From NCBI GenBank assembly GCA_020853615.1, contig JADYYO010000342.1:3172-67171 (forward strand): 64,000 bases of DNA, given 5' to 3'. The stretch is from Thermomicrobiales bacterium (GTDB lineage Bacteria; Chloroflexota; Chloroflexia; Thermomicrobiales; UBA6265). The position numbers were made by a program, and so were the translations under genes. Numbering within the stretch: position 1 is the stretch's first letter; each line of letters opens with the position of its first letter. Shown here piece by piece: positions 1 to 64,000 of this stretch. The notes under the pieces were generated by a model. The model saw only the letters and a list, made by a program, of their open reading frames with translations. It was not told the DNA's origin and searched no databases.

Positions 1-67
1 GGGCCGGGTCCGTGGCCTGCGTGGTCAGCTCGACGATGTCGCTGCCGGCGCGCCGGGCGGTGCTCAT
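1..67 (-). CDS. hypothetical protein, 5' end only (runs off left edge)
   Basis: ATG (cat 65-67) 10 nt after stop of 78-1055 gene with GAGG upstream; N-term MSTARRAGSDIVELTTQATDP. Confidence 0.4.
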   Translation of the reverse strand, partial: MSTARRAGSDIVELTTQATDPA

Positions 68-77
68 GGGCTAGGCC

Positions 78-1055
78 TCACGGGAGCCAGTCCAGGCCCT
101 GGTAGAACCGGATGAAGTCGATGTCGAACATCGTCGCGCCACCCGCGCCGTTGTTGCACCGGGCCCAGATCGCGACCGCGTTGATGCCCGCGAGGCCCGC
201 GTTCGTGTAGGTGCCCATGTAGATCTTGCCGCCGTCGTCGATGACCCAGGCCGCGTAGTCGGTCGAGTTGAGCTTCTGGAGCGCCAGGTACCCCGAGTAG
301 AACGCATAGTCGCTCCGGTTCGTCGTCGTCGCGTTCTGCCGCGTGCCCTCGCTGTTGTTGACGATCGTCGCGCCGTTGCGCCCCCAGAACAAGGGCTTGA
401 TCACGTTCGCGACCGCGCCCTCCTGCGTGTTGTTGAGGTTGATCGTCGCGTGCTTCGCGAAGCTGAAACCCGCGCCCGTGTCCTCGAAGAACGAGAGCCC
501 GATGTCGCTGTCGGCGGCCGCGGGCGCGGTCGCATTCTTCCAGCTGAAGCGGAACCGGCACCACGCGAGCAGCGCCGCGGGCGTCGCGCCGCCGAACGCG
601 GCGCTGTCGATCCGCTGCCAGATCCCGCCGAGACCTGCGGCGGGCTGCATCCGGAGCCACGTGTTCTGCGTGAGCGCGGCCGCGCTCGAGTTGTCCGGGT
701 CGCGCAGGTTCTCCCACGACGCGCGGTTCGTGACGATCGGGTTGACGTAGGGCGCCGGCCGGGTCGTGAAGTCCAGCGCGGTGAAGCCGGTCTGGAGCCA
801 GCTCGCGCTCAGCGCGTTCGTGTTGAACTCGTCGTCCGCGGCGTGCGGCGTGATCCGGGGCGCCCAGAGCTCGTTGAGCGTCGGCACCGGCGTGAGCTGC
901 GAGACCGTGCCGCCGCCGCCCATCGCAAAGAGCTGCGCGGTGCCGTTGACGCTTTTCGCGTAGAGCTGCGCCTGGCCCGCGACGACGCCGGGGTCGGCGA
1001 CGCGCGCGATCAGCTTGCCCAGCTTCGAGCCGGCCCGACGCAGGATCGAGCTCAT
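78..1055 (-). CDS. virion fibre/receptor-binding-like beta-sandwich protein (lectin/ConA-like?)
   Basis: Real start MSSILRRAGSKLG at 1055 (ATGA overlap with upstream stop). The first 117 codons of the tracked ORF are Arg/Gly junk. Beta-rich N/T/G-rich sequence at the end of the late operon. Confidence 0.65.
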   Translation of the reverse strand: MSSILRRAGSKLGKLIARVADPGVVAGQAQLYAKSVNGTAQLFAMGGGGTVSQLTPVPTLNELWAPRITPHAADDEFNTNALSASWLQTGFTALDFTTRPAPYVNPIVTNRASWENLRDPDNSSAAALTQNTWLRMQPAAGLGGIWQRIDSAAFGGATPAALLAWCRFRFSWKNATAPAAADSDIGLSFFEDTGAGFSFAKHATINLNNTQEGAVANVIKPLFWGRNGATIVNNSEGTRQNATTTNRSDYAFYSGYLALQKLNSTDYAAWVIDDGGKIYMGTYTNAGLAGINAVAIWARCNNGAGGATMFDIDFIRFYQGLDWLP

Positions 1056-1627
1056 GCCTCGTCCTGCACTTGGAGGTACGCCTCGACGTCCGTCGTGATC
1101 GGCGCGAACGCGCCGGTCGTGGTGATCGCGATGTCGAGCAGGTCGCCGGCGGCGTAGGTGTCGATGCCCGGCGCCTGCGTCACCTGCGTACCGCTGCCCG
1201 CGACGCTGGTCGCCGCCAGCGTCCCGGGCGCGCCGTTGACCCGCACGGTCAACGTCACCGAGCCCGCTGTGATGGCCTCGGAGAACCGGCTCACCAGCCC
1301 GACGATCGACCCCGCGCGCACCGCGCGCCAGGTCGCGAACAACTGCGACACGTTGGTCTCGAGCTGCACGTCGCTCTGCGAGGCCGCGACGTCCTGCTGG
1401 GCCCACATCTCGTTGGGCGTGTACCGAGCGCCGCCCAGCGCCATCCAGTCAGTGTCGGCCGCGCCGAACTTGACGTAGACCACGCCGGCGACGTTGTCCA
1501 TCGCCAGCGAGCCCAGGTCGGCCGCGAGCCCGCCGCCGGTGTTCGGCGCGGTCGCGACGCGCCGGACGTCGGCGCCGTCGGTCTTGGACCCGACGCGCAG
1601 ATGCCCGCTCGAGGCGTAGGCGGTCAT
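1052..1627 (-). CDS. fibre-associated beta-rich virion protein
   Basis: Start MTAYASSGHLRVGSK (cat 1625-1627), ATGA overlaps at both ends; only the last 191 aa of tracked ORF 1052-2902 look genuine. Confidence 0.65.
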   Translation of the reverse strand: MTAYASSGHLRVGSKTDGADVRRVATAPNTGGGLAADLGSLAMDNVAGVVYVKFGAADTDWMALGGARYTPNEMWAQQDVAASQSDVQLETNVSQLFATWRAVRAGSIVGLVSRFSEAITAGSVTLTVRVNGAPGTLAATSVAGSGTQVTQAPGIDTYAAGDLLDIAITTTGAFAPITTDVEAYLQVQDEA

Positions 1628-2943
1628 CAGATCCCTCCCTGGTGGAACACGCGGACGAGCTGCTCGGTGTCGGTGATCGGCAGGACCGGCGAGAAGTCGG
1701 TCCACGCGAACGTCCCGGCGTTGCCCAGCGACACGTCGCCCGAGCCGCCGGTGACGTCGGTCGAGCTGTCGGTCGTGACCGAGGCGTTGCGGATGCACTC
1801 GAGGCCGTAGTCGTTGCCGGTGCCGACCACGGTCGTCATGACCACCTCGAAGGAGCCCAGCACGTAGACGCCCGAGCCGGCGTTGTTGGTGCAGCGGACG
1901 CCGGCGATCGACCACGTGCCGAACCGGCACTGGATCGCGGCGCCGGTGCCGTTGCGCACCTCGGCTTGCGTGATCTCGGCCGCGAACTGGGACGTGCCCG
2001 AGCCGCCGCCGAGCGGCGAGCATGTGTCGAGCACGACCTGGTCGACGACCGCCCGGCCGCGCGTGCTGACGATGTTGAGATCGCGCCCGGCGACCTTCTG
2101 CAAGGTCGGGAACGCGCCCTCGAAGATCAGCCCGCCGTCGCGGATGACCGAGCCGTAGACCAGCACCTGCGCGCTGCCGCCGGCGAGGTGGAGCCCGTCG
2201 AGCTGGCACATCGTGAAGTCGACCGGCTGGTGCGCCCAGACCGTGAACGCCGCCGACTTGCTGGCGGCGGTCGACGCGAACGCCAGGCCCCGGAACGACC
2301 AGTCCGCCAGCGCGGCCAGGTGGATCGCGCCGTCGAGCCCCTGGGCCGGGTCGCCGTAGGTGATCGTCGCGCCCGGCGCGTAGGCCGTCGTCGCTGCCGC
2401 GAACGTCGTCGCGCTCGCGACGTAGATCGTGTTCGGCCCGGCGCCCGAGGTGTACCCGTTCTTGACGATCGGGCCCACGCCGCCGTCGACGTCGACCAGG
2501 ATCAGGTCGTCCAGAGCGCCGGGGGTGATCGCCTCGGCGACGGTGATCGTCGTCAGGTTCGTCGCCGGATCGGCGACCTGCGACGTGACCGTGAAGGCCT
2601 GCACGGGGGTCAGGTCGGCGCGGATCTGGACCTGGCGCCGGTTCGGCAGATCGGGCACGACGGGCGCGTTGTAGGTGTTGATCGTGCCGCCAAGGTCGGT
2701 GCCGCCCAGCTGCAGCAGTTCGGCGGCCGCGATCGTCATGCCGGTGACGTCGATGATCGACGGGCGGTTGGTCGCGTAGAGCGGCACCTCGCGCAGCGCG
2801 CGCTCGAGCGTCGCGAACGCGTCGAGCGCGCTCGTGCCGCTGTTGTTGTTGTCGCCGCCCGGCCGCACGTACCACGTGAGCGCGGCCTCGCCCACGGGCC
2901 ACGTGAGCGTGATGAGGCGGTTCGTCGCGAAGTCGCCTTGCAT
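1627..2943 (-). CDS. right-handed beta-helix (pectate-lyase-like) tailspike/fibre protein
   Basis: 438 aa with periodic short G/N/T/V-rich strands (NIVSTRG, VVLDTCS, IQCRFGT, VRCTNNAGSGVYV, IRNASVTT) typical of parallel beta-helix depolymerase spikes. Confidence 0.7.
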   Translation of the reverse strand: MQGDFATNRLITLTWPVGEAALTWYVRPGGDNNNSGTSALDAFATLERALREVPLYATNRPSIIDVTGMTIAAAELLQLGGTDLGGTINTYNAPVVPDLPNRRQVQIRADLTPVQAFTVTSQVADPATNLTTITVAEAITPGALDDLILVDVDGGVGPIVKNGYTSGAGPNTIYVASATTFAAATTAYAPGATITYGDPAQGLDGAIHLAALADWSFRGLAFASTAASKSAAFTVWAHQPVDFTMCQLDGLHLAGGSAQVLVYGSVIRDGGLIFEGAFPTLQKVAGRDLNIVSTRGRAVVDQVVLDTCSPLGGGSGTSQFAAEITQAEVRNGTGAAIQCRFGTWSIAGVRCTNNAGSGVYVLGSFEVVMTTVVGTGNDYGLECIRNASVTTDSSTDVTGGSGDVSLGNAGTFAWTDFSPVLPITDTEQLVRVFHQGGI

Positions 2944-2952
2944 GGAGATCCC

Positions 2953-4839
2953 CTACGGGCCGTTGAAGACGTCGAAGGTGATCACGTCGCCCAGCATGGG
3001 CGCCGTCGTGGTCTCGACGTCGAACGAGGCCGCGATCTTGGACGCGACGGCGATGCCGAACTGCCGGACGACCACGCCCAGCATGGAGCGCACCTGGTAG
3101 GTCGCGTCCGGCTGCGCGACAGGCAGCGTGACGGTGAACGCCTGGCCCTCGACGCCGGTCGCGGTGTACGTGAACGACTGCCAGTTCGTCGGCCCGGCGC
3201 CGACCGTCGCGACGATCGTCCAGTCCGAAACGCCGTCACTGACCAGCAGGAGCGCGCCGTTGGCCGGCACCCGGACCGCGCCGGCGGCGCCGCCGATCGT
3301 GTCGGCGCCGTTCGGCGTCACCGTCGCGACGCCGCCGCCGTGCTCCGAGACCAGGACGAAGCAGCCCGGGCCCGACAGGCCCTGCGCGGCCGCGCCGATC
3401 GCCGGGAGCGGTTGCGCGATCGCGCCGCCGCTCGCGTCGAGCCGCATCCAGAGGTTGAACGTCGCCGAGACCGGCGCCACCGCCGGCGCCAGCAGGTACG
3501 GCGTCGGCACCAGCGACGGCGCGACGTCGAGCCGGGGCGCGTCGATCGTGCCCAGCCAGTTCGGGTAGACGGTGTTGACCGTCGCCAGCGAGCTCGACGC
3601 CCGCTGCAGCGTCGCGCCGACCGCGCCCACCACCGCGGCCGGCACGGCGATCGCGCTCGCGCCCTCGGTACCGATGAAGACGGTCGCGCCTGCCGGCGCG
3701 TCGATCACCGGCCCGGCGACGAGCGCGCTCGCGCCGATCTGCGACGTCTCGTAGAGCTCGAAGACGACCGTGTCGCCCGGGCCCAGCGCCGCCAGGCCGA
3801 AGAACGGCTGGCCGCCGGTGACCGTCTCGAGGACGGCCCCGTGGAGCGTCACGATGCCGCCGTTCAGCAGGTCGATCACCGCTGGCGCCGTCGTGTTGAG
3901 GTTGGTGACCTGCAGGTAGCCCTGGAAGCGGCGCAGCCCGGCGAACGACGAGCCCTCGGCCAGCTCGACGAACGCGCCGAACCCGTCGGCGCGGCCCTCC
4001 CACGTCACGCCGGTCATGTTGTACGCGCCGGCGGGCACCACCGCTGGCGAGACGAACTGGTCGTCGAACTGGATCGTGTAGCAGCCGCCGCCGCTGGCGT
4101 CGGCGCGCAAGAGGCCCAGCGCCGTGATCAGGTCCGCCCACGTGTCGAACGTGCCCGGCCCGGCGCTGCCGCCGCCCGGCTGGTAGATCAGGCAGTTCGA
4201 GATGCCGGGCGTGCCGCCGCCACCGCCGCCACCGCCGGCGTCGTTGACCGCGCCCACGGCCGCCGTCGCGGTGAACGGGATGACCGCCTTGCGGCCGCTC
4301 ACGCGGACCCGCATGAAGTTGGCCGTGACGACCGCGCTCTGCTGGCCGCCGTAGTTGGCGAACGCGACGACCGGCGCGTACGCCACGCCGTCCTCGGACG
4401 CCTCGATCGTCAGCGTCACGCCCAGGAACGAGCCTGCCGTGATGAACGTGCAGTAGGAGCCCAGCGCGCTGACGTCGACGGCCGCGCCGACGCCGTTGTT
4501 GGCCGGCATCGGCAGCGCCGCGAACTGCGCGCCGATGTCGCTAGCGCCGACGTCGGCGTTGGCGGTGAACGTGACCGCGCTCTTGCGGCCCTCGACGTTC
4601 ACGCGCATGTAGCGCGCCGCCACCTCGAGCAGCCGGCGCTGGTCGCCGTTCTGGAACGTCGTCACCGGCGCGAAGCCGGTCGCGCCGCCGGCGTCCTGCG
4701 AGATCTCGATCGTGATCGTCGCGCCGGGGAAGTCGCCGCGCACCACCACGGTCTTGTCGCGGCCCATGCCGCTCACGTCCACGGCGGCGCCCGGCCCGTT
4801 GGCGACGGGCATCGGCAGGTCGGCGAACAGGTTGGCCAT
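2953..4839 (-). CDS. large fibre/spike protein with duplicated N-terminal domain
   Basis: Start MANLFADLPMP (cat 4837-4839); two ~98-aa homologous repeats, G8 linker, ~420-aa beta-rich C-terminal domain. Confidence 0.75.
   Translation of the reverse strand: MANLFADLPMPVANGPGAAVDVSGMGRDKTVVVRGDFPGATITIEISQDAGGATGFAPVTTFQNGDQRRLLEVAARYMRVNVEGRKSAVTFTANADVGASDIGAQFAALPMPANNGVGAAVDVSALGSYCTFITAGSFLGVTLTIEASEDGVAYAPVVAFANYGGQQSAVVTANFMRVRVSGRKAVIPFTATAAVGAVNDAGGGGGGGGTPGISNCLIYQPGGGSAGPGTFDTWADLITALGLLRADASGGGCYTIQFDDQFVSPAVVPAGAYNMTGVTWEGRADGFGAFVELAEGSSFAGLRRFQGYLQVTNLNTTAPAVIDLLNGGIVTLHGAVLETVTGGQPFFGLAALGPGDTVVFELYETSQIGASALVAGPVIDAPAGATVFIGTEGASAIAVPAAVVGAVGATLQRASSSLATVNTVYPNWLGTIDAPRLDVAPSLVPTPYLLAPAVAPVSATFNLWMRLDASGGAIAQPLPAIGAAAQGLSGPGCFVLVSEHGGGVATVTPNGADTIGGAAGAVRVPANGALLLVSDGVSDWTIVATVGAGPTNWQSFTYTATGVEGQAFTVTLPVAQPDATYQVRSMLGVVVRQFGIAVASKIAASFDVETTTAPMLGDVITFDVFNGP
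4246..4836 (-). repeat. in-frame tandem duplication of a ~98-aa domain (aa 2-99 / 101-198)
   Basis: FADLPMPVANGPGAAVDVS...YMRVNVEGRKSAVTFTANADVGA versus FAALPMPANNGVGAAVDVS...FMRVRVSGRKAVIPFTATAAVGA. Confidence 0.85.
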
Positions 4840-4843
4840 CGGG

Positions 4844-5161
4844 CTATCGCTTCTTCCGGTTCCGGCGGAGGATCGCACCGCCGACGAGCAACGCGACGCC
4901 GCCGAGCACGTACGGCAGCGCCCCGCGGCAGCAGCCGCCGGCCTGCGCGGTCAGGATCGCGCGGTTCTGGATCAGGTCGCCGCGGAACTGCATCGCCATC
5001 ATCTTGGGCGTCGCGATGACGTTGCCGGACTTGTCGACCGCGCCCAGCGACGCGCACGGCCGCCCCTGGGCGCAGGGCGCGCAGCACGCGCCCAACGACT
5101 CCTCCATCTGGCCGCGGGGTCCGACGTAGAGCCGGGCGCCCGGCGCGAGCATGTACGGCAT
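4844..5161 (-). CDS. small Cys-rich tail-anchored membrane protein
   Basis: Start MPYMLAPGARLY (ATGA overlap at 5161); ends GGCCRGALPYVLGGVALLVGGAILRRNRKKR. Confidence 0.65.
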   Translation of the reverse strand: MPYMLAPGARLYVGPRGQMEESLGACCAPCAQGRPCASLGAVDKSGNVIATPKMMAMQFRGDLIQNRAILTAQAGGCCRGALPYVLGGVALLVGGAILRRNRKKR

Positions 5162-6258
5162 CAGCGTGCTCCCTTCCGGCCGCGGGGCCGCGGGTTCGAC
5201 GTCGCCGCCTCGGCGCTGACGCGCCGCAGGTCGCGCACCAGCCGGTTCAGCGTCTGCGCGGCCGCGTTGGTGATCACGCGGCGGCGGTTGAGCGACGCGA
5301 TCCGCTCCTGGATCTCGGCGAAGTCGTGCGCGCCCTTGATCGCCTCGAGCATGTGCTCGGTGAGGCCGTTGGCGAGGCCCCGCCGGTTCTGGGCGTGGAC
5401 CTCGTCCTGCATCGCCACCATCTGGGCGTTCGTGAAGCCCGCGGGGTTGGCCATCGACCGCGGCGACCAGTCGACGCGCCACGCGTCCCGATCGTCGTCG
5501 GGCGAGGCGTCCAGCCATGCCTGGAAATGGATCCGCTTGAGCGGGAACGGCTTGTGGTTGTCGGTCCACGCGACGCCGGTGCCGAGCGCCTGCATCGCGA
5601 GCGCGTGCCCGAACAGGTCCGCGAGCCGGCTGGACGGCTTGCGCCCGTCGGCCTGGGCGGCCGTGCGGAACAGATCGGCGATCGGCTTGTCGTTGGCCTG
5701 CTCGTAGAGCTCGATCAGCGCCTGGCCGGCCTCAAGCGCCGAGCGCGGCGTCTCGCCGGCGGCGTCGTTCCAGTCGCCGCCGCCCGGCGCCAGCTCGCGC
5801 TGCTGGGCCTTGGGGAGCCCCTCGACCCAGTCGGCGAACGACGTCACCCAGATCGCCCGGGCCATGCCGTCCTTGATGTCGTCGTCGAAGTCGTCGGGGT
5901 TGTGGCGGGTCATCGGCTTGTTGCCCTTCCGGCGGGGATTGTCCTCGAGACGATCGCGCTCCATCTGCGGGCGCCAGTGCTTGATGTAGGCCAGCGCCCG
6001 GTCGCCCCATCCGCGCTGGTAGGACGCCCATGCCTTGTCGGGATCAAGCCCCTCGAAGTCGCCTTGATCGGCGATCCACCGCGCCTTCGTCGCTGGCGCC
6101 TTGACGTCGTAGGTCTGATCGAGGATGTCGTCCAGGAGCTGCGCGTCGGTGTAGCCAGGATGCTCGCGGAGCGCCTCACGCACGTCGTCCATATCGAAGA
6201 CGTTTTCTGCGTCGCGGACGCCGTCCTGATAGAAATGGTGGAGCGTGAGGCGGGCCAT
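5161..6258 (-). CDS. hypothetical virion-module protein (365 aa)
   Basis: Full tracked ORF with normal composition (W/D/E/K-rich, helical); C-terminus ...ATSNPRPRGRKGAR. Confidence 0.75.
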   Translation of the reverse strand: MARLTLHHFYQDGVRDAENVFDMDDVREALREHPGYTDAQLLDDILDQTYDVKAPATKARWIADQGDFEGLDPDKAWASYQRGWGDRALAYIKHWRPQMERDRLEDNPRRKGNKPMTRHNPDDFDDDIKDGMARAIWVTSFADWVEGLPKAQQRELAPGGGDWNDAAGETPRSALEAGQALIELYEQANDKPIADLFRTAAQADGRKPSSRLADLFGHALAMQALGTGVAWTDNHKPFPLKRIHFQAWLDASPDDDRDAWRVDWSPRSMANPAGFTNAQMVAMQDEVHAQNRRGLANGLTEHMLEAIKGAHDFAEIQERIASLNRRRVITNAAAQTLNRLVRDLRRVSAEAATSNPRPRGRKGAR

Positions 6259-6262
6259 GCTG

Positions 6263-6901
6263 CTAGCGCGCGAAGACGAGCGCGCCCCCCTGCCCGACCG
6301 GGCGGATCACGTTGTTCTCGATCACCACGTGGAAGTCGCAGATGTTGCCGAGGCGCTCGCGGTAGCGCGGGTCGATCTCCCACGTGCAGCGGAACGGCGT
6401 CGACACCGACAGCCGACCGCCGACGCCGGCCGGGAAGGCCTGCGCCATCTGCGCGTGCGTCCAGCCCGGGAACGCGGGCACGAACGGGCCCGGCTCGTAC
6501 GCCATCTGCTTCTGATCGGCGGTGACCCGGAGCGCGTTGCGCTCCGCGAACTCGCGCGCGAGGCAGTGCGGGCACAGCAGGTGGAGGTACATCGGCTGAT
6601 CGGGGAGCTGGTAGACGTCGATCTCGACGATCATCTCCTGCCCGCCGATCGCGTACAGGCACTTCGGGTGCCCGGCCGCGCTCTGGTTGAGCCGGTAGCC
6701 CGGCGCGACGCCGCGCGCGCTGCCACCGGTGGGGTCGGCGGCGTCGCCGGCGACGTGGAACGTCTCCTTGTAGCTGTCGGAAGGCTGCATGCGATCGACG
6801 GTACACCCGCGGGCGGACGCACGCACGGCGACGGCCGCGAGGGCCCAGGCGCTTGCCAGGGCCAGCAGCACGATCGTCACGAGGTGCGGACGCGCGGGCA
6901 T
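6263..6901 (-). CDS. secreted protein with N-terminal signal peptide
   Basis: MPARPHLVTIVLLALASAWALAAVAVRASARGC...; CPHC motif; 4-nt gap to the upstream gene. Confidence 0.75.
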   Translation of the reverse strand: MPARPHLVTIVLLALASAWALAAVAVRASARGCTVDRMQPSDSYKETFHVAGDAADPTGGSARGVAPGYRLNQSAAGHPKCLYAIGGQEMIVEIDVYQLPDQPMYLHLLCPHCLAREFAERNALRVTADQKQMAYEPGPFVPAFPGWTHAQMAQAFPAGVGGRLSVSTPFRCTWEIDPRYRERLGNICDFHVVIENNVIRPVGQGGALVFAR

Positions 6902-6909
6902 GGACGAGC

Positions 6910-7245
6910 TCAGCGGCGGCGGCGAGCCGGGTTCTTGCGCTTGCGCAGGAGCAGCGCGCCGGCGACGACCGCGACGCCGCCGACCGCGACGGGGACCACC
7001 CAGCCCGGCATGCCGCCGCGCTGCTGCAGCGCCGCCTGCTGCTGCGCCGCGATCTGCTGGTAGGCCTGCGCCTGGCCGGCCGACTGCTGGCCGGACGAGT
7101 ACACCGAGACGGCCGCCTTCGCGCCCGACTTGATGAAATCGCCGATCTTGTCCAGCACGCCGTCCAGCCCGGTGGGCGTGGGGCCGCCGTAGCCGCGCCG
7201 GGCGATCAGCTCGGTGGGGCCGTTGGTGGGTTGGAAGTAGGACAT
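6910..7245 (-). CDS. tail-anchored membrane protein with NPARRRR terminus
   Basis: Start MSYFQPTNGP (cat 7243-7245); Gln-rich middle; ends VAVGGVAVVAGALLLRKRKNPARRRR. Confidence 0.7.
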   Translation of the reverse strand: MSYFQPTNGPTELIARRGYGGPTPTGLDGVLDKIGDFIKSGAKAAVSVYSSGQQSAGQAQAYQQIAAQQQAALQQRGGMPGWVVPVAVGGVAVVAGALLLRKRKNPARRRR

Positions 7246-7261
7246 GGCCGAGCTCCTTCGA

Positions 7262-7825
7262 TCAGCGCTTGCGCTTGGTGATGGTGCGGTACAGCACGAC
7301 GCCGCCGGCGGCGGCGCCCGCCCAGATCCACCACGGCAGCTTCTTCGGTGCCGGGGCGGCGGGTTCGGCGCTGGCCTTCGTCGGGATCTCGTCGATCTCG
7401 TCGTAGAACCCGCCGCCGCCACCGCCGCCACCGCCGCCCGAGGCGGGACGCCCGGGCTGGGGCGCGACCGTGCCCGGCGTGACGCTGGTCGACGTCGACA
7501 GCGCCGGGCGGCCGGGCTGCGCCTTGACCGGCGTCAGGGTCTGGAGCGGCGGGAGCGTCGTCAGCCGAGGCGGCTTGGGCGCCGGGAGCGCGGGCATCCC
7601 GCGCGGCCGGGGCACCGGGAACGCGACGGTCACGAGCGTCCGCGGCCCCGTGCCCGAGCCGCCGCTGGCGCCCGAGCCCGAGTCCTGGCCCGGTCCGCCC
7701 TGGTTGATCGCGCCGAGCGCGCGCCGGCCGCGCAGCATCGGCGCCGGCGCCGAACGCGGGGCGGGTGCGTGCGCGGCGATCGCGCCAGCGCCCTGGGTGC
7801 GATCGAGGAAGTAGTCCTGGCTCAT
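7262..7825 (-). CDS. Pro/Gly-rich tail-anchored membrane protein
   Basis: Start MSQDYFLDRTQ (cat 7823-7825, ATGA overlap); G10 tract; ends LPWWIWAGAAAGGVVLYRTITKRKR. Confidence 0.65.
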   Translation of the reverse strand: MSQDYFLDRTQGAGAIAAHAPAPRSAPAPMLRGRRALGAINQGGPGQDSGSGASGGSGTGPRTLVTVAFPVPRPRGMPALPAPKPPRLTTLPPLQTLTPVKAQPGRPALSTSTSVTPGTVAPQPGRPASGGGGGGGGGGFYDEIDEIPTKASAEPAAPAPKKLPWWIWAGAAAGGVVLYRTITKRKR

Positions 7826-8160
7826 GCGCTCCTCCGTCGACGGCCGCTGGCGTAGCCCAGGGCGAACAGGCCGACCACGACCGCGGCGGCGCCGACGGGC
7901 ACGACCCACGGCCGCTCCCGCACCCAGACGACGGCCTCGAGCGGCTTGACCGCCGAGCACAGCCCGATGCCCTTGGTGGGCGGCTTGGGCGGCGCCGGCG
8001 GCTGGCCCGGCCGGGCGGGCGCCTGCCCGCGCTGCTCCGCGGCGTGCAGGCGCAGCACGAGCGTCGCGACGCGATCGAGGCACGGATCGGTGACGATCGC
8101 GTTGGTCGCGCTCAGGACGTCGGCGATGCCGCTCATCGGCTGGTGGGTGACGTAGGGCAT
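7822..8160 (-). CDS. tail-anchored membrane protein
   Basis: Start MPYVTHQPMSG (cat 8158-8160); ends PWVVPVGAAAVVVGLFALGYASGRRRRSA. Confidence 0.65.
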   Translation of the reverse strand: MPYVTHQPMSGIADVLSATNAIVTDPCLDRVATLVLRLHAAEQRGQAPARPGQPPAPPKPPTKGIGLCSAVKPLEAVVWVRERPWVVPVGAAAVVVGLFALGYASGRRRRSA

Positions 8161-8288
8161 GGGCTGGTAGGCAGGGGCGCGGGCCGCTCGAGGCACCCGG
8201 CGACGATGAAGCGTTGGCAGCTCTCCCGTTCTGTTCAACGACCCGGCGTCGGCCGGTTGCCTCCAGGGGCCCCCGCGGGGGTCACGGT

Positions 8289-8978
8289 TCAGGGGAGGGC
8301 CTTCTTGGGCTTGAGCGCGCCGGTCAGGCGCTCGCGGGCGCCCAGCTTGTCCCAGACGAACCAGCCCACGGCGACGACGCCGCCGATCTTGAGCCAGAAC
8401 CCCGAGTCCGTACACTTGCCGCTCTTGATGCACTCGTAGTGCTCGCGCTCCTCGGCGGTCTGGGCGCGCGACCGGATCAGCGTCGTCAGCACGAGCGCGA
8501 TCGCGCCGACGACGATGACGGCCGGCCAGAGCCAGACGAAGCCGACGTCCTGGGGCTGCGTCGCCTCGCCGGGCAGGCGCCCGCTGATCGCGATCTGCGC
8601 CAGCTTGACCGCGGCCTCGGGATCCCGGCGGAGGTCCGGAGCCGGCAGTTGGCGGGCGTCGAAGACTTCGCCCAGGAGCTGGTAGAGGTGCTCGGCCAGC
8701 GGCTGCTCGTCGGCCATGCGCTCGCGCTGGAGCTTCGTGCGGAGCACCGGCGCCGGCGGCGCCACCGCGCCCGGCCGGCGCAGGAGCGCGTCGGGCACGG
8801 GCTGGCCGCTGGCGACGCGATCATTGATCCGCCGGTAGCGCAGCCACCGCTCGAGCCCGCGCCGCATCTGCTGGAGCTCGACGCGGGCGCGCTGCGCCTG
8901 CGCCGGCGTGACCGGGGTGGTCGCGTCGGCCGGGACGTCGAGTCCCATGGCGTAGGAGGGGGCCGCGTAGATCGACAT
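8289..8978 (-). CDS. two-TM membrane protein
   Basis: Start MSIYAAPSYAMG (cat 8976-8978); helices VGFVWLWPAVIVVGAIALVLTTLI and FWLKIGGVVAVGWFVW. Confidence 0.7.
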   Translation of the reverse strand: MSIYAAPSYAMGLDVPADATTPVTPAQAQRARVELQQMRRGLERWLRYRRINDRVASGQPVPDALLRRPGAVAPPAPVLRTKLQRERMADEQPLAEHLYQLLGEVFDARQLPAPDLRRDPEAAVKLAQIAISGRLPGEATQPQDVGFVWLWPAVIVVGAIALVLTTLIRSRAQTAEEREHYECIKSGKCTDSGFWLKIGGVVAVGWFVWDKLGARERLTGALKPKKALP

Positions 8979-9009
8979 GGCGAAGGCCTTGCTCGCGCGA
9001 ACGCGCGGG

Positions 9010-9648
9010 CTACAGGTTGACGATCTTGTAGCCGGGGAAGCCGACCCAGAGGACGCCGGCGGTGGTGGCCACCTCCTCGCCGCCGCCCGGGTTGAAGACG
9101 ATCCGCTCAAAGGTCGGCGTGAACCGCACGACCGAGTTGGGCGCGAACAGCGTCGGCACCGGCAGCGGAATCGCGTTGTCGGGCCGAGACAGGATCGGCG
9201 CGACCGGCGCGTTCTGGAACTCGCGCTGCGAGCCACCGTCGGTCACCTCGTAGCTGATGTCGATCAGGTCGGTGCCGAGCTCCTGGGTCGGCAGCGGCCA
9301 CGTCGAGACCGGCCGCCACGCGCCGAAGTTGGTCGCGTTCTCGGGCTCGGTCGGACGCCAGATCGCCATCGGGTAGTGCGTCGCGATGAACGGGCCGTCC
9401 TGCGAGATCTCGAAGCGCATCGCGGTGGCGCGCGTGCCGGCCACGTCATCGTTGAACGGGAGCACGGCGCAGAGCGTGTAGAAGATCCGCCGGCCCGGGA
9501 TCGAGTCGATCTGCTGCGTGATCGACTGGGGCTGGTTCTGCAGCGCGCTCACCAGCTCGTTGTAGCGAGCGGCGATCTGCGCCATCTGCTGCTGCTGCAC
9601 CTTCTGGCGCTGCAGCAACTGGCGGACGACAACTTCGACGTTGGCCAT
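9010..9648 (-). CDS. beta-rich virion protein, capsid candidate (N-terminal Gln-rich coiled coil)
   Basis: Start MANVEVVVRQLL (cat 9646-9648); strand-patterned sequence, no TM segment; adjacent to a second beta-rich protein. Confidence 0.75.
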   Translation of the reverse strand: MANVEVVVRQLLQRQKVQQQQMAQIAARYNELVSALQNQPQSITQQIDSIPGRRIFYTLCAVLPFNDDVAGTRATAMRFEISQDGPFIATHYPMAIWRPTEPENATNFGAWRPVSTWPLPTQELGTDLIDISYEVTDGGSQREFQNAPVAPILSRPDNAIPLPVPTLFAPNSVVRFTPTFERIVFNPGGGEEVATTAGVLWVGFPGYKIVNL

Positions 9649-9793
9649 CGGACACTCCCGGCAGGGGTTGGCAGGCGAACCTGCCCTCCGCACCGACACG
9701 GTGCGGGTGGGCGCCTGGACGCATCAGCGGCCGAGGCGCGGAAGATGGACGCCCGGGGCGTCGGCCAGATCGACCGACGCCCGGGCGGGTGCG

Positions 9794-10369
9794 CTACTGC
9801 GCGTCGCGGGTCTGCAGGCCGTCGATCAGGTACATGATGACCATCTGATCGTCGGTGGCCGCGCCGTTGATCAGGTCGAGCACGTTGGTCGTCCCGACCG
9901 CGAAGAACTCGGCGTTGACCGAGATGTTCTGGCGGACCGGGATGATGATCGGACGCGCCAGCTTGAGGATGGCGGTCTGGCTCGGGTCGCCGTTGTTGAG
10001 CACCGAGTCGGCGGCGTCGAAGCCCGCGATGCCACCGCCGGCCGGGAAGTACCAGCACGGCGCGACGAACTGCGGCTTGTCGCCGAGCGTCAGCGTGAAG
10101 TACAGCTGCGACACCGTCTGCAGGTACAGATCGCGGTGGTTGGTGCCGTCGAAGTACAGCCACGCGCGGAGCGCGAGGATGACGTAGGTCTGGTCGCTCG
10201 CGAGCTGACCGGGGACCTGGAGGTTGGTGCGGTCCAGCTGGCCGACGTTCGCGTTGCCGAACAGGCGGGTGCTGGGACCGACCGCGGGGGTGGGCGAGCC
10301 GGTGCTGCGGACCAGAGTGTCCCAGACGGGCTGGTGGCGGCGCTCGCGGACTCCGTGCAGGCGGGGCAT
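9794..10369 (-). CDS. beta-rich virion protein, capsid candidate
   Basis: Start MPRLHGVRERR (cat 10367-10369); alternating-hydrophobic strands (YVILALRAWLYFDG, LYFTLTLGDK, IIIPVRQNISVNAEFFAV). Confidence 0.75.
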   Translation of the reverse strand: MPRLHGVRERRHQPVWDTLVRSTGSPTPAVGPSTRLFGNANVGQLDRTNLQVPGQLASDQTYVILALRAWLYFDGTNHRDLYLQTVSQLYFTLTLGDKPQFVAPCWYFPAGGGIAGFDAADSVLNNGDPSQTAILKLARPIIIPVRQNISVNAEFFAVGTTNVLDLINGAATDDQMVIMYLIDGLQTRDAQ

Positions 10370-10527
10370 GACATTCTCCTCGTGACGAATCGGTGCCCGG
10401 GATGGGCGGGTGGCCCCGCACATGCGGGGCCGGTGGGCGAGGTGTCGACGAGGAGGAGCGAAGAAAGGCCGGGCGGAGCGTCACCGGCCGGCGCGCCCGG
10501 AGGCGCCGGCGGTCCGGGGGCGGCTGA

Positions 10528-11862
10528 TCAGCCGCCGAAGCCGCCGGCGAAGACGCCGCCGTACAGGTTGCGCGGGTTGTCGTAGGCGGCCGACGCGTTC
10601 GGGATCGCCTTGGTGAACGAGCGGGCCGGCACCGCCTCGAGCGCGGGCATCTGCTTGATCGGCGCGAGCAGGTTGCCCTGGCGCTGGCCGCCCAGGTACG
10701 CGTCGGCGCCCAGCTCCTCCTCGAGCCCCAGCTCCTCCTCGACCTGGCCCAGCTCCTCCTCGGCACCGACCTCGAGGTAGTCGCCCACCTCGACGTAGTC
10801 GCCCATCGTGATGTTGTCGTCGATCGGCGGCGCGCCGTTGACGCCGACGTAGTCGCCCAGGCCGTCCGCGTAGACGTCGCCCAGGCCGATCTTGGCCTTC
10901 ACCGAGGCCGGCGCGATCGCCGACAGCGCGTTGTCGAGCAGGTTGAGGCCGAGGCCGATCATCACCGAGGTGCGGTACTTGGCCAGCTTGGCCACCTTCT
11001 TGGTGGCGAAGTGACCGATCACGCCCAGGCCGATCGCCATCGCGGTGCCCTGCCACTGGCTCGGGAGCCGGTTGATGAGCGGCACGCGCGAGGCCAGCGT
11101 GTACGACGCCGCGCGGGCGCCGTACAGCGAGACCGCGATCGGCACCACCTGGGTCAGCGTGTCCATGAACACGCCGGCCGGGTTCGAGCGCATCCGGTAG
11201 CGCCGGATCGTCGCGCGGCCGAGCGCGGTCTTGTAGCGGTTGCGGATCGCCCGGCGGGCGCGGAGGATGCTCCGCTGCGTCGACGGCCGCGGGTTGCGGC
11301 GGTAGCGCCGGCGGCGGGCGTGGCTGCGCATCCGGCGCGCCGGGTTCCGCCGGCGGCGCCGGCGGGGCGCGTGGCTCGCGGCGGCGTTGTGGCGCCGGCG
11401 GCGGCGCCGGCGGGGCGCCGGGTTGGCGCGGCCCTCGGTCATCGCGACGGCGCGGCGGCGCCGGGCGCGGGTGCGGCGCGCGCGCCGGGCGTGCGGGCGG
11501 GTGCCGGGGCGGACGCGCCGGCGCGCCCGGGTGCGGGTCCGGCTGCGCCGGCGGCGCCGCTTCGGGGCGGACGTGCGGGCGGTCGCGCGCCGCTTGCGGC
11601 GGCGGCTGGTGGACGGGCGGCGCCGAGAGGCACCACGGCGCCGCTTCGTCTTGGCTCGCTTGCGGGCGTGCGCGAGAGCGGCAGCGCCATGGAGCTTCTT
11701 CCGGGCCATGTTCTTCTTCCTCCGAGGACGAGTGGGTGCGGCCGAGGTGGCCGCGCGCGACCGGCGGCCGTACCGGCCCCAGTCCTTGTGCGAGGTGGAC
11801 GCGCGCTTACCCCGTGCGTGCTTCCGGGGAGCCGGGGCGGGGTTCACGTAGGTGAGCGGCAT
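10528..11862 (-). CDS. protamine-like Arg-rich / membrane / acidic tripartite protein
   Basis: Full ORF. G/C third positions and AAG Lys codons persist through the Arg-rich half. Alternative start at 11709 (MARKKLHG, AGGAAG upstream). Confidence 0.75.
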   Translation of the reverse strand: MPLTYVNPAPAPRKHARGKRASTSHKDWGRYGRRSRAATSAAPTRPRRKKNMARKKLHGAAALAHARKRAKTKRRRGASRRRPSTSRRRKRRATARTSAPKRRRRRSRTRTRARRRVRPGTRPHARRARRTRARRRRAVAMTEGRANPAPRRRRRRRHNAAASHAPRRRRRRNPARRMRSHARRRRYRRNPRPSTQRSILRARRAIRNRYKTALGRATIRRYRMRSNPAGVFMDTLTQVVPIAVSLYGARAASYTLASRVPLINRLPSQWQGTAMAIGLGVIGHFATKKVAKLAKYRTSVMIGLGLNLLDNALSAIAPASVKAKIGLGDVYADGLGDYVGVNGAPPIDDNITMGDYVEVGDYLEVGAEEELGQVEEELGLEEELGADAYLGGQRQGNLLAPIKQMPALEAVPARSFTKAIPNASAAYDNPRNLYGGVFAGGFGG

Positions 11863-11921
11863 GGTTCTCTCTGGACCTCGAGACGCGGGTTGTCACCCGC
11901 ATCGACCGTGGGAGAGAACAC
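11863..11921 (-). promoter_or_regulatory. structured 5' leader (nested hairpins) abutting the start of the Arg-rich gene
   Basis: GTTCTCTC (11864-11871) pairs with GAGAGAAC (11912-11919); inner hairpin GCGGGT-TGTC-ACCCGC (11885-11900). Confidence 0.4.
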
Positions 11922-11981
11922 GGAGCGCGACGATGCACTGGGATGTTGATCTGATCTCCCCCAGCGTGTCAAGGCCCGCGC

Positions 11982-12215
11982 TCACGATGCGGCCAACTGC
12001 TGGATGCTGTCGCCCAGCGAGATGACCAGGCTGTCGCCGTCGTCGGCGACGTCGAGCACGATCCCGTCGTCGACGCTGTCGACCTCGGCGGCCAGCTCCT
12101 CGGCAGCCGCGCGCAGCTTGGCAGATTCGTCCATGCTCTGGCGACAGGCCTCGTCGTCGTCGTCGTAGACCGGCACGGCGGCCGGCGGTGGCGGCGGTGG
12201 CGGCAGCGGGATCAT
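11982..12215 (-). CDS. small highly acidic protein
   Basis: 77 aa with P7 then a D/E-rich sequence (VYDDDDEACRQSMDES...DVADDGDS); ATGA overlap with the upstream gene. Confidence 0.6.
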   Translation of the reverse strand: MIPLPPPPPPPAAVPVYDDDDEACRQSMDESAKLRAAAEELAAEVDSVDDGIVLDVADDGDSLVISLGDSIQQLAAS

Positions 12216-12616
12216 TCAGTGCCTCCTCGGATCTTGCGGACCAGCCCCTTGAAGGCCTCGAGCATCGCCTGCGACTGGCCCTGGAGCGCGTCGGCCTGCT
12301 GGCGCGACTGGGTGATGTGGCGCTCGAGCAGCTCCTGGTAGCGCTTGTCGTGCTTGTCCTGCTGATCGGCCAGGAGCTTGAGCGTCTCCTGGTGGCCGTC
12401 GCGAACCGCCTTGACCATCTGCGCGTGGAGATCGGCGATCTGGCGATCGTGCGCCTCTTGGCCCTTGGCCTGCGACGTCCGGTCCTCGCGCCGCTCGGCC
12501 AGGAACTGGCGCAGCCCGATGATGAGCGCCGCCAGCGCCAGCGCCGCGACGACGCCGATCGCGCCGTAGCGCTCCGCCCAGGACTCGGTCCCGGGCGGTG
12601 GAATCGTTGGGTTCAT
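12212..12616 (-). CDS. N-terminal TM + coiled-coil protein
   Basis: Start MNPTIPPPGTESW (cat 12614-12616); helix GAIGVVAALALAALIIGL followed by a Q/E/K-rich coiled coil. Confidence 0.7.
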   Translation of the reverse strand: MNPTIPPPGTESWAERYGAIGVVAALALAALIIGLRQFLAERREDRTSQAKGQEAHDRQIADLHAQMVKAVRDGHQETLKLLADQQDKHDKRYQELLERHITQSRQQADALQGQSQAMLEAFKGLVRKIRGGTE

Positions 12617-12669
12617 GGTGGCACGATCGCATGGCGTTAGGACGAGCGCGATGACCGTAGAAGGATGAG

Positions 12670-13158
12670 CTAGTGGACGATGCCGCGCCGCTCGACGCCG
12701 AGCCGGCCGCCCCAGATCAGCGCGAGCAGCCGGCGCTTGCTCTGGATGATCAGGAGCGCCTTGCCGGACGGCGTCGTGTAGAGCTCGGGCAGCGGCTCGG
12801 TGGCGCCGACCTTGCGAACGCGGCCGCCCTCGTCGCGGTACGCGAACCCCAGCGACTTGCCGAGCCACGTGAAGCTCTGCTGGCGCTGCAGCCAGCTCGG
12901 CACCGCCACCAGGTCGGCGTCGGCCGGCGGCCGCGCCTCGACGCGGTGGGCGATCACGCCGGCGCCGTGCTCGTGGATGTAGTCGATCCAGCCCTCGTCC
13001 TGGCCCGTCGTCGGGTTGAGCTTGTCCGAGCGGTAGAGCACGTGCTCGGCCGTGCCCAGCCGGATCACCTCCCGCGGGATCACCAGGTCGGCGTGGAAGT
13101 CCCCCTCGCCGCGCCAGTCGCGGGAGTGGAACGTCTTGAACATCCGGCGCGCGCTCAT
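12670..13158 (-). CDS. hypothetical protein (162 aa)
   Basis: Start MSARRMFKTFHSRDW (cat 13156-13158, ATGA overlap); only the tail of tracked 755-aa ORF 12670-14937 is genuine. Confidence 0.75.
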   Translation of the reverse strand: MSARRMFKTFHSRDWRGEGDFHADLVIPREVIRLGTAEHVLYRSDKLNPTTGQDEGWIDYIHEHGAGVIAHRVEARPPADADLVAVPSWLQRQQSFTWLGKSLGFAYRDEGGRVRKVGATEPLPELYTTPSGKALLIIQSKRRLLALIWGGRLGVERRGIVH

Positions 13159-13951
13159 CGGCGCCGCCGCCGGCGCCGGGCCGGGTTCGAGGTGGGCGCG
13201 GGCTTCTTGGGCTTCGCGAGGTAGTAGGCGGCGACGCCGAGCGCGCCCCACTTCGTCCACGTCCAGATCTTGCTGACCGTGTCGGGGATCGCGAGCACGG
13301 CCTCGCCGACCTCGACGACGACGCCGACGACCGTCCGCACGATCGCCGCGAGCTTCATGCACGCCGCCGACGCCGCCTGGAACATCGAGACGATGAACGG
13401 CTTGATGCACTCGAAGTACGCGACGGCCGTGTACCCGTTGCTGGTCGTCGTCATGCTCTCGAGCACCCACCGCCGCAGGCCGGGCGCCTCGATCACGCGG
13501 ATGTTCTTCGCCTGGGCTTCCTTGATCGCGCTCGTGTACTCGAGCGACGCGTTCATCTTCTTGTAGATCAGATCGAGGCGCCCGTAGAGGAACGTGCGCG
13601 CGTCGGCGGCGGCGCCCCGCTTGATCGACGCATCGATCGCGGCCGAGGCCCCCTTCAAGTAGGCGAACGTGGCGTCGCGCAGGCGGATCACCTCGTCGAC
13701 CGAGAACGTGTCGGGCGGGCGCCACGTCGCCGCGAGCCGGTTGGTCTCGCTGTCCAGGACGGCCGTGGCCGCCTTGGCCTTCGCCATGCACGCCTCGTCG
13801 GACGGCGCGCCGAACAGCGCGTTCGCCAGATCCTTCCACGGGTCGGTGATGAACGACAGCAACCCGTCGGTGGGCGTCGCGGTCACGAGCCCGGCGTGGG
13901 CCGGGGCCGTGTAGCGACCGCGGCTGATCGGCAACGTGCGGCGGTAGATCA
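13155..13951 (-). CDS. tail-anchored membrane protein with NPARRRRRRR terminus
   Basis: Start MIYRRTLPISRG (ATGA overlap at 13949-13951); C-terminal hydrophobic segments; ends WGALGVAAYYLAKPKKPAPTSNPARRRRRRR. Confidence 0.75.
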
Positions 13952-14275
13952 TCGCGACTTCCCTCCGAGGAGCACCTTGGCGCCGACGACGCCGGCGGCC
14001 ACCAGGAGCCCGATCTTGACCAGGCCCAGGCCGCCGCCGTCGTCGCTCGCGCCGAGCGCGCCCGCGCGATCGATCGCGACGCGCCCCTGGGCGTGAACAC
14101 CCGTGCCGACGAACCGCGCGCCGGCCGGCAGCGGCCACGCCGCCTGCTCGACGGTCGATCCGAGCGCCCGCGCGCGCAGGTGCGTCGGCTTCGGGGCGTG
14201 CGCGCCGACGTCGTCGCCGGCGGCGTCGTAGTAGTCGAACTGCCGCTGGCCGGGGTTCCAGACCGAGTAGCGCAT
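13949..14275 (-). CDS. tail-anchored membrane protein
   Basis: MRYSVWNPGQRQFDYYD...; ends GLGLVKIGLLVAAGVVGAKVLLGGKSR. Confidence 0.65.
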   Translation of the reverse strand: MRYSVWNPGQRQFDYYDAAGDDVGAHAPKPTHLRARALGSTVEQAAWPLPAGARFVGTGVHAQGRVAIDRAGALGASDDGGGLGLVKIGLLVAAGVVGAKVLLGGKSR

Positions 14276-14279
14276 CGGC

Positions 14280-14804
14280 TTAGAAGACCCAGTGGACGTG
14301 GTAGTTGACGCGATCGCGCCTGCCCCGGCCCTTGTTGCGGCGGCGCGCGAGCAGCACGAGCGCCGCCAGCCCGACCGCGCCCACGACCAGCGCCTTCTTC
14401 TCGCTGTCGCTCAGGTCGTCGACGAACCCGGCCGGGGCCTGGAAGTTGCGATCGCGGAGCGGCGGGTACGGGAGCTGGTAGGGCGAGAGCCCGCTCTCGT
14501 ACAGGTCGCCGCCCGAGAGCTCGCGCGTCTCGGCGGCCCGCTGGCCGCCGGGCACGCCGCCGGGCCAGCCGTGCCACTGGAACGGGTACGACCGCGCCTG
14601 CGCCGCGAAGCGGTAGTACGCGGTCGAGCCGGGCGGCTGACGCCGCCCGTTCGCGAGGTTGATCGCCGTGCGGATGATCGGGCCGGGTGCCGCGATGCTC
14701 CCCAGCGCAGGACGCCCTGGCGCGCAGCACGCCATCACGTGAACGACGTTGGGCGTGCGGTGGCACGCACACGGGCAGTTGTTGTAAGCAGGCGGCAACG
14801 GCAC
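14280..14804 (-). CDS. Cys-rich protein with C-proximal TM and basic tail
   Basis: GTG start at 14804 preceded by GAGGAG + 7 nt (VPLPPAYNNCPCACH...); ...ALVVGAVGLAALVLLARRRNKGRGRR... Confidence 0.6.
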   Translation of the reverse strand: MPLPPAYNNCPCACHRTPNVVHVMACCAPGRPALGSIAAPGPIIRTAINLANGRRQPPGSTAYYRFAAQARSYPFQWHGWPGGVPGGQRAAETRELSGGDLYESGLSPYQLPYPPLRDRNFQAPAGFVDDLSDSEKKALVVGAVGLAALVLLARRRNKGRGRRDRVNYHVHWVF

Positions 14805-14815
14805 GGGTGTTCTCC

Positions 14816-15523
14816 TCAGCGGCGACGGGTCCGGCGGACGCGGGTGCGGCGCGTCGGCGCGCGGCGACGCTTGCCCTTCGCCGGCGGGATCGCGAACTTG
14901 AACAGCGCGAGCCCGGCGACGCCGAGCGCGGCCGCACCCAGCGGCGACTGGAAGCCGCTTGGCAGGTACGTCAGCGCCGACACCGACGCGCTGCTCTGGA
15001 TCACCGACGGCGGCGGGTGGACGACGCCGCCCGAGCTCGAGGGCTGGGACGGCTGGCTGCTGCGCGGATCGGCGACCACCGGGTAGTTCATCTCGGCGGC
15101 GACCTGCTGGATCCGCGCGACGATCAGGTCCGCGGCCTGCGCGATCGTGTCGCACGGCTGGCCGCGGATGTTGGCCCACTGCAGGCCCATCGCCTGGGCC
15201 TCGGGCGTGATCGCCTTGCTGCCCAGCCACGCCATCGCGTCGGCGACGGCGTTCACCGTCGCGGGCCCGATCCGGCCGTCGACGGCGATCAGCTTCTTGC
15301 CGGCCTTGCTCAAGACACGGTTGGTCTGGCGCTGCAGCTCCTTGAACGTCGCGAGCGTCGCGGCGTTGGTCGGCAGGCAGATCCCCTTGAGCGGCGAGCA
15401 CGAGCCTTGCCGGTTCGCGGTGCTGCACCAGTTCGCGGCCGCGATCGACCCCAGCTCGGTGGGCGGCGCCAGCGGCGGCTCGAGGCTCACCATGTGATAG
15501 GCCATGCGGGGGACGTAGGGCAT
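14816..15523 (-). CDS. peptidoglycan-binding-domain protein, tail-anchored
   Basis: PG_binding_1-like LQRQTNRVLSKAGKKLIAVDGRIGPATVNAV; AGGAG RBS; ends GVAGLALFKFAIPPAKGKRRRAPTRRTRVRRTRRR. Confidence 0.8.
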   Translation of the reverse strand: MPYVPRMAYHMVSLEPPLAPPTELGSIAAANWCSTANRQGSCSPLKGICLPTNAATLATFKELQRQTNRVLSKAGKKLIAVDGRIGPATVNAVADAMAWLGSKAITPEAQAMGLQWANIRGQPCDTIAQAADLIVARIQQVAAEMNYPVVADPRSSQPSQPSSSGGVVHPPPSVIQSSASVSALTYLPSGFQSPLGAAALGVAGLALFKFAIPPAKGKRRRAPTRRTRVRRTRRR

Positions 15524-15535
15524 CTGGAGCTCCTG

Positions 15536-16009
15536 CTAGGACCGCTTGCGGCCCACGAAGTAGTAGAACGCGGCGCCACCCGCCAGCCACGCGAGCGGGT
15601 TGGACGCCAGGCTGATCACCGGATCGAGGACGTCGCCGGTGGCGGTGGCTCGGGCGGGCGGAAGCGTGGCCTGCGGCGCGCGCGCGACGACCTTGCCGGC
15701 CATCACGTCGCCGTAGATCTGCACCCAGGTCTTGTCCATCCACCGCGGCCCGGCGTAGACGCGCGTCGCGTCCATCGTGGCGCGGCCCATCCAGCCGTCG
15801 ACCGGCACGTGGTGGCCGCGCGCGGCGAGCATGTTCTGCAGCCCCTGGACGATCGCCTGCGTGGCCTGCGCGTACGGGTCGCAGGTCCGCGGCAGGAAGT
15901 ACATGTACGGGATCGCCATCTGGGCCAGGTACTGACCGATCCCGGCGTTGAGCACCATCTCGCGGACGTTCCACTGGTGCCCGCCGATCTGCTGGACGAG
16001 TTGGGCCAT
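15536..16009 (-). CDS. peptidoglycan-binding-like protein, tail-anchored
   Basis: Start MAQLVQQIGGH (cat 16007-16009); LQNMLAARGHHVPVDGWMGRATMDA; ends NPLAWLAGGAAFYYFVGRKRS. Confidence 0.7.
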   Translation of the reverse strand: MAQLVQQIGGHQWNVREMVLNAGIGQYLAQMAIPYMYFLPRTCDPYAQATQAIVQGLQNMLAARGHHVPVDGWMGRATMDATRVYAGPRWMDKTWVQIYGDVMAGKVVARAPQATLPPARATATGDVLDPVISLASNPLAWLAGGAAFYYFVGRKRS

Positions 16010-16013
16010 GGGA

Positions 16014-17051
16014 TCACCGCTTCTTCGTGGCGACGTAGAGGAGCCCCAGCCCGCCGACGACGGCCGCGCCGACCGCGACCGGCTTGACCCAGGTCGCGCG
16101 GGCCGGCGGCGGCGGCGGCGGCGGCATCGCGGGGAGCGCCGCCGCAGCGGCGCCACCGCCGCCACCGCGGTTGCAGACGCCCGAGGCGACGCTCGCGCCG
16201 GCGGCGCCGGCCGGGCCACCGGCGGCGGTCGCGGCCAGCTGGCCCGCGCCGGAGGTGACGACCGAGCAGGCCAGCCCGCCCAGCGCCGAGATGCCGCGGG
16301 TGACGAAGTTGCCGACCGACGAGGCCGCGCTCGAGGCCGCGCCGGCGACCGCGCCGGCCGCCGACTTGACGCCCGAGCCGATCGCCTGGCCGGCGCGCTT
16401 GACCGCCGAGACGGGGTTCAGATCGCTCAGACCGAAGCCCAGGCTCTCGAGCGCGTGGCTGGTCGCCCGGGGCACGGCGTCCGGGTAGACGCCGAGCGCG
16501 AGCTGGCCCTGCCGGCTCACCGGCTGGCGCTGGCCGCGCTGCGCGCGCCGCCCGGCCTCGACGATCTCGCGCAGCATGCCCTCGGACATGCTGGTGGCGA
16601 TCGCCTGCTGGAGCGCGTCGCGCGGGCTCGCGCCCTGGCTGCGGAGCTGCGTCGCGCGCGCCTCGACGGTCCGCCAGAGCGAGCGATCGATCGCGTCGAA
16701 CATCGCCCGGAGCGCCGCCGTCCGGTGCTCCGACGGCACGCTCCTGATCGAGTGCATGATCCACGACGCCGCCTTCTGGCCGTAGCCGGCGATCGCGTCG
16801 CCCTTGGCCGCACGCTGGGGCGCCTGCGCGCCCAGCGTGTCGTCGCCGAGCGAGCCCAGGCCCGCGTCCTTGCGGTCCAGGAGCGTCGTCCCGGCGCGCT
16901 GCGCCTGGAACTCCGGCACCAGCTCGCTGATCGTGCCGCGGGGCAGCCACGCGGTCGTGAACGTCCCCCGGCCCGGCGGCTCCGCCATGACGTAGGCCGG
17001 GATCGCGTAGCCGGGATCCCACGCGGACGGAAGGTTGTAGAAGTTCGACAT
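16014..17051 (-). CDS. Gly/Ala-rich tail-anchored virion-module protein
   Basis: Start MSNFYNLPSAWDPG (cat 17049-17051); P8 tract then VKPVAVGAAVVGGLGLLYVATKKR. Confidence 0.7.
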   Translation of the reverse strand: MSNFYNLPSAWDPGYAIPAYVMAEPPGRGTFTTAWLPRGTISELVPEFQAQRAGTTLLDRKDAGLGSLGDDTLGAQAPQRAAKGDAIAGYGQKAASWIMHSIRSVPSEHRTAALRAMFDAIDRSLWRTVEARATQLRSQGASPRDALQQAIATSMSEGMLREIVEAGRRAQRGQRQPVSRQGQLALGVYPDAVPRATSHALESLGFGLSDLNPVSAVKRAGQAIGSGVKSAAGAVAGAASSAASSVGNFVTRGISALGGLACSVVTSGAGQLAATAAGGPAGAAGASVASGVCNRGGGGGAAAAALPAMPPPPPPPARATWVKPVAVGAAVVGGLGLLYVATKKR

Positions 17052-17070
17052 GCAGGGGCTCCTTCGGGGG

Positions 17071-17673
17071 TCAGGCGATCGGCCAGATATGGGCGGCACG
17101 CACGCGGGCGAGCATCTTGGCCGCGCCCTCGGCGGCGACCGGGTCGAGCACGATCCACTGGCCGGTCAGCGGCTCGCGGACGCGCACGAAGACGTGGCTG
17201 TACTGGCGCTGGCCGCGCACGAACGCGTCCCGGAACGCGACCGTCATGATCTGGACCTCGCGGCCCAGGATCAGCAGCAGCGCCACCAGCAGCGCCGTCA
17301 TGTCGTCGCAGTCGAGCGACGGCCGCCACCGGGCGTCGCCCGCCTCGGCGACCTGGCCGGTGCGCGCGATCTCGAGCAGCTGGGCGGTGTGCCGCTCGAG
17401 CCGCGCCAGCACTTCCGCCGGCGACCGGACGAGCTCGACCGACCGCGGGTCGTTCGCGTAGCGGCAGTTCGCCAGCACCCAGTAGTGGACCGCGCCGATC
17501 TCGGACAGGTAGTCCTTCGACGGCAGCCGCCCGACGATCTCCTCCGCCAGCTCGCGGAGCGCGTAGTTCAGCTGGGCCTTGACGGCCAGCCGGCGGATGT
17601 TGTCGACGGTGTGCGGCGCGCCGCGAAAGCGCTCCGTCGTGACCCGTCGGCTTGCATCGAACTGACCGCGCAA
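17071..17673 (-). CDS. transglutaminase-like cysteine protease fold protein
   Basis: Cys-His-Asp core pattern: LDCDDMTALLVALLLILG ... YSHVFVRV ... WIVLDPV. Start is probably TTG at 17673 (uncertain). Confidence 0.7.
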   Translation of the reverse strand: MRGQFDASRRVTTERFRGAPHTVDNIRRLAVKAQLNYALRELAEEIVGRLPSKDYLSEIGAVHYWVLANCRYANDPRSVELVRSPAEVLARLERHTAQLLEIARTGQVAEAGDARWRPSLDCDDMTALLVALLLILGREVQIMTVAFRDAFVRGQRQYSHVFVRVREPLTGQWIVLDPVAAEGAAKMLARVRAAHIWPIA

Positions 17674-17712
17674 CGCATGTTCGCTTCCCGGGAGAGGGAG
17701 GCCTGTAGCGTA

Positions 17713-19629
17713 TCAGGTCTGGGCGCGAAACAGTAGCTGCGCGACCTGGCGGATCCACGTGCGGCCGTGCTGCGTCACCAGCGGGCTGGACGGCTTCTCG
17801 GCCGCGACCGCCTGCAGGAAGCGATCGATCCCCACCTCCTTGATCCACTGCACCGTCGCCGGCGGGATGAGCTTCGCCGCCGACGTCGCCACCTGCTCGG
17901 GCTTCACGCCGCGTCCGAGCGCGTTCTCGAGGTACGCGACCGCCATCGCCACCTCCTTGGACTCCGGCGGCGGCGTCGCAGGCGCGGGACCGCCCTGGGC
18001 GGCGGGCGCGGCCAGCGCGGGCGCCGGGGTGGGGGTTGGTGCGGGCGCGCCGGCGGGCGCCGCCGCACCAGCACCAGCGGCGGGCGCGCTCGGCAGATCG
18101 CGCCGGCGGCGCTGGGCCAGCTGGGGCGCGGGCGCGGCCGGAGGCGTGCCACCGGCGCCGGGCTGCGCGATCTGCTGGCGCGCCCGCTGCTTGGTCGCCG
18201 CCAGCATCTGGCGGACCTGCGCTTCCTCGTAGGGGCCCTCGAACAAGGCCTCGCCGCGGTGGATGTACCACTTGCCGTCATCGGGGTTCTTGAACGGGCG
18301 GCCGATGGGCGGCAGCATCCGCGGCTGCGGGTGCGGCGCGGGGGCCGCCGCCGGCGGCGCGTCGTCGCCGGCATCGGCATCGCCGACGTCGCCATCGCCG
18401 CCGCCGGTGAGCCGCTCGACGATCTTGATCCCCACCTCGCTGTTGCCGACCGCGTCCAGCACCTGCGCGTACCACGGCTTGTTCTCGTCGCCGCCCCCGC
18501 CGCCGCCGGTGAGCGCGTCCATCTGTTCCTTGATGGTCGCCATCTCCTTGAGCAGCTCGACCGGGGTCTTGTCCTTCTTGTCGCGCAGCGCGCCGATCTC
18601 GCCCTTGCTCTCGGCGATCTGCGCCTGGAGCCGGGCCACCTCGCCCTTGAGCGACGCGATCTGCGTCTCGTAGGCGATCTTCAGCGCGGCGCTCTCGCCG
18701 GACTGGCTGCGCTCGACGTGCTTGAGCTCGCGCTCGTGCGCCTTCGTCAGATCGGCGTTGGTCCGCTCCATCTGCTTCTGGAGATCGGCCAGCGCGCGAT
18801 CGTGGCGGTCCTCGAGCCGCTTGACGTCCTGCGCGTGCCCCTCGCGGAGCTGGCGCAGTTCGGAGGCGTGGTTGTCGCGCAGCTGATCGAGGCGCTTCTC
18901 GTAGCGATCAGCCTGGGCCTGGAGCTTGGCGTTCTCGTCGTCGACGGCCTTCGCGAGCAGCTTGTCGCGGAACTCGTCGCGCGGCGGCTGGCGCGTCGTC
19001 GCCGCCAGTAGATCCTGCTGGAGCCGCTCGTTGGTCGTGCGCATCGCGGCCAGCTCGTCGCGGAGCGGCCGCATCAGCAGATCGATCTGCGCCAGGTCGC
19101 CGAGGCCGCCCTGCTGGCGCCCCGCGGCGATCTCGCGCTCGAGCCGGTCGGCGCGCTCGCGCTCCTTGTCGGCGAACTTCGTCGCGACGCCGATCGCCGT
19201 GGCCGAGACGTTCTCGTTCTCGATCGGAATCGCCGCCGCCGGCGCCGCCTCCGTCAACGGCCGTCCGTGCATCTTCGGCTCGCCCGCGAGCCGCAACTGG
19301 CGCGCCTTGCCGTACCGCCACCCGCCCGTGTCCTTGGGGAGTTGCAGTTGGAGCTGGAACGTCCCGCCGCCCCACATGTCGCGGATGTACTCCTCGAGAT
19401 CATCGGGGACATCCTCGATCGTCTCGAGCACGCCGCCGCAGTTCTCGCCGTTGCGCCCGGTCCGGGGCGCCTTGCGATCGACGCGCACCTTGCAGGCCAG
19501 GCCGTTCGTGTTGGCGTTGAACCACTCGGCTGTCGACAGATCGTCTTCGTCGCGATCGCGGCGCAGCGCGGCCGACTCGCGGCCCTTGGTCGGGCGCTCG
19601 TCCATCGTCTCGGCGTCGGGCGTCGACAT
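17713..19629 (-). CDS. long coiled-coil protein (scaffold-like?)
   Basis: 638 aa with a ~250-aa heptad-like E/R/K/L/Q region, Pro/Ala linkers and a globular C-terminus; TAGATG junction with the upstream gene. Confidence 0.8.
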   Translation of the reverse strand: MSTPDAETMDERPTKGRESAALRRDRDEDDLSTAEWFNANTNGLACKVRVDRKAPRTGRNGENCGGVLETIEDVPDDLEEYIRDMWGGGTFQLQLQLPKDTGGWRYGKARQLRLAGEPKMHGRPLTEAAPAAAIPIENENVSATAIGVATKFADKERERADRLEREIAAGRQQGGLGDLAQIDLLMRPLRDELAAMRTTNERLQQDLLAATTRQPPRDEFRDKLLAKAVDDENAKLQAQADRYEKRLDQLRDNHASELRQLREGHAQDVKRLEDRHDRALADLQKQMERTNADLTKAHERELKHVERSQSGESAALKIAYETQIASLKGEVARLQAQIAESKGEIGALRDKKDKTPVELLKEMATIKEQMDALTGGGGGGDENKPWYAQVLDAVGNSEVGIKIVERLTGGGDGDVGDADAGDDAPPAAAPAPHPQPRMLPPIGRPFKNPDDGKWYIHRGEALFEGPYEEAQVRQMLAATKQRARQQIAQPGAGGTPPAAPAPQLAQRRRRDLPSAPAAGAGAAAPAGAPAPTPTPAPALAAPAAQGGPAPATPPPESKEVAMAVAYLENALGRGVKPEQVATSAAKLIPPATVQWIKEVGIDRFLQAVAAEKPSSPLVTQHGRTWIRQVAQLLFRAQT

Positions 19630-20196
19630 CTAGCCCTCCTGCCCGGGCGTCGCGCCGCCACCCTCGACCGGATCGACGACGGGCTCGCCCTCAGCCGGCT
19701 CGGGGCCGGCGTCGTCGTCGGGTGCCTCGGGATCACCCTCGCCGTCGAGCGTCGGGATCGCCATCACGACGTCGCGCACCGCGCTCTCGGTCGCGCGGTA
19801 GGTCCGGATCGCGTTCTGGGCGCGCTTCCGGGTGGTCTGGTCCGCCGTCTTCACGGCGGCCTCGAGCAGCTGGCAGATCACCTTGCCCTGCTCGAAGACG
19901 GCCATGATCTGGCCGATCGTCTCCTCGTGCAGAAACTCGCTGTCCTCGGCGAGCGCGTCCAGTTCCTGGGCCAGCTCGGACACCTCCTGGACGACGTCCT
20001 CCTGGACGGCTTCGGCCACGGCCTCGACGAGCGGGTAGGCGTTCATCGCCAGCTCGCGCTTGAGCCACTCGAAGACGCTCTGGACCGTCGGGACGGTCTC
20101 GCCCTCGGCGAGCGTCGCCTCGAGCGGCGTGGCGAGGATGCGCTCGCGCGCGAGCGCGGCGTCGGTCTTGGTCTGCTGCAAACGGGTGACGGTCAT
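19630..20196 (-). CDS. acidic helical protein
   Basis: 188 aa, GGAG RBS 7 nt upstream, E/D-rich, ends DPEAPDDDAGPEPAEGEP. Confidence 0.75.
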   Translation of the reverse strand: MTVTRLQQTKTDAALARERILATPLEATLAEGETVPTVQSVFEWLKRELAMNAYPLVEAVAEAVQEDVVQEVSELAQELDALAEDSEFLHEETIGQIMAVFEQGKVICQLLEAAVKTADQTTRKRAQNAIRTYRATESAVRDVVMAIPTLDGEGDPEAPDDDAGPEPAEGEPVVDPVEGGGATPGQEG

Positions 20197-20208
20197 CGGG
20201 AGAGGCTC

Positions 20209-20892
20209 CTACGGGTTGACGACGAGATCGGGGTTGTTCTCGAGGAAGGTCTCGCGGCGCTTCTGGAGCTGGCGCAGCTCCTTCGGATCGCCGGGATCCC
20301 ACTGGTTGCACTCGTAGACCAGGGTCTCGGTGAGATCGGTCTCGCAGCCGGGCTGGCGCATGCACGTGCGGACGATCTGGCGCGGCGCCTTGACGGGCTT
20401 GCCATCGGGCAGCGGGACGACCTGGTTGCCCTCGCAGACCATGCACGGCACCCATCGCGGCGCCGGCTCGTCGATGACGTGGTGGTGCGCGCCCGCGTGA
20501 TTCGCCACCAGCCGGCACGGGATCTCGCGGTGGATGCCCTGGCTCGGGCGGTAGCCGCACGCCGCGTCGTCCGACGGGGCAAGATCGGGCGTCGCCATGA
20601 CCTGGCCGCGCCCCGCGCAGTTCGGGCACGGCGCCATGTCGCGCAACCCGTGGACCGGGTCGAAGGTCTGCGCCGGGTTGCCGATGTCCAGGTGGACCTT
20701 GAGCTCGCCGTAGTAGCGACACGGGCCCCGCAGGCAGATGAACGTCTGCGGCGTCGCCTCGGGCAGCGGCGCCGGCGCGCCCACGGTCCCGGCCGCGATG
20801 CCGCCGTCGGGCGCGATCGGCGGGAGCGGGGCGCTGTCGATGTTGGCGTAGACGTCGATCGGGCTCTTGTGGCGCGGGGGGAGAGTCGGCAC
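20209..20892 (-). CDS. Cys-rich protein, first gene of late operon
   Basis: GTG at 20892 (VPTLPPRHKSPIDVY...). Several CxxC-type pairs (CPNCAGRG, CMVCEG). The upstream part of tracked ORF 20209-21231 is low-GC3 noncoding. Confidence 0.6.
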   Translation of the reverse strand: MPTLPPRHKSPIDVYANIDSAPLPPIAPDGGIAAGTVGAPAPLPEATPQTFICLRGPCRYYGELKVHLDIGNPAQTFDPVHGLRDMAPCPNCAGRGQVMATPDLAPSDDAACGYRPSQGIHREIPCRLVANHAGAHHHVIDEPAPRWVPCMVCEGNQVVPLPDGKPVKAPRQIVRTCMRQPGCETDLTETLVYECNQWDPGDPKELRQLQKRRETFLENNPDLVVNP

Positions 20893-21464
20893 GGGTGGTG
20901 ACACTACGCGATCCACCGGGCGGGTTCTAGCGCCGTTCGTGCGGCGTTTTCGCGAGCCCCGATCGCGCACGGGCGCAGCTTTCGATCGCCACCAGGCCGA
21001 GACCGTTGTGGCGTTTGGGTGCCGCTCGAGCGCGCGGGCAACGCCAAACCGCCGCGCAACTGCGCTCGGGGCCCGGTTTGGCGTTAGCGGATCCTGTTGC
21101 CAAAACGCGGATCGCGGTGCCGTTCCGGAGCGATCGATGGCGCGCAAGCGCGATCTGCGGCCTGGTACCGCGGTGGCCCCGGTCCCGCGCTGGACCGGGC
21201 GCCGGATGGCCCCGGTGCGATGCGATGCCACACCAGCCTACAGTGTAGGTGTTGCGGCCCGCAACATGGTTAAAATCCCCCGCCAACCTGTCAGGTTCCC
21301 GGACACTTTCCGGTGGATTTTCACCACGTGCCCGGTCAAGTACCCGGAAACACTGCGCCTAGAACCCGGCATGCCGGATGCTTTGACCGGGAATGCGGCC
21401 GGAATCCTCCGGCGCCCCCGGCTGGACAACCGGGGCCCGTCAACCCTCACCGACAGGATACCCG
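20893..21464. promoter_or_regulatory. 572-bp divergent control region between late (-) and early (+) operons
   Basis: Lowest-GC stretch. TTTGGCG/CGCCAAA inverted repeats (21010-21108). Palindromes CCTACAgTGTAGG (21237-21249) and GTTGCGgccCGCAAC (21251-21265). TAAAAT box at 21271-21276. CCGGA-N4/5-TCCGG palindromes at 21299-21313 and 21399-21412. Confidence 0.6.
20901..20906 (-). promoter_or_regulatory. -10-like TAGTGT, 8 nt upstream of GTG 20892 (leaderless late-operon promoter candidate)
   Basis: Minus strand reads gatcgcgTAGTGTcaccacccGTG. Confidence 0.35.
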
Positions 21465-22160
21465 ATGCTGGCGACCGAAAGCCGCGCCCATGGCGCGGTG
21501 GTACAGTGCCCGTCCTGCGCCTGGACGGGGCCGCGCACCGCGCGGGGCCCCATCCCAGCGCACAAGGTGATTCGGCTGGCGGGCCCGGGCGATCGACTCG
21601 CCTCCCGCCACCGCGGGGCCGCTCCCGTGGGACCCCGTCCCGCGTGCGCGGGCCCCATGTCCGACCGGCAGATCGCCCGGGCCATCGCCCGGACGTTCGC
21701 TGCGGTGCGCATGCCGGACCTTGCGCGACTCTCGACCACGCTTCCCCCCGATCTCTGGGCTACCAGCGCGCTGTACCGCGCGCTGGCCCCGATGCCGTGG
21801 GCCCGCTACGTGGTGCGCGTGCTGGCGCCGCTGGACCACGACGGTTCGCGCCGGACCGTGGTGCAAGCGTTCCACGTCCGGGCCCATGCGGAAGCGTGGG
21901 CCCACGCGTGCGCGCTGGCGCTGGGCCCCGCGGGGACCAGCGCGCGCACCGCGGGCTACGTGACCGTGGGTGCGCTGGACACCCGCCCCAAGCGGTGGGC
22001 CACCATGGCGAGCTACTACGGGCGGGATCTGGGGCTCGAGTCCCCGGTCACGTACACCGCGATCGATCCGGGTGGCGTGGTGTTCCGGTACACGGATCCC
22101 GCGCACTACCCCGGCCATGGCGACGCACCGTCGCGTGACGCGTGGGATCGGATCTGGTGA
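21465..22160 (+). CDS. hypothetical early protein
   Basis: ATG 21465 (MLATESRAHGAVVQCPSCAW); alternative start 21657 (MSDRQIARAIAR); the C-terminal 160 aa clearly look like protein. Confidence 0.55.
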   Translation: MLATESRAHGAVVQCPSCAWTGPRTARGPIPAHKVIRLAGPGDRLASRHRGAAPVGPRPACAGPMSDRQIARAIARTFAAVRMPDLARLSTTLPPDLWATSALYRALAPMPWARYVVRVLAPLDHDGSRRTVVQAFHVRAHAEAWAHACALALGPAGTSARTAGYVTVGALDTRPKRWATMASYYGRDLGLESPVTYTAIDPGGVVFRYTDPAHYPGHGDAPSRDAWDRIW

Positions 22161-22444
22161 TGCTGGCCCCGGCCGCATACACCGTCGCGTCCGACGCGTA
22201 CGCCCGGGGCCGCTCCGGGAAGTCTCGCGACCCGCTCCCGGGCGAACGTCCGGACGCCCCGCTCCCGGCCACGGATCCGTGGCTCGCGGGTCACTTGGAT
22301 CGGTGGCTGGAGCGTTGCGCGCCGCATGGCGCGGACGTCGCCGAGCTACGGGCCCGGATCCTCGGGTACTACGCGACCGATCCCGAGGATGCCCACCGGA
22401 GCGATTACCCGACGATCCTCCGCCGGACCGGGGGCGCGCGATGA
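22160..22444 (+). CDS. hypothetical small protein
   Basis: MLAPAAYTVASDAYARG...; TGATG junction with the upstream gene. Confidence 0.55.
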   Translation: MLAPAAYTVASDAYARGRSGKSRDPLPGERPDAPLPATDPWLAGHLDRWLERCAPHGADVAELRARILGYYATDPEDAHRSDYPTILRRTGGAR

Positions 22445-22677
22445 TGCCGTGCGCGGTCATGGTGCGCCTCCCGGGCGGCCGGCGCATCCTGGACAGCTAC
22501 CGGCCCGGACGTCCGTACTACCCCGGCCCGGGCGCCGCATGGCGCCGGGCGATCGTGATCGCGCGCGCCACGCGTGGCGTGGTGGTCACGGTCGAGACCT
22601 GCAATGGCGCGCGCCTCGCATCGATCACCCGCGCCACCGACGGCGCGATCACGATCGACACCCGGAGAACCCCATGA
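22441..22677 (+). CDS. hypothetical small protein
   Basis: ATGA overlap; MMPCAVMVRLPGGRRILDSYRPG... Confidence 0.55.
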   Translation: MMPCAVMVRLPGGRRILDSYRPGRPYYPGPGAAWRRAIVIARATRGVVVTVETCNGARLASITRATDGAITIDTRRTP

Positions 22678-23012
22678 AGATCCAAGCGTACACGAGCGGT
22701 GGCCGGTCGGAGATCGCCGCGGGCGGGTTTGATGGCCCGTGGCGGTTCGATCGGTACCACCCGGCGCCCCCGGCCGACGGGTGCCGGACGTGCGCGCGCA
22801 TCGCCCCGGCCCAGTGCAGCGACCACCGGCCCGTCATGGAGCGGTGCATGATCCTCGGGCCGGGCGATCTCAGTCTCCGGTGCGTCGGGTACAGCGGCAA
22901 CGGGCCGGCCCGGCCCGAGGATCCCGCGTGGCGCGCGTACGATCCGCGCTGCGGAAGCTGCTACCTCGGGACGCCACACACGATCGCGCGCCACGATCAC
23001 GAGACCGCGTGA
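22674..23012 (+). CDS. Cys-rich small protein
   Basis: ATGA overlap; MKIQAYTSGGRSEIAAGG...CRTCARIAP...CGSCYLG. Confidence 0.6.
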   Translation: MKIQAYTSGGRSEIAAGGFDGPWRFDRYHPAPPADGCRTCARIAPAQCSDHRPVMERCMILGPGDLSLRCVGYSGNGPARPEDPAWRAYDPRCGSCYLGTPHTIARHDHETA

Positions 23013-23091
23013 TCCGGTCGCGGGGTCCGGGCCATCGCCCGGGCCGCCTCCCGACGCTGCGAACCCTTCCCCTTCCCTCTGGAGCATCACC
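23013..23091 (+). repeat. intergenic repeat element copy A (hairpin + conserved 21-mer + SD)
   Basis: CCGGTCGCGGGG, hairpin CCGGGCcatcGCCCGG (23027-23042), core GCCTCCCGACGCTGCGAACCC (23046-23066), CT-rich tract, GGAG. Confidence 0.8.
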
Positions 23092-23460
23092 ATGATCACG
23101 TTCGATCTGTACTGGACCGAATCCGCGCGCGCCTGGCACGCGGTCATGCCCGGCGCGTGCGGAAGCGGCGCCACGCCGTGGGAAGCGCTGGCGGAAGCGT
23201 TGACCGTCTGGGATCGCCGCGGACGCCCGGAGGCCGATCCCGCGGACGTCCGGCGCGGCGGCGCGGACTGGGTGATCGATCACGTGGTCGACCGCGGCCC
23301 CGGTCACTTCTACCGCTACCACGTGCGCGGCGTGAACCTGAACCAGCGGCCCGGCGGGTACGCCCGGATCATCGACTGGGACGTTCCGAGCATCGCCGAC
23401 CCGCGTTACGAGATCCTCCCGGGCGCGTGGGGTTCCGCTTGCTGGAAGTGTGCCGCGTGA
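23092..23460 (+). CDS. hypothetical protein (122 aa)
   Basis: Full ORF MITFDLYWTESARAWHAV..., GGAG RBS. Confidence 0.7.
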   Translation: MITFDLYWTESARAWHAVMPGACGSGATPWEALAEALTVWDRRGRPEADPADVRRGGADWVIDHVVDRGPGHFYRYHVRGVNLNQRPGGYARIIDWDVPSIADPRYEILPGAWGSACWKCAA

Positions 23461-23669
23461 GCGATCCCGCGATCTACCTATCGACGTCGGATGGGCGCTG
23501 GCGCGTGATCCACCACGGCGCGCAACTGTGTGCTGATACCGATCTGGCCGGTGCGCGACGGGTCGCCGAAAAGTACCGTCTCGATCTCTCTGGAGTTCCC
23601 GTGTGGAATGGCGATCTCGGAATCTGGGAGGATCGGCCCGGCGCCCACCGTGGCGGGGGTGGGCGGTGA
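23457..23669 (+). CDS. hypothetical small protein
   Basis: GTGA overlap; VSDPAIYLSTSDGRWRVIHHGAQLCAD... Confidence 0.55.
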   Translation: MSDPAIYLSTSDGRWRVIHHGAQLCADTDLAGARRVAEKYRLDLSGVPVWNGDLGIWEDRPGAHRGGGGR

Positions 23670-24034
23670 GCATCGCGATCGGGATCCGCTGGCACGTCTA
23701 CCAGGTGCGAGACGGCGCGGCCGATAAGCACGTGGGGACCGTGGTGGCCATGGACGCGGACGGCGCGCGCCGCAAGGCGTTCCTGCGGTTCGGCTCGGGC
23801 CGTACTGCGCCGGTCGGCGACCGGCCCGGCCGCGGGTTCGCGATCGGGTTCACCCTGCGGTGCGAGCGCTGGTGCGAGGTGCGGCCCGGCGCCCACCGTA
23901 CCGCGGCGGAATGCGCGCCGACGCTGCTACCGGATCGCACGTGCGCCGTGTGCGGCGTCGCGCACGCGAACCCGTGCCCGACCTGCGGCGCCGGCGGGTT
24001 CCACGCCGACGGATGCCCGGAGATCGACGCGTAG
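23666..24034 (+). CDS. Cys-rich small protein
   Basis: GTGA overlap; VSIAIGIRWHVYQVRDG...CAVCGVAHANPCPTCGAGGFHADGC. Confidence 0.6.
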   Translation: MSIAIGIRWHVYQVRDGAADKHVGTVVAMDADGARRKAFLRFGSGRTAPVGDRPGRGFAIGFTLRCERWCEVRPGAHRTAAECAPTLLPDRTCAVCGVAHANPCPTCGAGGFHADGCPEIDA

Positions 24035-24127
24035 CCCGGTCGCGGGGCCGGTAGACGGTCCGGGGCCCAGTGCCCCGGCGCGCCTCCCGACGCTGCGAAC
24101 CCCTTCCCTTGCCCGAGGATCAGCACC
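24035..24127 (+). repeat. intergenic repeat element copy B
   Basis: CCGGTCGCGGGG, hairpin CCGGGGCccagtGCCCCGG (24060-24078), identical core GCCTCCCGACGCTGCGAACCC (24082-24102), GAGGA. Confidence 0.8.
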
Positions 24128-24799
24128 ATGCGCCAGCGCTACGCGATCACCTACGTCTCGGATCGGTCCGGGCTGCGAACCCTGCGGTTCGCGAACCAGG
24201 GCCACAACCACTATGACGATCCGAAGCATGCCGCGGCCTGGCTGCGGGCCGCGCTCAAAAACTCGCCGACCGGGCTCGGCTCGGATCGCGAAAAGATCTC
24301 GCTCGCGGTGTCCCCGGTCGAGTGTTACGACCACGGCGACGCCACGGGCGTCTACGTCGACGCCGTGCTGATGACCCTGCCGGATTGCCTCTGGCTGGAT
24401 CTGGCGTCGATCCCCGACAGCCTCGCCGGGCGCGGTTTCTGGGACGAGATCAAGCGGTACTGGCCGACGCCGACCCGGCCCCAGTTGGCCACCGCGCGCC
24501 GCGTGTGCGCGCAGCTGGCGGCGCTGGCCCGGCCGTACGCCATGATCCAAGTCGCGGAGTGCAACGGGATCCCCGAGGCGGCCCGGCCCGCCCTGGCCGA
24601 GAGCGCGCGCAAGATCGAGGATCAGGCGCGCGCGCTGATCGCGGAGCTCCCGCCGCTCACCAGCGGCAAGCGCGCGGGCGTCAAGTTCACCGGCGACCCG
24701 CGCGGGTTCACGCTGCGGGTGGTGATCCCCGACGCGCCCCACGACGGCAACACGTGGGGCCGCGATGGGGAGTTTGGGATCGATCCCGGCTACGTGTGA
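24128..24799 (+). CDS. hypothetical protein (223 aa)
   Basis: Full ORF MRQRYAITYVSDRSGLRTLRFANQGHNHYDDPKH...; normal composition. Confidence 0.75.
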   Translation: MRQRYAITYVSDRSGLRTLRFANQGHNHYDDPKHAAAWLRAALKNSPTGLGSDREKISLAVSPVECYDHGDATGVYVDAVLMTLPDCLWLDLASIPDSLAGRGFWDEIKRYWPTPTRPQLATARRVCAQLAALARPYAMIQVAECNGIPEAARPALAESARKIEDQARALIAELPPLTSGKRAGVKFTGDPRGFTLRVVIPDAPHDGNTWGRDGEFGIDPGYV

Positions 24800-24810
24800 C
24801 GGCGCCGACG

Positions 24811-24835
24811 GATGGCCCGGGATGGCCCGGGCCAT
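24811..24835 (+). repeat. 10-bp perfect tandem repeat GATGGCCCGG x2 overlapping 14-bp palindrome ATGGCCCGGGCCAT
   Basis: Read directly at 24811-24835 in the gap between the 24128-24799 and 24873-25040 genes. Confidence 0.8.
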
Positions 24836-24872
24836 GCTTCGGAATCGTTCACCTCACCTTGAAAGGATCACC

Positions 24873-25040
24873 ATGCGACTCCGCCAGTACGTTCGGGACA
24901 ACCGCGATCACCTGACCGCCTACGTGCGCCAGGCGCTCGGCCGGCCCACCGTCAAGCTCACCACGTCCGATCTGGAAGACTGGATCCGGAACGATGAATC
25001 CCTGTATCTGGCGGCAAAGCGGGCGGGGGCGAACCCGTGA
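24873..25040 (+). CDS. hypothetical small protein (55 aa)
   Basis: AAGGA RBS; MRLRQYVRDNRDHLTAYVRQALGRPTVKL... Confidence 0.55.
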   Translation: MRLRQYVRDNRDHLTAYVRQALGRPTVKLTTSDLEDWIRNDESLYLAAKRAGANP

Positions 25041-25834
25041 TGCCCCCTTCCGTGACCGACCTTCCGGCCCGGCTCGAGCCTGCGGTTCGCGCGGTGATCG
25101 CCGCGCGCGATGCCGGCGAGCCTGGGATCCTGATGATCCGGAGCCCCGGGCTCGGGGCGAGCATGCTCGCGAGCCGGATCCCGACCATGATCGATCTCAC
25201 CGAGCACCAGCGGCGCTGGATCGCCGTCGAGCATGACGCGTCGACGTGGACGTGGGAGAGCAAGAGCCCCGCGCCGACCGGCGCGCCGTTCCAGGCGCCG
25301 CACTACACGATCAGCGCGCCCGCCATGGCCGCGCGCCCGCACCGGGCGCACGACGTGCGGTGTCTGAACCCGACCACGCCGCGGTGTCTCTGCGGGCTCG
25401 CGTCCGATCGCAGCGCCGGCGGGCACGTCGTGACGAAAGCGAGCGTGTGCGAGTTGGCGCGGTTTGGCGTCCTCTTGCTGGACGAGATCGAGGAATTCCA
25501 GCGGTCGACTCTCGAGGCCGCGCGCGAGCGGCTCACCCGGATGGGGCCCACCGCGCCGTTCGTCGTCGCGGCGGCGCGGCCCTGCCCGTGCGGATACGGC
25601 GCGCCGGAACCCGCGGGCTCGGCGTACTGGCGCGATTGCCAGTGCAGCGCCGACGCGATCGCGCGCCACGTCGCGCGCGTCCAGCGGCACGCCGGCATCC
25701 TGCGGCTGGTCCGGTCCGTGGTCCTGCCGACCAACGGGATCGCCAGCCGGCCCACCGAACCGGCCGGCGGCGGGCCCCGGTGCCCCGACCTGGCGACGAT
25801 CCGCGCCGCGATGGCGGCGGAGCGCGCGGCGTGA
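25037..25834 (+). CDS. ComM/YifB (Mg-chelatase-type) AAA+ -like protein, degenerate Walker A
   Basis: IRSPGLGASMLASRIP (vs GPPGSGKTMLA), APHYTIS (PHHTxS), FGVLLLDEIEEFQRSTLEAARERL, AARPCPCGY (NPCPCGY). Confidence 0.7.
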   Translation: MMPPSVTDLPARLEPAVRAVIAARDAGEPGILMIRSPGLGASMLASRIPTMIDLTEHQRRWIAVEHDASTWTWESKSPAPTGAPFQAPHYTISAPAMAARPHRAHDVRCLNPTTPRCLCGLASDRSAGGHVVTKASVCELARFGVLLLDEIEEFQRSTLEAARERLTRMGPTAPFVVAAARPCPCGYGAPEPAGSAYWRDCQCSADAIARHVARVQRHAGILRLVRSVVLPTNGIASRPTEPAGGGPRCPDLATIRAAMAAERAA

Positions 25835-26061
25835 CCCGCCGGGACCACTGTCCGGACTGCGGCGCCGCATACGCGGCGCTCCGGGTCGGCCTGACGTTCG
25901 CGGACGTGCGCCGGGAACTTCGGGCCGAGCCGGAACGCCGACGCGTCACCCGCCACACCGTCCTGGGCCGGCTGCACGAGCACAAGATGAACCTCTGGCG
26001 CTACTGGCACGGGCCGGGGCGCTGCGTTGCCGACACCCACCACGCCCGCGAGGCCGCATGA
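25831..26061 (+). CDS. small zinc-ribbon-like protein
   Basis: GTGA overlap; VTRRDHCPDCGAAYAALRVG... Confidence 0.55.
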   Translation: MTRRDHCPDCGAAYAALRVGLTFADVRRELRAEPERRRVTRHTVLGRLHEHKMNLWRYWHGPGRCVADTHHAREAA

Positions 26062-26606
26062 CCACCGCGACCATGACCGAACCGATCACCCCCACCCTGC
26101 CGCTCCGGAAGCTCCGCGAGATCCTCGTGAGCCTCCCGGTCGATCAGCGCTGCGATCCGCTCTGCCCGGGCTGGATCGTGTCCGAGGGCAACGGCGGGTT
26201 GCGCGTCGAGCGCTGCGACGACTGCGACGGCGAGCGGCGCGCGCTGGGGATGCCCCAGATCTACGATGAGGACGTGCGCCGGTTGCCCGAGGCGCGCCGC
26301 GAGCGGCTCCGCGTCCTGGCCGGCAAGCCGCTCCGCGTCCTAGGCGTCACGTGCGCGGCGATGCACTGGACCGACGGCACCGCCAGCCAGTGGCGGGTCT
26401 ACCGGGTGCCCGTCCGCGGCTACCCGCGCCCGATCAAGGCGCTGGATCTCAACAAGGGCACCGTCATCGCCACGCCGACGATGCGCGGCGACTACACCGC
26501 CAACCAGCGCGGCCTCGCCGCGCAGTACGCCACCCAGGAATGGCCCGCGTTCGCGTGGCCGTCCGCCGACGACGAGATCGCCACCCTCGACAGGAGCAAC
26601 GCATGA
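26058..26606 (+). CDS. hypothetical protein (182 aa)
   Basis: ATGA overlap; MTTATMTEPITPTLPLRKLREILV...CDPLCPGW...CDDCDG. Confidence 0.65.
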   Translation: MTTATMTEPITPTLPLRKLREILVSLPVDQRCDPLCPGWIVSEGNGGLRVERCDDCDGERRALGMPQIYDEDVRRLPEARRERLRVLAGKPLRVLGVTCAAMHWTDGTASQWRVYRVPVRGYPRPIKALDLNKGTVIATPTMRGDYTANQRGLAAQYATQEWPAFAWPSADDEIATLDRSNA

Positions 26607-27133
26607 GCCACGCCAAGCCTTCCCGCCCCGCCCCGCCGTTCTCGGCCGCCGTCCTGGCCTCCGCCCGCGACTACGTGCCGGCGCTGATCGAGGCGTGCGG
26701 CAACCTCAACCCGATTGAGGTGCTGCTCGAGACCGCGCACTACCAGGCGGTTCTCGATCGCCTCGACATGGCCGAGTTCGTCGTGGGGTGGTTCCACGGC
26801 GTCGCCGAGGCGGCCGGCGGCGACAACGTCCGCGAGACCTATCTGCGGCTGCTCGAGGCCACGCGCCCGACCGCGCCCGCGAAGCGCACGGCGCCCGCGA
26901 AGCCCAAGGCCAAGGCCCCCGCGCCGGGGAAGCGCCAGCGCGTGGCCGTGGTGCCGCCGGCCGAGCTCGCGCCCCCCGCGGCGCCGCCCGCGCCCGCGCC
27001 CGCGCTGCCGCCGCCCCCGGCCAGCAAGCGCCAGGTGATGGCGGCGATCTACGAACCGCCGACCGTCACGCCGGCCGCCAGCCCCCGCGGCCGGCGCCAG
27101 CGGGGCACCAACCAGGCGAGCCTCGCGCTCTAG
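26603..27133 (+). CDS. hypothetical protein with Pro/Ala/Lys-rich C-terminus
   Basis: ATGA overlap; MSHAKPSRPAPPFSAAVLASARDYVPALIEACG... Confidence 0.6.
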   Translation: MSHAKPSRPAPPFSAAVLASARDYVPALIEACGNLNPIEVLLETAHYQAVLDRLDMAEFVVGWFHGVAEAAGGDNVRETYLRLLEATRPTAPAKRTAPAKPKAKAPAPGKRQRVAVVPPAELAPPAAPPAPAPALPPPPASKRQVMAAIYEPPTVTPAASPRGRRQRGTNQASLAL

Positions 27134-27142
27134 GGGGCCGCC

Positions 27143-27304
27143 ATGCTGATCTGTCCCCGCTGCAAGACGCCCGTGCGGGCCTGTCACCGCCGCGATCCCG
27201 GATGCACCCATTGCGATGGGTGCGGCTGGTGCGGCACCACCGCGAAGGAAGCGCCCATGCCGAACAAAGCGATCAAGGATGTCGCGCCCGGGGTCGCGCC
27301 GTGA
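27143..27304 (+). CDS. 53-aa zinc-ribbon protein (below ORF-track cutoff)
   Basis: MLICPRCKTPVRACHRRDPGCTHCDGCGWCG...; stop overlaps the next GTG (GTGA). Confidence 0.5.
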   Translation: MLICPRCKTPVRACHRRDPGCTHCDGCGWCGTTAKEAPMPNKAIKDVAPGVAP

Positions 27305-27696
27305 CCCGCGCGCTGGACGTGCTGCCGGAGGCGGCGCGCCGAGCGATGGCCTTGCGCGCGTCGATGGAGTTGCTCGGCGTCGATCTCGAGCGTGTGATCC
27401 TGGCGCTCTCGAGCAGCGAGACGCCCGACCACGCGCGGATCGTCGTCGCCTACTGCGCCACCGAGGGGGATCTCACGAGCGCGCGCTACGTCGCGGTCTG
27501 CGGGGACGTGCCGGTGACGTGGTCGATCGACGAGATCCCGCGCGCCTGGAACGCGCTCACCCAACCCCAGCGCGGGCTCGAGCGGCAACGGTGGGTGTCG
27601 CCCGACGCGCTGACGCTGCTCGTGCTCGATCTCCACCGCGCCGGCGTGCCGATGCCGCGGCTCCCGCCCGGGCTGACGCCCCCACCCCCGAACTAG
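27301..27696 (+). CDS. hypothetical protein (131 aa)
   Basis: VTRALDVLPEAARRAMALRASMELLGVDLERV...; followed by hairpin CCCGGCccggcGCCGGG (27705-27721). Confidence 0.6.
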   Translation: MTRALDVLPEAARRAMALRASMELLGVDLERVILALSSSETPDHARIVVAYCATEGDLTSARYVAVCGDVPVTWSIDEIPRAWNALTQPQRGLERQRWVSPDALTLLVLDLHRAGVPMPRLPPGLTPPPPN

Positions 27697-27777
27697 CGGC
27701 GAAACCCGGCCCGGCGCCGGGTCGCGCGGACCACGCCCCACCGCGCCTGATGAGCCAGGGCACCCCAGGAGACCACC

Positions 27778-28365
27778 ATGATCGTGATCCACCCCGACCA
27801 CAGCCTGACCGACCTGCAAGGCACGCTGCACCGCTGCGCCACCCGGCGCGTGGCCGAGCTCGCCGCCGCGACCAGCGCGCTCCGCGCGGCCGGCTGGACG
27901 GTGCGCGGCCCCGACACGCGCGCCGGCTGGCGCCGCCCGCTGCTGCTCGCGGGCGAGCGGTGCGGTGAGCCGCTGGACGGCGCGCGGAGCGACGAGCGCT
28001 GCCAGGGGCTGGTGATCTTCCGTGGCGGCGGCGTCGACGCGACGTCGCCCGACGCGCTCGTGATCGACGCCTGCGCGGGCCTGCCGCTCGCGGTGATCGA
28101 GGATCGTGGCGTCACGACGGCCGCCCGCGCGATCGTCGCGCTCTACCTCGGGCCGCTGCCCGGCGAGCCCATCCTGTACACCACGCACGGAGACGTTCGC
28201 GGCCCCTGTGGCCACGCTCACAAGTCGATCGAGGCCGCGGTGCGGTGCTTGCGCTCCGATCTGCGCACGAATTCGGACCGCAATGTAATGCGGCTGATCA
28301 ACGGGGGGCGTCAGCCGCTCACGCTCGACGAGGCTCGACTGGTGGATCACTTGGTGGAGGCGTAG
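27778..28365 (+). CDS. hypothetical protein (195 aa)
   Basis: AGGAGA RBS; MIVIHPDHSLTDLQGTLHRC... Confidence 0.75.
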   Translation: MIVIHPDHSLTDLQGTLHRCATRRVAELAAATSALRAAGWTVRGPDTRAGWRRPLLLAGERCGEPLDGARSDERCQGLVIFRGGGVDATSPDALVIDACAGLPLAVIEDRGVTTAARAIVALYLGPLPGEPILYTTHGDVRGPCGHAHKSIEAAVRCLRSDLRTNSDRNVMRLINGGRQPLTLDEARLVDHLVEA

Positions 28366-28368
28366 CCC

Positions 28369-29037
28369 GTGCCCAAGCCTATTCGCCCGCCGGTCTTTTC
28401 ACGCCGCTCGCCGCTCGCGCCCGGGCGCGTCCAGAACGCGGCGGCCCGCTGGTCCGACGCCATGCGCTACCCGCGCGAGCTCACCGACGACGCCGCGACC
28501 GGCGCCGCCGACGCGTACGCCGCCGAGCACGCCGCGCCCGTCATGCCGACGCGCGAGGCGTTCGTGGCGGCGGCCGGCCGCGCGCGCCTTGCGATCGCCG
28601 CGCTGGCGCTGGTGGCGGGCTGCGCTGGCCCCGCGCCCGAGCCCGGCCCGGACGGCGGCGCCGACGCCGGCGCCGACGCCGCGGACGGCGGCGCGTGCGC
28701 CGATCAGTGCCTGCCGCCCGACGCCGGCGACGCCGGCGCGGGCCTGCCGATCAACGCGGCGTGCGAGCCGACGCTCGACGAGTGCGCGCCCGGCCTGACG
28801 TGCCGGATCGCGTCCGCGCACGTCGGCACGTGCCGGCCGATCGGCACGCTCGCGGCCGGCGCGATCTGCACGGCGAGCGATCAGTGCGGCGCCGCCCAGG
28901 CGTGCCTGCCGGCGGAGGCACCCAACCGGCTGCGCTGCCAGGTCGTCTGCGCGATCGCGCGCCCGCTCGAGCGCTGCCAGGCCGGCGAGACCTGCGCCCC
29001 CCAGTGGGGTGCGGACACCGGCGTCTGCATCCCCTGA
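28369..29037 (+). CDS. Cys-rich lipoprotein
   Basis: Lipobox LALVAGC then a D/G/A linker and a 12-Cys domain (CADQC, CEPTLDEC, CTASDQC). Start is GTG 28369, or more likely ATG 28543. Confidence 0.7.
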   Translation: MPKPIRPPVFSRRSPLAPGRVQNAAARWSDAMRYPRELTDDAATGAADAYAAEHAAPVMPTREAFVAAAGRARLAIAALALVAGCAGPAPEPGPDGGADAGADAADGGACADQCLPPDAGDAGAGLPINAACEPTLDECAPGLTCRIASAHVGTCRPIGTLAAGAICTASDQCGAAQACLPAEAPNRLRCQVVCAIARPLERCQAGETCAPQWGADTGVCIP

Positions 29038-29052
29038 TTCCCCAGGAGTCCC

Positions 29053-29853
29053 ATGGAGATCCAACACTTCCCATACGCCCACCTGCGCGTCGCCGCGTGC
29101 AACCCGCGCGTCCAGATCGATCCCGCCGAGCTGCGCCAGCTGGCGCTGCACGTCGCGCGCGACGGCCTCTTGACGCCGCTCCGGGTGACGCCCGGCGGCG
29201 ACATCCTGGCCGGCCAGCGGCGCTGGCGCGCGATCGGGCTCGTGATCGCGTGGCGCGAGCATTTGGTCGACGGCGAGGATGGCGCGCAGCCCGACGAGCA
29301 TGCGCTGTTCGACATGCGGGCCCAAGCGCTGATCGGCGCGGTGCCGTGCGTCGTCGACGACGCCGGCGCCGCCCAGGCGCCGGTCCGCGCGCTCGCCGAG
29401 AACCTGCACCACGAGCCGATGAGCAGCTACGACACGGCCATGGCCTACGCCGCGCTGGCGGGCCCCGTCAACGAGCCGCGCCGGACGATGACCGAGCTTG
29501 CCCGCGAGACCGGGCGCAGCAAGAGCACCGTCTCGCGCATGCTGACCGCGTGGCGTCAGGCCGGCCCCGAGCTCCACGCCGCGTGGCAGGCGGGCCTGGC
29601 GTTCGAGCGCGTGCTCGCGCTGGCGGCGCTGCCGCTCGAGGCGCAGCGCGACGCGCTCGCTGGCGGTCACAAGAGTCACGGCCGGCCTGGGATCGAGGCC
29701 ACCAAGGCGGTGCTGCGCGAACTGCGCGAGACGCATGGCGACAGCCACCCGTACTCTGACGGCGCGATCGCCGCGCTGCGGTTCGTCGCCGGCGAGTTGC
29801 CGATGGACCAGTTCATCTCGACCATCAAGGCGGAAGTCGACGTCTCGCCATGA
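29053..29853 (+). CDS. ParB/Srx-fold N-terminal domain + HTH protein (ParB-like)
   Basis: LLTPLRVTPGGDILAGQRRWRA (GxRRxxA box), ENLHHEPMSSYDTA, HTH MTELARETGRSKSTVSRML; AGGAG RBS. Confidence 0.75.
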   Translation: MEIQHFPYAHLRVAACNPRVQIDPAELRQLALHVARDGLLTPLRVTPGGDILAGQRRWRAIGLVIAWREHLVDGEDGAQPDEHALFDMRAQALIGAVPCVVDDAGAAQAPVRALAENLHHEPMSSYDTAMAYAALAGPVNEPRRTMTELARETGRSKSTVSRMLTAWRQAGPELHAAWQAGLAFERVLALAALPLEAQRDALAGGHKSHGRPGIEATKAVLRELRETHGDSHPYSDGAIAALRFVAGELPMDQFISTIKAEVDVSP

Positions 29854-29892
29854 CGTCCGCGACCGCGATCACCCCCAGCACGGAGAATCCCT

Positions 29893-30105
29893 GTGACCAC
29901 TGAGAACCGCCCCGAGTGGAAACCCCACCGCGCAATCATCGCCGACCTGACGCCGAACCGCGCCACCGTCGTGCGCGTGCTGCCGCGCGGCGCGAAGGAC
30001 GCCGAGCACCGCCCTGACCAGCGGATGGTCGCCTCCGATGAGCCGATGTTCGTCGGTGATAGAGTGTGGATAACCGGACCCCAGGCCGTTGATATCGTGG
30101 GCTGA
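29893..30105 (+). CDS. hypothetical small protein
   Basis: GTG start with GGAGA RBS; TTENRPEWKPHRAIIADL... Confidence 0.55.
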   Translation: MTTENRPEWKPHRAIIADLTPNRATVVRVLPRGAKDAEHRPDQRMVASDEPMFVGDRVWITGPQAVDIVG

Positions 30106-30119
30106 ACAAGGAGATCGTC

Positions 30120-30590
30120 ATGGGTAATACCACCGCATTGATCTGTGGCCGCGGCACCGCACCGGCAGGCCTCCAAGCTGTCGTCGCGCAGGCAGACGCG
30201 CGCTGCGTCGTCATCGACCACCGCGATCCCGACGGGCAACGCAGCTGGTGGATCGATGGGCCGAATCGCGGTGAGCCGTTCGACGGCCAGTTGCAGCGCC
30301 GAATCTGCGCCGCCGCCAAGGCGCAGGGGATTGCCGGGTTCGTCGACGAGAGCGAGGCGACGGTGCCGGTCGCGCCCGCGCCGCGGCGGCGGGGCGGCGT
30401 CCACCGCCACCGCCCCAAGCACACCGACGAGCGCGTGTACATGGGCGAGCACCCCGCCGGCGCCGCCTACGCCAAGGTCCAGTCCGCCCAAGGTGGCGTC
30501 GCCATCCGCGACACGTGCAGCTGCGGCGCGACTCGCCTGACGCTCGCCAATGGCGCCCACGTCGCCCGCGGCAGTTGGACCTCGCCGTGA
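30120..30590 (+). CDS. hypothetical protein (156 aa)
   Basis: AAGGAG RBS; MGNTTALICGRGTAPAGLQAVV... Confidence 0.7.
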   Translation: MGNTTALICGRGTAPAGLQAVVAQADARCVVIDHRDPDGQRSWWIDGPNRGEPFDGQLQRRICAAAKAQGIAGFVDESEATVPVAPAPRRRGGVHRHRPKHTDERVYMGEHPAGAAYAKVQSAQGGVAIRDTCSCGATRLTLANGAHVARGSWTSP

Positions 30591-30799
30591 GATTCTACCG
30601 CGTTCACTTCAAGGCCTTCGACGTCGGATCGGCTGGCTTCGAGTTCTTCACCAATGAAGCCGCCGCCCGGAAGGCGCTGCGGCGCGACGCGCGGATGGAG
30701 CACGACCCGAGCTCGCTCGAGGTGATCGACGTCGAGCCTACCAAGGCGGGGATCTTGCGCGCCCTGCAACGCTACGCGAGCCACCCGGACAACGGGTAG
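30587..30799 (+). CDS. hypothetical small protein
   Basis: GTGA overlap; VRFYRVHFKAFDVGSAGFEFFTNEAAARKAL... Confidence 0.6.
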   Translation: MRFYRVHFKAFDVGSAGFEFFTNEAAARKALRRDARMEHDPSSLEVIDVEPTKAGILRALQRYASHPDNG

Positions 30800-30802
30800 A
30801 CT
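30797..30802 (+). promoter_or_regulatory. TAGACT box, 7 nt upstream of ATG 30810
   Basis: gGTAGACTGgcgcggATG; the TAG is also the stop of the upstream gene. Confidence 0.45.
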
Positions 30803-30809
30803 GGCGCGG

Positions 30810-30929
30810 ATGCTAACGGTCATGCGGGTTTGTTTCGGGATTGCCTTGTTGGCGTTCATCATCTACGCGACGCTGGCTGTGGTCGCAGGCGTCCGCCTGC
30901 TTTGGTGGCGCCTTCATCGCCGTCGGTAG
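30810..30929 (+). CDS. 39-aa single-TM protein (not in ORF track)
   Basis: MLTVMRVCFGIALLAFIIYATLAVVAGVRLLWWRLHRRR; sits just upstream of the lysis genes. Confidence 0.45.
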   Translation: MLTVMRVCFGIALLAFIIYATLAVVAGVRLLWWRLHRRR

Positions 30930-30945
30930 TGGTAGCGTCGCTGGC

Positions 30946-31191
30946 ATGGGATCGCTCTTGCGGCGCTGCGCGCCGTTCGTCGCCGTGCTGGCCTCGCTCC
31001 TGATCGCCTGCGCCACCCACGGCTGGACGCCGTGGTGCTGGGCCTGCGCGTGCGTCTGGACGGGCGACGCCCCGGCCACCCGGGCCAACGTCGACGGGGC
31101 GCTCTGCGCCTACCACGAGGCGCACGACGACGACGCGATCGTGCCGACGTGCCAGCGGTGCCTGATCGAGCGGGGGCTGGTCGCGATCTGA
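30946..31191 (+). CDS. small Cys-rich membrane/secreted protein
   Basis: MGSLLRRCAPFVAVLASLLIACATHGW...; the upstream part of tracked ORF 30841-31191 overlaps the 39-aa gene in another frame. Confidence 0.5.
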   Translation: MGSLLRRCAPFVAVLASLLIACATHGWTPWCWACACVWTGDAPATRANVDGALCAYHEAHDDDAIVPTCQRCLIERGLVAI

Positions 31192-31197
31192 TAGGAT
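31192..31197 (+). promoter_or_regulatory. TAGGAT box, 7 nt upstream of ATG 31205
   Basis: ctgaTAGGATggcggccATG. Confidence 0.4.
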
Positions 31198-31204
31198 GGC
31201 GGCC

Positions 31205-31771
31205 ATGCGTTTCTTCCGCCCGTCCCTGTTGTTCCTGACCCTCTGTTGCTTTGCGCTGCTCACGATGCTCTCGGTGCCGTGGGCGCTGGCCCAGGTCGCG
31301 CCCGCGACGCCGACCGCGTCCGACGGTGGGATGTTCTGGCAGGTCACCGACGGCGTGCTCAGGATCGTCGGGCCGGCGCTGGCGATCGTCCTGACCGCCC
31401 TGGCTGCGTTGCTGGTCCGGACGTTCCAGCAGAAGACGCACGCGACCGTCACCGATCGGCAGATGGCGATGATTGACACGTGGGTGGACGAGGCGGTGCG
31501 CTGGGTGGAGGAGCAGGTCCACAAGCGCGCCAAGGCCGGCGCCGGCAAGCCCGGCCCCGAGAGCAAGCTCGAGATGGGCGTGCGCTACGTGCTCGACCTG
31601 GTGGAAGCGGCTGGCATCCCCGGGTGGACCGCCCAGAAGGTCCAGCAGAAGATCGAGGCGGCGCTCCAGCACGAGCGGGTGGTGAACCGATCGCGCAGCT
31701 CGCTTGCGGAGGCGTTCGGCATGGGTCCGGACGCGATCAAGCCGCCGCCCAGCACCGGCGACGCGCCGTGA
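31205..31771 (+). CDS. holin, LL-H-like family
   Basis: N-terminal hydrophobic segments, then WVDEAVRWVEEQVHKRAKAGAGKPGPESKLEMGVRYVLDLVEAAGIP...KIEAAL, matching the LL-H holin pattern. Alternative ATG at 31196. Confidence 0.6.
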   Translation: MRFFRPSLLFLTLCCFALLTMLSVPWALAQVAPATPTASDGGMFWQVTDGVLRIVGPALAIVLTALAALLVRTFQQKTHATVTDRQMAMIDTWVDEAVRWVEEQVHKRAKAGAGKPGPESKLEMGVRYVLDLVEAAGIPGWTAQKVQQKIEAALQHERVVNRSRSSLAEAFGMGPDAIKPPPSTGDAP

Positions 31772-32280
31772 GCATCGCGATCGGCCTCGCCGCGCTGGCG
31801 GTGATCGGGAGCCTGGTGGCGCTCGCGTTCTACGCGCTGCGCCAGGCGTTCAAGCGCACCGACCAGGCGCTCGAGGGGTGGGTGTCGGCGCTCAAGCACG
31901 CCGACCGCGCGCTCGCGCTCCAGGACCGCGTTGACGTGCTGGGGCGGGAGGTGGAGAGTCGAGATCATGCCCTGGCCGACGTCAACCGCGAGATCACCCA
32001 GCACCGAAGCGCCCTCGAAGTCGTCCGCCGCCAGCGCGACGCCGCGCGCGACGGGCTCCAGGATATCCTCGCGCGCGTCACCGCCGGCGGCGATCTCGCC
32101 GGGCCGGCGGCTGCGCCTCGCGTGGCTCAGCTGGTGCGCGCTCAGCTTGACCGCCTGCAAGCTCTGGGGGGGCGGAGCGCCAGCGGCACGTTGCCCGGAG
32201 CCCCTGCCCCCGCTGCCGGCGCCGCCGCCGACGCTCCAGGTAGTGGAGCGGACGTGCGCGGGCCCGGACCTGCCGGCTGA
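31768..32280 (+). CDS. i-spanin-like protein (N-terminal TM + coiled coil)
   Basis: GTGA overlap; VSIAIGLAALAVIGSLVALAFYAL followed by a R/E/D/L-rich coiled coil. Confidence 0.6.
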   Translation: MSIAIGLAALAVIGSLVALAFYALRQAFKRTDQALEGWVSALKHADRALALQDRVDVLGREVESRDHALADVNREITQHRSALEVVRRQRDAARDGLQDILARVTAGGDLAGPAAAPRVAQLVRAQLDRLQALGGRSASGTLPGAPAPAAGAAADAPGSGADVRGPGPAG

Positions 32281-32461
32281 CGCGCTGGCCTTCCTGGCGC
32301 GCGACTGGCCCGAGCCCGATGCCCAGGGCGGCACCTATCTCTCCCCGCTCGCGACGATCAAGTTCGTGACCGCGCTGACCGCGCTGAACGACTACATCGA
32401 GGACGACCATGCCCAGTGCCACGCGCCGGCGCCCGCCCCAGCCGCAGCCCCAGACCCGTAG
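31967..32461 (+). CDS. o-spanin-like lipoprotein overlapping the i-spanin gene in another frame (start unresolved)
   Basis: RLRLAWLSWCALSLTAC (lipobox Cys codon 32156-32158) then Pro-rich CPEPLPPLPAPPP. No ATG/GTG lies close upstream (CTG at 32111; first ATG at 31967). Confidence 0.4.
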   Translation: MPWPTSTARSPSTEAPSKSSAASATPRATGSRISSRASPPAAISPGRRLRLAWLSWCALSLTACKLWGGGAPAARCPEPLPPLPAPPPTLQVVERTCAGPDLPADALAFLARDWPEPDAQGGTYLSPLATIKFVTALTALNDYIEDDHAQCHAPAPAPAAAPDP

Positions 32462-32999
32462 GTGCCGGTTCGAGGGCCGCCACGGCCGCTGCACCAGCAT
32501 CGCCACCAGCGACGGTTTTTGCGGTCGCCATCTCGAGGAGATCGCCGCCGACGTCGCGACGCCGACCCTGGGCGAGTCGATCCTGAACCTGTTTGCCGGC
32601 ACGCCGCGCCAGCAGCGCAAGGCCCAGGAGCACGTCGTGGCGGGGCTCGGCCAGTTCTTCCAGCAGACGATCGATCGGCGCTTCCCGCCGCCCGGCGCGC
32701 CGCCGGCTGGTGGCCAGGTCGGGCCCGGCCCGGCGGGGCCGGCGCGGCCACGCGTCTCGCCCGAGGCGATCGAGCGGCGCAAGCGGCAGATCGCGGCGCG
32801 CGCGACGATCGGGTTCGAGCCCGACGAGCCGCTGACCGTCGACGCGATCCGCAAGCGCCGCCATGAGCTCATGCGGGTCTGGCACACCGACAAGGCGGCC
32901 GGCGCGCCGGACCCGACGCGCGAGAAGATGGTCCGCCAGATCAACGCCGCCACCGAGTTCCTGCTGGCGCACGTCGCGCCCCCTCCGCCCCAACCGTAG
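32409..32999 (+). CDS. J-domain-like protein (HTD instead of HPD) with N-terminal Cys/His cluster
   Basis: LTVDAIRKRRHELMRVWHTDKAAG...REKMVRQINAATEFLL; N-terminal CRFEGRHGRCTSIATSDGFCGRH. Confidence 0.65.
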   Translation: MPSATRRRPPQPQPQTRRCRFEGRHGRCTSIATSDGFCGRHLEEIAADVATPTLGESILNLFAGTPRQQRKAQEHVVAGLGQFFQQTIDRRFPPPGAPPAGGQVGPGPAGPARPRVSPEAIERRKRQIAARATIGFEPDEPLTVDAIRKRRHELMRVWHTDKAAGAPDPTREKMVRQINAATEFLLAHVAPPPPQP

Positions 33000-33017
33000 C
33001 GGCGCCCCCCGGGGCGG

Positions 33018-33026
33018 TGGTAGCAT
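33018..33026 (+). promoter_or_regulatory. extended -10-like TGGTAGCAT upstream of the SLT gene
   Basis: Identical 9-mer to 40208-40216. Confidence 0.3.
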
Positions 33027-33058
33027 GACCCCCAGCTTTCCCAGGCTGGGGCCCCGCG

Positions 33059-33679
33059 TTGCTGCCCACGACCTACGATCCGCTGTTCCGCCGCTACGCG
33101 GGTTCGATCCCGGTCGCCTACCTGCGCGCGCTCACGCAGCGCGAGAGCGGCTTCAACCCCCGCGCCAACGCCGGCAAGGCGGCCGCGCAGGGCCTGCTGC
33201 AGATCACGACCGTGGCGCGCGACGCCTTCAACCGCGCCCAGGGCACGAGCTACACGCGGGACGACACGCTCGATCCCGAGGTGAACATCCGGATCGCGAC
33301 CAACCTGCTCCAGCGCATCATCGCCAGCTACCGCGCGCACCCGAGCGCCAACATGCGCGAGGACTGGAGCAACCCGGCGTTCGTCCAACTGCTGACCGCC
33401 GGCTGGAACGCCGGCTACTCCGAGGGCGGCGGCGTCGGCAAGGTCGCGCGCTACCTCGAGCAGCGCAACCTGCCGGTCACGCCCGCCACGGTCTACCAGC
33501 ACGCCGGCGCGGCCGGCGCGGTCGCGTTCTTGTCCGATCCGGCCCGGGCCCGCTGGCACCAGTCGGTGGCCGAGCTCTACCTGGCGCAGCCCGATCGCGC
33601 CTCCGCCGCCACGCCGGCGCTGGGCCTGCTGGCCATGGCGCTGCTCGCGTGGGGCGGCTACACCCTGCTGACGAGGTGA
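33059..33679 (+). CDS. lytic transglycosylase (SLT domain) with C-terminal TM anchor; endolysin candidate
   Basis: LTQRESGFNPRANAGKAAAQGLLQIT (catalytic-Glu motif ES-GLLQI); TTG start; ends LGLLAMALLAWGGYTLLTR. Confidence 0.75.
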   Translation: MLPTTYDPLFRRYAGSIPVAYLRALTQRESGFNPRANAGKAAAQGLLQITTVARDAFNRAQGTSYTRDDTLDPEVNIRIATNLLQRIIASYRAHPSANMREDWSNPAFVQLLTAGWNAGYSEGGGVGKVARYLEQRNLPVTPATVYQHAGAAGAVAFLSDPARARWHQSVAELYLAQPDRASAATPALGLLAMALLAWGGYTLLTR

Positions 33680-33683
33680 TCCG

Positions 33684-34310
33684 ATGGCCCCCAGCCTGCG
33701 CAACCTGACCCTGGGGCTGCCCCAGCAATTCGTGGAGACGGTCGCCGACCGGCTCCGCCAGACCGGCGGCCGGATGTCGCCCGAGGTGGCGCGCGCGCTG
33801 CCGAACGGGCCTGCCGGCGCCGACGCCAAGGATCTGCAGCGGTGGCGGACCGAGATGTCGGTCATCTTCACGACGCAGCTCGGCGTCTCGCAGCAGTTCT
33901 ACCAGGCCGAGCAGTGGCAGATCGTCCAGGTCATGCTCGAGACCGCGGGCCCGGTCGCGATCTCGACGCGGACCGACGTGCTGCCGGTGCTGTCGGGCAA
34001 GGGCCGGCTGCTCACGACGAACATCAACTACAAGTTCGTGCTGCCGCGGGGCGCGCGCCTCTACTACGCCGCCGAGTCGGTCAACCGGATCGCGTTCTCG
34101 GTGGAGCCGATCCCGTGGCTCGAGCAGCTCGCGATGGAGATCCGCCGCGTCAGCGCGGGCGGACTCGCGGGCGCGAAGGAGATCGTCAAGGCCGTCCTGC
34201 GCGGCCAGCCGGCGCGCGACGAGCTGCCCGCGATGCCCGAGCCGCCGCCGCCGGCGAGCGCGCCGCCGCCGCTCCGCCAGCTCAAGCGCCTCCCCAACTT
34301 CCGCGGATAG
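33684..34310 (+). CDS. hypothetical beta-rich protein (208 aa)
   Basis: Full ORF; WQIVQVMLETAGPVAISTRTDVLPVL...YKFVLPRGARLYYAAESVNRIAFSVEP. Confidence 0.7.
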   Translation: MAPSLRNLTLGLPQQFVETVADRLRQTGGRMSPEVARALPNGPAGADAKDLQRWRTEMSVIFTTQLGVSQQFYQAEQWQIVQVMLETAGPVAISTRTDVLPVLSGKGRLLTTNINYKFVLPRGARLYYAAESVNRIAFSVEPIPWLEQLAMEIRRVSAGGLAGAKEIVKAVLRGQPARDELPAMPEPPPPASAPPPLRQLKRLPNFRG

Positions 34311-34319
34311 CGAGCCCCC

Positions 34320-35237
34320 ATGACCCTGCCCAACCAGCCCAGCTCCGTCGACGCGGTCCTCGCCAACCAGGACTTCTTCCGGATCTTCCAGCCCGTCACG
34401 AGCCCCGGGGACATCTGGGAGATCGACAACGGCGCGCACGCGGTCTACATCGGCCCCAACAGCGATCTCGCGAAGGTCCGGCTGGCCTACTACCAGCGCG
34501 CGGCCGCGCTGAACCAGCAGGAGATCGCCGACGTCTCGGTCAACGGCCCGTTCGCGACGCGGATCGACGCGCTCAACGTCACGCCCTACCAGGGCCTGGG
34601 CGGCCAGAAGGGGCGGATCCTCGCCTACCCCGACGACATCGTGGATCTGGCCTACGAGCGCCCGACGTCGGCGCTCTCGGTGCCGCAGCGGCGCTACAAC
34701 GTCGTCCCGCGGATCGACCTGATCACCGCGCTCAAGCAGATCCCGGACATCCCGCAGGTCCGCGCCGATCGGACGCTCCGCTTCCCGCGGGTGCCGTTCC
34801 AGAACCTGGGCGAGACCGACACCAACGGCTCGACCGACATCGTGATTCCGATCTACGGCCGCCGCATGGTGACCGTCCAGATCGTCACGCCGGCGCTGGT
34901 CGCGCACGAGACCTCGTTCTTCCTGGCCGCGCTGCAGCCGGGCACGACGCAGCCGTTCGCCAAGTTCCTGGGCTCGGTGCTCAAGCCAGCGATCGCGGTC
35001 CAGGACACCGACTCCGTCGTCTACCGCGCCTCCGACCAGGTCAGCCAGATCACCGGCACTGGCACCACCGACGCGCCGTCGACGTTCGACTACACGCAGG
35101 AGTCGCAGCCGCTGCCGAGCGCCAAGGGCCAGGCCGACCTGCTGATCATCAACGTGCGCCCGGCGTACGGCGAGACCCCGCCGCCCGGCTACTCGATGAT
35201 CTCGCTGTTCATCCAGGTCTCCGACCGTGAGGCGTAG
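34320..35237 (+). CDS. hypothetical beta-rich virion-like protein (305 aa)
   Basis: Full ORF with normal composition, ends ADLLIINVRPAYGETPPPGYSMISLFIQVSDREA. Confidence 0.75.
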   Translation: MTLPNQPSSVDAVLANQDFFRIFQPVTSPGDIWEIDNGAHAVYIGPNSDLAKVRLAYYQRAAALNQQEIADVSVNGPFATRIDALNVTPYQGLGGQKGRILAYPDDIVDLAYERPTSALSVPQRRYNVVPRIDLITALKQIPDIPQVRADRTLRFPRVPFQNLGETDTNGSTDIVIPIYGRRMVTVQIVTPALVAHETSFFLAALQPGTTQPFAKFLGSVLKPAIAVQDTDSVVYRASDQVSQITGTGTTDAPSTFDYTQESQPLPSAKGQADLLIINVRPAYGETPPPGYSMISLFIQVSDREA

Positions 35238-35621
35238 ATGACGACCCCCGCGACCACCATCCAAGAGGCGATCGACCTGGCCGCCGACAACATCGCGGAG
35301 CTGTCCTACGACGGCGTCGTGTCGCTGGCCAGCCGGATGAACGACTGGGTCGACGGCATGTTCGTCGCCCCGGCCGGGATCTACATCGACGTCGACAGCA
35401 CGTCCCAGCGCCGGGTGCTGGACTGGTTCGGGCCGACGCGCCGGGCGCAGGCCGAGATCGAGGGCCCGAACCCCGGCGACAGCGGGCTGATCGGCACGTC
35501 GGCGGTGATCGACGCCGTCACGCGCGCGCTCTGCGCGGTGCGCGACTCGGCGCTGGCCGGCGCGATCACGGCGACGCAGGAGACCGACACGGTGACGCTG
35601 TTCAACACGGCGTGGACCTGA
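35238..35621 (+). CDS. hypothetical protein (127 aa)
   Basis: TAGATG junction; MTTPATTIQEAIDLAADNIAEL... Confidence 0.7.
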   Translation: MTTPATTIQEAIDLAADNIAELSYDGVVSLASRMNDWVDGMFVAPAGIYIDVDSTSQRRVLDWFGPTRRAQAEIEGPNPGDSGLIGTSAVIDAVTRALCAVRDSALAGAITATQETDTVTLFNTAWT

Positions 35622-35623
35622 CG

Positions 35624-35878
35624 ATGAAGATCGTCGACGCCCGCTCGGGCAAGGCCGTCCAGATCGGCCAGACGATCAAGTACCCGTGGACCCCGGAGTT
35701 CCAACCCCACGGGCCAGAGTGGATCAGGCTGGTCGACGTCCGTCCCGGCATCTGGAGCGCGAGCGCCATCATCCAGCGCGGCAACGGGGTGCGGTCCGAG
35801 ACCCTCGAGATCCCGCTGGTCGTGCGCTGGACGCACCCGAGCTACTTTCTGCAGCACGTCGCGTTTCTGCCGACGTAG
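35624..35878 (+). CDS. hypothetical small protein (84 aa)
   Basis: MKIVDARSGKAVQIGQTIKYPWTPEF... Confidence 0.65.
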   Translation: MKIVDARSGKAVQIGQTIKYPWTPEFQPHGPEWIRLVDVRPGIWSASAIIQRGNGVRSETLEIPLVVRWTHPSYFLQHVAFLPT

Positions 35879-35881
35879 ACT
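35876..35881 (+). promoter_or_regulatory. TAGACT box, 7 nt upstream of ATG 35889
   Basis: cGTAGACTGcggcgcATG; the TAG is the stop of the upstream gene. Confidence 0.45.
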
Positions 35882-35888
35882 GCGGCGC

Positions 35889-36452
35889 ATGCGCTCTCCC
35901 ACGAACCTCGAACGCCGCCCGATCAACCGCTGGGACTCCTTCGCCACCGACGAGTTTCGCCACCGCGCCTACCTGTTCGGGAGCGGGAACATCGGACGCA
36001 TGGACCACTGCAACATGGACGTGCCGGGCTCGCTGTCGCCGGACCTGACGACGGTGATCGAGCACGTCTACGCGCGGACCGAGGCGGCCCCGCGCGATCT
36101 GGTGGCGACCCTCGATCTCCATCGGTGGGCCAGCCACGCGGTCGTCCGCTTGCTCGTCGGCGACAAGCCGCGCCGCGTGTTCGCCCTGGCGGATCTGCTG
36201 CAGGAACGTCCGTGGGAGCCGGCGGCCATCGCGATCGCGCGCGAGATGGAGGCCGGCGAGCCCGCGGCGGCAGGAGTGGTCGCGGCCTACAAGGAGCGTC
36301 TCGGACAGCGGCGCGGCGACGGGCCGCCGGGGGTGGAGGTGCCGGTGCGCCAGTACGTCGCCGTCGACATCGATGCTCCGGACTGGCCGCCCGGGCCGCC
36401 GACCCGGATCTGGATCCATCTCGAGGGCTTCCAGGTCTGGCCGCAGTGCTGA
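35889..36452 (+). CDS. hypothetical protein (187 aa)
   Basis: Full ORF MRSPTNLERRPINRWDSFATDEFRHRAYLFG... Confidence 0.7.
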   Translation: MRSPTNLERRPINRWDSFATDEFRHRAYLFGSGNIGRMDHCNMDVPGSLSPDLTTVIEHVYARTEAAPRDLVATLDLHRWASHAVVRLLVGDKPRRVFALADLLQERPWEPAAIAIAREMEAGEPAAAGVVAAYKERLGQRRGDGPPGVEVPVRQYVAVDIDAPDWPPGPPTRIWIHLEGFQVWPQC

Positions 36453-36643
36453 TCGGCTTCGACCGCACGAGCGGCGAGATCCTGATCGACCGTCACGGTC
36501 GCCGCATCACCGATGTTGGTCTCGCGGCGTTGTGGTTGCGCTGGGACGCTGGCACGCCACCCGAGACGCGGGTTGCCGAGACGCTCGTGATCGACAACTA
36601 CACCCGGGGGCGCGACGACGGGATCCCGAGTGCCTTCGGGTAA
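36446..36643 (+). CDS. hypothetical small protein (65 aa)
   Basis: GTG overlapping the upstream stop (GTGCTGA); VLIGFDRTSGEILIDRHGRRITDVGLAALW... Confidence 0.5.
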   Translation: MLIGFDRTSGEILIDRHGRRITDVGLAALWLRWDAGTPPETRVAETLVIDNYTRGRDDGIPSAFG

Positions 36644-36653
36644 GGGCTACGTG

Positions 36654-36659
36654 TAGACT
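36654..36659 (+). promoter_or_regulatory. TAGACT box, 7 nt upstream of ATG 36667
   Basis: gtGTAGACTGcggcccATG. Confidence 0.45.
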
Positions 36660-36666
36660 GCGGCCC

Positions 36667-37687
36667 ATGAAGCTCTCCGTCATCACTCCGACCTGTCGCT
36701 CCAACCCGCGGTTCGCGGAGATGGCGGCGACGCTCCTGCAGTCGTTCATGCGCGCGCCGGCGACGACGCTGCTCGAGTGGCTCATCGTCGACGAGGTGCT
36801 CTGGCGCGATCCGCCCGAGGAGCGCCTGGCGCCGATCACCGAGGCGCTCGCGACACTGCCGCTCGAGGTGCGCCAGCGGATCCACGTCGATCACTTCGCG
36901 CCGCCGCCCGGCCAGCACCGCGGCCCCGACATCGCCGACCCGCTGCCCGCCCACAACACCGCGCGCAACGCCGGCCTGGCCGCGGTCGCGCCGGACAGCC
37001 GCTACGTCATCATCCTGTCGGACTGCTCGCTCGTCACGTCCGACTGGGTCACCGTCGCGTGCGAGCTGGCGCAGCAGCACGTGGGCTGGAAGTGCCGGCT
37101 GGCGCAGGTCCACGACATGGTCGTGCCCCACCACCAGCCGCTCCGCTACCAGGACGCGTGGGACACGTTCCACCCGGTCGCAGCGACGACGGTGGCCGGG
37201 CCGTGCTGGGGCGCGCCGCTCGACGCGTTCCTCGCGGTGGGCGGCTTCGACGCCGACTACGACGGCGAGGACGACTACTACGACCACGAGATCCTGCTGC
37301 GCCTCAGCCGCGTCGGGATCCAGTTCCACACCACCAAGCGCGCCGGCGTCGTCCGGCTCCGCCGCACCCTCGTCAAGCACGAGGTGACCAACCACCGCGA
37401 GGTGCTCCATGCGAAGCGCAACGTCGCCTTCTACCGCGCCCTGGCCGCCGACCGCGATCGTCTCCTGCCGGGTGGCAACGCCACCGGAGGTGCCCAGCTT
37501 GGCCGAGGCGCCCCCCACCAGCCGCCGCGTCCCGCTCCGGCTCCGGCTCCGGCTCGCGTGGCGCCGCCTGTGGCGGCCGGAACGCGTCGGGTTCCGGGCG
37601 CTGGCGTTCCGCCGGCGCGACCTGCACCGGCGCGTCCTGCGGCTGCACCTGCTGCAGACCACCGGCTCGCGGTGGGATCCGCCGTGA
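36667..37687 (+). CDS. family-2 (GT-A) glycosyltransferase; reading frame switches +1 near 37450-37500
   Basis: MKLSVITPTCRSNPRF..., GGFDADYDGEDDYYDHEILLRL. GC3 collapses in the starting frame after ~37455 while the +1 frame has high GC3 and stops at 37685-37687. Confidence 0.6.
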
Positions 37688-39309
37688 CGGCCGCGCCGCC
37701 GGTCGCGCGCAGGAACGATCCCCTGACGCCGGCGGCGCACGCGAGCGAGATCTGCGGCTACGTCCACGACGGCACCGCCTGCAAGCTGGTCACCGGCCAC
37801 GCCGGCGCGCACGTCTTCGGGACGCCCGAGTGGGTGTTCGGCGTCGACCCGGCGACGTACGTGCCGCGGTACCGGGAGCTCGAGGCCGCGATGGCCGAGC
37901 GCCGCCTCGCGATCGCCGATCCCCAGACGCCGGCCGAGCGGATCGAGCCGCTCAAGGCGGAGATCGCGGGGCTGGCCGACGAGCAGTCCGATCTCTGGTA
38001 TGCGCTCAGCCCGGCGCAGAAGGACGAGGTGGACCCCGAGGGCGCGCAGGCGCGCGCCTACGCCCGCGAGGCGGGCTCGATCCCGCAGGAGGCCCCGCTG
38101 TCGCTCCACGAGCGCGCCCAGCAGGCGAAGGCGGCCAAGGCGGCCCGGGTGGCGGCCGAGCAGGCCGGGACCGCGCCACCGCTGGCGGACGACGAGCGCT
38201 GCCCGTACACGCCCACCCAGGGGAGCTACGCCGGCATGCGTTGCCGCCACCGCGCGCGCCACGGCGGGCCGCACGCCTACATCGGCCAGACGCCGGCGGC
38301 GCCGGCGGCGCCCGCGGCCAAGAAGCCCGCGCCCACCGTGCCCCGCACGCCGCCGCAGCCCACCGCGGCGATCCAGCAGACGATGACCGCGCTGGCGGAC
38401 CACGGCCAGGTCGTGGTCGGCGAGCTCGCGCTCCTGCCCAAGAACCGCGCCCGGATCGCGGTGGCGATGGCGGTCGCGCTCCGCCAAGACGGGCTGCTCA
38501 CGCTCGAGGCCGACTACCGGCAGTTGCTGACCGAGATCGCCGCGGTCGAGTTCGGGCCGGCCGGCAACGCGCGGTCGGCTCTCGACGAGACGCCCGAGGG
38601 CTGGCTCGCCCAGCGGATGTCGACCTACGCCGGCGCCGAGCTCGACGCCGACCTGGCCGGCGTGGCCGAGATCTGCCAGATGCTCCCGGCGATCCCGGTC
38701 TCGCAGGTCGCGTTCCGCGCGCTCCACGACCACGCGCTGCAGGTCGACCGCTGGCGGGCCGCGAGCGGGCTGTCGCCCCGGGCCGAGATGAAGCTGATCG
38801 ATCGCGCCTACGCCTGCGCCGCCGACCACGGGATCGCGCTGACGCCGCCCGACGACTTTGGGGACTACGCGCTCGACGAGCTGGCCGAGCTCGAGCGCGC
38901 CAACGCCGAGGTGGGCCAGGACGAGATCGCGTCGGTCGAGCCGCTCTCGGCGGCGGCCGCCGCGTGGGAGGCGATGGGCCCGGTCCGGGCGATCGTCCAC
39001 ACCGACGCCTACCTGCAGGCGATCGCGCACGCCAACGGCATCACCGTCGACGAGGCGCAGCGCCGGCGGGACCAGCCGGTGACGCCCGCCGATCAGCCGC
39101 ACGACGACTACGCGACGATCGTGCGCTGGGTGGCGCCTGCCGACGTCACCGGGTTGCTGGCGAAGAACTGGGTGCTGGTCAACGAGGACGACCAGGATCA
39201 GCTCCGCACCTGCTGGCCGCTGCCGGAGCCCGAGTGGCCCGAGGAGCGCCAGCTGGCGTGGGTGCCCGACGCCGACGCGGTCGCGATGCTGACGCTCGAT
39301 CCGCTGTAG
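37684..39309 (+). CDS. hypothetical protein (541 aa) with two Cys/His motifs
   Basis: GTG 37684 in a GTGA overlap with the +1-frame stop; CGYVHDGTACKLVTGHAGAHVF and CPYTPTQGSYAGMRCRHRARHGGPHAY; GC3 high again from here. Confidence 0.6.
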   Translation: MTAAPPVARRNDPLTPAAHASEICGYVHDGTACKLVTGHAGAHVFGTPEWVFGVDPATYVPRYRELEAAMAERRLAIADPQTPAERIEPLKAEIAGLADEQSDLWYALSPAQKDEVDPEGAQARAYAREAGSIPQEAPLSLHERAQQAKAAKAARVAAEQAGTAPPLADDERCPYTPTQGSYAGMRCRHRARHGGPHAYIGQTPAAPAAPAAKKPAPTVPRTPPQPTAAIQQTMTALADHGQVVVGELALLPKNRARIAVAMAVALRQDGLLTLEADYRQLLTEIAAVEFGPAGNARSALDETPEGWLAQRMSTYAGAELDADLAGVAEICQMLPAIPVSQVAFRALHDHALQVDRWRAASGLSPRAEMKLIDRAYACAADHGIALTPPDDFGDYALDELAELERANAEVGQDEIASVEPLSAAAAAWEAMGPVRAIVHTDAYLQAIAHANGITVDEAQRRRDQPVTPADQPHDDYATIVRWVAPADVTGLLAKNWVLVNEDDQDQLRTCWPLPEPEWPEERQLAWVPDADAVAMLTLDPL

Positions 39310-39312
39310 ACT
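39307..39312 (+). promoter_or_regulatory. TAGACT box, 7 nt upstream of ATG 39320
   Basis: ctGTAGACTGgagcgcATG; the TAG is the stop of the upstream gene. Confidence 0.45.
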
Positions 39313-39319
39313 GGAGCGC

Positions 39320-39937
39320 ATGGCGCTCGACCTCGGCTTCCGGAAGCCCGTCCCCGACAACGTCTTTGCCGAGGTGATGAGCGGGTGGGGCCGGCCGCGC
39401 GCCGGCGGCAAGGAGCACTCGGGGCTCGACATCCTCCTGCCGATCGGCAAGCCGGTCGTGGCGATGGCGGACGGGCAGGTGATCCGCGTCCAGGCCACCG
39501 ACGACGGCGGCTCGGCCGGCATCTTCCTCGTGATCCGCCACCCGTCGGGGATCTCGAGCCGCTACATCCACCTGGGCCGGGCCGACGTGCGGCTCAACCA
39601 GCAGGTCGCCAAGGGCCAGGTGATCGGCGCGTCGGGCAACACCGCGATCAAGAACAGCCCGCCGCACATGCACGTCGACATCAAGGTGCCGGCGGCGCTC
39701 TTGCCGCAGATCGAGGCGGCCGCCGGCAAGCCGCCGGGCGGGTGGCACCCGCTGGTCAACCCCTGGGGCTACGGCGTGCCGGCCGAGCCGTGGATCCCGG
39801 TCGACCGCTACTCGGCCCGGACGCTCGAGGACGCGCAGCGCAACGGGATCCCGCTCTACCGGGGCGGGGCCGCGAAGGCGGTCGGGCTCGCCGCGCTGCT
39901 GCTCTTGGGCTGGGGGCTCTACCGCCTGACGCGCTAG
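39320..39937 (+). CDS. M23/LytM metallopeptidase with C-terminal TM anchor
   Basis: HSGLDILLPIGKPVVAMADGQV, RYIHLGRADVRLNQQVAKGQVIGASGNT, PPHMHVDI; ends AVGLAALLLLGWGLYRLTR. Confidence 0.8.
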   Translation: MALDLGFRKPVPDNVFAEVMSGWGRPRAGGKEHSGLDILLPIGKPVVAMADGQVIRVQATDDGGSAGIFLVIRHPSGISSRYIHLGRADVRLNQQVAKGQVIGASGNTAIKNSPPHMHVDIKVPAALLPQIEAAAGKPPGGWHPLVNPWGYGVPAEPWIPVDRYSARTLEDAQRNGIPLYRGGAAKAVGLAALLLLGWGLYRLTR

Positions 39938-40200
39938 ATGCGCTCGCGGATCTGCTGCGGCTGGGCCGGCCCGTCGATGCGGGGTTGCGCCGGGGCCAAC
40001 GGGAAGTCGCGCAGGGCCTCGGCGCGCGCCGCGTCGTTCATGCGGAGGAGCTCGTCGTTGTGCGCCTTGCACAACCGCGGCTCGAGGCCCTCGGCAAAGA
40101 CGCCCAGGGCGATGTCGTAGAGGACGGTGTACTCGGCCGGGCTCGCGCACCGGCAGCACGTGGCCGGCGCGGGTGGTTCGACAACGTCGGTGTTCGGCAT
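39934..40200 (-). CDS. hypothetical small protein (88 aa)
   Basis: Full ORF MPNTDVVEPPAPATCCRCASPAEYTVLYDIALGVF...; convergent overlap with the M23 gene stop. Confidence 0.65.
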   Translation of the reverse strand: MPNTDVVEPPAPATCCRCASPAEYTVLYDIALGVFAEGLEPRLCKAHNDELLRMNDAARAEALRDFPLAPAQPRIDGPAQPQQIRERI

Positions 40201-40206
40201 CCGACG

Positions 40207-40216
40207 ATGGTAGCAT
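40207..40216. promoter_or_regulatory. overlapping divergent -10 boxes in a 23-bp intergenic gap
   Basis: Plus strand TAGCAT (40211-40216) + 7 nt + ATG 40224. Minus strand TACCAT (40212-40207) + 6 nt + ATG 40200. Confidence 0.45.
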
Positions 40217-40223
40217 CGGCCCC

Positions 40224-40571
40224 ATGTACGCGTGGCCCGACGATGCCCCCCGGATCAGCCCCACCCCCGCGCTCGAGGCGCACTACCGCGCGGCGATCGC
40301 CGCGTCGGTCGCGTGGCTCGAGGCCAACGCCGCGCCGGCGCCGACGTGGAGCGGCGGCCACCACGCCAGCCCGGCGGATCCCGCCGCGCAGGCGCACCAC
40401 GCCGCGATCGTGGCGGCGATCGCGGCGCAGCCCGGGCCGACGCCGCAGGGCCTCGCGCTCCGGACGATCGTCACCGTCGCGGCGCGCTGCGCGTTCGTCG
40501 CGCGCGCCGGCGGCTTTGGCGAGGCGGGCTGGGCCAAGGTGCGGGCGACCTTCCAGAGCCCGCGGTCGTAG
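40224..40571 (+). CDS. hypothetical Ala-rich protein (115 aa)
   Basis: MYAWPDDAPRISPTPALEAHYRAAIAASVAWLEAN... Confidence 0.6.
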   Translation: MYAWPDDAPRISPTPALEAHYRAAIAASVAWLEANAAPAPTWSGGHHASPADPAAQAHHAAIVAAIAAQPGPTPQGLALRTIVTVAARCAFVARAGGFGEAGWAKVRATFQSPRS

Positions 40572-40573
40572 CC

Positions 40574-41188
40574 GTGCCGATCCGCGGCCAGCGCGTCGTG
40601 ATCGTCGGGGACAGCCTGTCGGCCGGGCCGCACACGCCCGGCCAGGTGCTGGCCGATCGGCTCGCCGCCGCCGGCGCCGACGTTCGCGTGAACGCGCGCG
40701 TCGGGCGCAGCGCCAACAACTTCTACGGCCGCGAGGACTGGCGGGGCCAGCTGCAGCAGATCGCGGCGACGCACCCCGACGTCGCGATCGTCGTGCTCGG
40801 CACCAACGACATCGGCCTGTCGATGACCGTCGACGCCCAGCGCATGACGCAGCTCCGCGACGCGCTCGCCGGCGCCGGCGCCGACGTCTACGCGTTCGGG
40901 CCGCCGACGTTCCCGCCCGGCACCCGGCTGGTCGCCGGCCAGCCCCAGGTCGTGCGGATGATGCGCGACGTGTTCGGCGGTGATCGCTTCATCGACCTGA
41001 CGCCGCTGACCGCCGACCTGGTGACGAGCCAGCACCGGACCGGAGACCAGGTTCACTTCACCGCCGCCGGCGGCGACGTCGCCGGGCAGCGCATGGCCGA
41101 CGCGTTCCTGCGGGCCTCGAGCGCGCCGGGCGGCGGCTGGCCGGTCGCGGTCGCGCTGCTCGTGGCCGGCTGGTTCCTGCTGCGGTAG
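40574..41188 (+). CDS. SGNH/GDSL hydrolase (esterase) with C-terminal TM anchor
   Basis: GTG start; VVIVGDSLSAG (block I), VLGTNDIG (block III), GDQVHFT (block V DxxH); ends GGWPVAVALLVAGWFLLR. Confidence 0.75.
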   Translation: MPIRGQRVVIVGDSLSAGPHTPGQVLADRLAAAGADVRVNARVGRSANNFYGREDWRGQLQQIAATHPDVAIVVLGTNDIGLSMTVDAQRMTQLRDALAGAGADVYAFGPPTFPPGTRLVAGQPQVVRMMRDVFGGDRFIDLTPLTADLVTSQHRTGDQVHFTAAGGDVAGQRMADAFLRASSAPGGGWPVAVALLVAGWFLLR

Positions 41189-42118
41189 CTACGGCTGGAG
41201 GCCGTAGGCGTAGTTCATCGGGATGCGCTGCTCGATCCCGTCGAACCAGACGTGGGCGCGGCCCGGGATCCGGACCTGCTTGCCCCAGCCCTTGGTGCCG
41301 GTGAAGACGTCGAAGTGCGCGCCGAAGATGCCGCCGCCGGTGTCGTTCACGGTCACCCAGCCGTCGTGGACGTCGCCGCCCGGCAGGCGGAGCCCGACGA
41401 GCTCGAGCACCCAGACCCGGGTGCCGGCCGGCACGACGCCGCCCAGGCTCGCGTAGCGATCGTCGTGCCGCGGCAGCCGGCCGTTGTCGGCGGCGACCGT
41501 GCGGAACGGCCGGCACTCGATCCCCTTGGCGCAGATCGGCCAGCCGCCGGGCCCGGGCCGCTTCACCGCGAACGTGCGGACCTGCGTCACCTGCTGGCCG
41601 CTGACCCGCAGCCCGGCGTACCCCGGCTTGTTGGGCAGCCAGCCGTTGCGCTGCGCCAGCGCCAGCACCGGCTTGTAGAGCGGGGCGTCGGCGCCGGCGT
41701 CGCGCCAGCCGCTCACGTTGATCAGCCGCCCGTCCGCGAGGATGCTCGAGCCCTCGAGCGAGGCCTCGACGAACGCGTGGGCGTTGACCGGCGCGAGCAC
41801 GTGCCCGTCGGCGCCGTAGAGCGGCACCTGGCCCGGGCCCCACGGCTGGACCATGCCCACGTGGTAGTAGGTCAACTGCCAGCGGCGCATCGACTGGATC
41901 TGCGCCGGCGCGCTGCGCTGCAGGGCCTGCGCGATCGGCGCGAGGACGTGGTCCGTCTTGGCGCCGAACCACCCGTCGGCCTCGCCGCACGCCGGGTAGT
42001 CGCGCTGGAAGCGCCGCAGGTCGTCGCGCCAGTTCTCGCCCTCGTAGTCGCCGTCCACCTCGCCGTCGTAGTAGCCCAGCTTCTGGAGTGCGGCCTGTGC
42101 CTCGGGGATGCTCAGCAT
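41189..42118 (-). CDS. peptidoglycan-binding domain + 3D (MltA/RlpA-like) domain muralytic protein
   Basis: LQKLGYYDGEVDGDYEGENWRDDLRRFQ...ADGWFGAKT; C-terminal VNDTGGGIFGAHFDVFTG. Confidence 0.75.
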   Translation of the reverse strand: MLSIPEAQAALQKLGYYDGEVDGDYEGENWRDDLRRFQRDYPACGEADGWFGAKTDHVLAPIAQALQRSAPAQIQSMRRWQLTYYHVGMVQPWGPGQVPLYGADGHVLAPVNAHAFVEASLEGSSILADGRLINVSGWRDAGADAPLYKPVLALAQRNGWLPNKPGYAGLRVSGQQVTQVRTFAVKRPGPGGWPICAKGIECRPFRTVAADNGRLPRHDDRYASLGGVVPAGTRVWVLELVGLRLPGGDVHDGWVTVNDTGGGIFGAHFDVFTGTKGWGKQVRIPGRAHVWFDGIEQRIPMNYAYGLQP

Positions 42119-42149
42119 GGCCGCGAGCGTACCCCGGGCCGGCCCGGCG

Positions 42150-42554
42150 TCACCAGTCGAACGGGAACGCGCCCTCGGCGTTGCCGTGGCGCTCGCGACC
42201 GCCGGCGGCGACGTAGCGCTCGACGTCGGCCGCCAGGTGCGCGGGCACGTCCGCCGGCGCGGCGCCTTGGCCGAGCTGGTAGGCCCAGACCCGCACCGCG
42301 CGCTCGTGCGCCGCGATCGCCGCCGGCGTCGGCGGGATCCACGGGATGCGCGACGCGGGCGCTGACGACCACCGCGGAAGCGCCAGTGGCACCGGCGGGG
42401 GAGGCTCGGGCCGGCGGGTCAGGGCGACGTACGCGGCGGCGCCGGCAAAGCCGCCCACGACCGCGGTGGCGATCGGGTGGCGGCGAAAGAAGCCGCCTAC
42501 GGCCCGGGCGACGTCGGGATCGTTCAAGAGCCCGAGCAACCCCGGCCCGCTCAT
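42150..42554 (-). CDS. membrane protein (134 aa)
   Basis: Start MSGPGLLGLLNDPDVARAV (ATGA overlap at 42551-42554); helix HPIATAVVGGFAGAAAYVAL. Confidence 0.6.
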   Translation of the reverse strand: MSGPGLLGLLNDPDVARAVGGFFRRHPIATAVVGGFAGAAAYVALTRRPEPPPPVPLALPRWSSAPASRIPWIPPTPAAIAAHERAVRVWAYQLGQGAAPADVPAHLAADVERYVAAGGRERHGNAEGAFPFDW

Positions 42555-42853
42555 CGCCGCTGGGCCGCCGCGGCCTGCGCGTTGGTGATGCGCGTGCTCC
42601 GCGCCTGCTGCTCGAGCGGCTCGATCCGGCGCGAGATCTCGGTCAGGAGCCGGATGTACGCGGGGATGTGCCCGACGTTCTTGTAGATCGAGCGCTCGGT
42701 CTTGCCGTTGCGGGTCCACTCGCGGAACACCGCGAACGAGTGCTTGCCGTCGACGGCGCGTTCGGTGATCACGCCCACCAGGCCATCGGGGTCGCGGATC
42801 TCGGCCACCACGATGAACGCGGGCGAGGGATCGTCGGGGAGAGCGTCGGGCAT
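42551..42853 (-). CDS. hypothetical protein (100 aa)
   Basis: Full ORF MPDALPDDPSPAFIVVAEIRDPDGLVGVITERAVDGKHSF... Confidence 0.7.
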   Translation of the reverse strand: MPDALPDDPSPAFIVVAEIRDPDGLVGVITERAVDGKHSFAVFREWTRNGKTERSIYKNVGHIPAYIRLLTEISRRIEPLEQQARSTRITNAQAAAAQRR

Positions 42854-42859
42854 GGTGGG

Positions 42860-43048
42860 CTACATCACCTTGTAGTGCGTCCAGTCGCCGTGGTTGCGCG
42901 GCTTGACCGAGAAGTTGTCGCCGCGCTTGAGCTTGCGCTTGCGCGGCATCTCCAGGTAGGCGCGCTTGGCGCCGTCCAGCGAGCGGGCGTTCACGGTGCT
43001 CATGCGGCCGTCGGGGCCGCGCACCAGGTACATCTCGACGGCCGACAT
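42860..43048 (-). CDS. small basic protein (62 aa)
   Basis: MSAVEMYLVRGPDGRMSTVNARSLDGAKRAYLEMPRKRKLKRGDNF...; first gene of a 3-gene minus-strand operon. Confidence 0.65.
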   Translation of the reverse strand: MSAVEMYLVRGPDGRMSTVNARSLDGAKRAYLEMPRKRKLKRGDNFSVKPRNHGDWTHYKVM

Positions 43049-43120
43049 CGGGCCATCATCCTACCACCACGTGGCGATTGCTGTCAGGTCGCACCTCGGG
43101 CCCGGGTACGATGCGCCCGC
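43049..43120. promoter_or_regulatory. 72-bp divergent promoter region (candidate genetic switch)
   Basis: Minus strand CTGACA-N18-TAGGAT (43063-43058) + 9 nt + ATG 43048. Plus strand TACGAT (43107-43112) + 8 nt + ATG 43121. Palindromes CCACGTGG (43067-43074) and CGGGCCCG. Confidence 0.45.
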
Positions 43121-43324
43121 ATGCTGTCTCCCTCCGCCAAGGCCTTCCGGCTCCAGCTCATCGCCGCCGCCCACTGCAAGGGCCTCGCGAGCGGCGTCCA
43201 CCTGTGGGTCGCCGACGACATCCCCGGCGGGGTGATCTGCGCCGGCTGCGTCGAGCGGCGCGCGCGGGCCGACGTGATCGCCAGCCCCAGCGACGACGAG
43301 CCGCTCGAGGCGACCGCGCCCTAG
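43121..43324 (+). CDS. small protein (67 aa) with CxxC
   Basis: MLSPSAKAFRLQLIAAAHCKGLASGVHLWVADDIPGGVICAGCVERR...; only the tail of tracked 690-aa ORF 41252-43324 is genuine. Confidence 0.6.
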   Translation: MLSPSAKAFRLQLIAAAHCKGLASGVHLWVADDIPGGVICAGCVERRARADVIASPSDDEPLEATAP

Positions 43325-43860
43325 CCCTCGTTCGCCGGCGCGGCCGCCGGCGGCGGCAGCTCCGGCGCCATCGACTCGCCGGTCAGCGCGACCGCGATGC
43401 AGTCGAGCCACGAGCCGTCGGTCAGCGCGCCGGCGGCGCGCGCCTCGGTCAGCCGGGTGTGCGCGAGCCGGTAGCCGCGGATCATCTTCTGATGATCGGC
43501 GACGATCGCCTCCTGCACGTAGCGGACGTCCTGCGAGGCCCCGCGGCCGGGGCGTTCGATCGTCAGCACCAGGTGGTTGGGCGCGCCGTCCGTCGATTCC
43601 GCGCCGCCGGCCATCGTCGAACACACGTACGAGGTGCCGTCGTCGAGCAGCATCGGGATCAGCGAGTTGCCGCGCAGCTCGCGCACCCGCTGCAGATCCT
43701 GCTGGTGCTTGGTGTGCTCGTCGGCCCGCGCCGCCTGCATCGCGTTCTTGAACCATGTCTCGAGCATCTCGGGGCCGAGGCCCCGGCGCAGGAACTCCTT
43801 GGCCCACGCGTGGTGGTCGGTGCAGTTGACGGTCCAGTCGGGAGTGGGAGAGGCAGTCAT
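43321..43860 (-). CDS. hypothetical protein (179 aa), last gene of integrase operon
   Basis: Full ORF MTASPTPDWTVNCTDHHAWAKEFLRRGLGPEMLETWFKN... Confidence 0.75.
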   Translation of the reverse strand: MTASPTPDWTVNCTDHHAWAKEFLRRGLGPEMLETWFKNAMQAARADEHTKHQQDLQRVRELRGNSLIPMLLDDGTSYVCSTMAGGAESTDGAPNHLVLTIERPGRGASQDVRYVQEAIVADHQKMIRGYRLAHTRLTEARAAGALTDGSWLDCIAVALTGESMAPELPPPAAAPANEG

Positions 43861-43979
43861 CGTGGCGTCCTTCGGTTGAGAGTCCAGTTTCGGTCACGCG
43901 GGCGTTCCTCGAGCTCGGCCAGCGCGACGGTTCCACAGGTCATCCACACCCTGTGGACAACCGCGATCATCACGTTCAT
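43857..43979 (-). CDS. 40-aa ORF coupled by ATGA overlaps on both sides (excisionase/RDF-sized)
   Basis: MNVMIAVVHRVWMTCGTVALAELEERPRDRNWTLNRRTPR; its ATG overlaps the int stop and its stop overlaps the next ATG. Confidence 0.4.
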   Translation of the reverse strand: MNVMIAVVHRVWMTCGTVALAELEERPRDRNWTLNRRTPR

Positions 43980-44833
43980 CGACGTTCCTCGACCGGCGGC
44001 TCGAACATGGATTCGGCGACCCGGTCGATCGCCTCGCCGCGGACGTGGTCGACGTACTGCATCGCCGTCGACAGGTTGGCCCACTGCATGTGCTCCATCA
44101 GCTTCGGGAGCGCCTCGGCGTCGCCGGCGTGGGCGCGCAGGAACGTCACCGCGTAGGTTCGACGCAGCCGGTGCGGGTGCAGCCCGTCGATCCCACACCG
44201 TCCTCCCAGCCGCTTGAGTTGGCGCTGGACCTTCCGGGCCGCGCTCTGCAGCCGCACCTCCTCGTCCTTGGACGTCGGAACGAGCAGGTGCGCGACGGTA
44301 TCCCAGCCGCGCTCGTGCGCGAGCAGCTCGAGCCACGGCTTGAACGTCTTGAGCACGGTGAACTCGAGGTAGCGCCGCCCCTTCGCAACGAACGAGAGCC
44401 GGCCCGTAACGAGCGCGCTGACGATCTGCGCGCGCTGCATCCTCAGCACGTCGGCGTCGCGGAACCCGCGGTATGCCATCAACCCGATCACCGCGCGCAT
44501 CGGCGGTGTAAGATCCTTCGCCGCCCGCACCTCGAGCATGAGCCGCTGCAGCGGCTGGGCGTCGACCGGCACTTTCTCTTTCGCGCGCCGGGGCGGCGGC
44601 AAGCGGAACTCGCCCAACGCCTCGCGCAGCGCAGGGTCCACGGCGTAGTCCGCCCAGCGGCGGGCGGCCGCCCGCACCAACCGGCGCGTCTTCGGCGCGC
44701 CCCGCTTGAGCCGCTCGATCCAGCCGCCGTCCTCGGTCGCGCGCTTCGCGTGGTGGACGTAGATCGCGACCGTGCCGGGCTGGAGCCCGAACCGCCCCAG
44801 GTAGGTGCGGAAGCCGTCGAGCGTGGTGGCCAT
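43976..44833 (-). CDS. int: tyrosine recombinase / phage integrase
   Basis: C-terminal catalytic motifs GLHPHRLRRTYAVTFL (HxLRHT-type) and LMEHMQWANLSTAMQYV (GH..x..T..Y); start MATTLDGFRTYL (a GTG at 44845 is also possible). Confidence 0.85.
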   Translation of the reverse strand: MATTLDGFRTYLGRFGLQPGTVAIYVHHAKRATEDGGWIERLKRGAPKTRRLVRAAARRWADYAVDPALREALGEFRLPPPRRAKEKVPVDAQPLQRLMLEVRAAKDLTPPMRAVIGLMAYRGFRDADVLRMQRAQIVSALVTGRLSFVAKGRRYLEFTVLKTFKPWLELLAHERGWDTVAHLLVPTSKDEEVRLQSAARKVQRQLKRLGGRCGIDGLHPHRLRRTYAVTFLRAHAGDAEALPKLMEHMQWANLSTAMQYVDHVRGEAIDRVAESMFEPPVEERR

Positions 44834-44845
44834 GTCCGAAAACAC

Positions 44846-45125
44846 CGTGCGCCGGTCTCCATGCGCTGGTCAAGGCGAGATCCCGGTCTTGACGCGGGGC
44901 GCGGACGTTGGCAGGATGACCGGGTAAGGACATCGGCTGGTCGCCATTGTCCCTGTCGCAACGCTGGCCCGGGATGTCCCCCCGGGCCAGCGCCCTTTTC
45001 GGGCCACCGTTGGCAGATCACTGAACACGCGCACCGTGCCGATCTCCCCGGGAGTGGCGACGGTTGCAGAGTTTCGGTCCGAAAAGGTTGCAACCCCGAC
45101 CCGGCTTCCGCAGGATGCGAGGCCG
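44846..45125. promoter_or_regulatory. int-adjacent noncoding region, attP/regulatory candidate
   Basis: IR GTCAAG-N13-CTTGAC (44869-44893). Direct repeats GTTGGCAG (44907, 45009) and GTTGCA (45063, 45087). Palindrome TTTCGGtCCGAAA (45072-45084). Confidence 0.45.
44964..45000 (+). terminator. 10-bp GC stem-loop followed by CGCCCTTTTC
   Basis: CTGGCCCGGG-atgtccc-CCCGGGCCAG then a T4 run. Its orientation does not match any upstream plus-strand gene, so the function is uncertain. Confidence 0.35.
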
Positions 45126-45353
45126 ATGACCGACTTCACGATCGAGACGTGGGTGGGCGGCCACCGTTGTCCGTGCGGCGGGACGGTGGAGATCGGCGTG
45201 CTCGCCGACGACACCCCGGTCCCGCCGGGCTGCCTACCGATCGTCGTTACCCACACTCTCCCGGCCTGCGACAAGTTCACGCAGCTCGAGGCGGCCGACT
45301 TCGTCTCGTACCTGGTGCGGCACCTGACCGCGCCAGCGCCGGTGCCGGCGTGA
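45126..45353 (+). CDS. small Cys-containing protein (75 aa)
   Basis: MTDFTIETWVGGHRCPCGGTVEIGVLADD... Confidence 0.6.
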   Translation: MTDFTIETWVGGHRCPCGGTVEIGVLADDTPVPPGCLPIVVTHTLPACDKFTQLEAADFVSYLVRHLTAPAPVPA

Positions 45354-45568
45354 GCGCGCCCCTGCGCGGCGTGCCGCTGCTCGTGTCGGTGGTGACGTCG
45401 ATGTTTGCGCCACCGCCGCTGCGCGAGGCATTGCTGCAGCGCTCGGCGTGCAAACGCCTGCAGGAGATGGCGGAGGGCAATCCTGCGCTCGTCACGCTCC
45501 TTGGCGGCGTGATCGCCGAGCATCTGGCCGCGCACCACCTCGACGAGATCGGACTGCCCCGATGGTGA
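45350..45568 (+). CDS. hypothetical small protein (72 aa)
   Basis: GTGA overlap; VSAPLRGVPLLVSVVTSMFAPPPLREALLQRS... Confidence 0.5.
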   Translation: MSAPLRGVPLLVSVVTSMFAPPPLREALLQRSACKRLQEMAEGNPALVTLLGGVIAEHLAAHHLDEIGLPRW

Positions 45569-45993
45569 ACATGAACGCGATGATGAGCGCGATGACGGTG
45601 CTTGGGATGGTTGACGGCCCCGAGTTGCTGGTGACGTACGACGGCCACCGCCCGCTCGCGGTGGTCGCGCCGCTTTGCCCGATCACGACCACGACCCGCG
45701 CGCTCTACGACCGCACGCTCTACGACCGCACGCTCGTGGTCGACGCGATCGCGCGCCCCCGGCCGCAGGTGCTGCCCACCGCCGTGCTGATGGCGGCCGC
45801 GTTGGCGTCGACGCCGACCGACATCCTGCCTCGGCGGCAGGGCGGGCTCGATCCGCACCTTGATCGCCGCCACGCGATCGAGGCGGCACGCAAGGCCGAG
45901 GCGCCGGCTCAGCCGAGCGCGCCTGGCGCCGGCGTGGGCGTCAGCGAGGCGCGCCGGCGGCGCCGGGCCGCGAAGCGCAAGAGGGGGTTCTAG
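45565..45993 (+). CDS. hypothetical protein (142 aa) with basic C-terminus
   Basis: GTGA overlap; VNMNAMMSAMTVLGMVDGPELLVTYDG...; ends EARRRRRAAKRKRGF. Confidence 0.55.
   Translation: MNMNAMMSAMTVLGMVDGPELLVTYDGHRPLAVVAPLCPITTTTRALYDRTLYDRTLVVDAIARPRPQVLPTAVLMAAALASTPTDILPRRQGGLDPHLDRRHAIEAARKAEAPAQPSAPGAGVGVSEARRRRRAAKRKRGF
45702..45735 (+). repeat. 15-bp tandem repeat GCTCTACGACCGCAC x2.3 (encodes LYDRT-LYDRT)
   Basis: Read directly at 45702-45735. Confidence 0.85.
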
Positions 45994-46301
45994 TGGAGTC
46001 GCTTGCCCAGCAGCTGCGGGACACCGTCCGCAAGGGCCTCCCCATCCACCAGCGGATCGAGCTCGAGCGCCACCTGGCCGGGCTGTCGGGCTCGCACTGC
46101 GCGCGCGCGATCGGCTGGTCGCACACGCTCTGGCAAGAGCTCGAGGCCGGCCAGCGGGAGCCCCGCCACGAGGAGCTGCCGCGGATCGCCAAGATCCTAG
46201 GGATCAGCGTCCGCCGGCTGACCGGCGGCCACGCCAAGAAGACGCCCGGCTGGAAGCCGATCGGCCGGCCCCGCACCCGCAAGGCGATCACCGCGGCATG
46301 A
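45993..46301 (+). CDS. XRE/Cro-CI-type helix-turn-helix regulator
   Basis: GTG overlapping the TAG stop; LSGSHCARAIGWSHTLWQELEAGQREPRHEELPRIAKILGISVRRL. Confidence 0.7.
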   Translation: MESLAQQLRDTVRKGLPIHQRIELERHLAGLSGSHCARAIGWSHTLWQELEAGQREPRHEELPRIAKILGISVRRLTGGHAKKTPGWKPIGRPRTRKAITAA

Positions 46302-47203
46302 GCGAAGGCAAGTACACCAAGGTGGGCACCGCGCTGTTCGCGTGGGAGCCCTACCTGGCCGTCCGGCGCGAGAGTTCGGATGCCGCGCACCTGTGGCTCG
46401 CGCTCTACGCGTCCGCGCCCGCGAAGCTGCTCATCCCCGGCCTCTGGATGGGCGGCGTGGGCACGATGGCCGACGCGAGCCGCCTGACGTTCCACGAGTG
46501 CGTCCACGCGCTCGACCTGCTGTGCGAGCGCGGTCTGGCCGAGTTCGACCCCAAGACCCAGTTGCTGCGCCTGACGGCCCTGCCCGACAAGAGCGAGGCC
46601 GCGCCCAACCAGGCCTGCCTGCTCGGCTGGTGGAGCCGCCGGCAGGGCCTGCCCGACTGCGGTGTCCGCGAACGCCACCTCGACCTGATGGCGTGGTTGA
46701 CCCTGCCGATCAAGCCCTCGAAGCGCTCCACCGGGCTCGAGATGCAGCGCGCCTGGGACAACACCTGGGGCGCGGCACTGCACGCTCGTGCAGGTCTTTC
46801 CTTCCCAGCTTCTCAGGTTCCGGTTCTGGGTGCCGCAAAACCAAACCAGCTCGACCTGTTGTCCAGCCCACCAAATCGAGACGGTGGGGGGGACCGTCAG
46901 GGGGACGGTCGGGGGGACCGTCCGGAAGAGGTAGAGGTATTGGTAGAGGAGAGAGGGAGAGGTGCAGGAGAGGGAGACCCGGACCACCGGCTCTGGGCGG
47001 CCGTCCTGGCGTCCGCCTCGGAGGGCATCACGGTCCAGAACTTCGACATGTGGCTGGCGCCGCTCCAGTGCCAGCGCGAGGACACCCAGCTCCGGGTGAT
47101 CGCCCCGTCCGAGTTCCACGCGCAGTGGGTGAAGAACAACTACCTGCGCCAGCTGCAAGCCGCCGTCGACCAGCAGGCCCCGGGCCTGCGCATCGCCATC
47201 TGA
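46298..47203 (+). CDS. replication initiator-like protein with DnaA-domain-I-like C-terminus
   Basis: ATGA overlap. C-terminus LWAAVLASASEGITVQNFDMWLAPLQCQREDTQLRVIAPSEFHAQWVKNNYLRQLQAAV matches the DnaA N-terminal domain pattern. Low-GC3 linker carries DNA repeats. Confidence 0.65.
   Translation: MSEGKYTKVGTALFAWEPYLAVRRESSDAAHLWLALYASAPAKLLIPGLWMGGVGTMADASRLTFHECVHALDLLCERGLAEFDPKTQLLRLTALPDKSEAAPNQACLLGWWSRRQGLPDCGVRERHLDLMAWLTLPIKPSKRSTGLEMQRAWDNTWGAALHARAGLSFPASQVPVLGAAKPNQLDLLSSPPNRDGGGDRQGDGRGDRPEEVEVLVEERGRGAGEGDPDHRLWAAVLASASEGITVQNFDMWLAPLQCQREDTQLRVIAPSEFHAQWVKNNYLRQLQAAVDQQAPGLRIAI
46885..46922 (+). repeat. three tandem ~12-bp iteron-like repeats GGGGG(G)ACSGTC, followed by purine-rich lower-GC tract to ~46975
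   Basis: GGGGGGGACCGTC A GGGGGACGGTC GGGGGGACCGTC, then GAAGAGGTAGAGGTATTGGTAGAGGAGAGAGGGAGAGG. Confidence 0.7.
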
Positions 47204-47225
47204 CCAGCCACGAAAGGGACATCCA

Positions 47226-48293
47226 ATGAACGAGACCGACCAGCGCCATCCCGTCAACAGCATCGTCGCGACCGACCACGAGATCCACATCCGCCTCGGC
47301 GGGCTGGCGGTGGCGATCCGCCTTGGCGCAGACGCCACCGACACCGCGGTGATCAACGAGGATCTGTACCTGCCGCTCTACAGCGTGGTTTCGCGCGAGA
47401 TCGCGAAGCGCATCAAGCTTGATGGCAAGTGGCCACAGCGCTTCCGTGAGTTCTTCGAGGCCGACCCCGAGTTCATCAGGAGCTTCGGCGGCGCCATCGA
47501 CGCCTCGATCGCCACCGCTGCCGCGAATGCGCCAGCGACCGACGATGAGCTTGCGGCGCTGTTGCGCGGCGAGAGCCTTCCGCGCGGACGGCGCGTGCTG
47601 GTGATGCAGGCGGCGCTGATCCGGCTCGAGTGGCGGCTCGGGGAGCAGTTGCCGCCGCAGATGCGCGAGATCGGGGCGCGCCTCGAGTCGCTGGAGCGCA
47701 ACATCCAGCAGCTCCGGTCGAACGTCGACGCCAACCTGACGACGCGGATCAGCAAGCTCGAGAGCGACATCACGGCGCTCAAGGTGCAGAAGGGCCACCA
47801 AGGCGACGTCAACGCCGAGCACAAAAAGGCCATCTCCGAGCTCTCGGTCGCGGTCGCCGGCCTCGATCGGGCGGCGCCGCCCGAGCTGGCGTCGCTCGTC
47901 GAGCTGGTGACCGGCCAGCAGGACCAGATCGACAAGCTGCAGGCGATGCTCGAGCCGCGCATCCCCGCCGGTGTGGTCGACGGGCGCCCGGTCGCCGGCC
48001 CGGAGATCGGGATCGCGCTCGACGGCGAGATCGCGCGGGCGATCGACCGCCAGGATCTCGCGACCCGCACGCACGTCGACGAGGCGGTCCGCAGGCTGGC
48101 CGCGACGATCCGCCAGTACGTCCGCGACCAGGTCCAGCAGGCGCTGCGCCGCCGGCCCTCGGCGCTCCGCCGCGTCTGGGACGCGCTCGCCGATCGCGGC
48201 GCGCCGTCCGCGCCCGCACCCGCGCAGGAGCCGGCGGCGGTTCCGCCGGCGATCGCCGAGCTGGCCGAGCAGGCGCTCCGGCGGGGGCGGTGA
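47226..48293 (+). CDS. coiled-coil protein (355 aa)
   Basis: Full ORF MNETDQRHPVNSIVATDHEIHIRLGG...; central heptad-like region (LESLERNIQQLRSNVDANLTTRISKLESDITALK). Confidence 0.75.
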   Translation: MNETDQRHPVNSIVATDHEIHIRLGGLAVAIRLGADATDTAVINEDLYLPLYSVVSREIAKRIKLDGKWPQRFREFFEADPEFIRSFGGAIDASIATAAANAPATDDELAALLRGESLPRGRRVLVMQAALIRLEWRLGEQLPPQMREIGARLESLERNIQQLRSNVDANLTTRISKLESDITALKVQKGHQGDVNAEHKKAISELSVAVAGLDRAAPPELASLVELVTGQQDQIDKLQAMLEPRIPAGVVDGRPVAGPEIGIALDGEIARAIDRQDLATRTHVDEAVRRLAATIRQYVRDQVQQALRRRPSALRRVWDALADRGAPSAPAPAQEPAAVPPAIAELAEQALRRGR

Positions 48294-48298
48294 CCCCG

Positions 48299-49888
48299 AT
48301 GGACGCGTTGCCCGACGGGCCGATCGACGTCGAGATCTTCTCGTGCGCCGGCGGCATGGCCGAGGGGTTCCGGCGCGCCGGGATCACGTTCCACATGGCC
48401 GTCGACATGGCCAAGGACCACTGCGACAGCTACGAGCGCAACCTCGGCCATCGGCCGGTGCAGATGGACGCCCGCGACCTGCTGCGGATGGCGCGCCTGG
48501 GCTGGCGCGTGCCCGTGCGGCTGCTCGTCGCCGATCCGCCCTGCACGCCGTGGTCGCGCGCCGGCAAGCGCCAGGGCGTCAGCGACGACCGCGACATGCT
48601 CCGGCAGACCGCCGAGATCATCGGGCTGCTCCGGCCCCGGGCCTACCTGATCGGCAACGTGCCGGGGCTCGAGGACGCCAACAACCTGGCGGTCGTGCAG
48701 GACGTGATCGGCGGGCTCGCGCGGTGGGGATACTGCGTCAGCGACTTCGCCGCGCTCGACGCGGCCGACTACGGCGTGCCCCAGCACCGCGTGCGGCCGT
48801 TCTGGTTCGGGCACCGCCACGGCCCGTGCCTGCGGTGGCCGTTGCCGACGCACGGCGACCCGTGCGACATCAAGGACACGCTGCCCGGCCTGCCGATGCC
48901 CGCGCCGTGGGTGACGTGCGGGCAGGCGCTCGGTCACCTGTCGCCGCGCGAGCTGGGGCGCATGGTCTGGCTGCGGAAGCGGCCGGCGGCGCCGGCGTCG
49001 GCGCTCCGCGCGAGCGTACCCGAGCGCCCGGCCCGGACCGTCTGCGCCTCGAGCTTGGGCGACGGGAACGTGATCAACTACAGCCGCAAGCACGCGCCGT
49101 CCGCCGGCAACCAGCCCGCCAAGACCGTGCGGACCGGCGGCCGAGGCGGCCACCAGGCCGTCGTCCTCGAGAACACCAACGACTCGGACCCGGGCCAGCC
49201 GGCCAAGACGATCGTCGCGGCCCGGCGAGGCACGCAGGCGATGACGCTGCACGACACGCCCAACCACCCGCCCGCGATGGCGTTTGGCGGCCGCGATGGC
49301 GGCGTCGACCGCACGCACCAGCAAAACAAGCCCGCGCGCGCGATCACGACGCAGACCGGCGACCATGGTGTGCTGGTGCTCGCGATCGAGGGCGCCCGGC
49401 GGCGGGTGCCGCAGTCGGAGCGCGTCGTCGCGACCGATGGCCCGGCGACGACGCTCCAGGCGCGGGAGGATCGGCAGGGCACCGGCATGGTGATGGAGTG
49501 GCCGTGGGCGCGGCCGTCGACGGCGATCATGGCCGATCCCCGGCTGGGCCAGCCGGGCCACAAGGACAAGGCCTGGAAGGGCAAGGGCGGCCAGCGCGCG
49601 CGCGCGAAGCAGCGCGGCGTGCTCTTAAGCGAGCGCGCCGGCGCGATCCTGCAGGGGTTCCCCGAGACCTGGGTGTTCTCGGGCGTCACGAAGAAGACGC
49701 GGTGGAGCCAGATCGGCCAAGCGATGCCGCCGCCCCTCGCGCACGCGGTCGCGCAGAGCATCGTCGCGCAGCTTGCCGCCACCGTCGACGACGGGCCGCC
49801 CGAGAACTACGTGGGCTGGGTGCCCCCGGTCGCGCGCACCGAGTCCGAGGCGCGCGAGCAGCTCGTGCTGGTCGGGGGATCGCCATGA
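48299..49888 (+). CDS. dcm: DNA (cytosine-5) methyltransferase-like, long repeat-containing target-recognition region
   Basis: Motif I IFSCAGGMAEGF, IV DPPCTPWSRAG, VI IGNVPGL (ENV Glu replaced by Gly), VIII QHRVRPFWFG, IX/X LQGFPETWVF...GQAMPPPLA. Confidence 0.8.
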   Translation: MDALPDGPIDVEIFSCAGGMAEGFRRAGITFHMAVDMAKDHCDSYERNLGHRPVQMDARDLLRMARLGWRVPVRLLVADPPCTPWSRAGKRQGVSDDRDMLRQTAEIIGLLRPRAYLIGNVPGLEDANNLAVVQDVIGGLARWGYCVSDFAALDAADYGVPQHRVRPFWFGHRHGPCLRWPLPTHGDPCDIKDTLPGLPMPAPWVTCGQALGHLSPRELGRMVWLRKRPAAPASALRASVPERPARTVCASSLGDGNVINYSRKHAPSAGNQPAKTVRTGGRGGHQAVVLENTNDSDPGQPAKTIVAARRGTQAMTLHDTPNHPPAMAFGGRDGGVDRTHQQNKPARAITTQTGDHGVLVLAIEGARRRVPQSERVVATDGPATTLQAREDRQGTGMVMEWPWARPSTAIMADPRLGQPGHKDKAWKGKGGQRARAKQRGVLLSERAGAILQGFPETWVFSGVTKKTRWSQIGQAMPPPLAHAVAQSIVAQLAATVDDGPPENYVGWVPPVARTESEAREQLVLVGGSP

Positions 49889-50790
49889 CCGACCTGCACA
49901 CGTGGGATCCGGCGAAGCTCGCGGCGGTGCCGCTGCTCAAGTGGGTCGGCGGCAAGAGCGCGCTCCTGCCCGAGCTCCGCAAGCGCCTCCCGACGCGGTT
50001 CGGGACGTACTACGAGCCGTTCGCCGGCGGCGCCGCCCTGTTCTTCGCGCTGGCGGCCGCGGTCGTGCGCCGGGATGCTTATCCGTGGAGCCACATCTCG
50101 GATCTGAACCCGCACCTGATCGGCGCGTACCGCCTCGTGCGCGACCATCCGTCGGAGGTGTTGGCCGCACTGGTCGACTACGAACGGCGCCACGCCACCG
50201 TGCGTCCATCGAAGCGATACCCGGCGCCCGCGCTCTACTACCAGGTCCGCGAGATCTGGAATGCCGGGGCGTTCACGACCGATCACCAGCACGCGGCCGC
50301 GTTCCTGTACCTCAACCGGACGTGCTTCAACGGCATCTGGCGGGTCAACAAGGAGGGCAAGTTCAACGTGCCGGCCGGGCGCTACAAGCGGCCGCGGATC
50401 GCGGACGAACGGCGGCTCCGGGTGTGCGCCGCCGCGCTTGCGGGCGCGCGCGTGGCGGTCGAGCGGTGGCAGGACGCGATCGAGGGCATCACCAAGAACG
50501 ATCTGGTCTACTTCGATCCGCCGTACGTGCCGCTGTCCGAGACCGCGAACTTCACGGCGTACACGCAGCAGGGCTTCGGGAAAGACGACCACGCGGAGCT
50601 GGCGGAGGCTGCGCACGCGCTCGTCCGCAAGGGCGTCCACGTGATCATCAGCAACAGCGACACGCCGGCGGTCCGCAAGCTCTACAAGGGCATGCGGATC
50701 AGCCGGGTGAAGATGGCGCGCTCGCTCTCGTGCAAGGGTGACCGGCGCCAGCCCGTGGGGGAGCTGCTGATCGTCGGAGGCCGACGGTGA
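49885..50790 (+). CDS. dam: Dam-family DNA N6-adenine methyltransferase
   Basis: ATGA overlap; LLKWVGGKSALLPEL, YYEPFAGGAALFF, CFNGIWRVN, VYFDPPYVPLS. Confidence 0.85.
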   Translation: MTDLHTWDPAKLAAVPLLKWVGGKSALLPELRKRLPTRFGTYYEPFAGGAALFFALAAAVVRRDAYPWSHISDLNPHLIGAYRLVRDHPSEVLAALVDYERRHATVRPSKRYPAPALYYQVREIWNAGAFTTDHQHAAAFLYLNRTCFNGIWRVNKEGKFNVPAGRYKRPRIADERRLRVCAAALAGARVAVERWQDAIEGITKNDLVYFDPPYVPLSETANFTAYTQQGFGKDDHAELAEAAHALVRKGVHVIISNSDTPAVRKLYKGMRISRVKMARSLSCKGDRRQPVGELLIVGGRR

Positions 50791-51419
50791 TCCTGCGAGC
50801 GGCCGCACGCGACGAGGTGCTCTCACTGTTCGAGCGGCACCATGCCTACGCGGGCATTTCACGCTCGACGACGTACCTGTTTGCTGTGGAGGAACCGTGC
50901 GGCATCGTCGCAGCGTTCGCGTGGCAGCCCCCCCCGCCCGGCGCCGCCAAGAGCGTCTGCGCCGAGGCACCTCATGGCGTGCTGGCCCTGTCCCGCATGG
51001 TCGCGGTGCCAAGGACGGATCGGGCGCTGCGGCACATCTCGAAGCCGCTTCGCCAGCAGATGCGCCGCATGATCGATCGGACGCGATGGCCTGTGCTCGT
51101 GACCTACTCCGACGAGGGACTGGGGCACACGGGCCACGTCTACAAGTGCTCTGGCTGGCAGCCGACGATCCGGAGCCAGCGACCGCAGTTCGTGGATGCT
51201 GATGGCGTTCGCCGGTCAGCTTACGCGAACGGCCGTAGCGGCCACGCTCATCTCCGGTCGATCGGCACGGCCACGATTCAGCGCTGGGAGCACTGGTCGT
51301 GCGAACGCGGTGACGCCGCCCGCTGGATGGAAGCGCATGGGTGGCAGCGCGTGGCCGTGCCCGGCAAGCAATGGCGCTCGGGCAGTCCCGCGTTCACGTG
51401 GGTGCGGAGCCTCGCATGA
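50787..51419 (+). CDS. Mom-like / GNAT-fold DNA-modification protein candidate
   Basis: GTGA overlap; ERHHAYAG, VLALSRMVAVP, VLVTYSDEGLGHTGHVYKCSGWQPT resembles the Mom-family YaD..GH.G.iY.a.gW core. Confidence 0.45.
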   Translation: MILRAAARDEVLSLFERHHAYAGISRSTTYLFAVEEPCGIVAAFAWQPPPPGAAKSVCAEAPHGVLALSRMVAVPRTDRALRHISKPLRQQMRRMIDRTRWPVLVTYSDEGLGHTGHVYKCSGWQPTIRSQRPQFVDADGVRRSAYANGRSGHAHLRSIGTATIQRWEHWSCERGDAARWMEAHGWQRVAVPGKQWRSGSPAFTWVRSLA

Positions 51420-52099
51420 GCGACGCGGTCGACGAACTGGCGATCGCGCGCAAGGCCCGGGCGGCTGCCGACGAGTTGGCGGACCTGCGCGCGCAGAACG
51501 CGCGGCTGGTCGAGCTGCTCGACGTGCTGCGGGCCCAGTCGGCCGGCATCGCCGAGACGCCGCGCCCCCACGCCGAGCAGAAGTGCTACCGCTGCGCCGC
51601 GGTCTACGTCGACAACAAGCGGCGCGTCGTCGAGTGCCAGCGGTGCGGCGCGGAGCTCGACCCGATCGAGGTGCTGCACGAGTTCGCGGTGCGCGAGCGG
51701 CGGTTCCTGGCCAGCAACGATCTGGCCAAGCGCGAGCTCGCCCGGCTGCACGCCGAGATCGAGGCGCTCAAGGGCGACCTGCAGACGGCCCGCCGGCCGC
51801 CCACGCGCGTCGAGTGCCCGCGGGGCTGCGGGAAGTTCGTCGCGGCCAGCGACGTCCACCCGCGGGGCGTGGCGCCGCACGCCTGCTACGCGGCCCGCGC
51901 CAAGCGCCACCTGGTGCCGCGCGTCATCCAGGAGCGCTGGCGCGTCGTCACCGACGCCGGCGGGGGACGGTGGACCGACATGGTGACCGCCACGCGCGCC
52001 GCCGCCGTCACCGCCGGCGCGCGCGTCGAAGAATACCTCGGCCCGATCGGCGACGCGGCCGAGCGCGCGACCGAGCGGCGCGCGCTCGAGCGGCGATGA
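51416..52099 (+). CDS. zinc-ribbon + coiled-coil protein (227 aa)
   Basis: ATGA overlap; MSDAVDELAIARKARAAADEL...CYRCAAVYVDNKRRVVECQRCGAEL. Confidence 0.7.
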   Translation: MSDAVDELAIARKARAAADELADLRAQNARLVELLDVLRAQSAGIAETPRPHAEQKCYRCAAVYVDNKRRVVECQRCGAELDPIEVLHEFAVRERRFLASNDLAKRELARLHAEIEALKGDLQTARRPPTRVECPRGCGKFVAASDVHPRGVAPHACYAARAKRHLVPRVIQERWRVVTDAGGGRWTDMVTATRAAAVTAGARVEEYLGPIGDAAERATERRALERR

Positions 52100-52621
52100 T
52101 CAGGCGGGGTCGGGGGCGTCGGGGCCGCCGACCGCGCCGGGGATGTCCTCGGCCAGCGCGACGTTCGGCTGCGGGTGGCGCGCGCAGAAGTGGTAGGTCT
52201 CGAAGGTCGGGGTCTCGGGCTCGTCGGTCTTCATCAGCAGCACCGAGACCGCGTCCATGACCGCGCCGTCCTCGACGTTGCCCTTCTTGAGCACGTCTCG
52301 GACCACCTGCAGGTCGGCGCGCAGCTTGTCGCACTCGTCATCGGCGTGGCCGATCTTGGTCATCAACTCGTCGACCAACGCGATCGCCCGCTGGCGCTCC
52401 TGCCCGTTGGCCTTGAGCATCTCGGACAGCGAGGCCCAGAGCGGCGCGATCGCCTTGCGGAGCCGGCCGCCGGCGGTGACGCCGTGGACCTCGGGCAGCT
52501 TTGCCGCCCACCACCCCTCCGGCAACTCGGCCCCGCAGAGGGCCGGCGCCTCGACCTGCTGATCGCAGGCCTGCTTGGTGGCGGGGTCGATGCCGTCGCA
52601 GAACAGGAAAGCCTTGTGCAT
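52100..52621 (-). CDS. hypothetical protein (173 aa)
   Basis: Full ORF MHKAFLFCDGIDPATKQACDQQVEAPALCG...; convergent with the upstream gene. Confidence 0.75.
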   Translation of the reverse strand: MHKAFLFCDGIDPATKQACDQQVEAPALCGAELPEGWWAAKLPEVHGVTAGGRLRKAIAPLWASLSEMLKANGQERQRAIALVDELMTKIGHADDECDKLRADLQVVRDVLKKGNVEDGAVMDAVSVLLMKTDEPETPTFETYHFCARHPQPNVALAEDIPGAVGGPDAPDPA

Positions 52622-52726
52622 GCGGGTACGATAAGCCCGCTCGGTTGACGGTCAATGGCGAGGCTGCATATACTTCCGAACACCTACGGGCGCGACCTCC
52701 CTCAGCGCACAAGTCGGAGCCCCAGC
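52622..52726. promoter_or_regulatory. back-to-back divergent promoters sharing a palindromic -35
   Basis: Plus strand TTGACG (52645-52650)-N18-TATACT (52669-52674), then GGAG + 7 nt + ATG 52727. Minus strand TTGACC-N16-TATCGT (52633-52628) + 6 nt + ATG 52621. Core TTGACgGTCAA. Confidence 0.6.
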
Positions 52727-53434
52727 ATGCCCAAGCCCGCCGCGTCGAAGTCGCCCGCCAAGCCCACCAAGACGCGCCCCGGCGCCGTGCGGCGCCGGCG
52801 GGCCCGCGCGACGGCCCGGGCGGTCATCCAGCGCAGCAACCCGGCCGGCGGCGGCTGGGGCGAGCTGGGCGCGATCGCCAAGCAGGTGGGCGCCGGCGCC
52901 GCCGGCTACGCGGGGACGCGGGTGGTCCAGCGGATCGCGTGGACGCTCACCCACAAGCGCCGGCCGACGTGGAGCAAGCACGTCCAGGCGCTGGCGGGCG
53001 TCGCGACGTTCGGCGCCGTGCTCTACGGGGCCTCCAAGATCCGGGCGCTCGACGGCTACCACGAGGCGGTCCTGGTCGGCTCGGGCGTCGCGGCGGCGCA
53101 GGGCGTCGTGCAGGCCTACGTGCCGAAGTACGCGTGGCTGCTCCAGGACCCGCGCGGCGACGCGGGGCGTGCGTTGCCGGCGGCGGCGCCCGAGGCGCCG
53201 GCCGCGCAGGGCGACGACGATCTCCTCGAGCAGCAGATCCAGCAGATGGAGCGGCTGCCGCAGCGGCCGCCGCAGCAGCGGCGCGCGCCGGTCGCGCAGG
53301 CGCTGCAGACGGCCGCCGCCGCAAGCGGCGACGGGATCGACCTCGACGAGAAGCTGCTCGAGGAGCTCGGCGACGAGGACGTCGACGACCTCTACGCCGG
53401 CACGTTCGAGAACCCCACCCTGTTCGCGAACTGA
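52727..53434 (+). CDS. paralog of the 10528-11862 protein (basic N-term / hydrophobic core / acidic C-term)
   Basis: MPKPAASKSPAKPTKTRPGAVRRRRARATARAVIQRSNPAGG...; WSKHVQALAGVATFGAVLYGASKIRALDGYHEAVLVGSGV aligns with QWQGTAMAIGLGVIGHFATKKVAKLAKYRTSVMIGLGL; ends LEELGDEDVDDLYAGTFENPTLFAN. Confidence 0.75.
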   Translation: MPKPAASKSPAKPTKTRPGAVRRRRARATARAVIQRSNPAGGGWGELGAIAKQVGAGAAGYAGTRVVQRIAWTLTHKRRPTWSKHVQALAGVATFGAVLYGASKIRALDGYHEAVLVGSGVAAAQGVVQAYVPKYAWLLQDPRGDAGRALPAAAPEAPAAQGDDDLLEQQIQQMERLPQRPPQQRRAPVAQALQTAAAASGDGIDLDEKLLEELGDEDVDDLYAGTFENPTLFAN

Positions 53435-53441
53435 GGCCCCG

Positions 53442-53735
53442 ATGCCCTACCTCGCCGCGAGCAGCCTGGGCGCCGACGAGACGACGGGATCGACCGTCGG
53501 GCTTGAGGTGCTCAACCGGGTCGACCTGCGCACCCAGCAGATCCTGGCCGGCCAGCGGCGCGCCGAGGCGCGCTGGAAGTGGCAGACGATCGCCGCGGTC
53601 GCCGGCGCCGTGTTCGCGGCGGTCCGCCTGGGCATCATCGCCGTGCCGCACGTGCGGGCGCGCCGCCAGCAGCGCCTGGGGCAGCTGGGCGAGGCCACGC
53701 CGAACCCGGCGCGCCGGCGCCGCCGGCGACGGTGA
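53442..53735 (+). CDS. small membrane protein with NPARRRRRRR terminus
   Basis: MPYLAASSLGADETTG...WQTIAAVAGAVFAAVRLGIIAV...GEATPNPARRRRRRR. Confidence 0.7.
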   Translation: MPYLAASSLGADETTGSTVGLEVLNRVDLRTQQILAGQRRAEARWKWQTIAAVAGAVFAAVRLGIIAVPHVRARRQQRLGQLGEATPNPARRRRRRR

Positions 53736-53935
53736 GCGCCACGCGGCCCCGGGCCGCCGTCGCCGCGCTCCTGGCGGTGGCCGGCCACCAGCCCAACCAC
53801 GGCTCCGTCCAGTGCGAGCGGTGCCGGCGGTGGACGCCGGCGCTCTCCGCCGAGGGGAGCTACCACTGCGCGTGCGGCGACGCCTGCTACGTCGAGCCCG
53901 CCCGCGCCGCCGATCAGTCGCGGAACTCGATGTAG
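53732..53935 (+). CDS. small zinc-ribbon-like protein (67 aa)
   Basis: GTGA overlap; ...VQCERCRRWTPALSAEGSYHCACGDAC. Confidence 0.5.
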   Translation: MSATRPRAAVAALLAVAGHQPNHGSVQCERCRRWTPALSAEGSYHCACGDACYVEPARAADQSRNSM

Positions 53936-54273
53936 AACTCGATCTCCGGGGTTGCGGCCGCGCCGTCTTCGTTGGTGACCTCGATCTGGAACGCGAGGCC
54001 GGTGCCGCTCTTGACGATGCGCAGCGGCACGGCGGTCGCCGGCGCGTCGCCGACGAAGTTCCATGTGACGCGGACCGACTCGGTCAGCGGGATCGTGTCG
54101 CCCTGGTAGGCGTACGGCTTGGGGTTGAACCCGTCGGGCAGCGCCTCGGCGCCGACGACGGTGGAGCCGAACAAACCGAACAGGCCGCTCGCAGCGGCGG
54201 CGAGCGAGAGGCCGGTGACGCGCACGCAGCGGTCGCTGATCTGGGTCTTGACGGCGGTTCCGGTGAAAGCCAT
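53914..54273 (-). CDS. small beta-sandwich-like protein (119 aa)
   Basis: GGAGA RBS + 7 nt; MAFTGTAVKTQISDRCVRVTGLSL...LAFQIEVTNEDGAAATPEIEFYIEFRD. Confidence 0.7.
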   Translation of the reverse strand: MAFTGTAVKTQISDRCVRVTGLSLAAAASGLFGLFGSTVVGAEALPDGFNPKPYAYQGDTIPLTESVRVTWNFVGDAPATAVPLRIVKSGTGLAFQIEVTNEDGAAATPEIEFYIEFRD

Positions 54274-54366
54274 GACGAAATCTCCTGCAGGGGCTGGCGG
54301 GGAGCTACCCGGCGAGGATAGGCGAAATCGGGATCGGCCGCCAGCGCGTGATACCGTGACCGGCGG

Positions 54367-55206
54367 ATGACCCTCATGATCCGCTACTTCTGCCTCGTGG
54401 CGCGAGGCGCCGCCGGCGACGCCGCCCACGCCTACCTGGTCGCCCTCGCGCAGACCGGCCGGCCGCTCCGGGCGCAGCCGATCGGCCTGGCCCAGTTCGA
54501 CTGCGAGCCCCGCTGGTGGCAGGTGACCCGGCTGTTCACGCGCCCGATGGGGACGCGCTTCGTCAACGTCGTCTGCGCCCGGCCCGGGCTGGCGCTGGGC
54601 GTGCGCCTGCCGGCGCGCGCGCTCCGCCCGCAGGGCGCGGACGACCCGCTGCGCGAGCTCGAGCGCGCGATCGGTCCGCTGCCCGACGCGCCCGACGACG
54701 TCTACCAGCCCGAGCTGGCGCTGGCCGGGCTCTACACCGTGGGCTGCCGGAACGTCGCGATCACGAGCGCGACGCCGCCGCCCAGCGACGTCGAGCTCGC
54801 CGCGCTCCACCGCTACGACCTGGTGATCGCCACCAGCCCGGACGACCGGGATCGGCTCCGGGATCTGCTGGGTCATCGTCACCCCCGCGTGGTACACGTG
54901 CCACCCGACGCCTCCCTCCTGGGCGCCTTCCTCGACGAACTATGCGGATCATCTACTTCGGCCACTACTCCGCCCTCACCGGCTACGGGCGCGCCTGCCG
55001 CGACTACTGCGCCGCCCTCCACCGCGCCGGCCACGATCTCCGGATCGTCGACTGGCAGTCGATCCCCGGCAACCAGGAGCGCGCCCTCAGCGCTCCGGAG
55101 CCGCGGTTCCGGGCGCTGGATGATCTCCTGGTGCCGTGGCCTCTGGCGCTGGGCGACGACGACGTGGCGATCGTTCACGGCACGCCGAAGCTCCTCGCGG
55201 CGGTGA
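54367..55206 (+). CDS. truncated paralog of the GT1 N-terminal half; ORF tail (after ~54945) is out-of-frame read-through of the GT1 gene
   Basis: MIRYFCLVARGAAGDAAHAYLVALAQTGRPLR parallels MRIIYFGHYSALTGYGRACRDYCAALHRAGHDLR; no stop codon until 55206. Confidence 0.5.
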   Translation: MTLMIRYFCLVARGAAGDAAHAYLVALAQTGRPLRAQPIGLAQFDCEPRWWQVTRLFTRPMGTRFVNVVCARPGLALGVRLPARALRPQGADDPLRELERAIGPLPDAPDDVYQPELALAGLYTVGCRNVAITSATPPPSDVELAALHRYDLVIATSPDDRDRLRDLLGHRHPRVVHVPPDASLLGAFLDELCGSSTSATTPPSPATGAPAATTAPPSTAPATISGSSTGSRSPATRSAPSALRSRGSGRWMISWCRGLWRWATTTWRSFTARRSSSRR

Positions 55207-56171
55207 TGGTGCAGGGCGCGCTGCCGCGCGGTGGCCGCCGCGTCGCGATGACGACGTGGGAGACCGACACGTTCCCCGGCGAGTTCATCGCTCCGCTCGG
55301 CTGCTACGACCGGATCCTCGTGCCGTCGGTGTTCTGCCGCAACGCGATCCTGGCCGCGCGTGATCGTCGCGAGGAGCCGTGGGTCGACGACGTCGTGGCG
55401 GTCGTGCCCCACACCTTCGATCCTGACTGGTGGACGCCGGCGCCGGTGTCGACGTTCCCGCCGGTCAACTTCTACAGCGTCGGCACGTGGAGCGAGCGCA
55501 AGAACCACGAGGCCGTGATCAAGGCGTACCTGCACGCGTTCACGCCTGACGATCCGGTCCACCTGACGATCATCAGCTCGGCGAGCGAGGGCCAGCGCGT
55601 CACGCACGCGTTCCAGTCGGTGCTGGGGCGCAGCGGCCTCGCGCCGGCTCAGATCCCGTCGATCGAGCTCGTCCACGCTCCGCTGGGTGACGCCGAGATG
55701 CGGGAGCTGCTGCAGCGCCAGCACGTCTACGTCAACGCCTCGCGTGGTGAGGGCTGGGGCCTGTCGGTGTTCGAGGCCGCGCTCCTGGGCCACGAGATCC
55801 TGACGCCTAACGAGGCGAGCGGCGAGGCGCAGTTCCTCGCGCGCTACGACAACCAGATGGAGATCGACAGCTGGATGACGCCGTGCTTCGCCGGCCCGGG
55901 CCTGCCGATCGTCCAGAACAACCAGGTCATGGGCGAGAAGACGCTGACCGTGCCCGGCATGAGCGCCCGCGGGATCTGGATCGACATCAACGTTCACGAT
56001 CTGGCCCACACGATGCGCGAGTCGCTCGTCTGTCGACTGTCGAAGTGCGGGCGCCACGCGAACACCCCGCGCGATGTCGCGCTTGCGGCCGAGACCCACG
56101 CGCGCCTGGTCGATCACTTCGGCTACGCGGCCGTGGCGGCGACGTTGACCGAGGCGCTGCAGCCGCTGTAG
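54942..56171 (+). CDS. family-1 (GT-B, GT4-like) glycosyltransferase
   Basis: MRIIYFGHYSALTGYG...; nucleotide-sugar half HVYVNASRGEGWGLSVFEAALLGHEILTP (E-x7-E region). Confidence 0.8.
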   Translation: MRIIYFGHYSALTGYGRACRDYCAALHRAGHDLRIVDWQSIPGNQERALSAPEPRFRALDDLLVPWPLALGDDDVAIVHGTPKLLAAVMVQGALPRGGRRVAMTTWETDTFPGEFIAPLGCYDRILVPSVFCRNAILAARDRREEPWVDDVVAVVPHTFDPDWWTPAPVSTFPPVNFYSVGTWSERKNHEAVIKAYLHAFTPDDPVHLTIISSASEGQRVTHAFQSVLGRSGLAPAQIPSIELVHAPLGDAEMRELLQRQHVYVNASRGEGWGLSVFEAALLGHEILTPNEASGEAQFLARYDNQMEIDSWMTPCFAGPGLPIVQNNQVMGEKTLTVPGMSARGIWIDINVHDLAHTMRESLVCRLSKCGRHANTPRDVALAAETHARLVDHFGYAAVAATLTEALQPL

Positions 56172-56211
56172 AAGCGGGACGTTCTCCACCCCAGCACGAG
56201 GTACATCGACC

Positions 56212-56544
56212 ATGTCCACGTTCACCGCCGCCGAATCGCTCGCCATGATGTTCCACCACGCCGTCAAGGCCGAGCCGACCCGGCCGCTCCAGATCTGCCT
56301 GCCCTACACGGGCCCCATCGGGCCCGGCATCGTCCGCGTCGCCGGCGAGGCGGTCGGCGCGGAGGGCATCTACACGATCGAGACCCAGGCCCAGATGGGC
56401 CAGGGGCCGAAGGCACGGATCCTCACGCTGCCGATCACCTTCGCCGCCGAGGATCTCGTCTGGTTCTCGACGGGCGCGGTCGAGCAGGAGCAGCCGCTGG
56501 TGGTGCCGCTCAACGGCGGCGGCCTGATCGTCCCCCGCAGCTAG
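56212..56544 (+). CDS. hypothetical protein (110 aa)
   Basis: Full ORF MSTFTAAESLAMMFHHAVKAEPTRPLQICLPYTGPIG... Confidence 0.7.
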   Translation: MSTFTAAESLAMMFHHAVKAEPTRPLQICLPYTGPIGPGIVRVAGEAVGAEGIYTIETQAQMGQGPKARILTLPITFAAEDLVWFSTGAVEQEQPLVVPLNGGGLIVPRS

Positions 56545-56576
56545 GACGCAGCCGGGGGGCGGGATCTGCCCGCGCG

Positions 56577-56623
56577 CGACAAACAGTTGACATGCGGCGG
56601 ACGTTTGTCGTAGAGGTGGGGGC
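56577..56623 (+). promoter_or_regulatory. sigma70-type promoter with flanking operator-like inverted repeat, leaderless GTG
   Basis: CGACAAAC (56577-56584) ag TTGACA (56587-56592) ... GTTTGTCG (56603-56610) TAGAGG (56611-56616) + 7 nt + GTG 56624; 18-nt spacer. Confidence 0.55.
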
Positions 56624-56815
56624 GTGCGTTGGGAACACATCGACGGCGTGGGCACGGTCTGCTTCCAGCCCGACGGATCGGTCTCGATCCTCGTGGCGGA
56701 CGGCGACGGGCTGCCCGAGACGGTCACGGACGCCATCGCGGCGACCGGGCTGTCCGCGGATGCGTTGATCCAGCGTATGCTGGATGCCGCCCATGCCCCC
56801 GACCCGCAGCGGACC
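56624..56815 (+). CDS. N-terminal segment of a split/frameshifted gene (continues in frame of 56784-57125?)
   Basis: VRWEHIDGVGTVCFQPDGSVSILVADGDGLPETVTDAIAATGLSADALIQRMLDAA is protein-like. Beyond ~56850 this frame loses GC3 and has no stop until 57241. Confidence 0.35.
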
Positions 56816-57125
56816 CCCCGTGCAACGCCCAGCGCAACGCCCGGCCACGCCGGGCCGCCCGACGCCCCGGACGGGGCCGCTGGGTGCGGTGCCGTGCCCG
56901 CACTGCGGCCACAAGCTGGACATGCGGCCGATGGCCGGCGTCGCGATGGGTGGGGTGGGGGAGGGGGACGTCGGGATCGAGGTGGGCGCGGTCTGGAGCT
57001 GCGACCACTGCCGGCAGAAGTTCAAGATCACGGCGCTGGACCGGATCGTCGTGGTGAAGGTCGCGCCGATGGCGCCGGCGGTTGCGGCGCCGCGACCGGG
57101 CGCGCCGCCGCCCCGGCGCCGCTAG
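56784..57125 (+). CDS. zinc-ribbon protein (113 aa)
   Basis: Pro-rich N-terminus then CPHCGHKL...CDHCRQKFKITALDRIVVVKV; high GC3. Confidence 0.6.
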   Translation: MPPMPPTRSGPPVQRPAQRPATPGRPTPRTGPLGAVPCPHCGHKLDMRPMAGVAMGGVGEGDVGIEVGAVWSCDHCRQKFKITALDRIVVVKVAPMAPAVAAPRPGAPPPRRR

Positions 57126-57251
57126 GTTCGCCCGCAGAGGGCTGTGACCGGGGCGGCGCCCCAACGCGACGGTGCTCGGCCGAGACGCGCCACAGGCGTG
57201 CGCGTCGTCCGTACGGCTCGGCCCCGATCGGGCGTGCATAGCGCAAGTCTC

Positions 57252-57273
57252 GGGGCCCGCTGCAGCGGGCCCC
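57252..57273 (+). terminator. 22-nt perfect GC palindrome (11-bp stem) followed by weak T tract
   Basis: GGGGCCCGCTG/CAGCGGGCCCC then ggggcggaTCTTTC; lies between two operons. Confidence 0.45.
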
Positions 57274-57311
57274 GGGGCGGATCTTTCACCACCAACCGAG
57301 GATGCTCTCCC

Positions 57312-57695
57312 ATGGGTTCTGAGTCGAAAGCCGAAGCCGCCGCCGCCCAAGCCACGCTGGCTCGCGACTTCGTGATGGCGCGCTGCGCGGCCGCTCGCGC
57401 GTCGCTGCAAGCCGCGCTCGAGTCGATCGACCAGGTGCTGCTCGCGTTCGTCGCACCCGACACCGACCCGAAGGGCAAGGATCGCACGCAGGCGCTCGAG
57501 GACGCCGACGCCGCGCTGGGCGACGCGGCCAGCTCGATCCACGCGGCGATGTCCGAGTTCGGCGAGATCGATCCCGCGGAGGGCGAGCCGGAGGCCGACG
57601 ACGACGACGACGACGACGACGAGGACGAGGACGAGGACGACGACGACGACGAGGACGACGAGGAGCAACCGCGCCGGCGCGGAGGCCGTCGGTGA
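57312..57695 (+). CDS. helical protein with extreme poly-Asp/Glu tail
   Basis: GAGGA RBS; MGSESKAEAAAAQATLARDFVMARC...EADDDDDDDDEDEDEDDDDDEDDEEQPRRRGGRR. Confidence 0.7.
   Translation: MGSESKAEAAAAQATLARDFVMARCAAARASLQAALESIDQVLLAFVAPDTDPKGKDRTQALEDADAALGDAASSIHAAMSEFGEIDPAEGEPEADDDDDDDDEDEDEDDDDDEDDEEQPRRRGGRR
57597..57665 (+). repeat. GAC/GAG trinucleotide repeat tract (23 acidic codons)
   Basis: gacgacgacgacgacgacgacgacgaggacgaggacgaggacgacgac... Confidence 0.85.
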
Positions 57696-57982
57696 GCGAA
57701 GGCCTCGTGCTCCGCGTGGAGCGCGTGGAGGCGCCGCCGATGCTCGGCGATCGGGTGATCTACACCCGCGCCCAGGGCGACGAGTACGCCGCGATCATCG
57801 TGAAGGTGGTCGTCTCCCGACCCGACGACAAGCGGGTCCAGCTCGCCGTCTTCATGCCGGGCGCGATCGCCACCGGATCGCCGGACGTGTTCGAGTCGAA
57901 GACGTGGTACTCGCGCTGGGTCGGCTTCGACGCTCACGGCGCGCAGAACACCTGGCGCTGGCGCCCGGACGGGTCGCGGTGA
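57692..57982 (+). CDS. hypothetical small protein (96 aa)
   Basis: GTGA overlap; SEGLVLRVERVEAPPMLGDRVIYTRAQGDEYAAIIVKVV... Confidence 0.65.
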   Translation: MSEGLVLRVERVEAPPMLGDRVIYTRAQGDEYAAIIVKVVVSRPDDKRVQLAVFMPGAIATGSPDVFESKTWYSRWVGFDAHGAQNTWRWRPDGSR

Positions 57983-58581
57983 GCTCCGCGCGCGTCGTCA
58001 CGCCGCCCGGCACGCGCACGTCGCGGGCCATGCCGGGGGCGTTGCCCGGGCCGCTCGTGACCGTCGAGCACGGCGAGCGCGTGGTCTGGGGCGACGACAA
58101 GGAGCTCGAGGCGGTGCTCGCGGACGCGCTGGCGTCGCGGCAGATGAGCTTCCACCCGACCGTTGGCGGCAAGCTGCTGGTGCGCGTCCAGGCCGCGACG
58201 ATCGTGCCGATGGTGCGCTGGGTGATCCAGTGGCGGACGCTGCCGCCCAGCCAGAACGAGATCATGCGGCGCTTCCGCACGCCGCAGGCGTACGACCGGC
58301 TGCTGGCCAGCTGGCGCCAGGTGTTCGGCGCGGCCGCCACCACCATTCCGAAGGCGACCGGCCGCCGGCGCCTCGAGATCACGCGGTTCGTCCGCGACAA
58401 GAACTACCGGCTGGATCGAGGGAACCTCGTCGGAGGGTGCAAGCCACTCCTCGACGCTGCGGTCCACGCCGGGTTGCTGATCGACGACAGGGAGGACCAC
58501 CTCGATGACCACTACGACCAACGGATCGACCCCGTCGAGCGGGTCCGGATCGCCATCTCCGACCTGCCCGCCAGCGGGTGA
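57979..58581 (+). CDS. rusA: RusA-like Holliday-junction resolvase
   Basis: GTGA overlap; ...PPSQNEIMRRFRTPQAY...RRRLEITRFVRDKNYRLDRGNLVGGCKPLLDAAVHAGLLIDDRE (D-x-x-N...K..lDal...g...DD pattern). Confidence 0.55.
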   Translation: MSSARVVTPPGTRTSRAMPGALPGPLVTVEHGERVVWGDDKELEAVLADALASRQMSFHPTVGGKLLVRVQAATIVPMVRWVIQWRTLPPSQNEIMRRFRTPQAYDRLLASWRQVFGAAATTIPKATGRRRLEITRFVRDKNYRLDRGNLVGGCKPLLDAAVHAGLLIDDREDHLDDHYDQRIDPVERVRIAISDLPASG

Positions 58582-58717
58582 CGCCGACCGCTGCGCCTGC
58601 GGCGCGGACGCGTGGGCGACGTCGGCGACGCTGATCGCCTGTCTCGCGTGCGGTCGGCTCTGGGGCCGCGTCAACGGCGCGTGGGTGCTCGACCCCGACA
58701 CGGTGCGTCGTGGCTGA
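58505..58717 (+). CDS. small Cys-rich protein (70 aa), 77-nt overlap with the rusA-like gene
   Basis: High GC3 downstream of 58581 (DADRCACGADAWATSATLIACLACGRLWG); the only in-frame start is ATG 58505. Confidence 0.45.
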   Translation: MTTTTNGSTPSSGSGSPSPTCPPAGDADRCACGADAWATSATLIACLACGRLWGRVNGAWVLDPDTVRRG

Positions 58718-59207
58718 TGATCTGGGCCAGGCCCGGCGCGAGAGCACGCTCACGCCCGAGCAACTGCTCGCGCAGGCGCTCAAGGACAAGGCGTTCCCGA
58801 CGCACCGCTTCCGGCTCGAGAGCCCGAAGGCGGGCGCGTCGCGGCTGCTGACGCAGAAGGCGGCCGCGCGCGCCCAGGCGCGCTACGGCGGCGACGTCGT
58901 GGAGCTCGTCACGATGAAGGACTGGCTGACCGCGACCGCGCAGTCCCTGCCGACGTGCGAGCGCGCGTCGTGCCAGGCGCCGGCGGGTCTCCCGTGCCGC
59001 GACGTTCACGGCATCCGCAAGCCGCACCCGAACCGGCTCGGCAAGCGCGAGTCGACGCGGATCGCGCTCGAGGAGTACCTGCGGTGCGAGACGTGCGGGG
59101 CGTGGCCCGGCAAGTCGTGCGTGACCGAGAGCGGCATGGTCCGGCGCGCGCACAAGGATCGGCCGATGCTGGCGCCGCCGGCGCCGGTCGCGGAGCCCGC
59201 GCCGTGA
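58710..59207 (+). CDS. hypothetical Cys-containing protein (165 aa)
   Basis: GTG start; ADDLGQARRESTLTPEQLLAQALKDKAFP...CERASCQAPAGLPCRD...CETCGAWPGKSC. Confidence 0.6.
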   Translation: MADDLGQARRESTLTPEQLLAQALKDKAFPTHRFRLESPKAGASRLLTQKAAARAQARYGGDVVELVTMKDWLTATAQSLPTCERASCQAPAGLPCRDVHGIRKPHPNRLGKRESTRIALEEYLRCETCGAWPGKSCVTESGMVRRAHKDRPMLAPPAPVAEPAP

Positions 59208-59485
59208 CCCGGACCCGCTACTTCACGCCAGCGGCGAAGGTCGCGCGGCCCGAGCACGTCCGCGAGGCGCGGCCCAGCACGATCCCGTGGTCGTCCAACC
59301 CCGCCGACTCGATCGCCGTCTTCCGCCCGGCGCGCTGCACGGTCGCGCGCTGCGCCGAGAAGCCGATGATCTGGCGGCGCTGCCGCCGCTGCCGCCAGCC
59401 GATCGCCCGCTGCTACCAGCACGAGGCGCCCGACCCGATCGCCACCGCCCACGCCACCCACGAGGCCGCATGTCCAGCACGATGA
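59204..59485 (+). CDS. small Cys-rich protein (93 aa)
   Basis: GTGA overlap; VTRTRYFTPAAKVARPEHV...CTVARCAEKPMIWRRCRRCRQPIARC. Confidence 0.5.
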   Translation: MTRTRYFTPAAKVARPEHVREARPSTIPWSSNPADSIAVFRPARCTVARCAEKPMIWRRCRRCRQPIARCYQHEAPDPIATAHATHEAACPAR

Positions 59486-60210
59486 GCACCGAGACGCGCG
59501 TCTACCTGCGCGAGCGCCGCCGCCAGCAGCGGATCGAGCGGTCGTCCGAGACCGCGGCGGCCACCGAGACCCAGATCGCCCGGCTGGCCGAGCCGGCGTT
59601 CAAGGATCACGTCTTGACCGCCGAGGGCCCGCACTGGCGGTGTGGGCGGCCGGACACCGGCGTCTACGGCTTCTGGCTCTACGCGCCGGCCGGCGCGATC
59701 ATGGTGTGGGGCGACATCGGTTCGTTCATGCTGCGCCACGGCTCCAAGGACAGCCTCGCCTGGCTAGCGGGCGCCGTCCGCAACGGCGACCCGGACTACC
59801 TGCTGGGCAAGCTCTGCGCGGCCGACGGGGCGATCAGCGAGTTCAAGCGCGGCGACGCGTTCCGGTACATCGACGAGATGGTCCGCGGGAGCGGCAACGC
59901 CGCGCGGTGGCGCGCGGTGCGCCAGCGCTTCCACGAGCGGCTGCCGCACACCTACGGCAACTCCGAGGAGGCGAACGCCTTTTACGCGGCCTGCCACGAG
60001 CATCGCGCCGATCCGTGCGGGGCGATGGGGTGGGCCAGCGGGCCGCTCTACCTCTGGCATGCGCTCCGCGTCTTCGCGCGCCTCCATCGCCGGGCGACGC
60101 ACTGCGGGGTCTGCGATCGGCAGACCACGAACCAGAACCACGCGCCGGTCGGCGCCGGGCTGCCGCCGGAGCCGACGTGCGATGCGTGCATCACCCCCAA
60201 CCAGGACTAG
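59470..60210 (+). CDS. hypothetical protein (246 aa)
   Basis: MSSTMSTETRVYLRERRRQQRIERS...GVYGFWLYAPAGAIMVWGDIGSFMLRHG... Confidence 0.7.
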   Translation: MSSTMSTETRVYLRERRRQQRIERSSETAAATETQIARLAEPAFKDHVLTAEGPHWRCGRPDTGVYGFWLYAPAGAIMVWGDIGSFMLRHGSKDSLAWLAGAVRNGDPDYLLGKLCAADGAISEFKRGDAFRYIDEMVRGSGNAARWRAVRQRFHERLPHTYGNSEEANAFYAACHEHRADPCGAMGWASGPLYLWHALRVFARLHRRATHCGVCDRQTTNQNHAPVGAGLPPEPTCDACITPNQD

Positions 60211-60214
60211 CGAC

Positions 60215-60763
60215 ATGACCAGCCGAGCCGAGTCCGATCGAGCCACGTCCGAGGGCGTGCCCCAACCGCTCCTCACCTCCCGCCCCGACGATCACACGCT
60301 CCGCGTGGGCGTCGTCGGCCAGATCGACGACGAGCCCACGTCGGACGGGATCTGCGACGACTCCTACGACGGGCCGACGACGTCCGCCAAGGCCAACCAG
60401 ACCGCGATGGTGCGGTTGCCCTCGGGGGCGACCGCGGTGGTCAAGGCCGGCCAGGTGCCGCCGGCCGGCGCGCGGACGATCACGCCCGCGCCGACGTCGC
60501 CGCGCGTGCGGCGCGACGGGCTGGGCCAGCCGATCGACCCGCGCCAGCACTACTTCATCCAGGACAGCCGGCAGTGCGTCGGCAACATGATGCTGTTCTG
60601 GGGGCCGGAGCGCAGCGGCTACCTGTGCTGCATCGACGACGCCGGGCGCTACCGCGGCGACGCCCTGCCCGGCAGTCGCGAGACCGACGTGGCGTGGCCC
60701 GTGGGCTACATCGAAGCCAAGGCGGCCCGCTACGTCGACGTCCAGCGCGTGGGGAAGCCGTGA
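60215..60763 (+). CDS. hypothetical protein (182 aa)
   Basis: MTSRAESDRATSEGVPQPLL...QHYFIQDSRQCVGNMMLFWGPERSGYLCCIDDAGRY. Confidence 0.65.
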   Translation: MTSRAESDRATSEGVPQPLLTSRPDDHTLRVGVVGQIDDEPTSDGICDDSYDGPTTSAKANQTAMVRLPSGATAVVKAGQVPPAGARTITPAPTSPRVRRDGLGQPIDPRQHYFIQDSRQCVGNMMLFWGPERSGYLCCIDDAGRYRGDALPGSRETDVAWPVGYIEAKAARYVDVQRVGKP

Positions 60764-61035
60764 CGCCCGCGCAGAAAACCATCATCGCCATCGCCGCCGG
60801 GGTGGCGTGCGGCGCGGCGTTCACGTTTGCCACCGGCTGCGAGGCTCCGCCTGAGCGCCGGGCGCGCCACCTGGTCGAGCAGGCCGGCGGCGGCCCGACG
60901 ACGTGCGTCACCGCCGACAGCGGCGAGAACGGCGACGACATCTCGTTCTGCACCAACGGCGTCACCCTGACGATCTGCGTCCAGGGTGGCGGCTGCATCA
61001 CCGTCGCCGCGCCGGCGGAAAGGCTCTCCCCATGA
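60760..61035 (+). CDS. small lipoprotein (91 aa)
   Basis: GTGA overlap; VTPAQKTIIAIAAGVACGAAFTFATGC (lipobox) then a Cys-containing domain. Confidence 0.6.
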   Translation: MTPAQKTIIAIAAGVACGAAFTFATGCEAPPERRARHLVEQAGGGPTTCVTADSGENGDDISFCTNGVTLTICVQGGGCITVAAPAERLSP

Positions 61036-62222
61036 CCTGGCACCACGACCACGATCACGCCACCGCGGCGACGACATCGCCCGCGCCCGCCGCCGGCGGC
61101 ACGCCCGGCAAGCGCACGCTCACGAGCCGCCTGCCGGCCCGCCGGGCGGCGCCGTCGCCGGCGGCAGACGACGCGAACGAGATCGAGATGACCGGCGTGC
61201 CGCTCATCGACGATGGCCTGTTCTGCGACGATCAGCCCTCGGGGACGCCGGGGTGCCCGCTCAACGGCACCGAGGCCGGCTACCTGCTGTTCGCGATCCA
61301 GACCCGCGCCCTCGAGTACGCCAGCGTCGTGATGACCCAGATCGGGCGCGTCCGGCTCGAGCTGGTGACGAAGCGGACGGCGCACTGGGACGCCTGGAGC
61401 GAGGCGATCTTCATGGCGATCACGACCGCGATGATCGGCCCGCTCGCCGGCGCGGTCGCGACGGCCGCCGCCCGGACGGCGGTGGCGGTGGCGGTCCGGG
61501 GCGCGACCAAGGCGGCGTGGACGCTGGCCTCGGTCGACCCGAAGCGGATCGCCGGCGCGCTGCAGATGGTCAGCAAGATGGTCCGCACCTCGCTGGCGCA
61601 CCGCAAGGACGCGCCGCCGACGACGCAGCAGGAGTTCCTCGACTACATGGAGACGCTGGCCGCGCCATCGGCCAGCGCGCTGCTCGACGGCATCGCCGAG
61701 CAGCAGCTCGACCAGCGCGAGATGCTCGAGTTGCTGGCCCGGCTCTCCGATCCGGCGCTGACCGGCCCGGCCGCCGTCCGCGATCGTCTGCGGACGCTGG
61801 TCGGGCAGTTCGAGCTCAACCGCGTCGGCCGGATCGGCGATCGGCGCGAGGGCATCGGCGACGAGGCGGAGCTGGCCGAGCCCGTCTGGGCGACGCTCCG
61901 CAAGCAGCGCTACCTCGTGCTCTGCGAGAGCTTCGGGGCGGCGCACCTGGGCGTCGAGCTCAACGGCGCGAACCTGCCCGATCGGACGCTGGGCGACGCC
62001 TTCACCGGCGCGCCGGCGCCGGCGCGCGAGCCGCTCGCGATGGCCAGCCGGACGTTCGTCCGGATCATCGAACCCGCGTTCCACGACCTGGTGCTGGCCG
62101 AGTACACCGCCAAGCGCAAGCGCGCGCCCGATCACGTCGACTTCAACGAGCCCGACCAGCGCCAGGCGCGTTGGTTCGCCGCCTTCTACGCCGCCACCAA
62201 GCAGCTCGCGCCCCAGGAGTAG
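61032..62222 (+). CDS. hypothetical protein (396 aa) with N-terminal PGKRTLT motif
   Basis: ATGA overlap; MTWHHDHDHATAATTSPAPAAGGTPGKRTLTSRLPARR...; internal hydrophobic segment IFMAITTAMIGPLAGAVATAAA. Confidence 0.7.
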   Translation: MTWHHDHDHATAATTSPAPAAGGTPGKRTLTSRLPARRAAPSPAADDANEIEMTGVPLIDDGLFCDDQPSGTPGCPLNGTEAGYLLFAIQTRALEYASVVMTQIGRVRLELVTKRTAHWDAWSEAIFMAITTAMIGPLAGAVATAAARTAVAVAVRGATKAAWTLASVDPKRIAGALQMVSKMVRTSLAHRKDAPPTTQQEFLDYMETLAAPSASALLDGIAEQQLDQREMLELLARLSDPALTGPAAVRDRLRTLVGQFELNRVGRIGDRREGIGDEAELAEPVWATLRKQRYLVLCESFGAAHLGVELNGANLPDRTLGDAFTGAPAPAREPLAMASRTFVRIIEPAFHDLVLAEYTAKRKRAPDHVDFNEPDQRQARWFAAFYAATKQLAPQE

Positions 62223-62226
62223 CCCG

Positions 62227-62679
62227 ATGCGCACCTCCCACCTCCGCCAGCGGATCGTCCCGCTCACCACCGGCGCCATCTTCGTCGCGGCGTTCGTGAT
62301 CGCCGTGGCGATCGCCGCCCGCGCGATCCGCGACAAGGACCGGCTCGCCCAGCGGGTCCAGGCGCTCGAGGCCTCGCGCGCCCAGGCCTGCCTGATGGTC
62401 GAAGCCCGGCTCGCGCTGGGCCGCTCGATCGCCGATCAGTGGCTGGCCGGCCGGGCACCGCACCTCGAGCCAGATCGCGTCCGGCTGCGCGAGGATCTCG
62501 TGCTGATCACCGTCCAGTCCGACCCGTGCCTCTACCCGCTCCCCGAGGCCACCACCCGGGCGCTCGACGCGATGTTCGCCGGCACGCTCGAGGACGAGGT
62601 GCTGGCCCAGGGCGTCCAGTCGCTCGACGACGCACTGATCCGGCAGGCCTACAAGGGCTGGCCGCTCCGCACCGACTGA
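62227..62679 (+). CDS. N-terminally anchored membrane protein (150 aa)
   Basis: MRTSHLRQRIVPLTTGAIFVAAFVIAVAIAARAI... Confidence 0.7.
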   Translation: MRTSHLRQRIVPLTTGAIFVAAFVIAVAIAARAIRDKDRLAQRVQALEASRAQACLMVEARLALGRSIADQWLAGRAPHLEPDRVRLREDLVLITVQSDPCLYPLPEATTRALDAMFAGTLEDEVLAQGVQSLDDALIRQAYKGWPLRTD

Positions 62680-62717
62680 CCCGAACCACCTCACCCCACT
62701 CCGAAGGACTCTCCCCG

Positions 62718-63272
62718 ATGAAGATCTACGCCGCCTCCTCGTGGCGCAACCCGTGGCAGCAGCCCGTGGTCGCGCACCTCCGCTCGCTCGGCCACGACGT
62801 CTACGACTTCCGCAACCCGCCCACCGGGAGCGGGTTTGGCTGGCGTGAGCTCGATCCGAACTGGCAGCGGTGGTCGCCCACCGAGTACCGCCAGAACCTC
62901 GAGAAGCCCCGGGCCCGCGAGGGGTTCGAGAGCGACTTCAAGGCGATGCGCGAGTGCGACGCCTGCGTGCTGATCCAGCCGTGCGGCACCAGCGCCCACC
63001 TCGAGCTGGGCTGGTGCGCCGGCGCCGGCCGCCACACCGCGGTCTACTTCCCGCTCGACACCCGGGCCGACCTGGCCAGCGTCGGGCACACGGGCTCGGC
63101 CACCGGCGGAACCACCGGGATCCCCTGCGGCGCCTGCGGCGACATGGAGGGGTGCCACCTGCCGGCCAAGCTCCACCGGATCGAGCCCGAGCTGATGGTC
63201 AAGCTGGCCGACGCGCTGCTCCTGGGCCGCGTCGAGCTCGAGGACTGGCTCAAGAAGGTCGACCGGCGGTGA
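62718..63272 (+). CDS. nucleoside 2-deoxyribosyltransferase-like (Rossmann-like) protein
   Basis: MKIYAASSWRNPWQQ..., MRECDACVLIQPCGTSAHLELGWCAGAGRHTAVYF (sD..v...p...s.G...ElG.a pattern) with a Cys-containing insertion. Confidence 0.5.
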   Translation: MKIYAASSWRNPWQQPVVAHLRSLGHDVYDFRNPPTGSGFGWRELDPNWQRWSPTEYRQNLEKPRAREGFESDFKAMRECDACVLIQPCGTSAHLELGWCAGAGRHTAVYFPLDTRADLASVGHTGSATGGTTGIPCGACGDMEGCHLPAKLHRIEPELMVKLADALLLGRVELEDWLKKVDRR

Positions 63273-63691
63273 ACTGCTGCGCGATCCACGGCGGCGACGC
63301 GGACCCGGCCACGCTGGCCCGGGTCGAGCACCCGCGTGCGGCGAAGCCGTACCGCTGTTGCGAGTGCGCCGCCGTGATCGATCGCGGCGAGCGCCACGAG
63401 CACTACACGCTGCTGTCGGAAGGCGGTTGGGACACGTACCGGACGTGCCTGTCGTGCGTCGAGATCCGGACGCACTTCGCCTGCGACGGATGGCTGTTCG
63501 GCGAGATCTGGAACGATCTGGCCGACGAGTTCCTCCCCAACCTGCGCGCCGGCGGCCCGTGTCTCGAGGGCCTGAGCCCCGCGGCCCGCGCCCGGCTGTT
63601 CGAGCTGCACCTCGCGCTCAAGGCCGAGGTGCCGCACTGGACGCGCGCCCACAAGCCCGATCCGGGCGACAAGCACTGGAGCCACCGATGA
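63269..63691 (+). CDS. Cys-rich protein (140 aa)
   Basis: GTGA overlap; VNCCAIHGGDADPATLARVEHPRAAKPYRCCECAAVIDRGERHEHY...CLSCVEIRTHFACDG. Confidence 0.6.
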   Translation: MNCCAIHGGDADPATLARVEHPRAAKPYRCCECAAVIDRGERHEHYTLLSEGGWDTYRTCLSCVEIRTHFACDGWLFGEIWNDLADEFLPNLRAGGPCLEGLSPAARARLFELHLALKAEVPHWTRAHKPDPGDKHWSHR

Positions 63692-64000
63692 CCACGCACA
63701 CGATCCCACCCCGCGATCCGCTCGCCGACGAGGCGACGATCGCCGCGCTCCGCGACCTGCACGCCGCCCTGGTCGGGCGGACCGCGCTCCTCGAGCGCAA
63801 GATCGCCGACGCCGACCAGCGGCACGTCGTCGAGCGCGCCAACGCCGAGCTCTGGGGCATCATGCGGGTGCTGCAGGCGGCCAACGCGCTGCGCACCTAC
63901 CCCGACCAGCCCGCGGGGGAGCCGCCCGGCTACAACATGGGCGTCGTCCAGTGGCAGCACCTCGCGCACGAGGGCTACGCGATGATGCGCGAGCTGCTCG
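63688..64000 (+). CDS. hypothetical protein, 5' part only (runs off right edge)
   Basis: ATGA overlap; MTTHTIPPRDPLADEATIAALRDLHAALVGRTALLERKIADADQRH...; no stop before the window end. Confidence 0.6.
   Translation, partial: MTTHTIPPRDPLADEATIAALRDLHAALVGRTALLERKIADADQRHVVERANAELWGIMRVLQAANALRTYPDQPAGEPPGYNMGVVQWQHLAHEGYAMMRELL

Follow-up and report, generated by a model that had tools for sequence, protein, structure and literature searches.

A transglutaminase-fold protein encoded with tail-anchored, peptidoglycan-binding-like proteins may form a wall-directed membrane module in an uncultured, probably tailless phage

Phages that lack a tail and contain a membrane are believed to be abundant and are barely characterised. 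Virion-associated peptidoglycan hydrolases of such phages include P7 of PRD1 and gp26 and gp30 of Bam35; to our knowledge, the way in which these phages cross the cell wall is understood in detail mainly for PRD1. A gene cluster at positions 14816-17673 of a 64,000-nucleotide stretch of DNA, here called the window, raises the question of whether its products serve wall crossing. A first-pass annotation had described two tail-anchored proteins with PG_binding_1-like repeats next to a 200-aa protease with a transglutaminase/papain-like core, had likened them, together with the membrane proteins of the operon, to a membrane-embedded wall-penetration device such as PRD1 P7, and had named a maturation protease as the alternative. 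The peptide strings that it quoted are all encoded on the minus strand at these positions: LDCDDMTALL, YSHVFVRV and WIVLDPV in gpD, VDGRIGPATVNAV in gpA and VDGWMGRATMDA in gpB. The genes concerned are the following.

17713-19629, minus strand: 638-aa coiled-coil protein with a Pro/Ala-rich region, directly upstream of gpD
17071-17673, minus strand: gpD, 200 aa, TTG start; predicted transglutaminase-fold cysteine enzyme
16014-17051, minus strand: gpC, 345 aa, tail-anchored
15536-16009, minus strand: gpB, 157 aa, tail-anchored; PG-binding-like motif LQNMLAARGHHVPVDGWMGRAT
14816-15523, minus strand: gpA, 235 aa, tail-anchored; PG-binding-like motif LQRQTNRVLSKAGKKLIAVDGRIGPAT
13949-14275, minus strand: gpH108, 108 aa, tail-anchored

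The gene for the supposed protease is not strictly adjacent to those for the PG-binding-like proteins, since gpC (ATG at 17051, with GAAGGAG ahead of it) intervenes; the true start of gpB is the ATG at 16009. A protein was called tail-anchored when its only hydrophobic segment lay at the very end of the chain, followed by a few polar or basic residues, and no signal was seen at the N-terminus; the hydropathy threshold was 1.5. gpA, gpB and gpC display this pattern, which is kept in homologues. In gpA, the segment (residues 194-212) is followed by a basic, poly-Arg tail of 12 charges, and in gpC a conserved N-terminal motif and helical domain are followed by a Gly/Ala/Pro-rich linker, the membrane segment (324-342) and KKR. 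The C-terminus of gpB (...PLAWLAGGAAFYYFVGRKRS) falls under the threshold, and its anchor was judged by eye. The hydropathy scan found the same C-terminal pattern in at least six more proteins of the operon, so that the operon is rich in such proteins. The C-terminal tails are strongly basic, which leaves the membrane topology ambiguous. gpD itself has neither a membrane segment nor a signal peptide.

The operon is conserved. The gene order gp340, gp188, coiled-coil gene, gpD, gpC, gpB, gpA, ..., gp444, gp209, gp229 is kept in about 25 long loci from metagenomic contigs of 70-92 kb with tightly clustered sizes. The coiled-coil gene lies upstream of gpD in every long locus, gpC is always found between gpD and gpB, gpB is present in 28 loci and gpH108 is syntenic in 22, while some relatives (L032, L060) have kept gpD and have no recognisable gpA or gpB. 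No Pfam or PHROG family matched gpC, and the 638-aa protein, possibly a scaffold or a tape-measure-like partner, gave only weak coiled-coil-type matches in these collections. With moderate confidence, we regard gpD, gpC, gpB and gpA as a conserved module that heads the structural operon and probably includes gpH108.

The evidence is strongest for the fold of gpD. Its match to Pfam Transglut_core (PF01841; E=2.1e-4, 22.0 bits) is 1 bit under the gathering cut-off of 23, which is passed by many of its orthologues, by gp34 of Salisaeta phage SSIP-1 (29.6 bits) and by relatives in which the domain is fused to others (45-59 bits). Many orthologues (57-70% identity) among its 463 homologues carry a precomputed PF01841 match. 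Cys122, His160 and Asp177, in the order Cys-His-Asp, are invariant in 35 aligned homologues and are also present in the fusion proteins and in SSIP-1 gp34. The AF2 model (pLDDT 86.9, pTM 0.84) has a papain-like alpha+beta core, and its Foldseek matches in the PDB are exclusively proteins of the transglutaminase superfamily, led by 3isr (E=5e-4) and 3kd4 (E=7e-4) and including arylamine N-acetyltransferase (NAT), Rad4/XPC, TgpA, PNGase, vasohibin, TG2 and FXIII. The best of these matches, the bacterial transglutaminase-like putative cysteine proteases 3isr, 3kd4 and TgpA (6g49), have the core fold and triad in common with gpD, but they are cellular proteins whose functions are either unknown or unrelated, and the TM-score is only 0.43-0.46 at 10-15% identity. 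In four homologues of gpD, an intein is inserted exactly before the catalytic Cys, which marks this residue as functionally central. The transglutaminase/papain-like core read from the sequence by the first-pass annotation is thus borne out by the invariant triad, the modelled fold and the homology to gp34. Judged from sequence and model, gpD may well be an active Cys-His-Asp enzyme, although we would put this predicted activity no higher than an even chance. The Pfam scan gave no match of gpD to the pseudomurein endoisopeptidases (PF12386), and no SLT domain in gpA, gpB, gpC or gpD.

Among 50,697 phage records, the only relative of gpD is gp34 of SSIP-1 (E=1e-3 with gpD and E=7e-15 with P0255, one of the fusion proteins), a tailless, icosahedral phage with an internal membrane. 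Although identity is only about 26%, the two proteins match with a Foldseek E of 7e-8 and an hhalign probability of 99.1%. The gp34 protein is annotated as structural and is itself tail-anchored. Like gpD, it has the Cys-His-Asp order in a transglutaminase core (ADCDG..., YDHVYV, WHQLDP), and its gene comes directly after a coiled-coil gene where the late/structural block begins, with tail-anchored proteins next. Unlike the soluble gpD, gp34 is 304 aa long and has its own C-terminal membrane anchor, and SSIP-1, with a genome of 44 kb against about 70-90 kb in the virus group described here, has no evident gpA/gpB-like PG-binding, tail-anchored neighbours. The other module proteins have no detectable similarity to SSIP-1 proteins. 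The 638-aa coiled-coil protein resembles SSIP-1 gp33 in position and architecture, but homology between them is undetectable. An SSIP-1-like virus would be expected to have two small jelly-roll major capsid proteins and a packaging ATPase homologous to those of SSIP-1. The proteins gp209 and gp229 are adjacent, highly conserved and match SSIP-1 gp45 and gp46 in size and arrangement; neither hhalign nor a PDB profile search gave any sequence similarity, and a capsid identity could not be shown. The window is possibly part of an uncultured virus of about 70-90 kb infecting a Gram-negative, high-GC host, maybe a member of the Myxococcota. This virus of bacteria is probably tailless and membrane-containing, and it is plausibly a distant relative of SSIP-1, a relationship that we consider evenly balanced.

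Whether gpA and gpB bind the wall is harder to judge. They are paralogues (hhalign probability 92%, E=7e-7) that have in common an LQ...VDGxxGxxT motif, and both contain the helix-loop-helix signature LQ/FQ ... DG.xG..T..A. The long form of the motif, LQ-x(8-18)-DG..G..T, occurs in the window only in gpA and gpB, against 0.03 occurrences expected, and is conserved across both families, whereas six-frame translation yields four occurrences of the short form DG..G..T, with 2.6 expected from shuffling. Each protein has one copy, so that the repeats claimed earlier do not exist, while the tail anchors and the conserved motif do. Q64, D82, G83, G86 and T89 never vary in an alignment of 18 sequences that comprises gpA, gpB and homologues from databases; in a set of 33 family members, only Q64 stays invariant, with G83 and T89 at least 90% conserved. 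A second conserved motif of gpA, DPxxSxPSxP...VxxP, covers residues 152-175.

The only Pfam families matched by gpA and gpB are PG_binding_3 (PF09374) and PG_binding_1 (PF01471), always below the gathering cut-offs of 24.6 and 23 bits, respectively: gpA scores 19.3 bits (E=1.3e-3) and 12.2 bits, and gpB 17.2 bits (E=6.1e-3) and 12.6 bits (E=0.16). Within the family, E<=0.01 is reached by 6 of 33 members for PG_binding_3 and by 2 of 33 for PG_binding_1 (best E=7.4e-4), and the gpB homologue P0138 has a precomputed PF09374 match. Searches of PDB sequences with the gpA and gpB profiles place PG-binding domains on top, with weak matches to 6v3z (E=0.0099), 7rum, SltB3, 5anz, 4xxt and 1lbu (E=0.01-0.4); 1lbu and 6v3z lead for the gpA family profile. 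With hhalign, gpA aligns to the SSIP-1 endolysin gp31, in the PG_binding_3 region of the latter, at a probability of 47%. What gpA and gpB have in common with PG_binding_1 and PG_binding_3 domains (the 1lbu N-domain and those of GH108 endolysins such as 6v3z and SSIP-1 gp31) is the first helix, loop and second helix, LQ..L(N)...G....VDG.iG..T..A. However, the match spans about 27-35 residues of models of 57-76 residues, roughly half, and beyond it the gpA domain forms a longer bundle of helices (AF2 pLDDT 85-92 over residues 30-180). A Foldseek search of the gpA model against the PDB recovered no PG-binding fold and nothing significant (best E=0.2). Going by the sequence signature, there is about an even prospect that the soluble domains of gpA and gpB carry a divergent helix-loop-helix of the peptidoglycan-binding type, and murein binding is putative.

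Distant relatives of gpD provide a further line of evidence. Five proteins of 700-880 aa (P0255, P0275, P0279, P0236 and P0261) combine an N-terminal gpD-like domain with FQ..G...DG.WG..T motifs and a C-terminal membrane segment. The profile of these motifs matches only PG-binding domains in the PDB (4lpq, E=3.8e-5; 1lbu, E=8.8e-4; YcbB, SleB and phiKZ gp144), and its profile-profile match to gpA/gpB is weak (probability 21.5%, E=1e-3). P0255 sits at the position of gpD in a compact version of the operon that contains gp444-like and gp209-like genes. The presence of a transglutaminase domain, a PG_binding_1-type motif clearer than that of gpA and gpB, and a membrane anchor in one polypeptide favours a wall-directed membrane device over a maturation protease. 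A different fusion involves gpH108, whose HMM matches 16 representative proteins (E=5e-16 to 1e-4), 14 of them of 277-322 aa; the gpH108-like region follows the transglutaminase domain (roughly residues 170-300), and most of these proteins end in a membrane segment. Because the transglutaminase domain in these relatives continues, on its C-terminal side, into a domain like the soluble part of gpH108, gpH108 is a candidate membrane anchor for gpD. In addition, the structural operon of relative L065 encodes an M23 peptidase with a membrane segment.

The window itself encodes further wall-acting and lysis proteins.

33059-33679, plus strand: tail-anchored SLT lytic transglycosylase (Pfam SLT, E=3e-13), C-terminus ...LGLLAMALLAWGGYTLLTR; PHROG endolysin/transglycosylase matches
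39320-39937, plus strand: tail-anchored M23 peptidase (Pfam Peptidase_M23, E=6.8e-22), C-terminus ...AVGLAALLLLGWGLYRLTR
40232-41188, plus strand: tail-anchored GDSL/SGNH acylhydrolase (Pfam Lipase_GDSL_2, E=1.4e-15), C-terminus ...GGGWPVAVALLVAGWFLLR; possibly a peptidoglycan O-acetylesterase
31196-31771: holin
41189-42118: soluble PG_binding_1 + 3D protein

The holin and the soluble PG_binding_1 + 3D protein are a lysis set separate from the gpD-gpA module. Based on the fusions, the device proposed earlier gains support, even though the PG_binding membership of gpA and gpB is weak, and we give roughly equal weight to belief and doubt that the module is membrane-anchored and acts on the host cell wall during infection. 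It would be seated on the lipid membrane of the virus; once this membrane is exposed at infection, the wall-binding domains would hold gpD against the murein, and gpD would cleave or transamidate peptide or amide bonds there. Together with the tail-anchored SLT, M23 and GDSL enzymes, whose genes lie elsewhere in the genome, it would open a passage for the viral DNA. The comparison with PRD1 P7 fits in concept, as a wall-degrading activity on the internal membrane/vertex apparatus of a tailless phage that is used at entry. However, P7 is a lytic transglycosylase and not papain-like, it lacks separate PG-binding partners, and what comes closest to it in the window, as its true fold analogue, is the tail-anchored SLT transglycosylase, not gpD. 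With SLT and M23 enzymes already encoded, a further wall hydrolase is not strictly needed, and we know of no bacterial member of the transglutaminase core that hydrolyses murein. PeiW and PeiP, which Methanothermobacter viruses encode (MEROPS C71, PF12386), are papain-like enzymes with a Cys-His-Asp triad, from the cluster of Transglut_core, that cleave a cell-wall isopeptide bond and are associated with wall-binding modules (PMC10318531); they belong to another Pfam family than gpD, act on archaeal pseudomurein, are soluble and are thought to serve virion release.

It is rather unlikely that gpD is instead a packaged maturation or assembly protease that processes the upstream coiled-coil protein or other precursors, in the manner of adenain, with gpA and gpB as unrelated membrane proteins. 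A coiled-coil gene followed by a transglutaminase gene is found both here and in SSIP-1 (gp33, gp34), between which similarity is otherwise undetectable, and gp34 is annotated as structural whereas gp33 is not, which would fit a scaffold absent from the finished particle. Bacterial transglutaminase-like proteins are, moreover, mostly predicted proteases, and the nearest structures, 3isr and 3kd4, are putative cysteine proteases. However, fusion of the gpD domain to PG_binding_1-type motifs and a membrane anchor would be hard to explain if gpD processed a scaffold, no homology of the 638-aa protein to gp33 could be detected, and the N-terminus of gp209, the putative capsid protein, has no conserved cleavage motif or propeptide, conservation beginning at its Met19. 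Cysteine maturation proteases packaged in icosahedral virions, some with internal membranes, include adenain, ASFV pS273R and poxvirus I7. These differ from gpD in clan (CE), in residue order (His-Asp/Glu-Cys) and in fold; they are non-homologous and have no wall-binding association. The fold and triad of gpD are those of transglutaminases, and a true transglutaminase could cross-link membrane or capsid proteins of the virion, or staple the virion or delivery structure to amines of murein mDAP held by gpA/gpB. The association with a wall-binding module would agree with an amine acceptor located in the wall, and the invariant Pro/Ser-rich motif of gpA could be a substrate, but no sequence feature of gpD tells a transferase from a hydrolase, and prokaryotic members of the superfamily are mostly thought to be hydrolases, which leaves this chemistry improbable.

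A role in egress is unlikely too. If the holin released or activated the module as an endolysin-like complex tethered to the membrane, this complex would combine a PG-binding and a catalytic module, as in the classical endolysin architecture, and gpA has a weak PHROG endolysin match (E=0.054). Against this, the module genes open the structural operon, are separated from the holin gene by about 10 kb and are transcribed the other way, the soluble PG_binding_1 + 3D protein is encoded separately, the SSIP-1 homologue is a particle protein by annotation in a phage with its own GH108 endolysin, gp31, and the tail-anchor topology would keep the soluble domains off the wall in the producing cell. We consider it very unlikely that the locus is non-viral and belongs to a large mobile element, as a conjugation-type or cell-envelope apparatus whose wall-remodelling enzymes would help to assemble a channel. 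Searches of the window detected no tailed-phage hallmark and no family of capsid, portal or terminase proteins, and its SLT, M23, ParB and integrase genes also occur on conjugative elements. Yet gpD is homologous to an annotated structural protein of a phage, a phage holin is present, neither a relaxase nor a type IV secretion ATPase was matched, six relatives of 75-86 kb are entered in IMG/VR as viral genomes, the contig sizes cluster tightly (71-92 kb), and only 2 of 185,579 species-representative genomes carry the locus, both of them MAGs (contigs of 73 and 89 kb).

The contigs of the relatives come from soil, rhizosphere, groundwater and lake sediment. We regard as a distinctly improbable combination an undescribed, globally distributed lineage of 70-90 kb tailless membrane phages of soil and groundwater bacteria, whose gpD is a transamidase that couples the viral membrane or delivery apparatus to diaminopimelate amines of the wall or cross-links virion proteins; if such stapling were true, it would be a covalent step in phage entry or assembly without known precedent. 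The inteins next to the catalytic cysteine, and the domain fusions that recur, single out residues and partners of interest, and gpD, which 289 representative clusters match at E<=1e-10, would be a conserved marker gene for finding such viruses in metagenomes. If the wall-directed membrane module proposed here is real, a large and widespread group of viruses would carry its means of opening the wall on the viral membrane, in the form of tail-anchored proteins, the toolset would include a transglutaminase-like fold not earlier tied to phage entry, and SSIP-1 gp34, an uncharacterised structural protein, would gain a testable function.

Because the G+C content of the window is ~72%, genes were called by third-position GC together with homologues. 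Between 14816 and 17673 there are four genes, all oriented in the same direction on the minus strand:

17071-17673, minus strand: gpD, predicted transglutaminase-fold protein, 200 aa, TTG start
16014-17051, minus strand: gpC, tail-anchored protein, 345 aa, ATG start with GAAGGAG ahead
15536-16009, minus strand: gpB, tail-anchored protein, 157 aa
14816-15523, minus strand: gpA, tail-anchored protein, 235 aa

All peptide strings cited in the first-pass annotation are found in this region, but contrary to what had been stated, the protease gene does not adjoin the genes with peptidoglycan (PG)-binding-like motifs, since gpC intervenes between gpD and gpB/gpA. A hydropathy scan revealed a single C-terminal hydrophobic segment followed by a basic tail in gpC and in gpA, and the same pattern in at least six more proteins of the gpD-gpA operon; in gpB, the C-terminal stretch ahead of RKRS is less hydrophobic and stays under the threshold of the scan. 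In total, the operon encodes at least nine tail-anchored proteins (~4844-17051, minus strand), most of which have Arg/Lys-rich C-terminal tails that might contact the packaged DNA. Besides gpC, gpB and gpA, these are:

14280-14735, minus strand: tail-anchored protein
13949-14275, minus strand: gpH108, tail-anchored protein of 108 aa
13155-13952, minus strand: tail-anchored protein
7822-8433, minus strand: tail-anchored protein, judged by eye from the translation
7262-7720, minus strand: tail-anchored protein
4844-5260, minus strand: tail-anchored protein

Judged by its structural model, gpD is a predicted Cys-His-Asp enzyme with a transglutaminase fold. Its score against Pfam Transglut_core is 22.0 bits (cut-off 23), and a database search retrieved 463 homologues (~185 aa), many of which already have PF01841 assigned. 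Residues Cys122 (DCDD), His160 and Asp177 (LDPVAA) are invariant in 35 aligned sequences. The gpD profile gave nothing but chance TBP matches (E~1) against PDB sequences, and a fold search was therefore required. The best Foldseek matches of the AlphaFold model (pLDDT 86.9) are 3isr and 3kd4, both putative cysteine proteases of the transglutaminase-like kind; next come arylamine N-acetyltransferases, Rad4/XPC, TgpA, PNGase, vasohibin, TG2 and factor XIII. All these matches belong to one superfamily. The invariant triad and these fold matches bear out the transglutaminase/papain-like core that had been read from the sequence. When all 1.84 billion representatives were searched by HMM, 289 gpD-related clusters were obtained at E<=1e-10, several of which have a Hint-type intein directly ahead of the catalytic cysteine (...AD/CFPEG...TVSN/CDEAAL, slashes marking the junctions), so that the +1 residue of the intein is the catalytic cysteine of the transglutaminase gene. 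The carriers are the homologues P0164, P0165, P0168 and P0156, with inteins of ~150-350 aa; P0165 has a weak match to a Pfam Hint module. Inteins in essential proteins favour sites of this kind.

gpA and gpB are paralogues: the two families align across LQ..L...G...VDG.xG..T..A with an hhalign probability of 92%, residues Q64, D82, G83, G86 and T89 are invariant in gpA, gpB and their database homologues, and gpB-gpA fusions are found in the relative locus L021 and in the homologous protein P0131. The only Pfam families matched are PG_binding_3 and PG_binding_1, below threshold and over 27-35 residues (E=1.3e-3 and 0.22 for gpA; E=6.1e-3 and 0.16 for gpB). Among 33 members of the gpA/gpB families, PG_binding_3 is matched at E<=0.01 in six and PG_binding_1 in two, and no other Pfam family in any. 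PG-binding domains likewise rank top, weakly, when the family profiles are compared with PDB sequences (6v3z, 0.0099; 1lbu, 0.046; the endolysin 7rum, 0.062; SltB3, 0.1; and 4xxt), and gpA aligns with the PG_binding_3 part of gp31, the endolysin of the membrane-containing icosahedral Salisaeta phage SSIP-1, with a probability of 47% (hhalign). The short pattern DG..G..T is not rarer than expected by chance (4 observed versus 2.6 expected); the longer pattern LQ...DG..G..T is (2 versus 0.03). The AF2 model of gpA is a five-helix bundle (pLDDT 85-92 at residues 30-180) for which Foldseek returned no PG-binding structure (best E=0.2), and no PG-binding fold is therefore assigned to gpA. Thus, of the PG_binding_1-like modules proposed earlier, a conserved motif stands, whereas all Pfam scores are sub-threshold and the fold search with gpA was negative. 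We read the motif as genuine and conserved, related to the helix-loop-helix of PG-binding domains though divergent from it, rather than as the mark of an established family member. gpA also has an invariant linear motif (residues 152-175, DP..S.PS.P...G.VVHPP...I) in the part that joins its helical domain to the membrane anchor. The motif is not present in gpB and might serve for interaction or as a substrate.

Relatives of gpD provide a link between the enzyme and PG-binding-type motifs. Of the top 150 representative relatives, 47 are at least 250 aa long, and ~20 of these have a C-terminal membrane segment with a short tail, polar or basic, after it. Five proteins of 700-880 aa (P0255, P0275, P0279, P0236 and P0261) have a gpD-like domain at the N-terminus and a membrane segment at the C-terminus, together with FQ..G...DG.WG..T motifs, one or two per protein. 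Their Pfam PG_binding_1/PG_binding_3 scores are at or barely over threshold, and in the PDB a profile of the motif segments matches wall enzymes exclusively, in their PG-binding domains (L,D-transpeptidase 4lpq, 3.8e-5; 1lbu, 8.8e-4; YcbB, SleB and phiKZ gp144). P0255 occupies the position of gpD in a compact version of the same operon, in which the order is gpE-like, fusion protein, tail-anchored protein, gp162-like, gp444-like and gp209-like (names by aa length), followed by an M23 peptidase with a membrane segment. When gpA, gpB and gpC were compared by HMM and hhalign with the long fusions outside the catalytic domain, nothing significant emerged past the short DG motif; therefore, the fusions are evidence of linked functions rather than of orthology with gpA, gpB or gpC. 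In 16 other representatives, the transglutaminase domain is fused to a gpH108-like domain, most of them ending in a membrane segment, which suggests that in this lineage gpH108 is an anchor that has become separate from gpD. In loci L032 (9956-12236) and L060 (2-2980), a gpD that is 43% identical is followed by several tail-anchored proteins, in which the LQ...DG..G..T motif is absent. Not all members of the group thus have PG-binding-like partners, and since some relatives keep gpD but have no gpA or gpB that can be recognised, the enzyme is the more basic component of the module.

The metagenome scan yielded 55 loci and the genome scan two, the latter in MAGs labelled Myxococcales and Peribacteria; one protein-database homologue of gpD is from a Kofleriaceae MAG. 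The long contigs, whose sources are soil, rhizosphere, groundwater and sediment, have lengths that cluster at 71-92 kb. A single-sequence gpD scan of IMG/VR gave no match, and an alignment-based scan gave six UViGs, relatives of 75-86 kb. Iterative HMM searches revealed a conserved order in ~25 long loci: gp340, gp188, coiled-coil protein, gpD, gpC, gpB, gpA, (gpJ), gpH108, gpI265, gp162, gp444, gp209, gp229. The last two adjoin each other and are the best-conserved proteins:

9794-10423, minus strand: gp209, candidate major capsid protein
9010-9699, minus strand: gp229, candidate major capsid protein

In alignment A5, gp209 and its counterpart in L005 share 94% identity (99% where BLASTP aligns them), and identity to the other copies is 57-79%. 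Profiles of gp209 and gp229 matched no family and no PDB sequence. The 444-aa protein (10528-11862, minus strand) is encoded directly upstream of these two genes, an arrangement conserved in 20 loci as well as in L065, the compact relative. The first ~190 residues of this protein are extremely Arg-rich with protamine-like runs (e.g. RRRRRRR), and its C-terminal half is hydrophobic and conserved. In L003 (16072-18021), the counterpart of the 162-aa protein (12670-13158, minus strand) is the C-terminal part of a larger protein of 649 aa, which has a Mg-chelatase-type AAA+ ATPase as its N-terminal part; in the other long loci, the homologue of the 162-aa protein lies within a much longer open reading frame. 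In the window (25037-25834, plus strand), as in L005, the ATPase has a gene of its own (265 aa) on the strand opposite to the 162-aa gene; it is possibly an unconventional packaging or assembly ATPase.

SSIP-1 has a 44-kb genome, a T=49 icosahedral capsid with two major capsid proteins, and an internal membrane. Its gp34 is related to gpD (tblastn E=1e-3; hhalign probability 99.1%; Foldseek E=7e-8 against BFVD entry I1ZBG7, 304 aa, taken as gp34) and to the catalytic domain of P0255 (E=7e-15); it exceeds the Pfam cut-off, ends in a membrane segment and is labelled a structural protein, a status resting on GenBank annotation. As in the window, gp34 comes after a coiled-coil gene (gp33) and before tail-anchored proteins. 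gp209 and gp229 resemble the SSIP-1 capsid proteins gp45 and gp46 in size and arrangement, without detectable sequence similarity. By hhalign, nothing convincing was found between these pairs, between the coiled-coil protein and gp33, or between gp444 and gp41 or gp44, and 12000-21300 had no megablast match among 50,697 phage records. As capsid similarity is not detectable, the label 'virion operon' is inferred, though well motivated. In addition, gp13 of the archaeal Geoglobus acetivorans pleomorphic virus 1 (BK065156.1), a hypothetical protein of a membrane-enveloped pleolipovirus, has matches to two transglutaminase domains, that of P0255 (E=1e-5) and that of gp34 (E=1e-3), a hint that the fold may recur in membrane-containing prokaryotic viruses.

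No terminase, portal, HK97 capsid or tail family was found by Pfam and PHROG among ~50 window proteins (large predicted genes); a tailed-phage tail module considered at 33-40 kb was dropped, its 978-aa protein having no tape-measure match. No tRNA genes were found within the window. Outside 14816-17673, the first three genes listed below encode enzymes of the wall or envelope that are tethered to the membrane, and the next five point to a temperate lifestyle and to a lysis system apart from the gpD module; two methyltransferase genes close the list:

33059-33679, plus strand: SLT transglycosylase (E=3e-13), C-terminal membrane segment
39320-39937, plus strand: M23 peptidase (E=7e-22), C-terminal membrane segment
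40232-41188, plus strand: GDSL/SGNH acylhydrolase (E=1.4e-15), C-terminal membrane segment
31196-31771: Holin_LLH-type holin
41189-42118: soluble PG_binding_1 and 3D-domain protein, likely endolysin
43976-44845: tyrosine integrase
29053-29853: ParB-like protein
57904-58581: RusA resolvase
48299-49888 and 49885-50790, plus strand: pair of DNA methyltransferases, one C5-cytosine (FSCAGG, PPC and QxRxR motifs, read by eye only) and the other Dam-like N6-adenine (DPPY, motif reading only)

The comparison with PRD1 P7 made earlier needs relocating: the counterpart of P7 is not in 14816-17673 but is the tail-anchored SLT protein.

The reading that we favour, with roughly even confidence, is that the gpD module is membrane-anchored, directed at the wall and used at entry, with gpD as the enzyme and gpA, gpB, gpC and gpH108 as anchors or tethers. 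In the producing cell, tail-anchoring would hold the soluble domains of such enzymes as the SLT protein at the cytoplasmic face of the membrane and apart from the wall, and they would be exposed only once the viral membrane meets the next host. Delivery could follow a PRD1-like tube model or a PM2-like fusion model, and because the C-terminal tails are very basic, more than one topology is possible. The wall isopeptidase PeiW/PeiP, virus-encoded and of the same papain-like cluster (PMC10318531), provides a biochemical precedent for gpD as a wall enzyme.

The alternative already raised in the first-pass annotation, a maturation protease, would have the upstream coiled-coil protein as its substrate; such an enzyme is not expected to be joined to wall-binding modules, so that the fusions of the same domain in relatives count against pure scaffold processing, and we regard it as unlikely. 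We see still less prospect of gpD being a genuine cross-linking transglutaminase, or of the module serving in lysis, for which the window has a holin and a likely endolysin. That the genes form a non-viral envelope apparatus seems very improbable.

No description of the 70-90 kb virus group was found in the literature, and it is apparently undescribed. Virion-borne wall enzymes of membrane-containing phages are already a known kind. Besides this virus group, what would be new in the wall-directed reading of gpD is the transglutaminase fold in such a role and a tail-anchored architecture, split or fused, that includes PG-binding-type modules.

Follow-up and report, generated by a model that had tools for sequence, protein, structure and literature searches.

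In the lambda PL/OL-PR/OR region, in P2/186 and in the Pe/Pc region of Mu with its operators O1-O3, two gene blocks diverge from one non-coding region. Leaderless promoters of the type found in Actinobacteria and Deinococcus-Thermus carry TANNNT some 7 nt ahead of the start codon and have no Shine-Dalgarno sequence. The locus described here shares the layout of those phage regions. It lies in a window, the whole stretch of 64,000 nucleotides that was analysed, with a G+C content of 72%, and it belongs to an uncharacterised phage-like element of about 80 kb. The gap at 20,893-21,464 separates a leftward gene block (78-20,892) from a rightward one (21,465 to about 39,900) and is the only strand switch between them. 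The gene layout bears out a first-pass annotation that had taken the gap for the element's one divergent control region. That annotation was right about the location and misplaced in its emphasis, since it is the two ends of the gap, and not the phased repeats on which it had dwelt, that are conserved and look functional.

The gap and its flanking genes

At 72% G+C lists of open reading frames are uninformative, and genes were therefore called from the G+C content of third codon positions (GC3). GC3 is at background from about 20,890 to 21,465, with the leftward gene signal stopping at about 20,890 and the rightward one beginning at 21,465. The gap is non-coding, as it lacks a GC3 signal and every open reading frame inside it is disrupted by indels in relatives, frame-breaking ones being present in L006, L015 and L011. 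A 340-aa extension of the leftward reading frame, a start at ATG 21,393 and a 70-aa minus-strand frame were considered as coding sequence in the gap and rejected, none showing a GC3 signal. A second large gap at 7,246-7,821, which holds a copy of GTAGAACCCG, proved to be a low-complexity reading frame.

The NCBI annotation of the first leftward gene begins 12 nt upstream of the start that we assign, at GTG 20904. Its product is a 100% match to the hypothetical protein IT338_17255 of a Thermomicrobiales metagenome-assembled genome, encoded on a contig of 80,077 bp, and the first rightward protein has no match in Pfam, PHROG or PDB. AlphaFold2 models of the two flanking proteins were of low confidence (pLDDT 50 and 46). 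Pfam and PHROG searches of the flanking genes and of the six that follow on the rightward side returned no helix-turn-helix (HTH) or other recognisable regulator, the nearest HTH proteins being at 29,053 and 45,993. Candidate DNA binders of the element are a 112-aa Cys-rich protein (22,674-23,012), which L004 also has, the ParB_N and HTH protein (29,053-29,853), an HTH_31 protein (45,993-46,301) and a zinc-finger protein (58,710-59,207).

Almost none of the proteins of the window match Pfam, PHROGs or PDB; sequence searches of PDB with four proteins or profiles gave no match, the gap and the first 25 kb had no BLAST match among 50,697 phage records, and a search of the literature on Thermomicrobiales phages found nothing relevant. 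The few domain matches are phage-like or mobile-element-like: holin LLH, SLT, M23 peptidase, 3D/PG-binding, a Mom-like protein, a tyrosine integrase, ParB_N with HTH, DnaA_N, and C5 and N6 DNA methyltransferases. In a family of 69-85 kb with so few database matches, conserved non-coding blocks are among the few handles on regulation, and the gap offers two single-copy palindromes, two candidate leader hairpins and a late-type promoter that is probably leaderless (Table 1).

Table 1. Positions in the window of the flanking genes, the zones of the gap and the features within them; zone identities are to L001, L006 and L015, each where it covers the zone.
Feature	Position	Strand	Description
Start codon of first leftward gene	20890-20892	-	GTG; from end of GC3 signal; N-terminal homologue alignment begins VPTLP
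First leftward protein	start 20892	-	227 aa, Cys-rich, orphan
First rightward gene	21465-22160	+	231 aa, orphan, N-terminal CPxC motif; from GC3 and homologues P0010-P0014
Zone L	20893-20960	-	putative conserved leftward promoter region; identity 0.88-0.90, and 0.88-0.94 in relatives of about 80% protein identity
-10-like hexamer TAGTGT	20906-20901	-	8 nt before GTG
TAGAAC	20929-20924	-	17 nt upstream of TAGTGT, within conserved block GAACCCGCCCGGTGGATCGCG
Zone M	20961-21236		fast-evolving spacer (about 275 bp), length conserved; identity 0.55-0.64, measured over 20,961-21,224/36
12-bp perfect inverted repeat	21040-21085		AACGCCAAACCG / CGGTTTGGCGTT, 22-nt spacer; lineage-specific
Zone R1	21232-21349		identity 0.92-0.94
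Palindrome P1	21237-21249		CCTACAgTGTAGG; candidate protein-binding operator
Palindrome P2	21250-21266		TGTTGCG-gcc-CGCAACA; candidate protein-binding operator
Long inverted repeat	21264-21329		A/T-rich 19-nt arms ACATGGTTAAAATCCCCCG (21264-82) / CGGTGGATTTTCACCACGT (21311-29)
Inner palindrome	21285-21297		AACCTGtCAGGTT; inside long inverted repeat
Inner hairpin	21299-21313		CCGGAcacttTCCGG (CCGGA-N5-TCCGG); inside long inverted repeat
Linker	21350-21366		variable, identity 0.35-0.71 even among close relatives; second copy of CTAGAACCCG at 21359-68
Zone R2	21367-21464	+	near-invariant leader-like block; identity 0.92-0.98
CCGGCATGCCGG	21366-21377		zone R2
TGC-TTTGAC	21379-21387		zone R2
Hairpin H3	21398-21413		GCCGGA-atcc-TCCGGC
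Hairpin H4	21416-21435		CCCCGG-ctggacaa-CCGGGG
Shine-Dalgarno AGGA	21455-21458	+

Conservation of the gap among relatives

Relatives carrying the same divergent gap were traced through homologues of the two flank proteins. Their identities are 94% for L011, about 83% for L001, L002 and L003, about 80% for L006, about 77-82% for the partial L005 and L015, about 53-56% for the partial L007 and L014, about 45-50% for L012 and L013, and 44% for L004, an 85-kb contig whose flank proteins are 44% and 26% identical to those of the window. The set also includes L008 and the distant L016, L017/L018 and L019, of which L017/L018 and L019 come from IMG/VR. DNA runs that contain relatives are SRR13355620, ERR2683225, ERR15440487, SRR13131472, SRR25158527 and SRR26324621. 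In the six lineages in which both ends are seen (the window, L011, L001, L006, L004 and L012) the gap measures 540-575 bp. L004 shares the leftward module in synteny, at 33-64% identity, and its rightward genes are mostly unrelated.

Single-flank-protein scans of IMG/VR for close relatives returned none. An exact scan for the twin-palindrome pattern recovered L006 only (again, as L010) from the metagenome collection and gave no match in viral and genome collections; a profile search with zone R (21,237-21,464) added L008 and found no further copies elsewhere in the window or in the loci.

Nine related contigs of 69-85 kb, IMG/VR viral contigs among them, split the gap into three zones, the borders of which were placed from alignments, per-zone identities and a profile in 12-nt bins. 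Four-fold sites in the flanking genes served as the neutral yardstick; their identity is 0.79 for L001, 0.79 for L006 and 0.66 for L015. Zone L and zone R stand above this yardstick and zone M below it, so that both ends of the gap are under purifying selection and the middle is not. Outside its linker, zone R is 92-98% identical, above the synonymous rate.

The TTTGGCG/CGCCAAA elements that had been singled out as the key feature of the gap, GGCGTTTGG (21010-18), CGCCAAACC (21042-50), GGTTTGGCG (21075-83) and TTGCCAAAACGC (21097-108), are all present at these positions, and all four fall within zone M. This zone matches L001 and L006 at 55-64% of positions, where four-fold sites match at 79%, and the identity across all three lineages in its 12-nt bins ranges from 0 to 0.75. 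The inverted repeat formed by the elements at 21042 and 21075 is perfect, as had been proposed, but it is 12 bp long (21040-51 / 21074-85) rather than 9 bp, and when the region is shuffled with its dinucleotides kept, a repeat of this length arises in only 1% of cases. It is kept only in the 94%-identical L011, with the right arm alone retained in L001. L001, L006 and L004 have a looser TGGCG...CGCCA dyad, differently spaced, at about this location, and the bins that hold it are conserved no more than neutral expectation. Exact TTTGGCG is unenriched, with 5 copies in the window against 4.4 expected, and the two copies in the region are in inverted orientation. Since the element at 21010 is a permuted string, a different motif, the phased family reduces to one strong inverted repeat and two weak partial matches. 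The claim that these repeats are central found no support, as they sit unconserved in a zone that drifts at a nearly neutral rate, and they are probably not functional sites and instead lineage-specific features of a drifting spacer. The most eye-catching repeats belong to the least conserved part of a 72% G+C gap. The seven GATC sites of the gap, considered as a cluster that might mark a Dam-regulated origin or promoter, correspond to the genome-wide density of 12.4 per kb, and that reading was rejected.

It had also been suggested that alternative pairings of the repeats could form a mutually exclusive RNA structure. Folding of zone M gave z-scores mostly between -0.8 and -2, no better than shuffles in most lineages; the two strong z-scores fell on different strands in different lineages. 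Counts of strand-informative changes (5 G:U-type against 8 A:C-type cells) showed no strand preference. These results lend no support to such a structure.

Features of the two conserved ends

At the left end, 8 nt separate TAGTGT from the GTG, and this start codon lacks a Shine-Dalgarno sequence, from which we infer a leaderless mRNA. The arrangement recurs: eight lineages (the window, L011, L001, L006, L005, L004, L007 and L012) have a TANNNT (TAGTGT, TATCGT or TATGGT) whose end lies 7-9 nt ahead of the start codon and lack a Shine-Dalgarno sequence, and the lower-GC, more distant lineages have GGAGG-type sites in place of the leaderless layout. Leftward, the sequence has what characterises a leaderless-mRNA promoter, namely TANNNT about 6-9 nt before the start and no Shine-Dalgarno sequence, and zone L is probably such a promoter. 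The likeness to high-GC leaderless promoters extends to the GTG or ATG starts found in the eight lineages; relative to textbook examples, the spacing of this putative promoter is 1-2 nt longer and a conserved GC-rich block replaces the -35 element. This conserved block, together with the poor -35 match of TAGAAC at 17 nt, suggests that the leftward promoter may depend on an activator. Zone L is 66% identical to its counterpart in L004, in which GAACCCGCCCGGTG of the upstream block is identical, and it also holds a AAAACGCCGC tract. A reading of GGAAC...CGTA in zone L as an ECF-sigma site was considered by eye.

The right end begins with two adjacent palindromes, CCTACAgTGTAGG (P1) and, at 21251-65, GTTGCGgccCGCAAC (the core of P2), both of which had been noted in the first-pass annotation and were found where it had placed them. 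P1 and P2 are unrelated in sequence. Each is present once in the 64-kb window, and P2 is also single-copy in each relative that has it. The pair is invariant in five close lineages, and 27 of its 30 bases are kept in L004 despite the divergence of the flank proteins. In L012 the place of P2 is taken by CCGTGCC-acc-GGCACGG, with the same arm length and a 3-nt spacer, and of P1 the CCTACA half and the ACATGT core are kept; in L014 and L008 P2 is degenerate and its dyad broken. Across lineages 91% of P2 cells are paired and four of its pairs are changed on both sides. With its fixed 3-nt spacer and the same-geometry replacement in L012, P2 looks operator-like.

Palindromes are overrepresented in the region as a whole, those with arms of at least 6 bp and spacers of at most 5 nt numbering 7 against 2.0 expected (p~0.03). 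For five palindromes followed across lineages, the share of paired cells is 87%, and no more than 51% with slid partners, over about five independent lineages and with structures derived from the window, which tend to outscore this control. Nine pairs are changed on both sides, a number reached in none of 500 shuffles (3.5 +/- 1.5). Dyad retention is best supported for P2 and for the hairpin at 21,398-413 (H3). The twin palindromes and both CCGGA hairpins, also picked out at the outset, lie in a block conserved above synonymous sites, and the dyads survive two-sided changes in distant relatives. The two CCGGA-N4/5-TCCGG motifs (21299-313 with N5, 21399-412 with N4) are indeed 100 nt apart, and they are the only two in all 64 kb, against 0.5 expected.

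Next to P2 lies a long inverted repeat, and one of its 19-nt arms contains TAAAAT (21271-76), which had been put forward as the only AT-rich -10 box. The position is correct, and TAAAAT is the only TAnnnT in the gap with at least five A/T, but it has no -35 partner and the proposed role as a -10 element is unsupported. It is a window-specific G-to-T variant of the GAAAAT found in seven of eight relatives: the other close lineages and L004 have GAAAAT at this position, L012 has GAAATT and L014 has AAAAAT. The supposed -10 box is thus a one-base variant within an inverted repeat. A/T-armed repeats of different sequence are found in L019 and, with the order of the arms reversed, in L008. The long inverted repeat is conserved in architecture and may serve as a pair of operators, as a terminator or insulator, or as an attenuator. 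It shares with bidirectional terminators and attenuators a GC-rich inner hairpin, a 5' A-run and a 3' T-run (21,271-21,321), and differs from them in its short inner stem of 5 bp, in the pairing of its A and T runs with each other within the longer stem, and in the arm order, which is reversed in L008.

In zone R2, H3 has three pairs with compensatory changes, one G:U, and a loop that varies from 3 to 6 nt among lineages; such variation is more in keeping with a nucleic-acid hairpin than with a fixed protein-binding dyad. The GGGAC loop of H4 is conserved across six lineages. A scan of 20,700-21,700 for canonical sigma-70 promoters returned no site on either strand, and rightward no -35/-10 pair 16-18 nt apart was found, the window and its close group having TTTGAC at the -10 position. 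Where the window has TGC-TTTGAC, distant relatives have TGC-TATCAT, TATAGT or TATGTC, and L014 and L004 have a -35-like TTGAAC or TTGACC at the position of the linker. In L014, L004 and L012 a promoter of the form TTGAAC/TTGACC-18-TGC-TATCAT/TATGTC/TATAGT, with a good sequence match, lies directly upstream of H3, and this placement in the distant relatives puts H3 and H4 in a probable 5' untranslated region.

Explanations and comparison with known systems

We consider that the gap is an ordinary divergent promoter, operator and leader region of a phage-like element, and would put the probability of this reading at about 0.6. Its left end (20,893-20,960) would then be the promoter of the conserved 20-kb leftward module, giving a leaderless mRNA; the middle of about 275 bp would be a spacer drifting at about the neutral rate; and the right end (21,237-21,464) would control the rightward operon and supply its leader. 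In this right end P1 and P2, as adjacent single-copy palindromes, would be bound by dimeric regulators, followed by the A/T-armed inverted repeat with its inner CCGG hairpins and by H3 and H4, which would be part of the 5' untranslated region and closely precede the ribosome-binding site. Early/late regulation from the gap, as had been expected of this location, is plausible.

It is possible that zone R acts as RNA, and one may ask whether the stretch from 21,264 to 21,464 is mainly a cis-acting leader, in which a promoter-proximal terminator or attenuator (the hairpin at 21299-313 with a U-run at 21317-21) would, together with H3 and H4, control read-through or translation of the rightward operon in the manner of lambdoid pR'-tR'/Q, nut/put or attenuators. 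The terminator-like site flagged on the plus strand, a 5-bp stem followed by TGGATTTTCA, speaks for this, as do the z-scores of -2.9 to -4.9 at which the 69-nt segment of the long inverted repeat folds in the close group, the compensatory changes, G:U pair and variable loop of H3, the conserved loop of H4, and the conservation of R2 above synonymous sites. However, the z-scores are equally strong on both strands and weak in distant lineages, alifold energies of zone R are similar on the two strands, the G:U and A:C counts given above carry no strand bias, and Rfam 15 gave no match at E <= 1 in 20,700-21,700; the window has no tRNA or tmRNA genes. Moreover, the stem of the terminator-like hairpin is just 5 bp, no promoter was identified upstream of it, and no equivalent terminator is found at the long inverted repeat in L004, L012 or L008; the A-run of L014 serves as T-tail to a terminator-like hairpin on the minus strand, which has a 7-bp stem. 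We therefore regard a mainly RNA-based function as unlikely. A bolder form of the idea, that zone R (about 21,264-21,464) is a hitherto undescribed cis-regulatory RNA in a new phage family of Chloroflexota-type hosts with immunity-like palindrome classes, is in our view a doubtful speculation. Were it true, an A/U-flanked terminator-like stem and two leader hairpins, one with the invariant GGGAC loop, would allow a phage factor to switch on the rightward operon by antitermination or translational control, with specificity classes of GTTGCG type (the window and L004) and CGTGCC type (L012).

Two further proposals concern DNA sites. P2, a conserved 17-bp palindrome that occurs once per genome, might be a partition or silencing site, with the ParB_N and helix-turn-helix protein encoded at 29,053-29,853, about 8 kb to the right of the gap and present also in L001 and L011, acting as a centromere binder or a KorB-like distance repressor. 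The outer TGTT...AACA of P2 presumably resembles chromosomal parS, but the likeness is limited to these 4+4 bases, no ParB homologue was found in L004 in the 9.4 kb to the right of its gap although its P2 is identical, and a palindrome beside a gene start fits an operator equally well; we judge a parS-like role very improbable. Still further down the scale, and highly improbable, is a replication origin or packaging (pac/cos) site, in which the TTTGGCG-type repeats would be iterons or terminase sites heading the leftward module. That the conserved module headed by the gap begins with genes for small orphan proteins, that the repeats are about 32 bp apart and that the 12-bp inverted repeat is unlikely by chance would all suit such a site. 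Against it, the repeats are unconserved, the exact motif is at chance level with its two regional copies inverted, zone M (68-76% G+C) has no AT-rich unwinding element and no enrichment of GATC, the sole replication-type gene found (a DnaA_N domain) is 25 kb away, and the contigs of the relatives have their ends elsewhere than at this gap. The combination that marks an iteron origin, at least three conserved phased direct repeats with an AT-rich element and an adjacent initiator, was not found in the gap.

For the divergent promoter and operator reading, the closest comparison is with the immunity regions of temperate phages. The locus departs from them in that it has no operator array, each palindrome being single-copy; in terms of a lambdoid array, P2 has the retained dyad symmetry, and neither a set of at least two similar dyads nor an adjacent HTH or Cro-like gene was found. 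Neither flank of the gap has a recognisable gene for a repressor or Cro-like protein, the gap of the window has no canonical -35/-10 pair, the conserved ends are split by a neutral spacer of about 275 bp, and the integrase is at a distance of 23 kb, next to another divergent gap. Like those regions, the locus has palindromic sites adjoining gene starts and a conserved module on one side with a mosaic module on the other, and, as with heteroimmune operators, one of its palindromes is exchanged in a related phage for one of the same geometry.

Nature and modification genes of the element

The window (1-64000) is, in its entirety, a phage-like element. Nearly all of its proteins are orphans when compared against Pfam, PHROGs and PDB, and no recognisable capsid, portal or terminase gene occurs among the genes of the window. 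Its relatives are contigs of 69-85 kb, of which two are IMG/VR viral contigs, and the MAG contigs among them were binned to Thermomicrobiales and Kiloniellales. GATC occurs 796 times, or 12.4 per kb where base composition predicts 2.5 per kb, with the sites spread evenly over the whole window, and the element encodes two DNA methyltransferases, one a D12-class N6-adenine enzyme and one a C5 enzyme, together with a Mom-like protein.

Repeats and start signals at the main gap

Two repeats involve the main gap, the non-coding stretch between the leftward and rightward gene blocks. In a 27-nt imperfect inverted repeat (23/27 bases matching; ~1.5% of shuffles), one arm lies in the fast-evolving middle spacer and the other falls on codons 1-9 of the rightward gene. 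Of the relatives, only the closest, L011, retains this repeat, which may have arisen by chance or as a small inverted duplication. The decamer CTAGAACCCG has one copy per strand in the gap, both directed outward, and at ≤1 mismatch it has 8 copies in the window where 1.6 are expected; 0/100 shuffles reach 8. Of the two copies in the gap, the left one, overlapping the -35-like position, is conserved; the right one, within the variable linker of the gap's right end, is not.

High-GC lineages carry a -10-like hexamer upstream of the first leftward gene without a ribosome-binding site, while in the more distant lineages L016, L017, L019 and L008 a GGAGG-type ribosome-binding site replaces this hexamer-only arrangement. 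The mode of translation initiation of this gene appears to have switched along with host lineage.

Inverted repeats elsewhere and the gap at the integrase

The longest perfect inverted repeat of the window (16 bp, GATCCTCGGGCCGGGC / GCCCGGCCCGAGGATC, spacing 42 nt) sits within a 112-aa Cys-rich gene, one of the few rightward genes common to the window and the distant relative L004. A perfect 24-bp palindrome with two 12-bp arms, CGGGGCCCGCTG / CAGCGGGCCCCG, sits in a 186-bp gap between rightward genes. An apparent 576-bp gap was rejected as such, being a low-complexity Gly/Pro-rich ORF missed by the GC3 (third-codon-position GC) filter; it contains a 12-bp inverted repeat and a GTAGAACCCG string.

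A second divergent gap adjoins the tyrosine integrase gene; within it, the 12-bp arms CGCTGGCCCGGG / CCCGGGCCAGCG form a perfect inverted repeat around a loop of 7 nt. This gap, with its repeat, may be the true lysogeny switch, a terminator or an attP core.

Positions of the features discussed (window coordinates unless a contig is named)
Feature	Position	Strand
Low-complexity ORF	7246-7825	minus
12-bp repeat in ORF	7355-66 / 7406-17	
CTAGAACCCG, left	20921-20930	minus
CTAGAACCCG, right	21359-21368	plus
27-nt repeat	20968-20994 / 21466-21492	
First leftward gene, start region	20890-20906	
Same, L016	2840-2860	
Same, L017	2950-2965	
Same, L019	1085-1110	
Same, L008	585-600	
Cys-rich gene	22674-23012	
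16-bp repeat	22850-22865 / 22908-22923	
Tyrosine integrase	43976-44845	minus
Second divergent gap	44846-45125	
12-bp repeat in second gap	44962-44973 / 44981-44992	
C5 methyltransferase	48290-49888	
D12-class methyltransferase	49885-50790	
Mom-like protein	50886-51419	
186-bp gap	57126-57311	
24-bp palindrome	57251-57274
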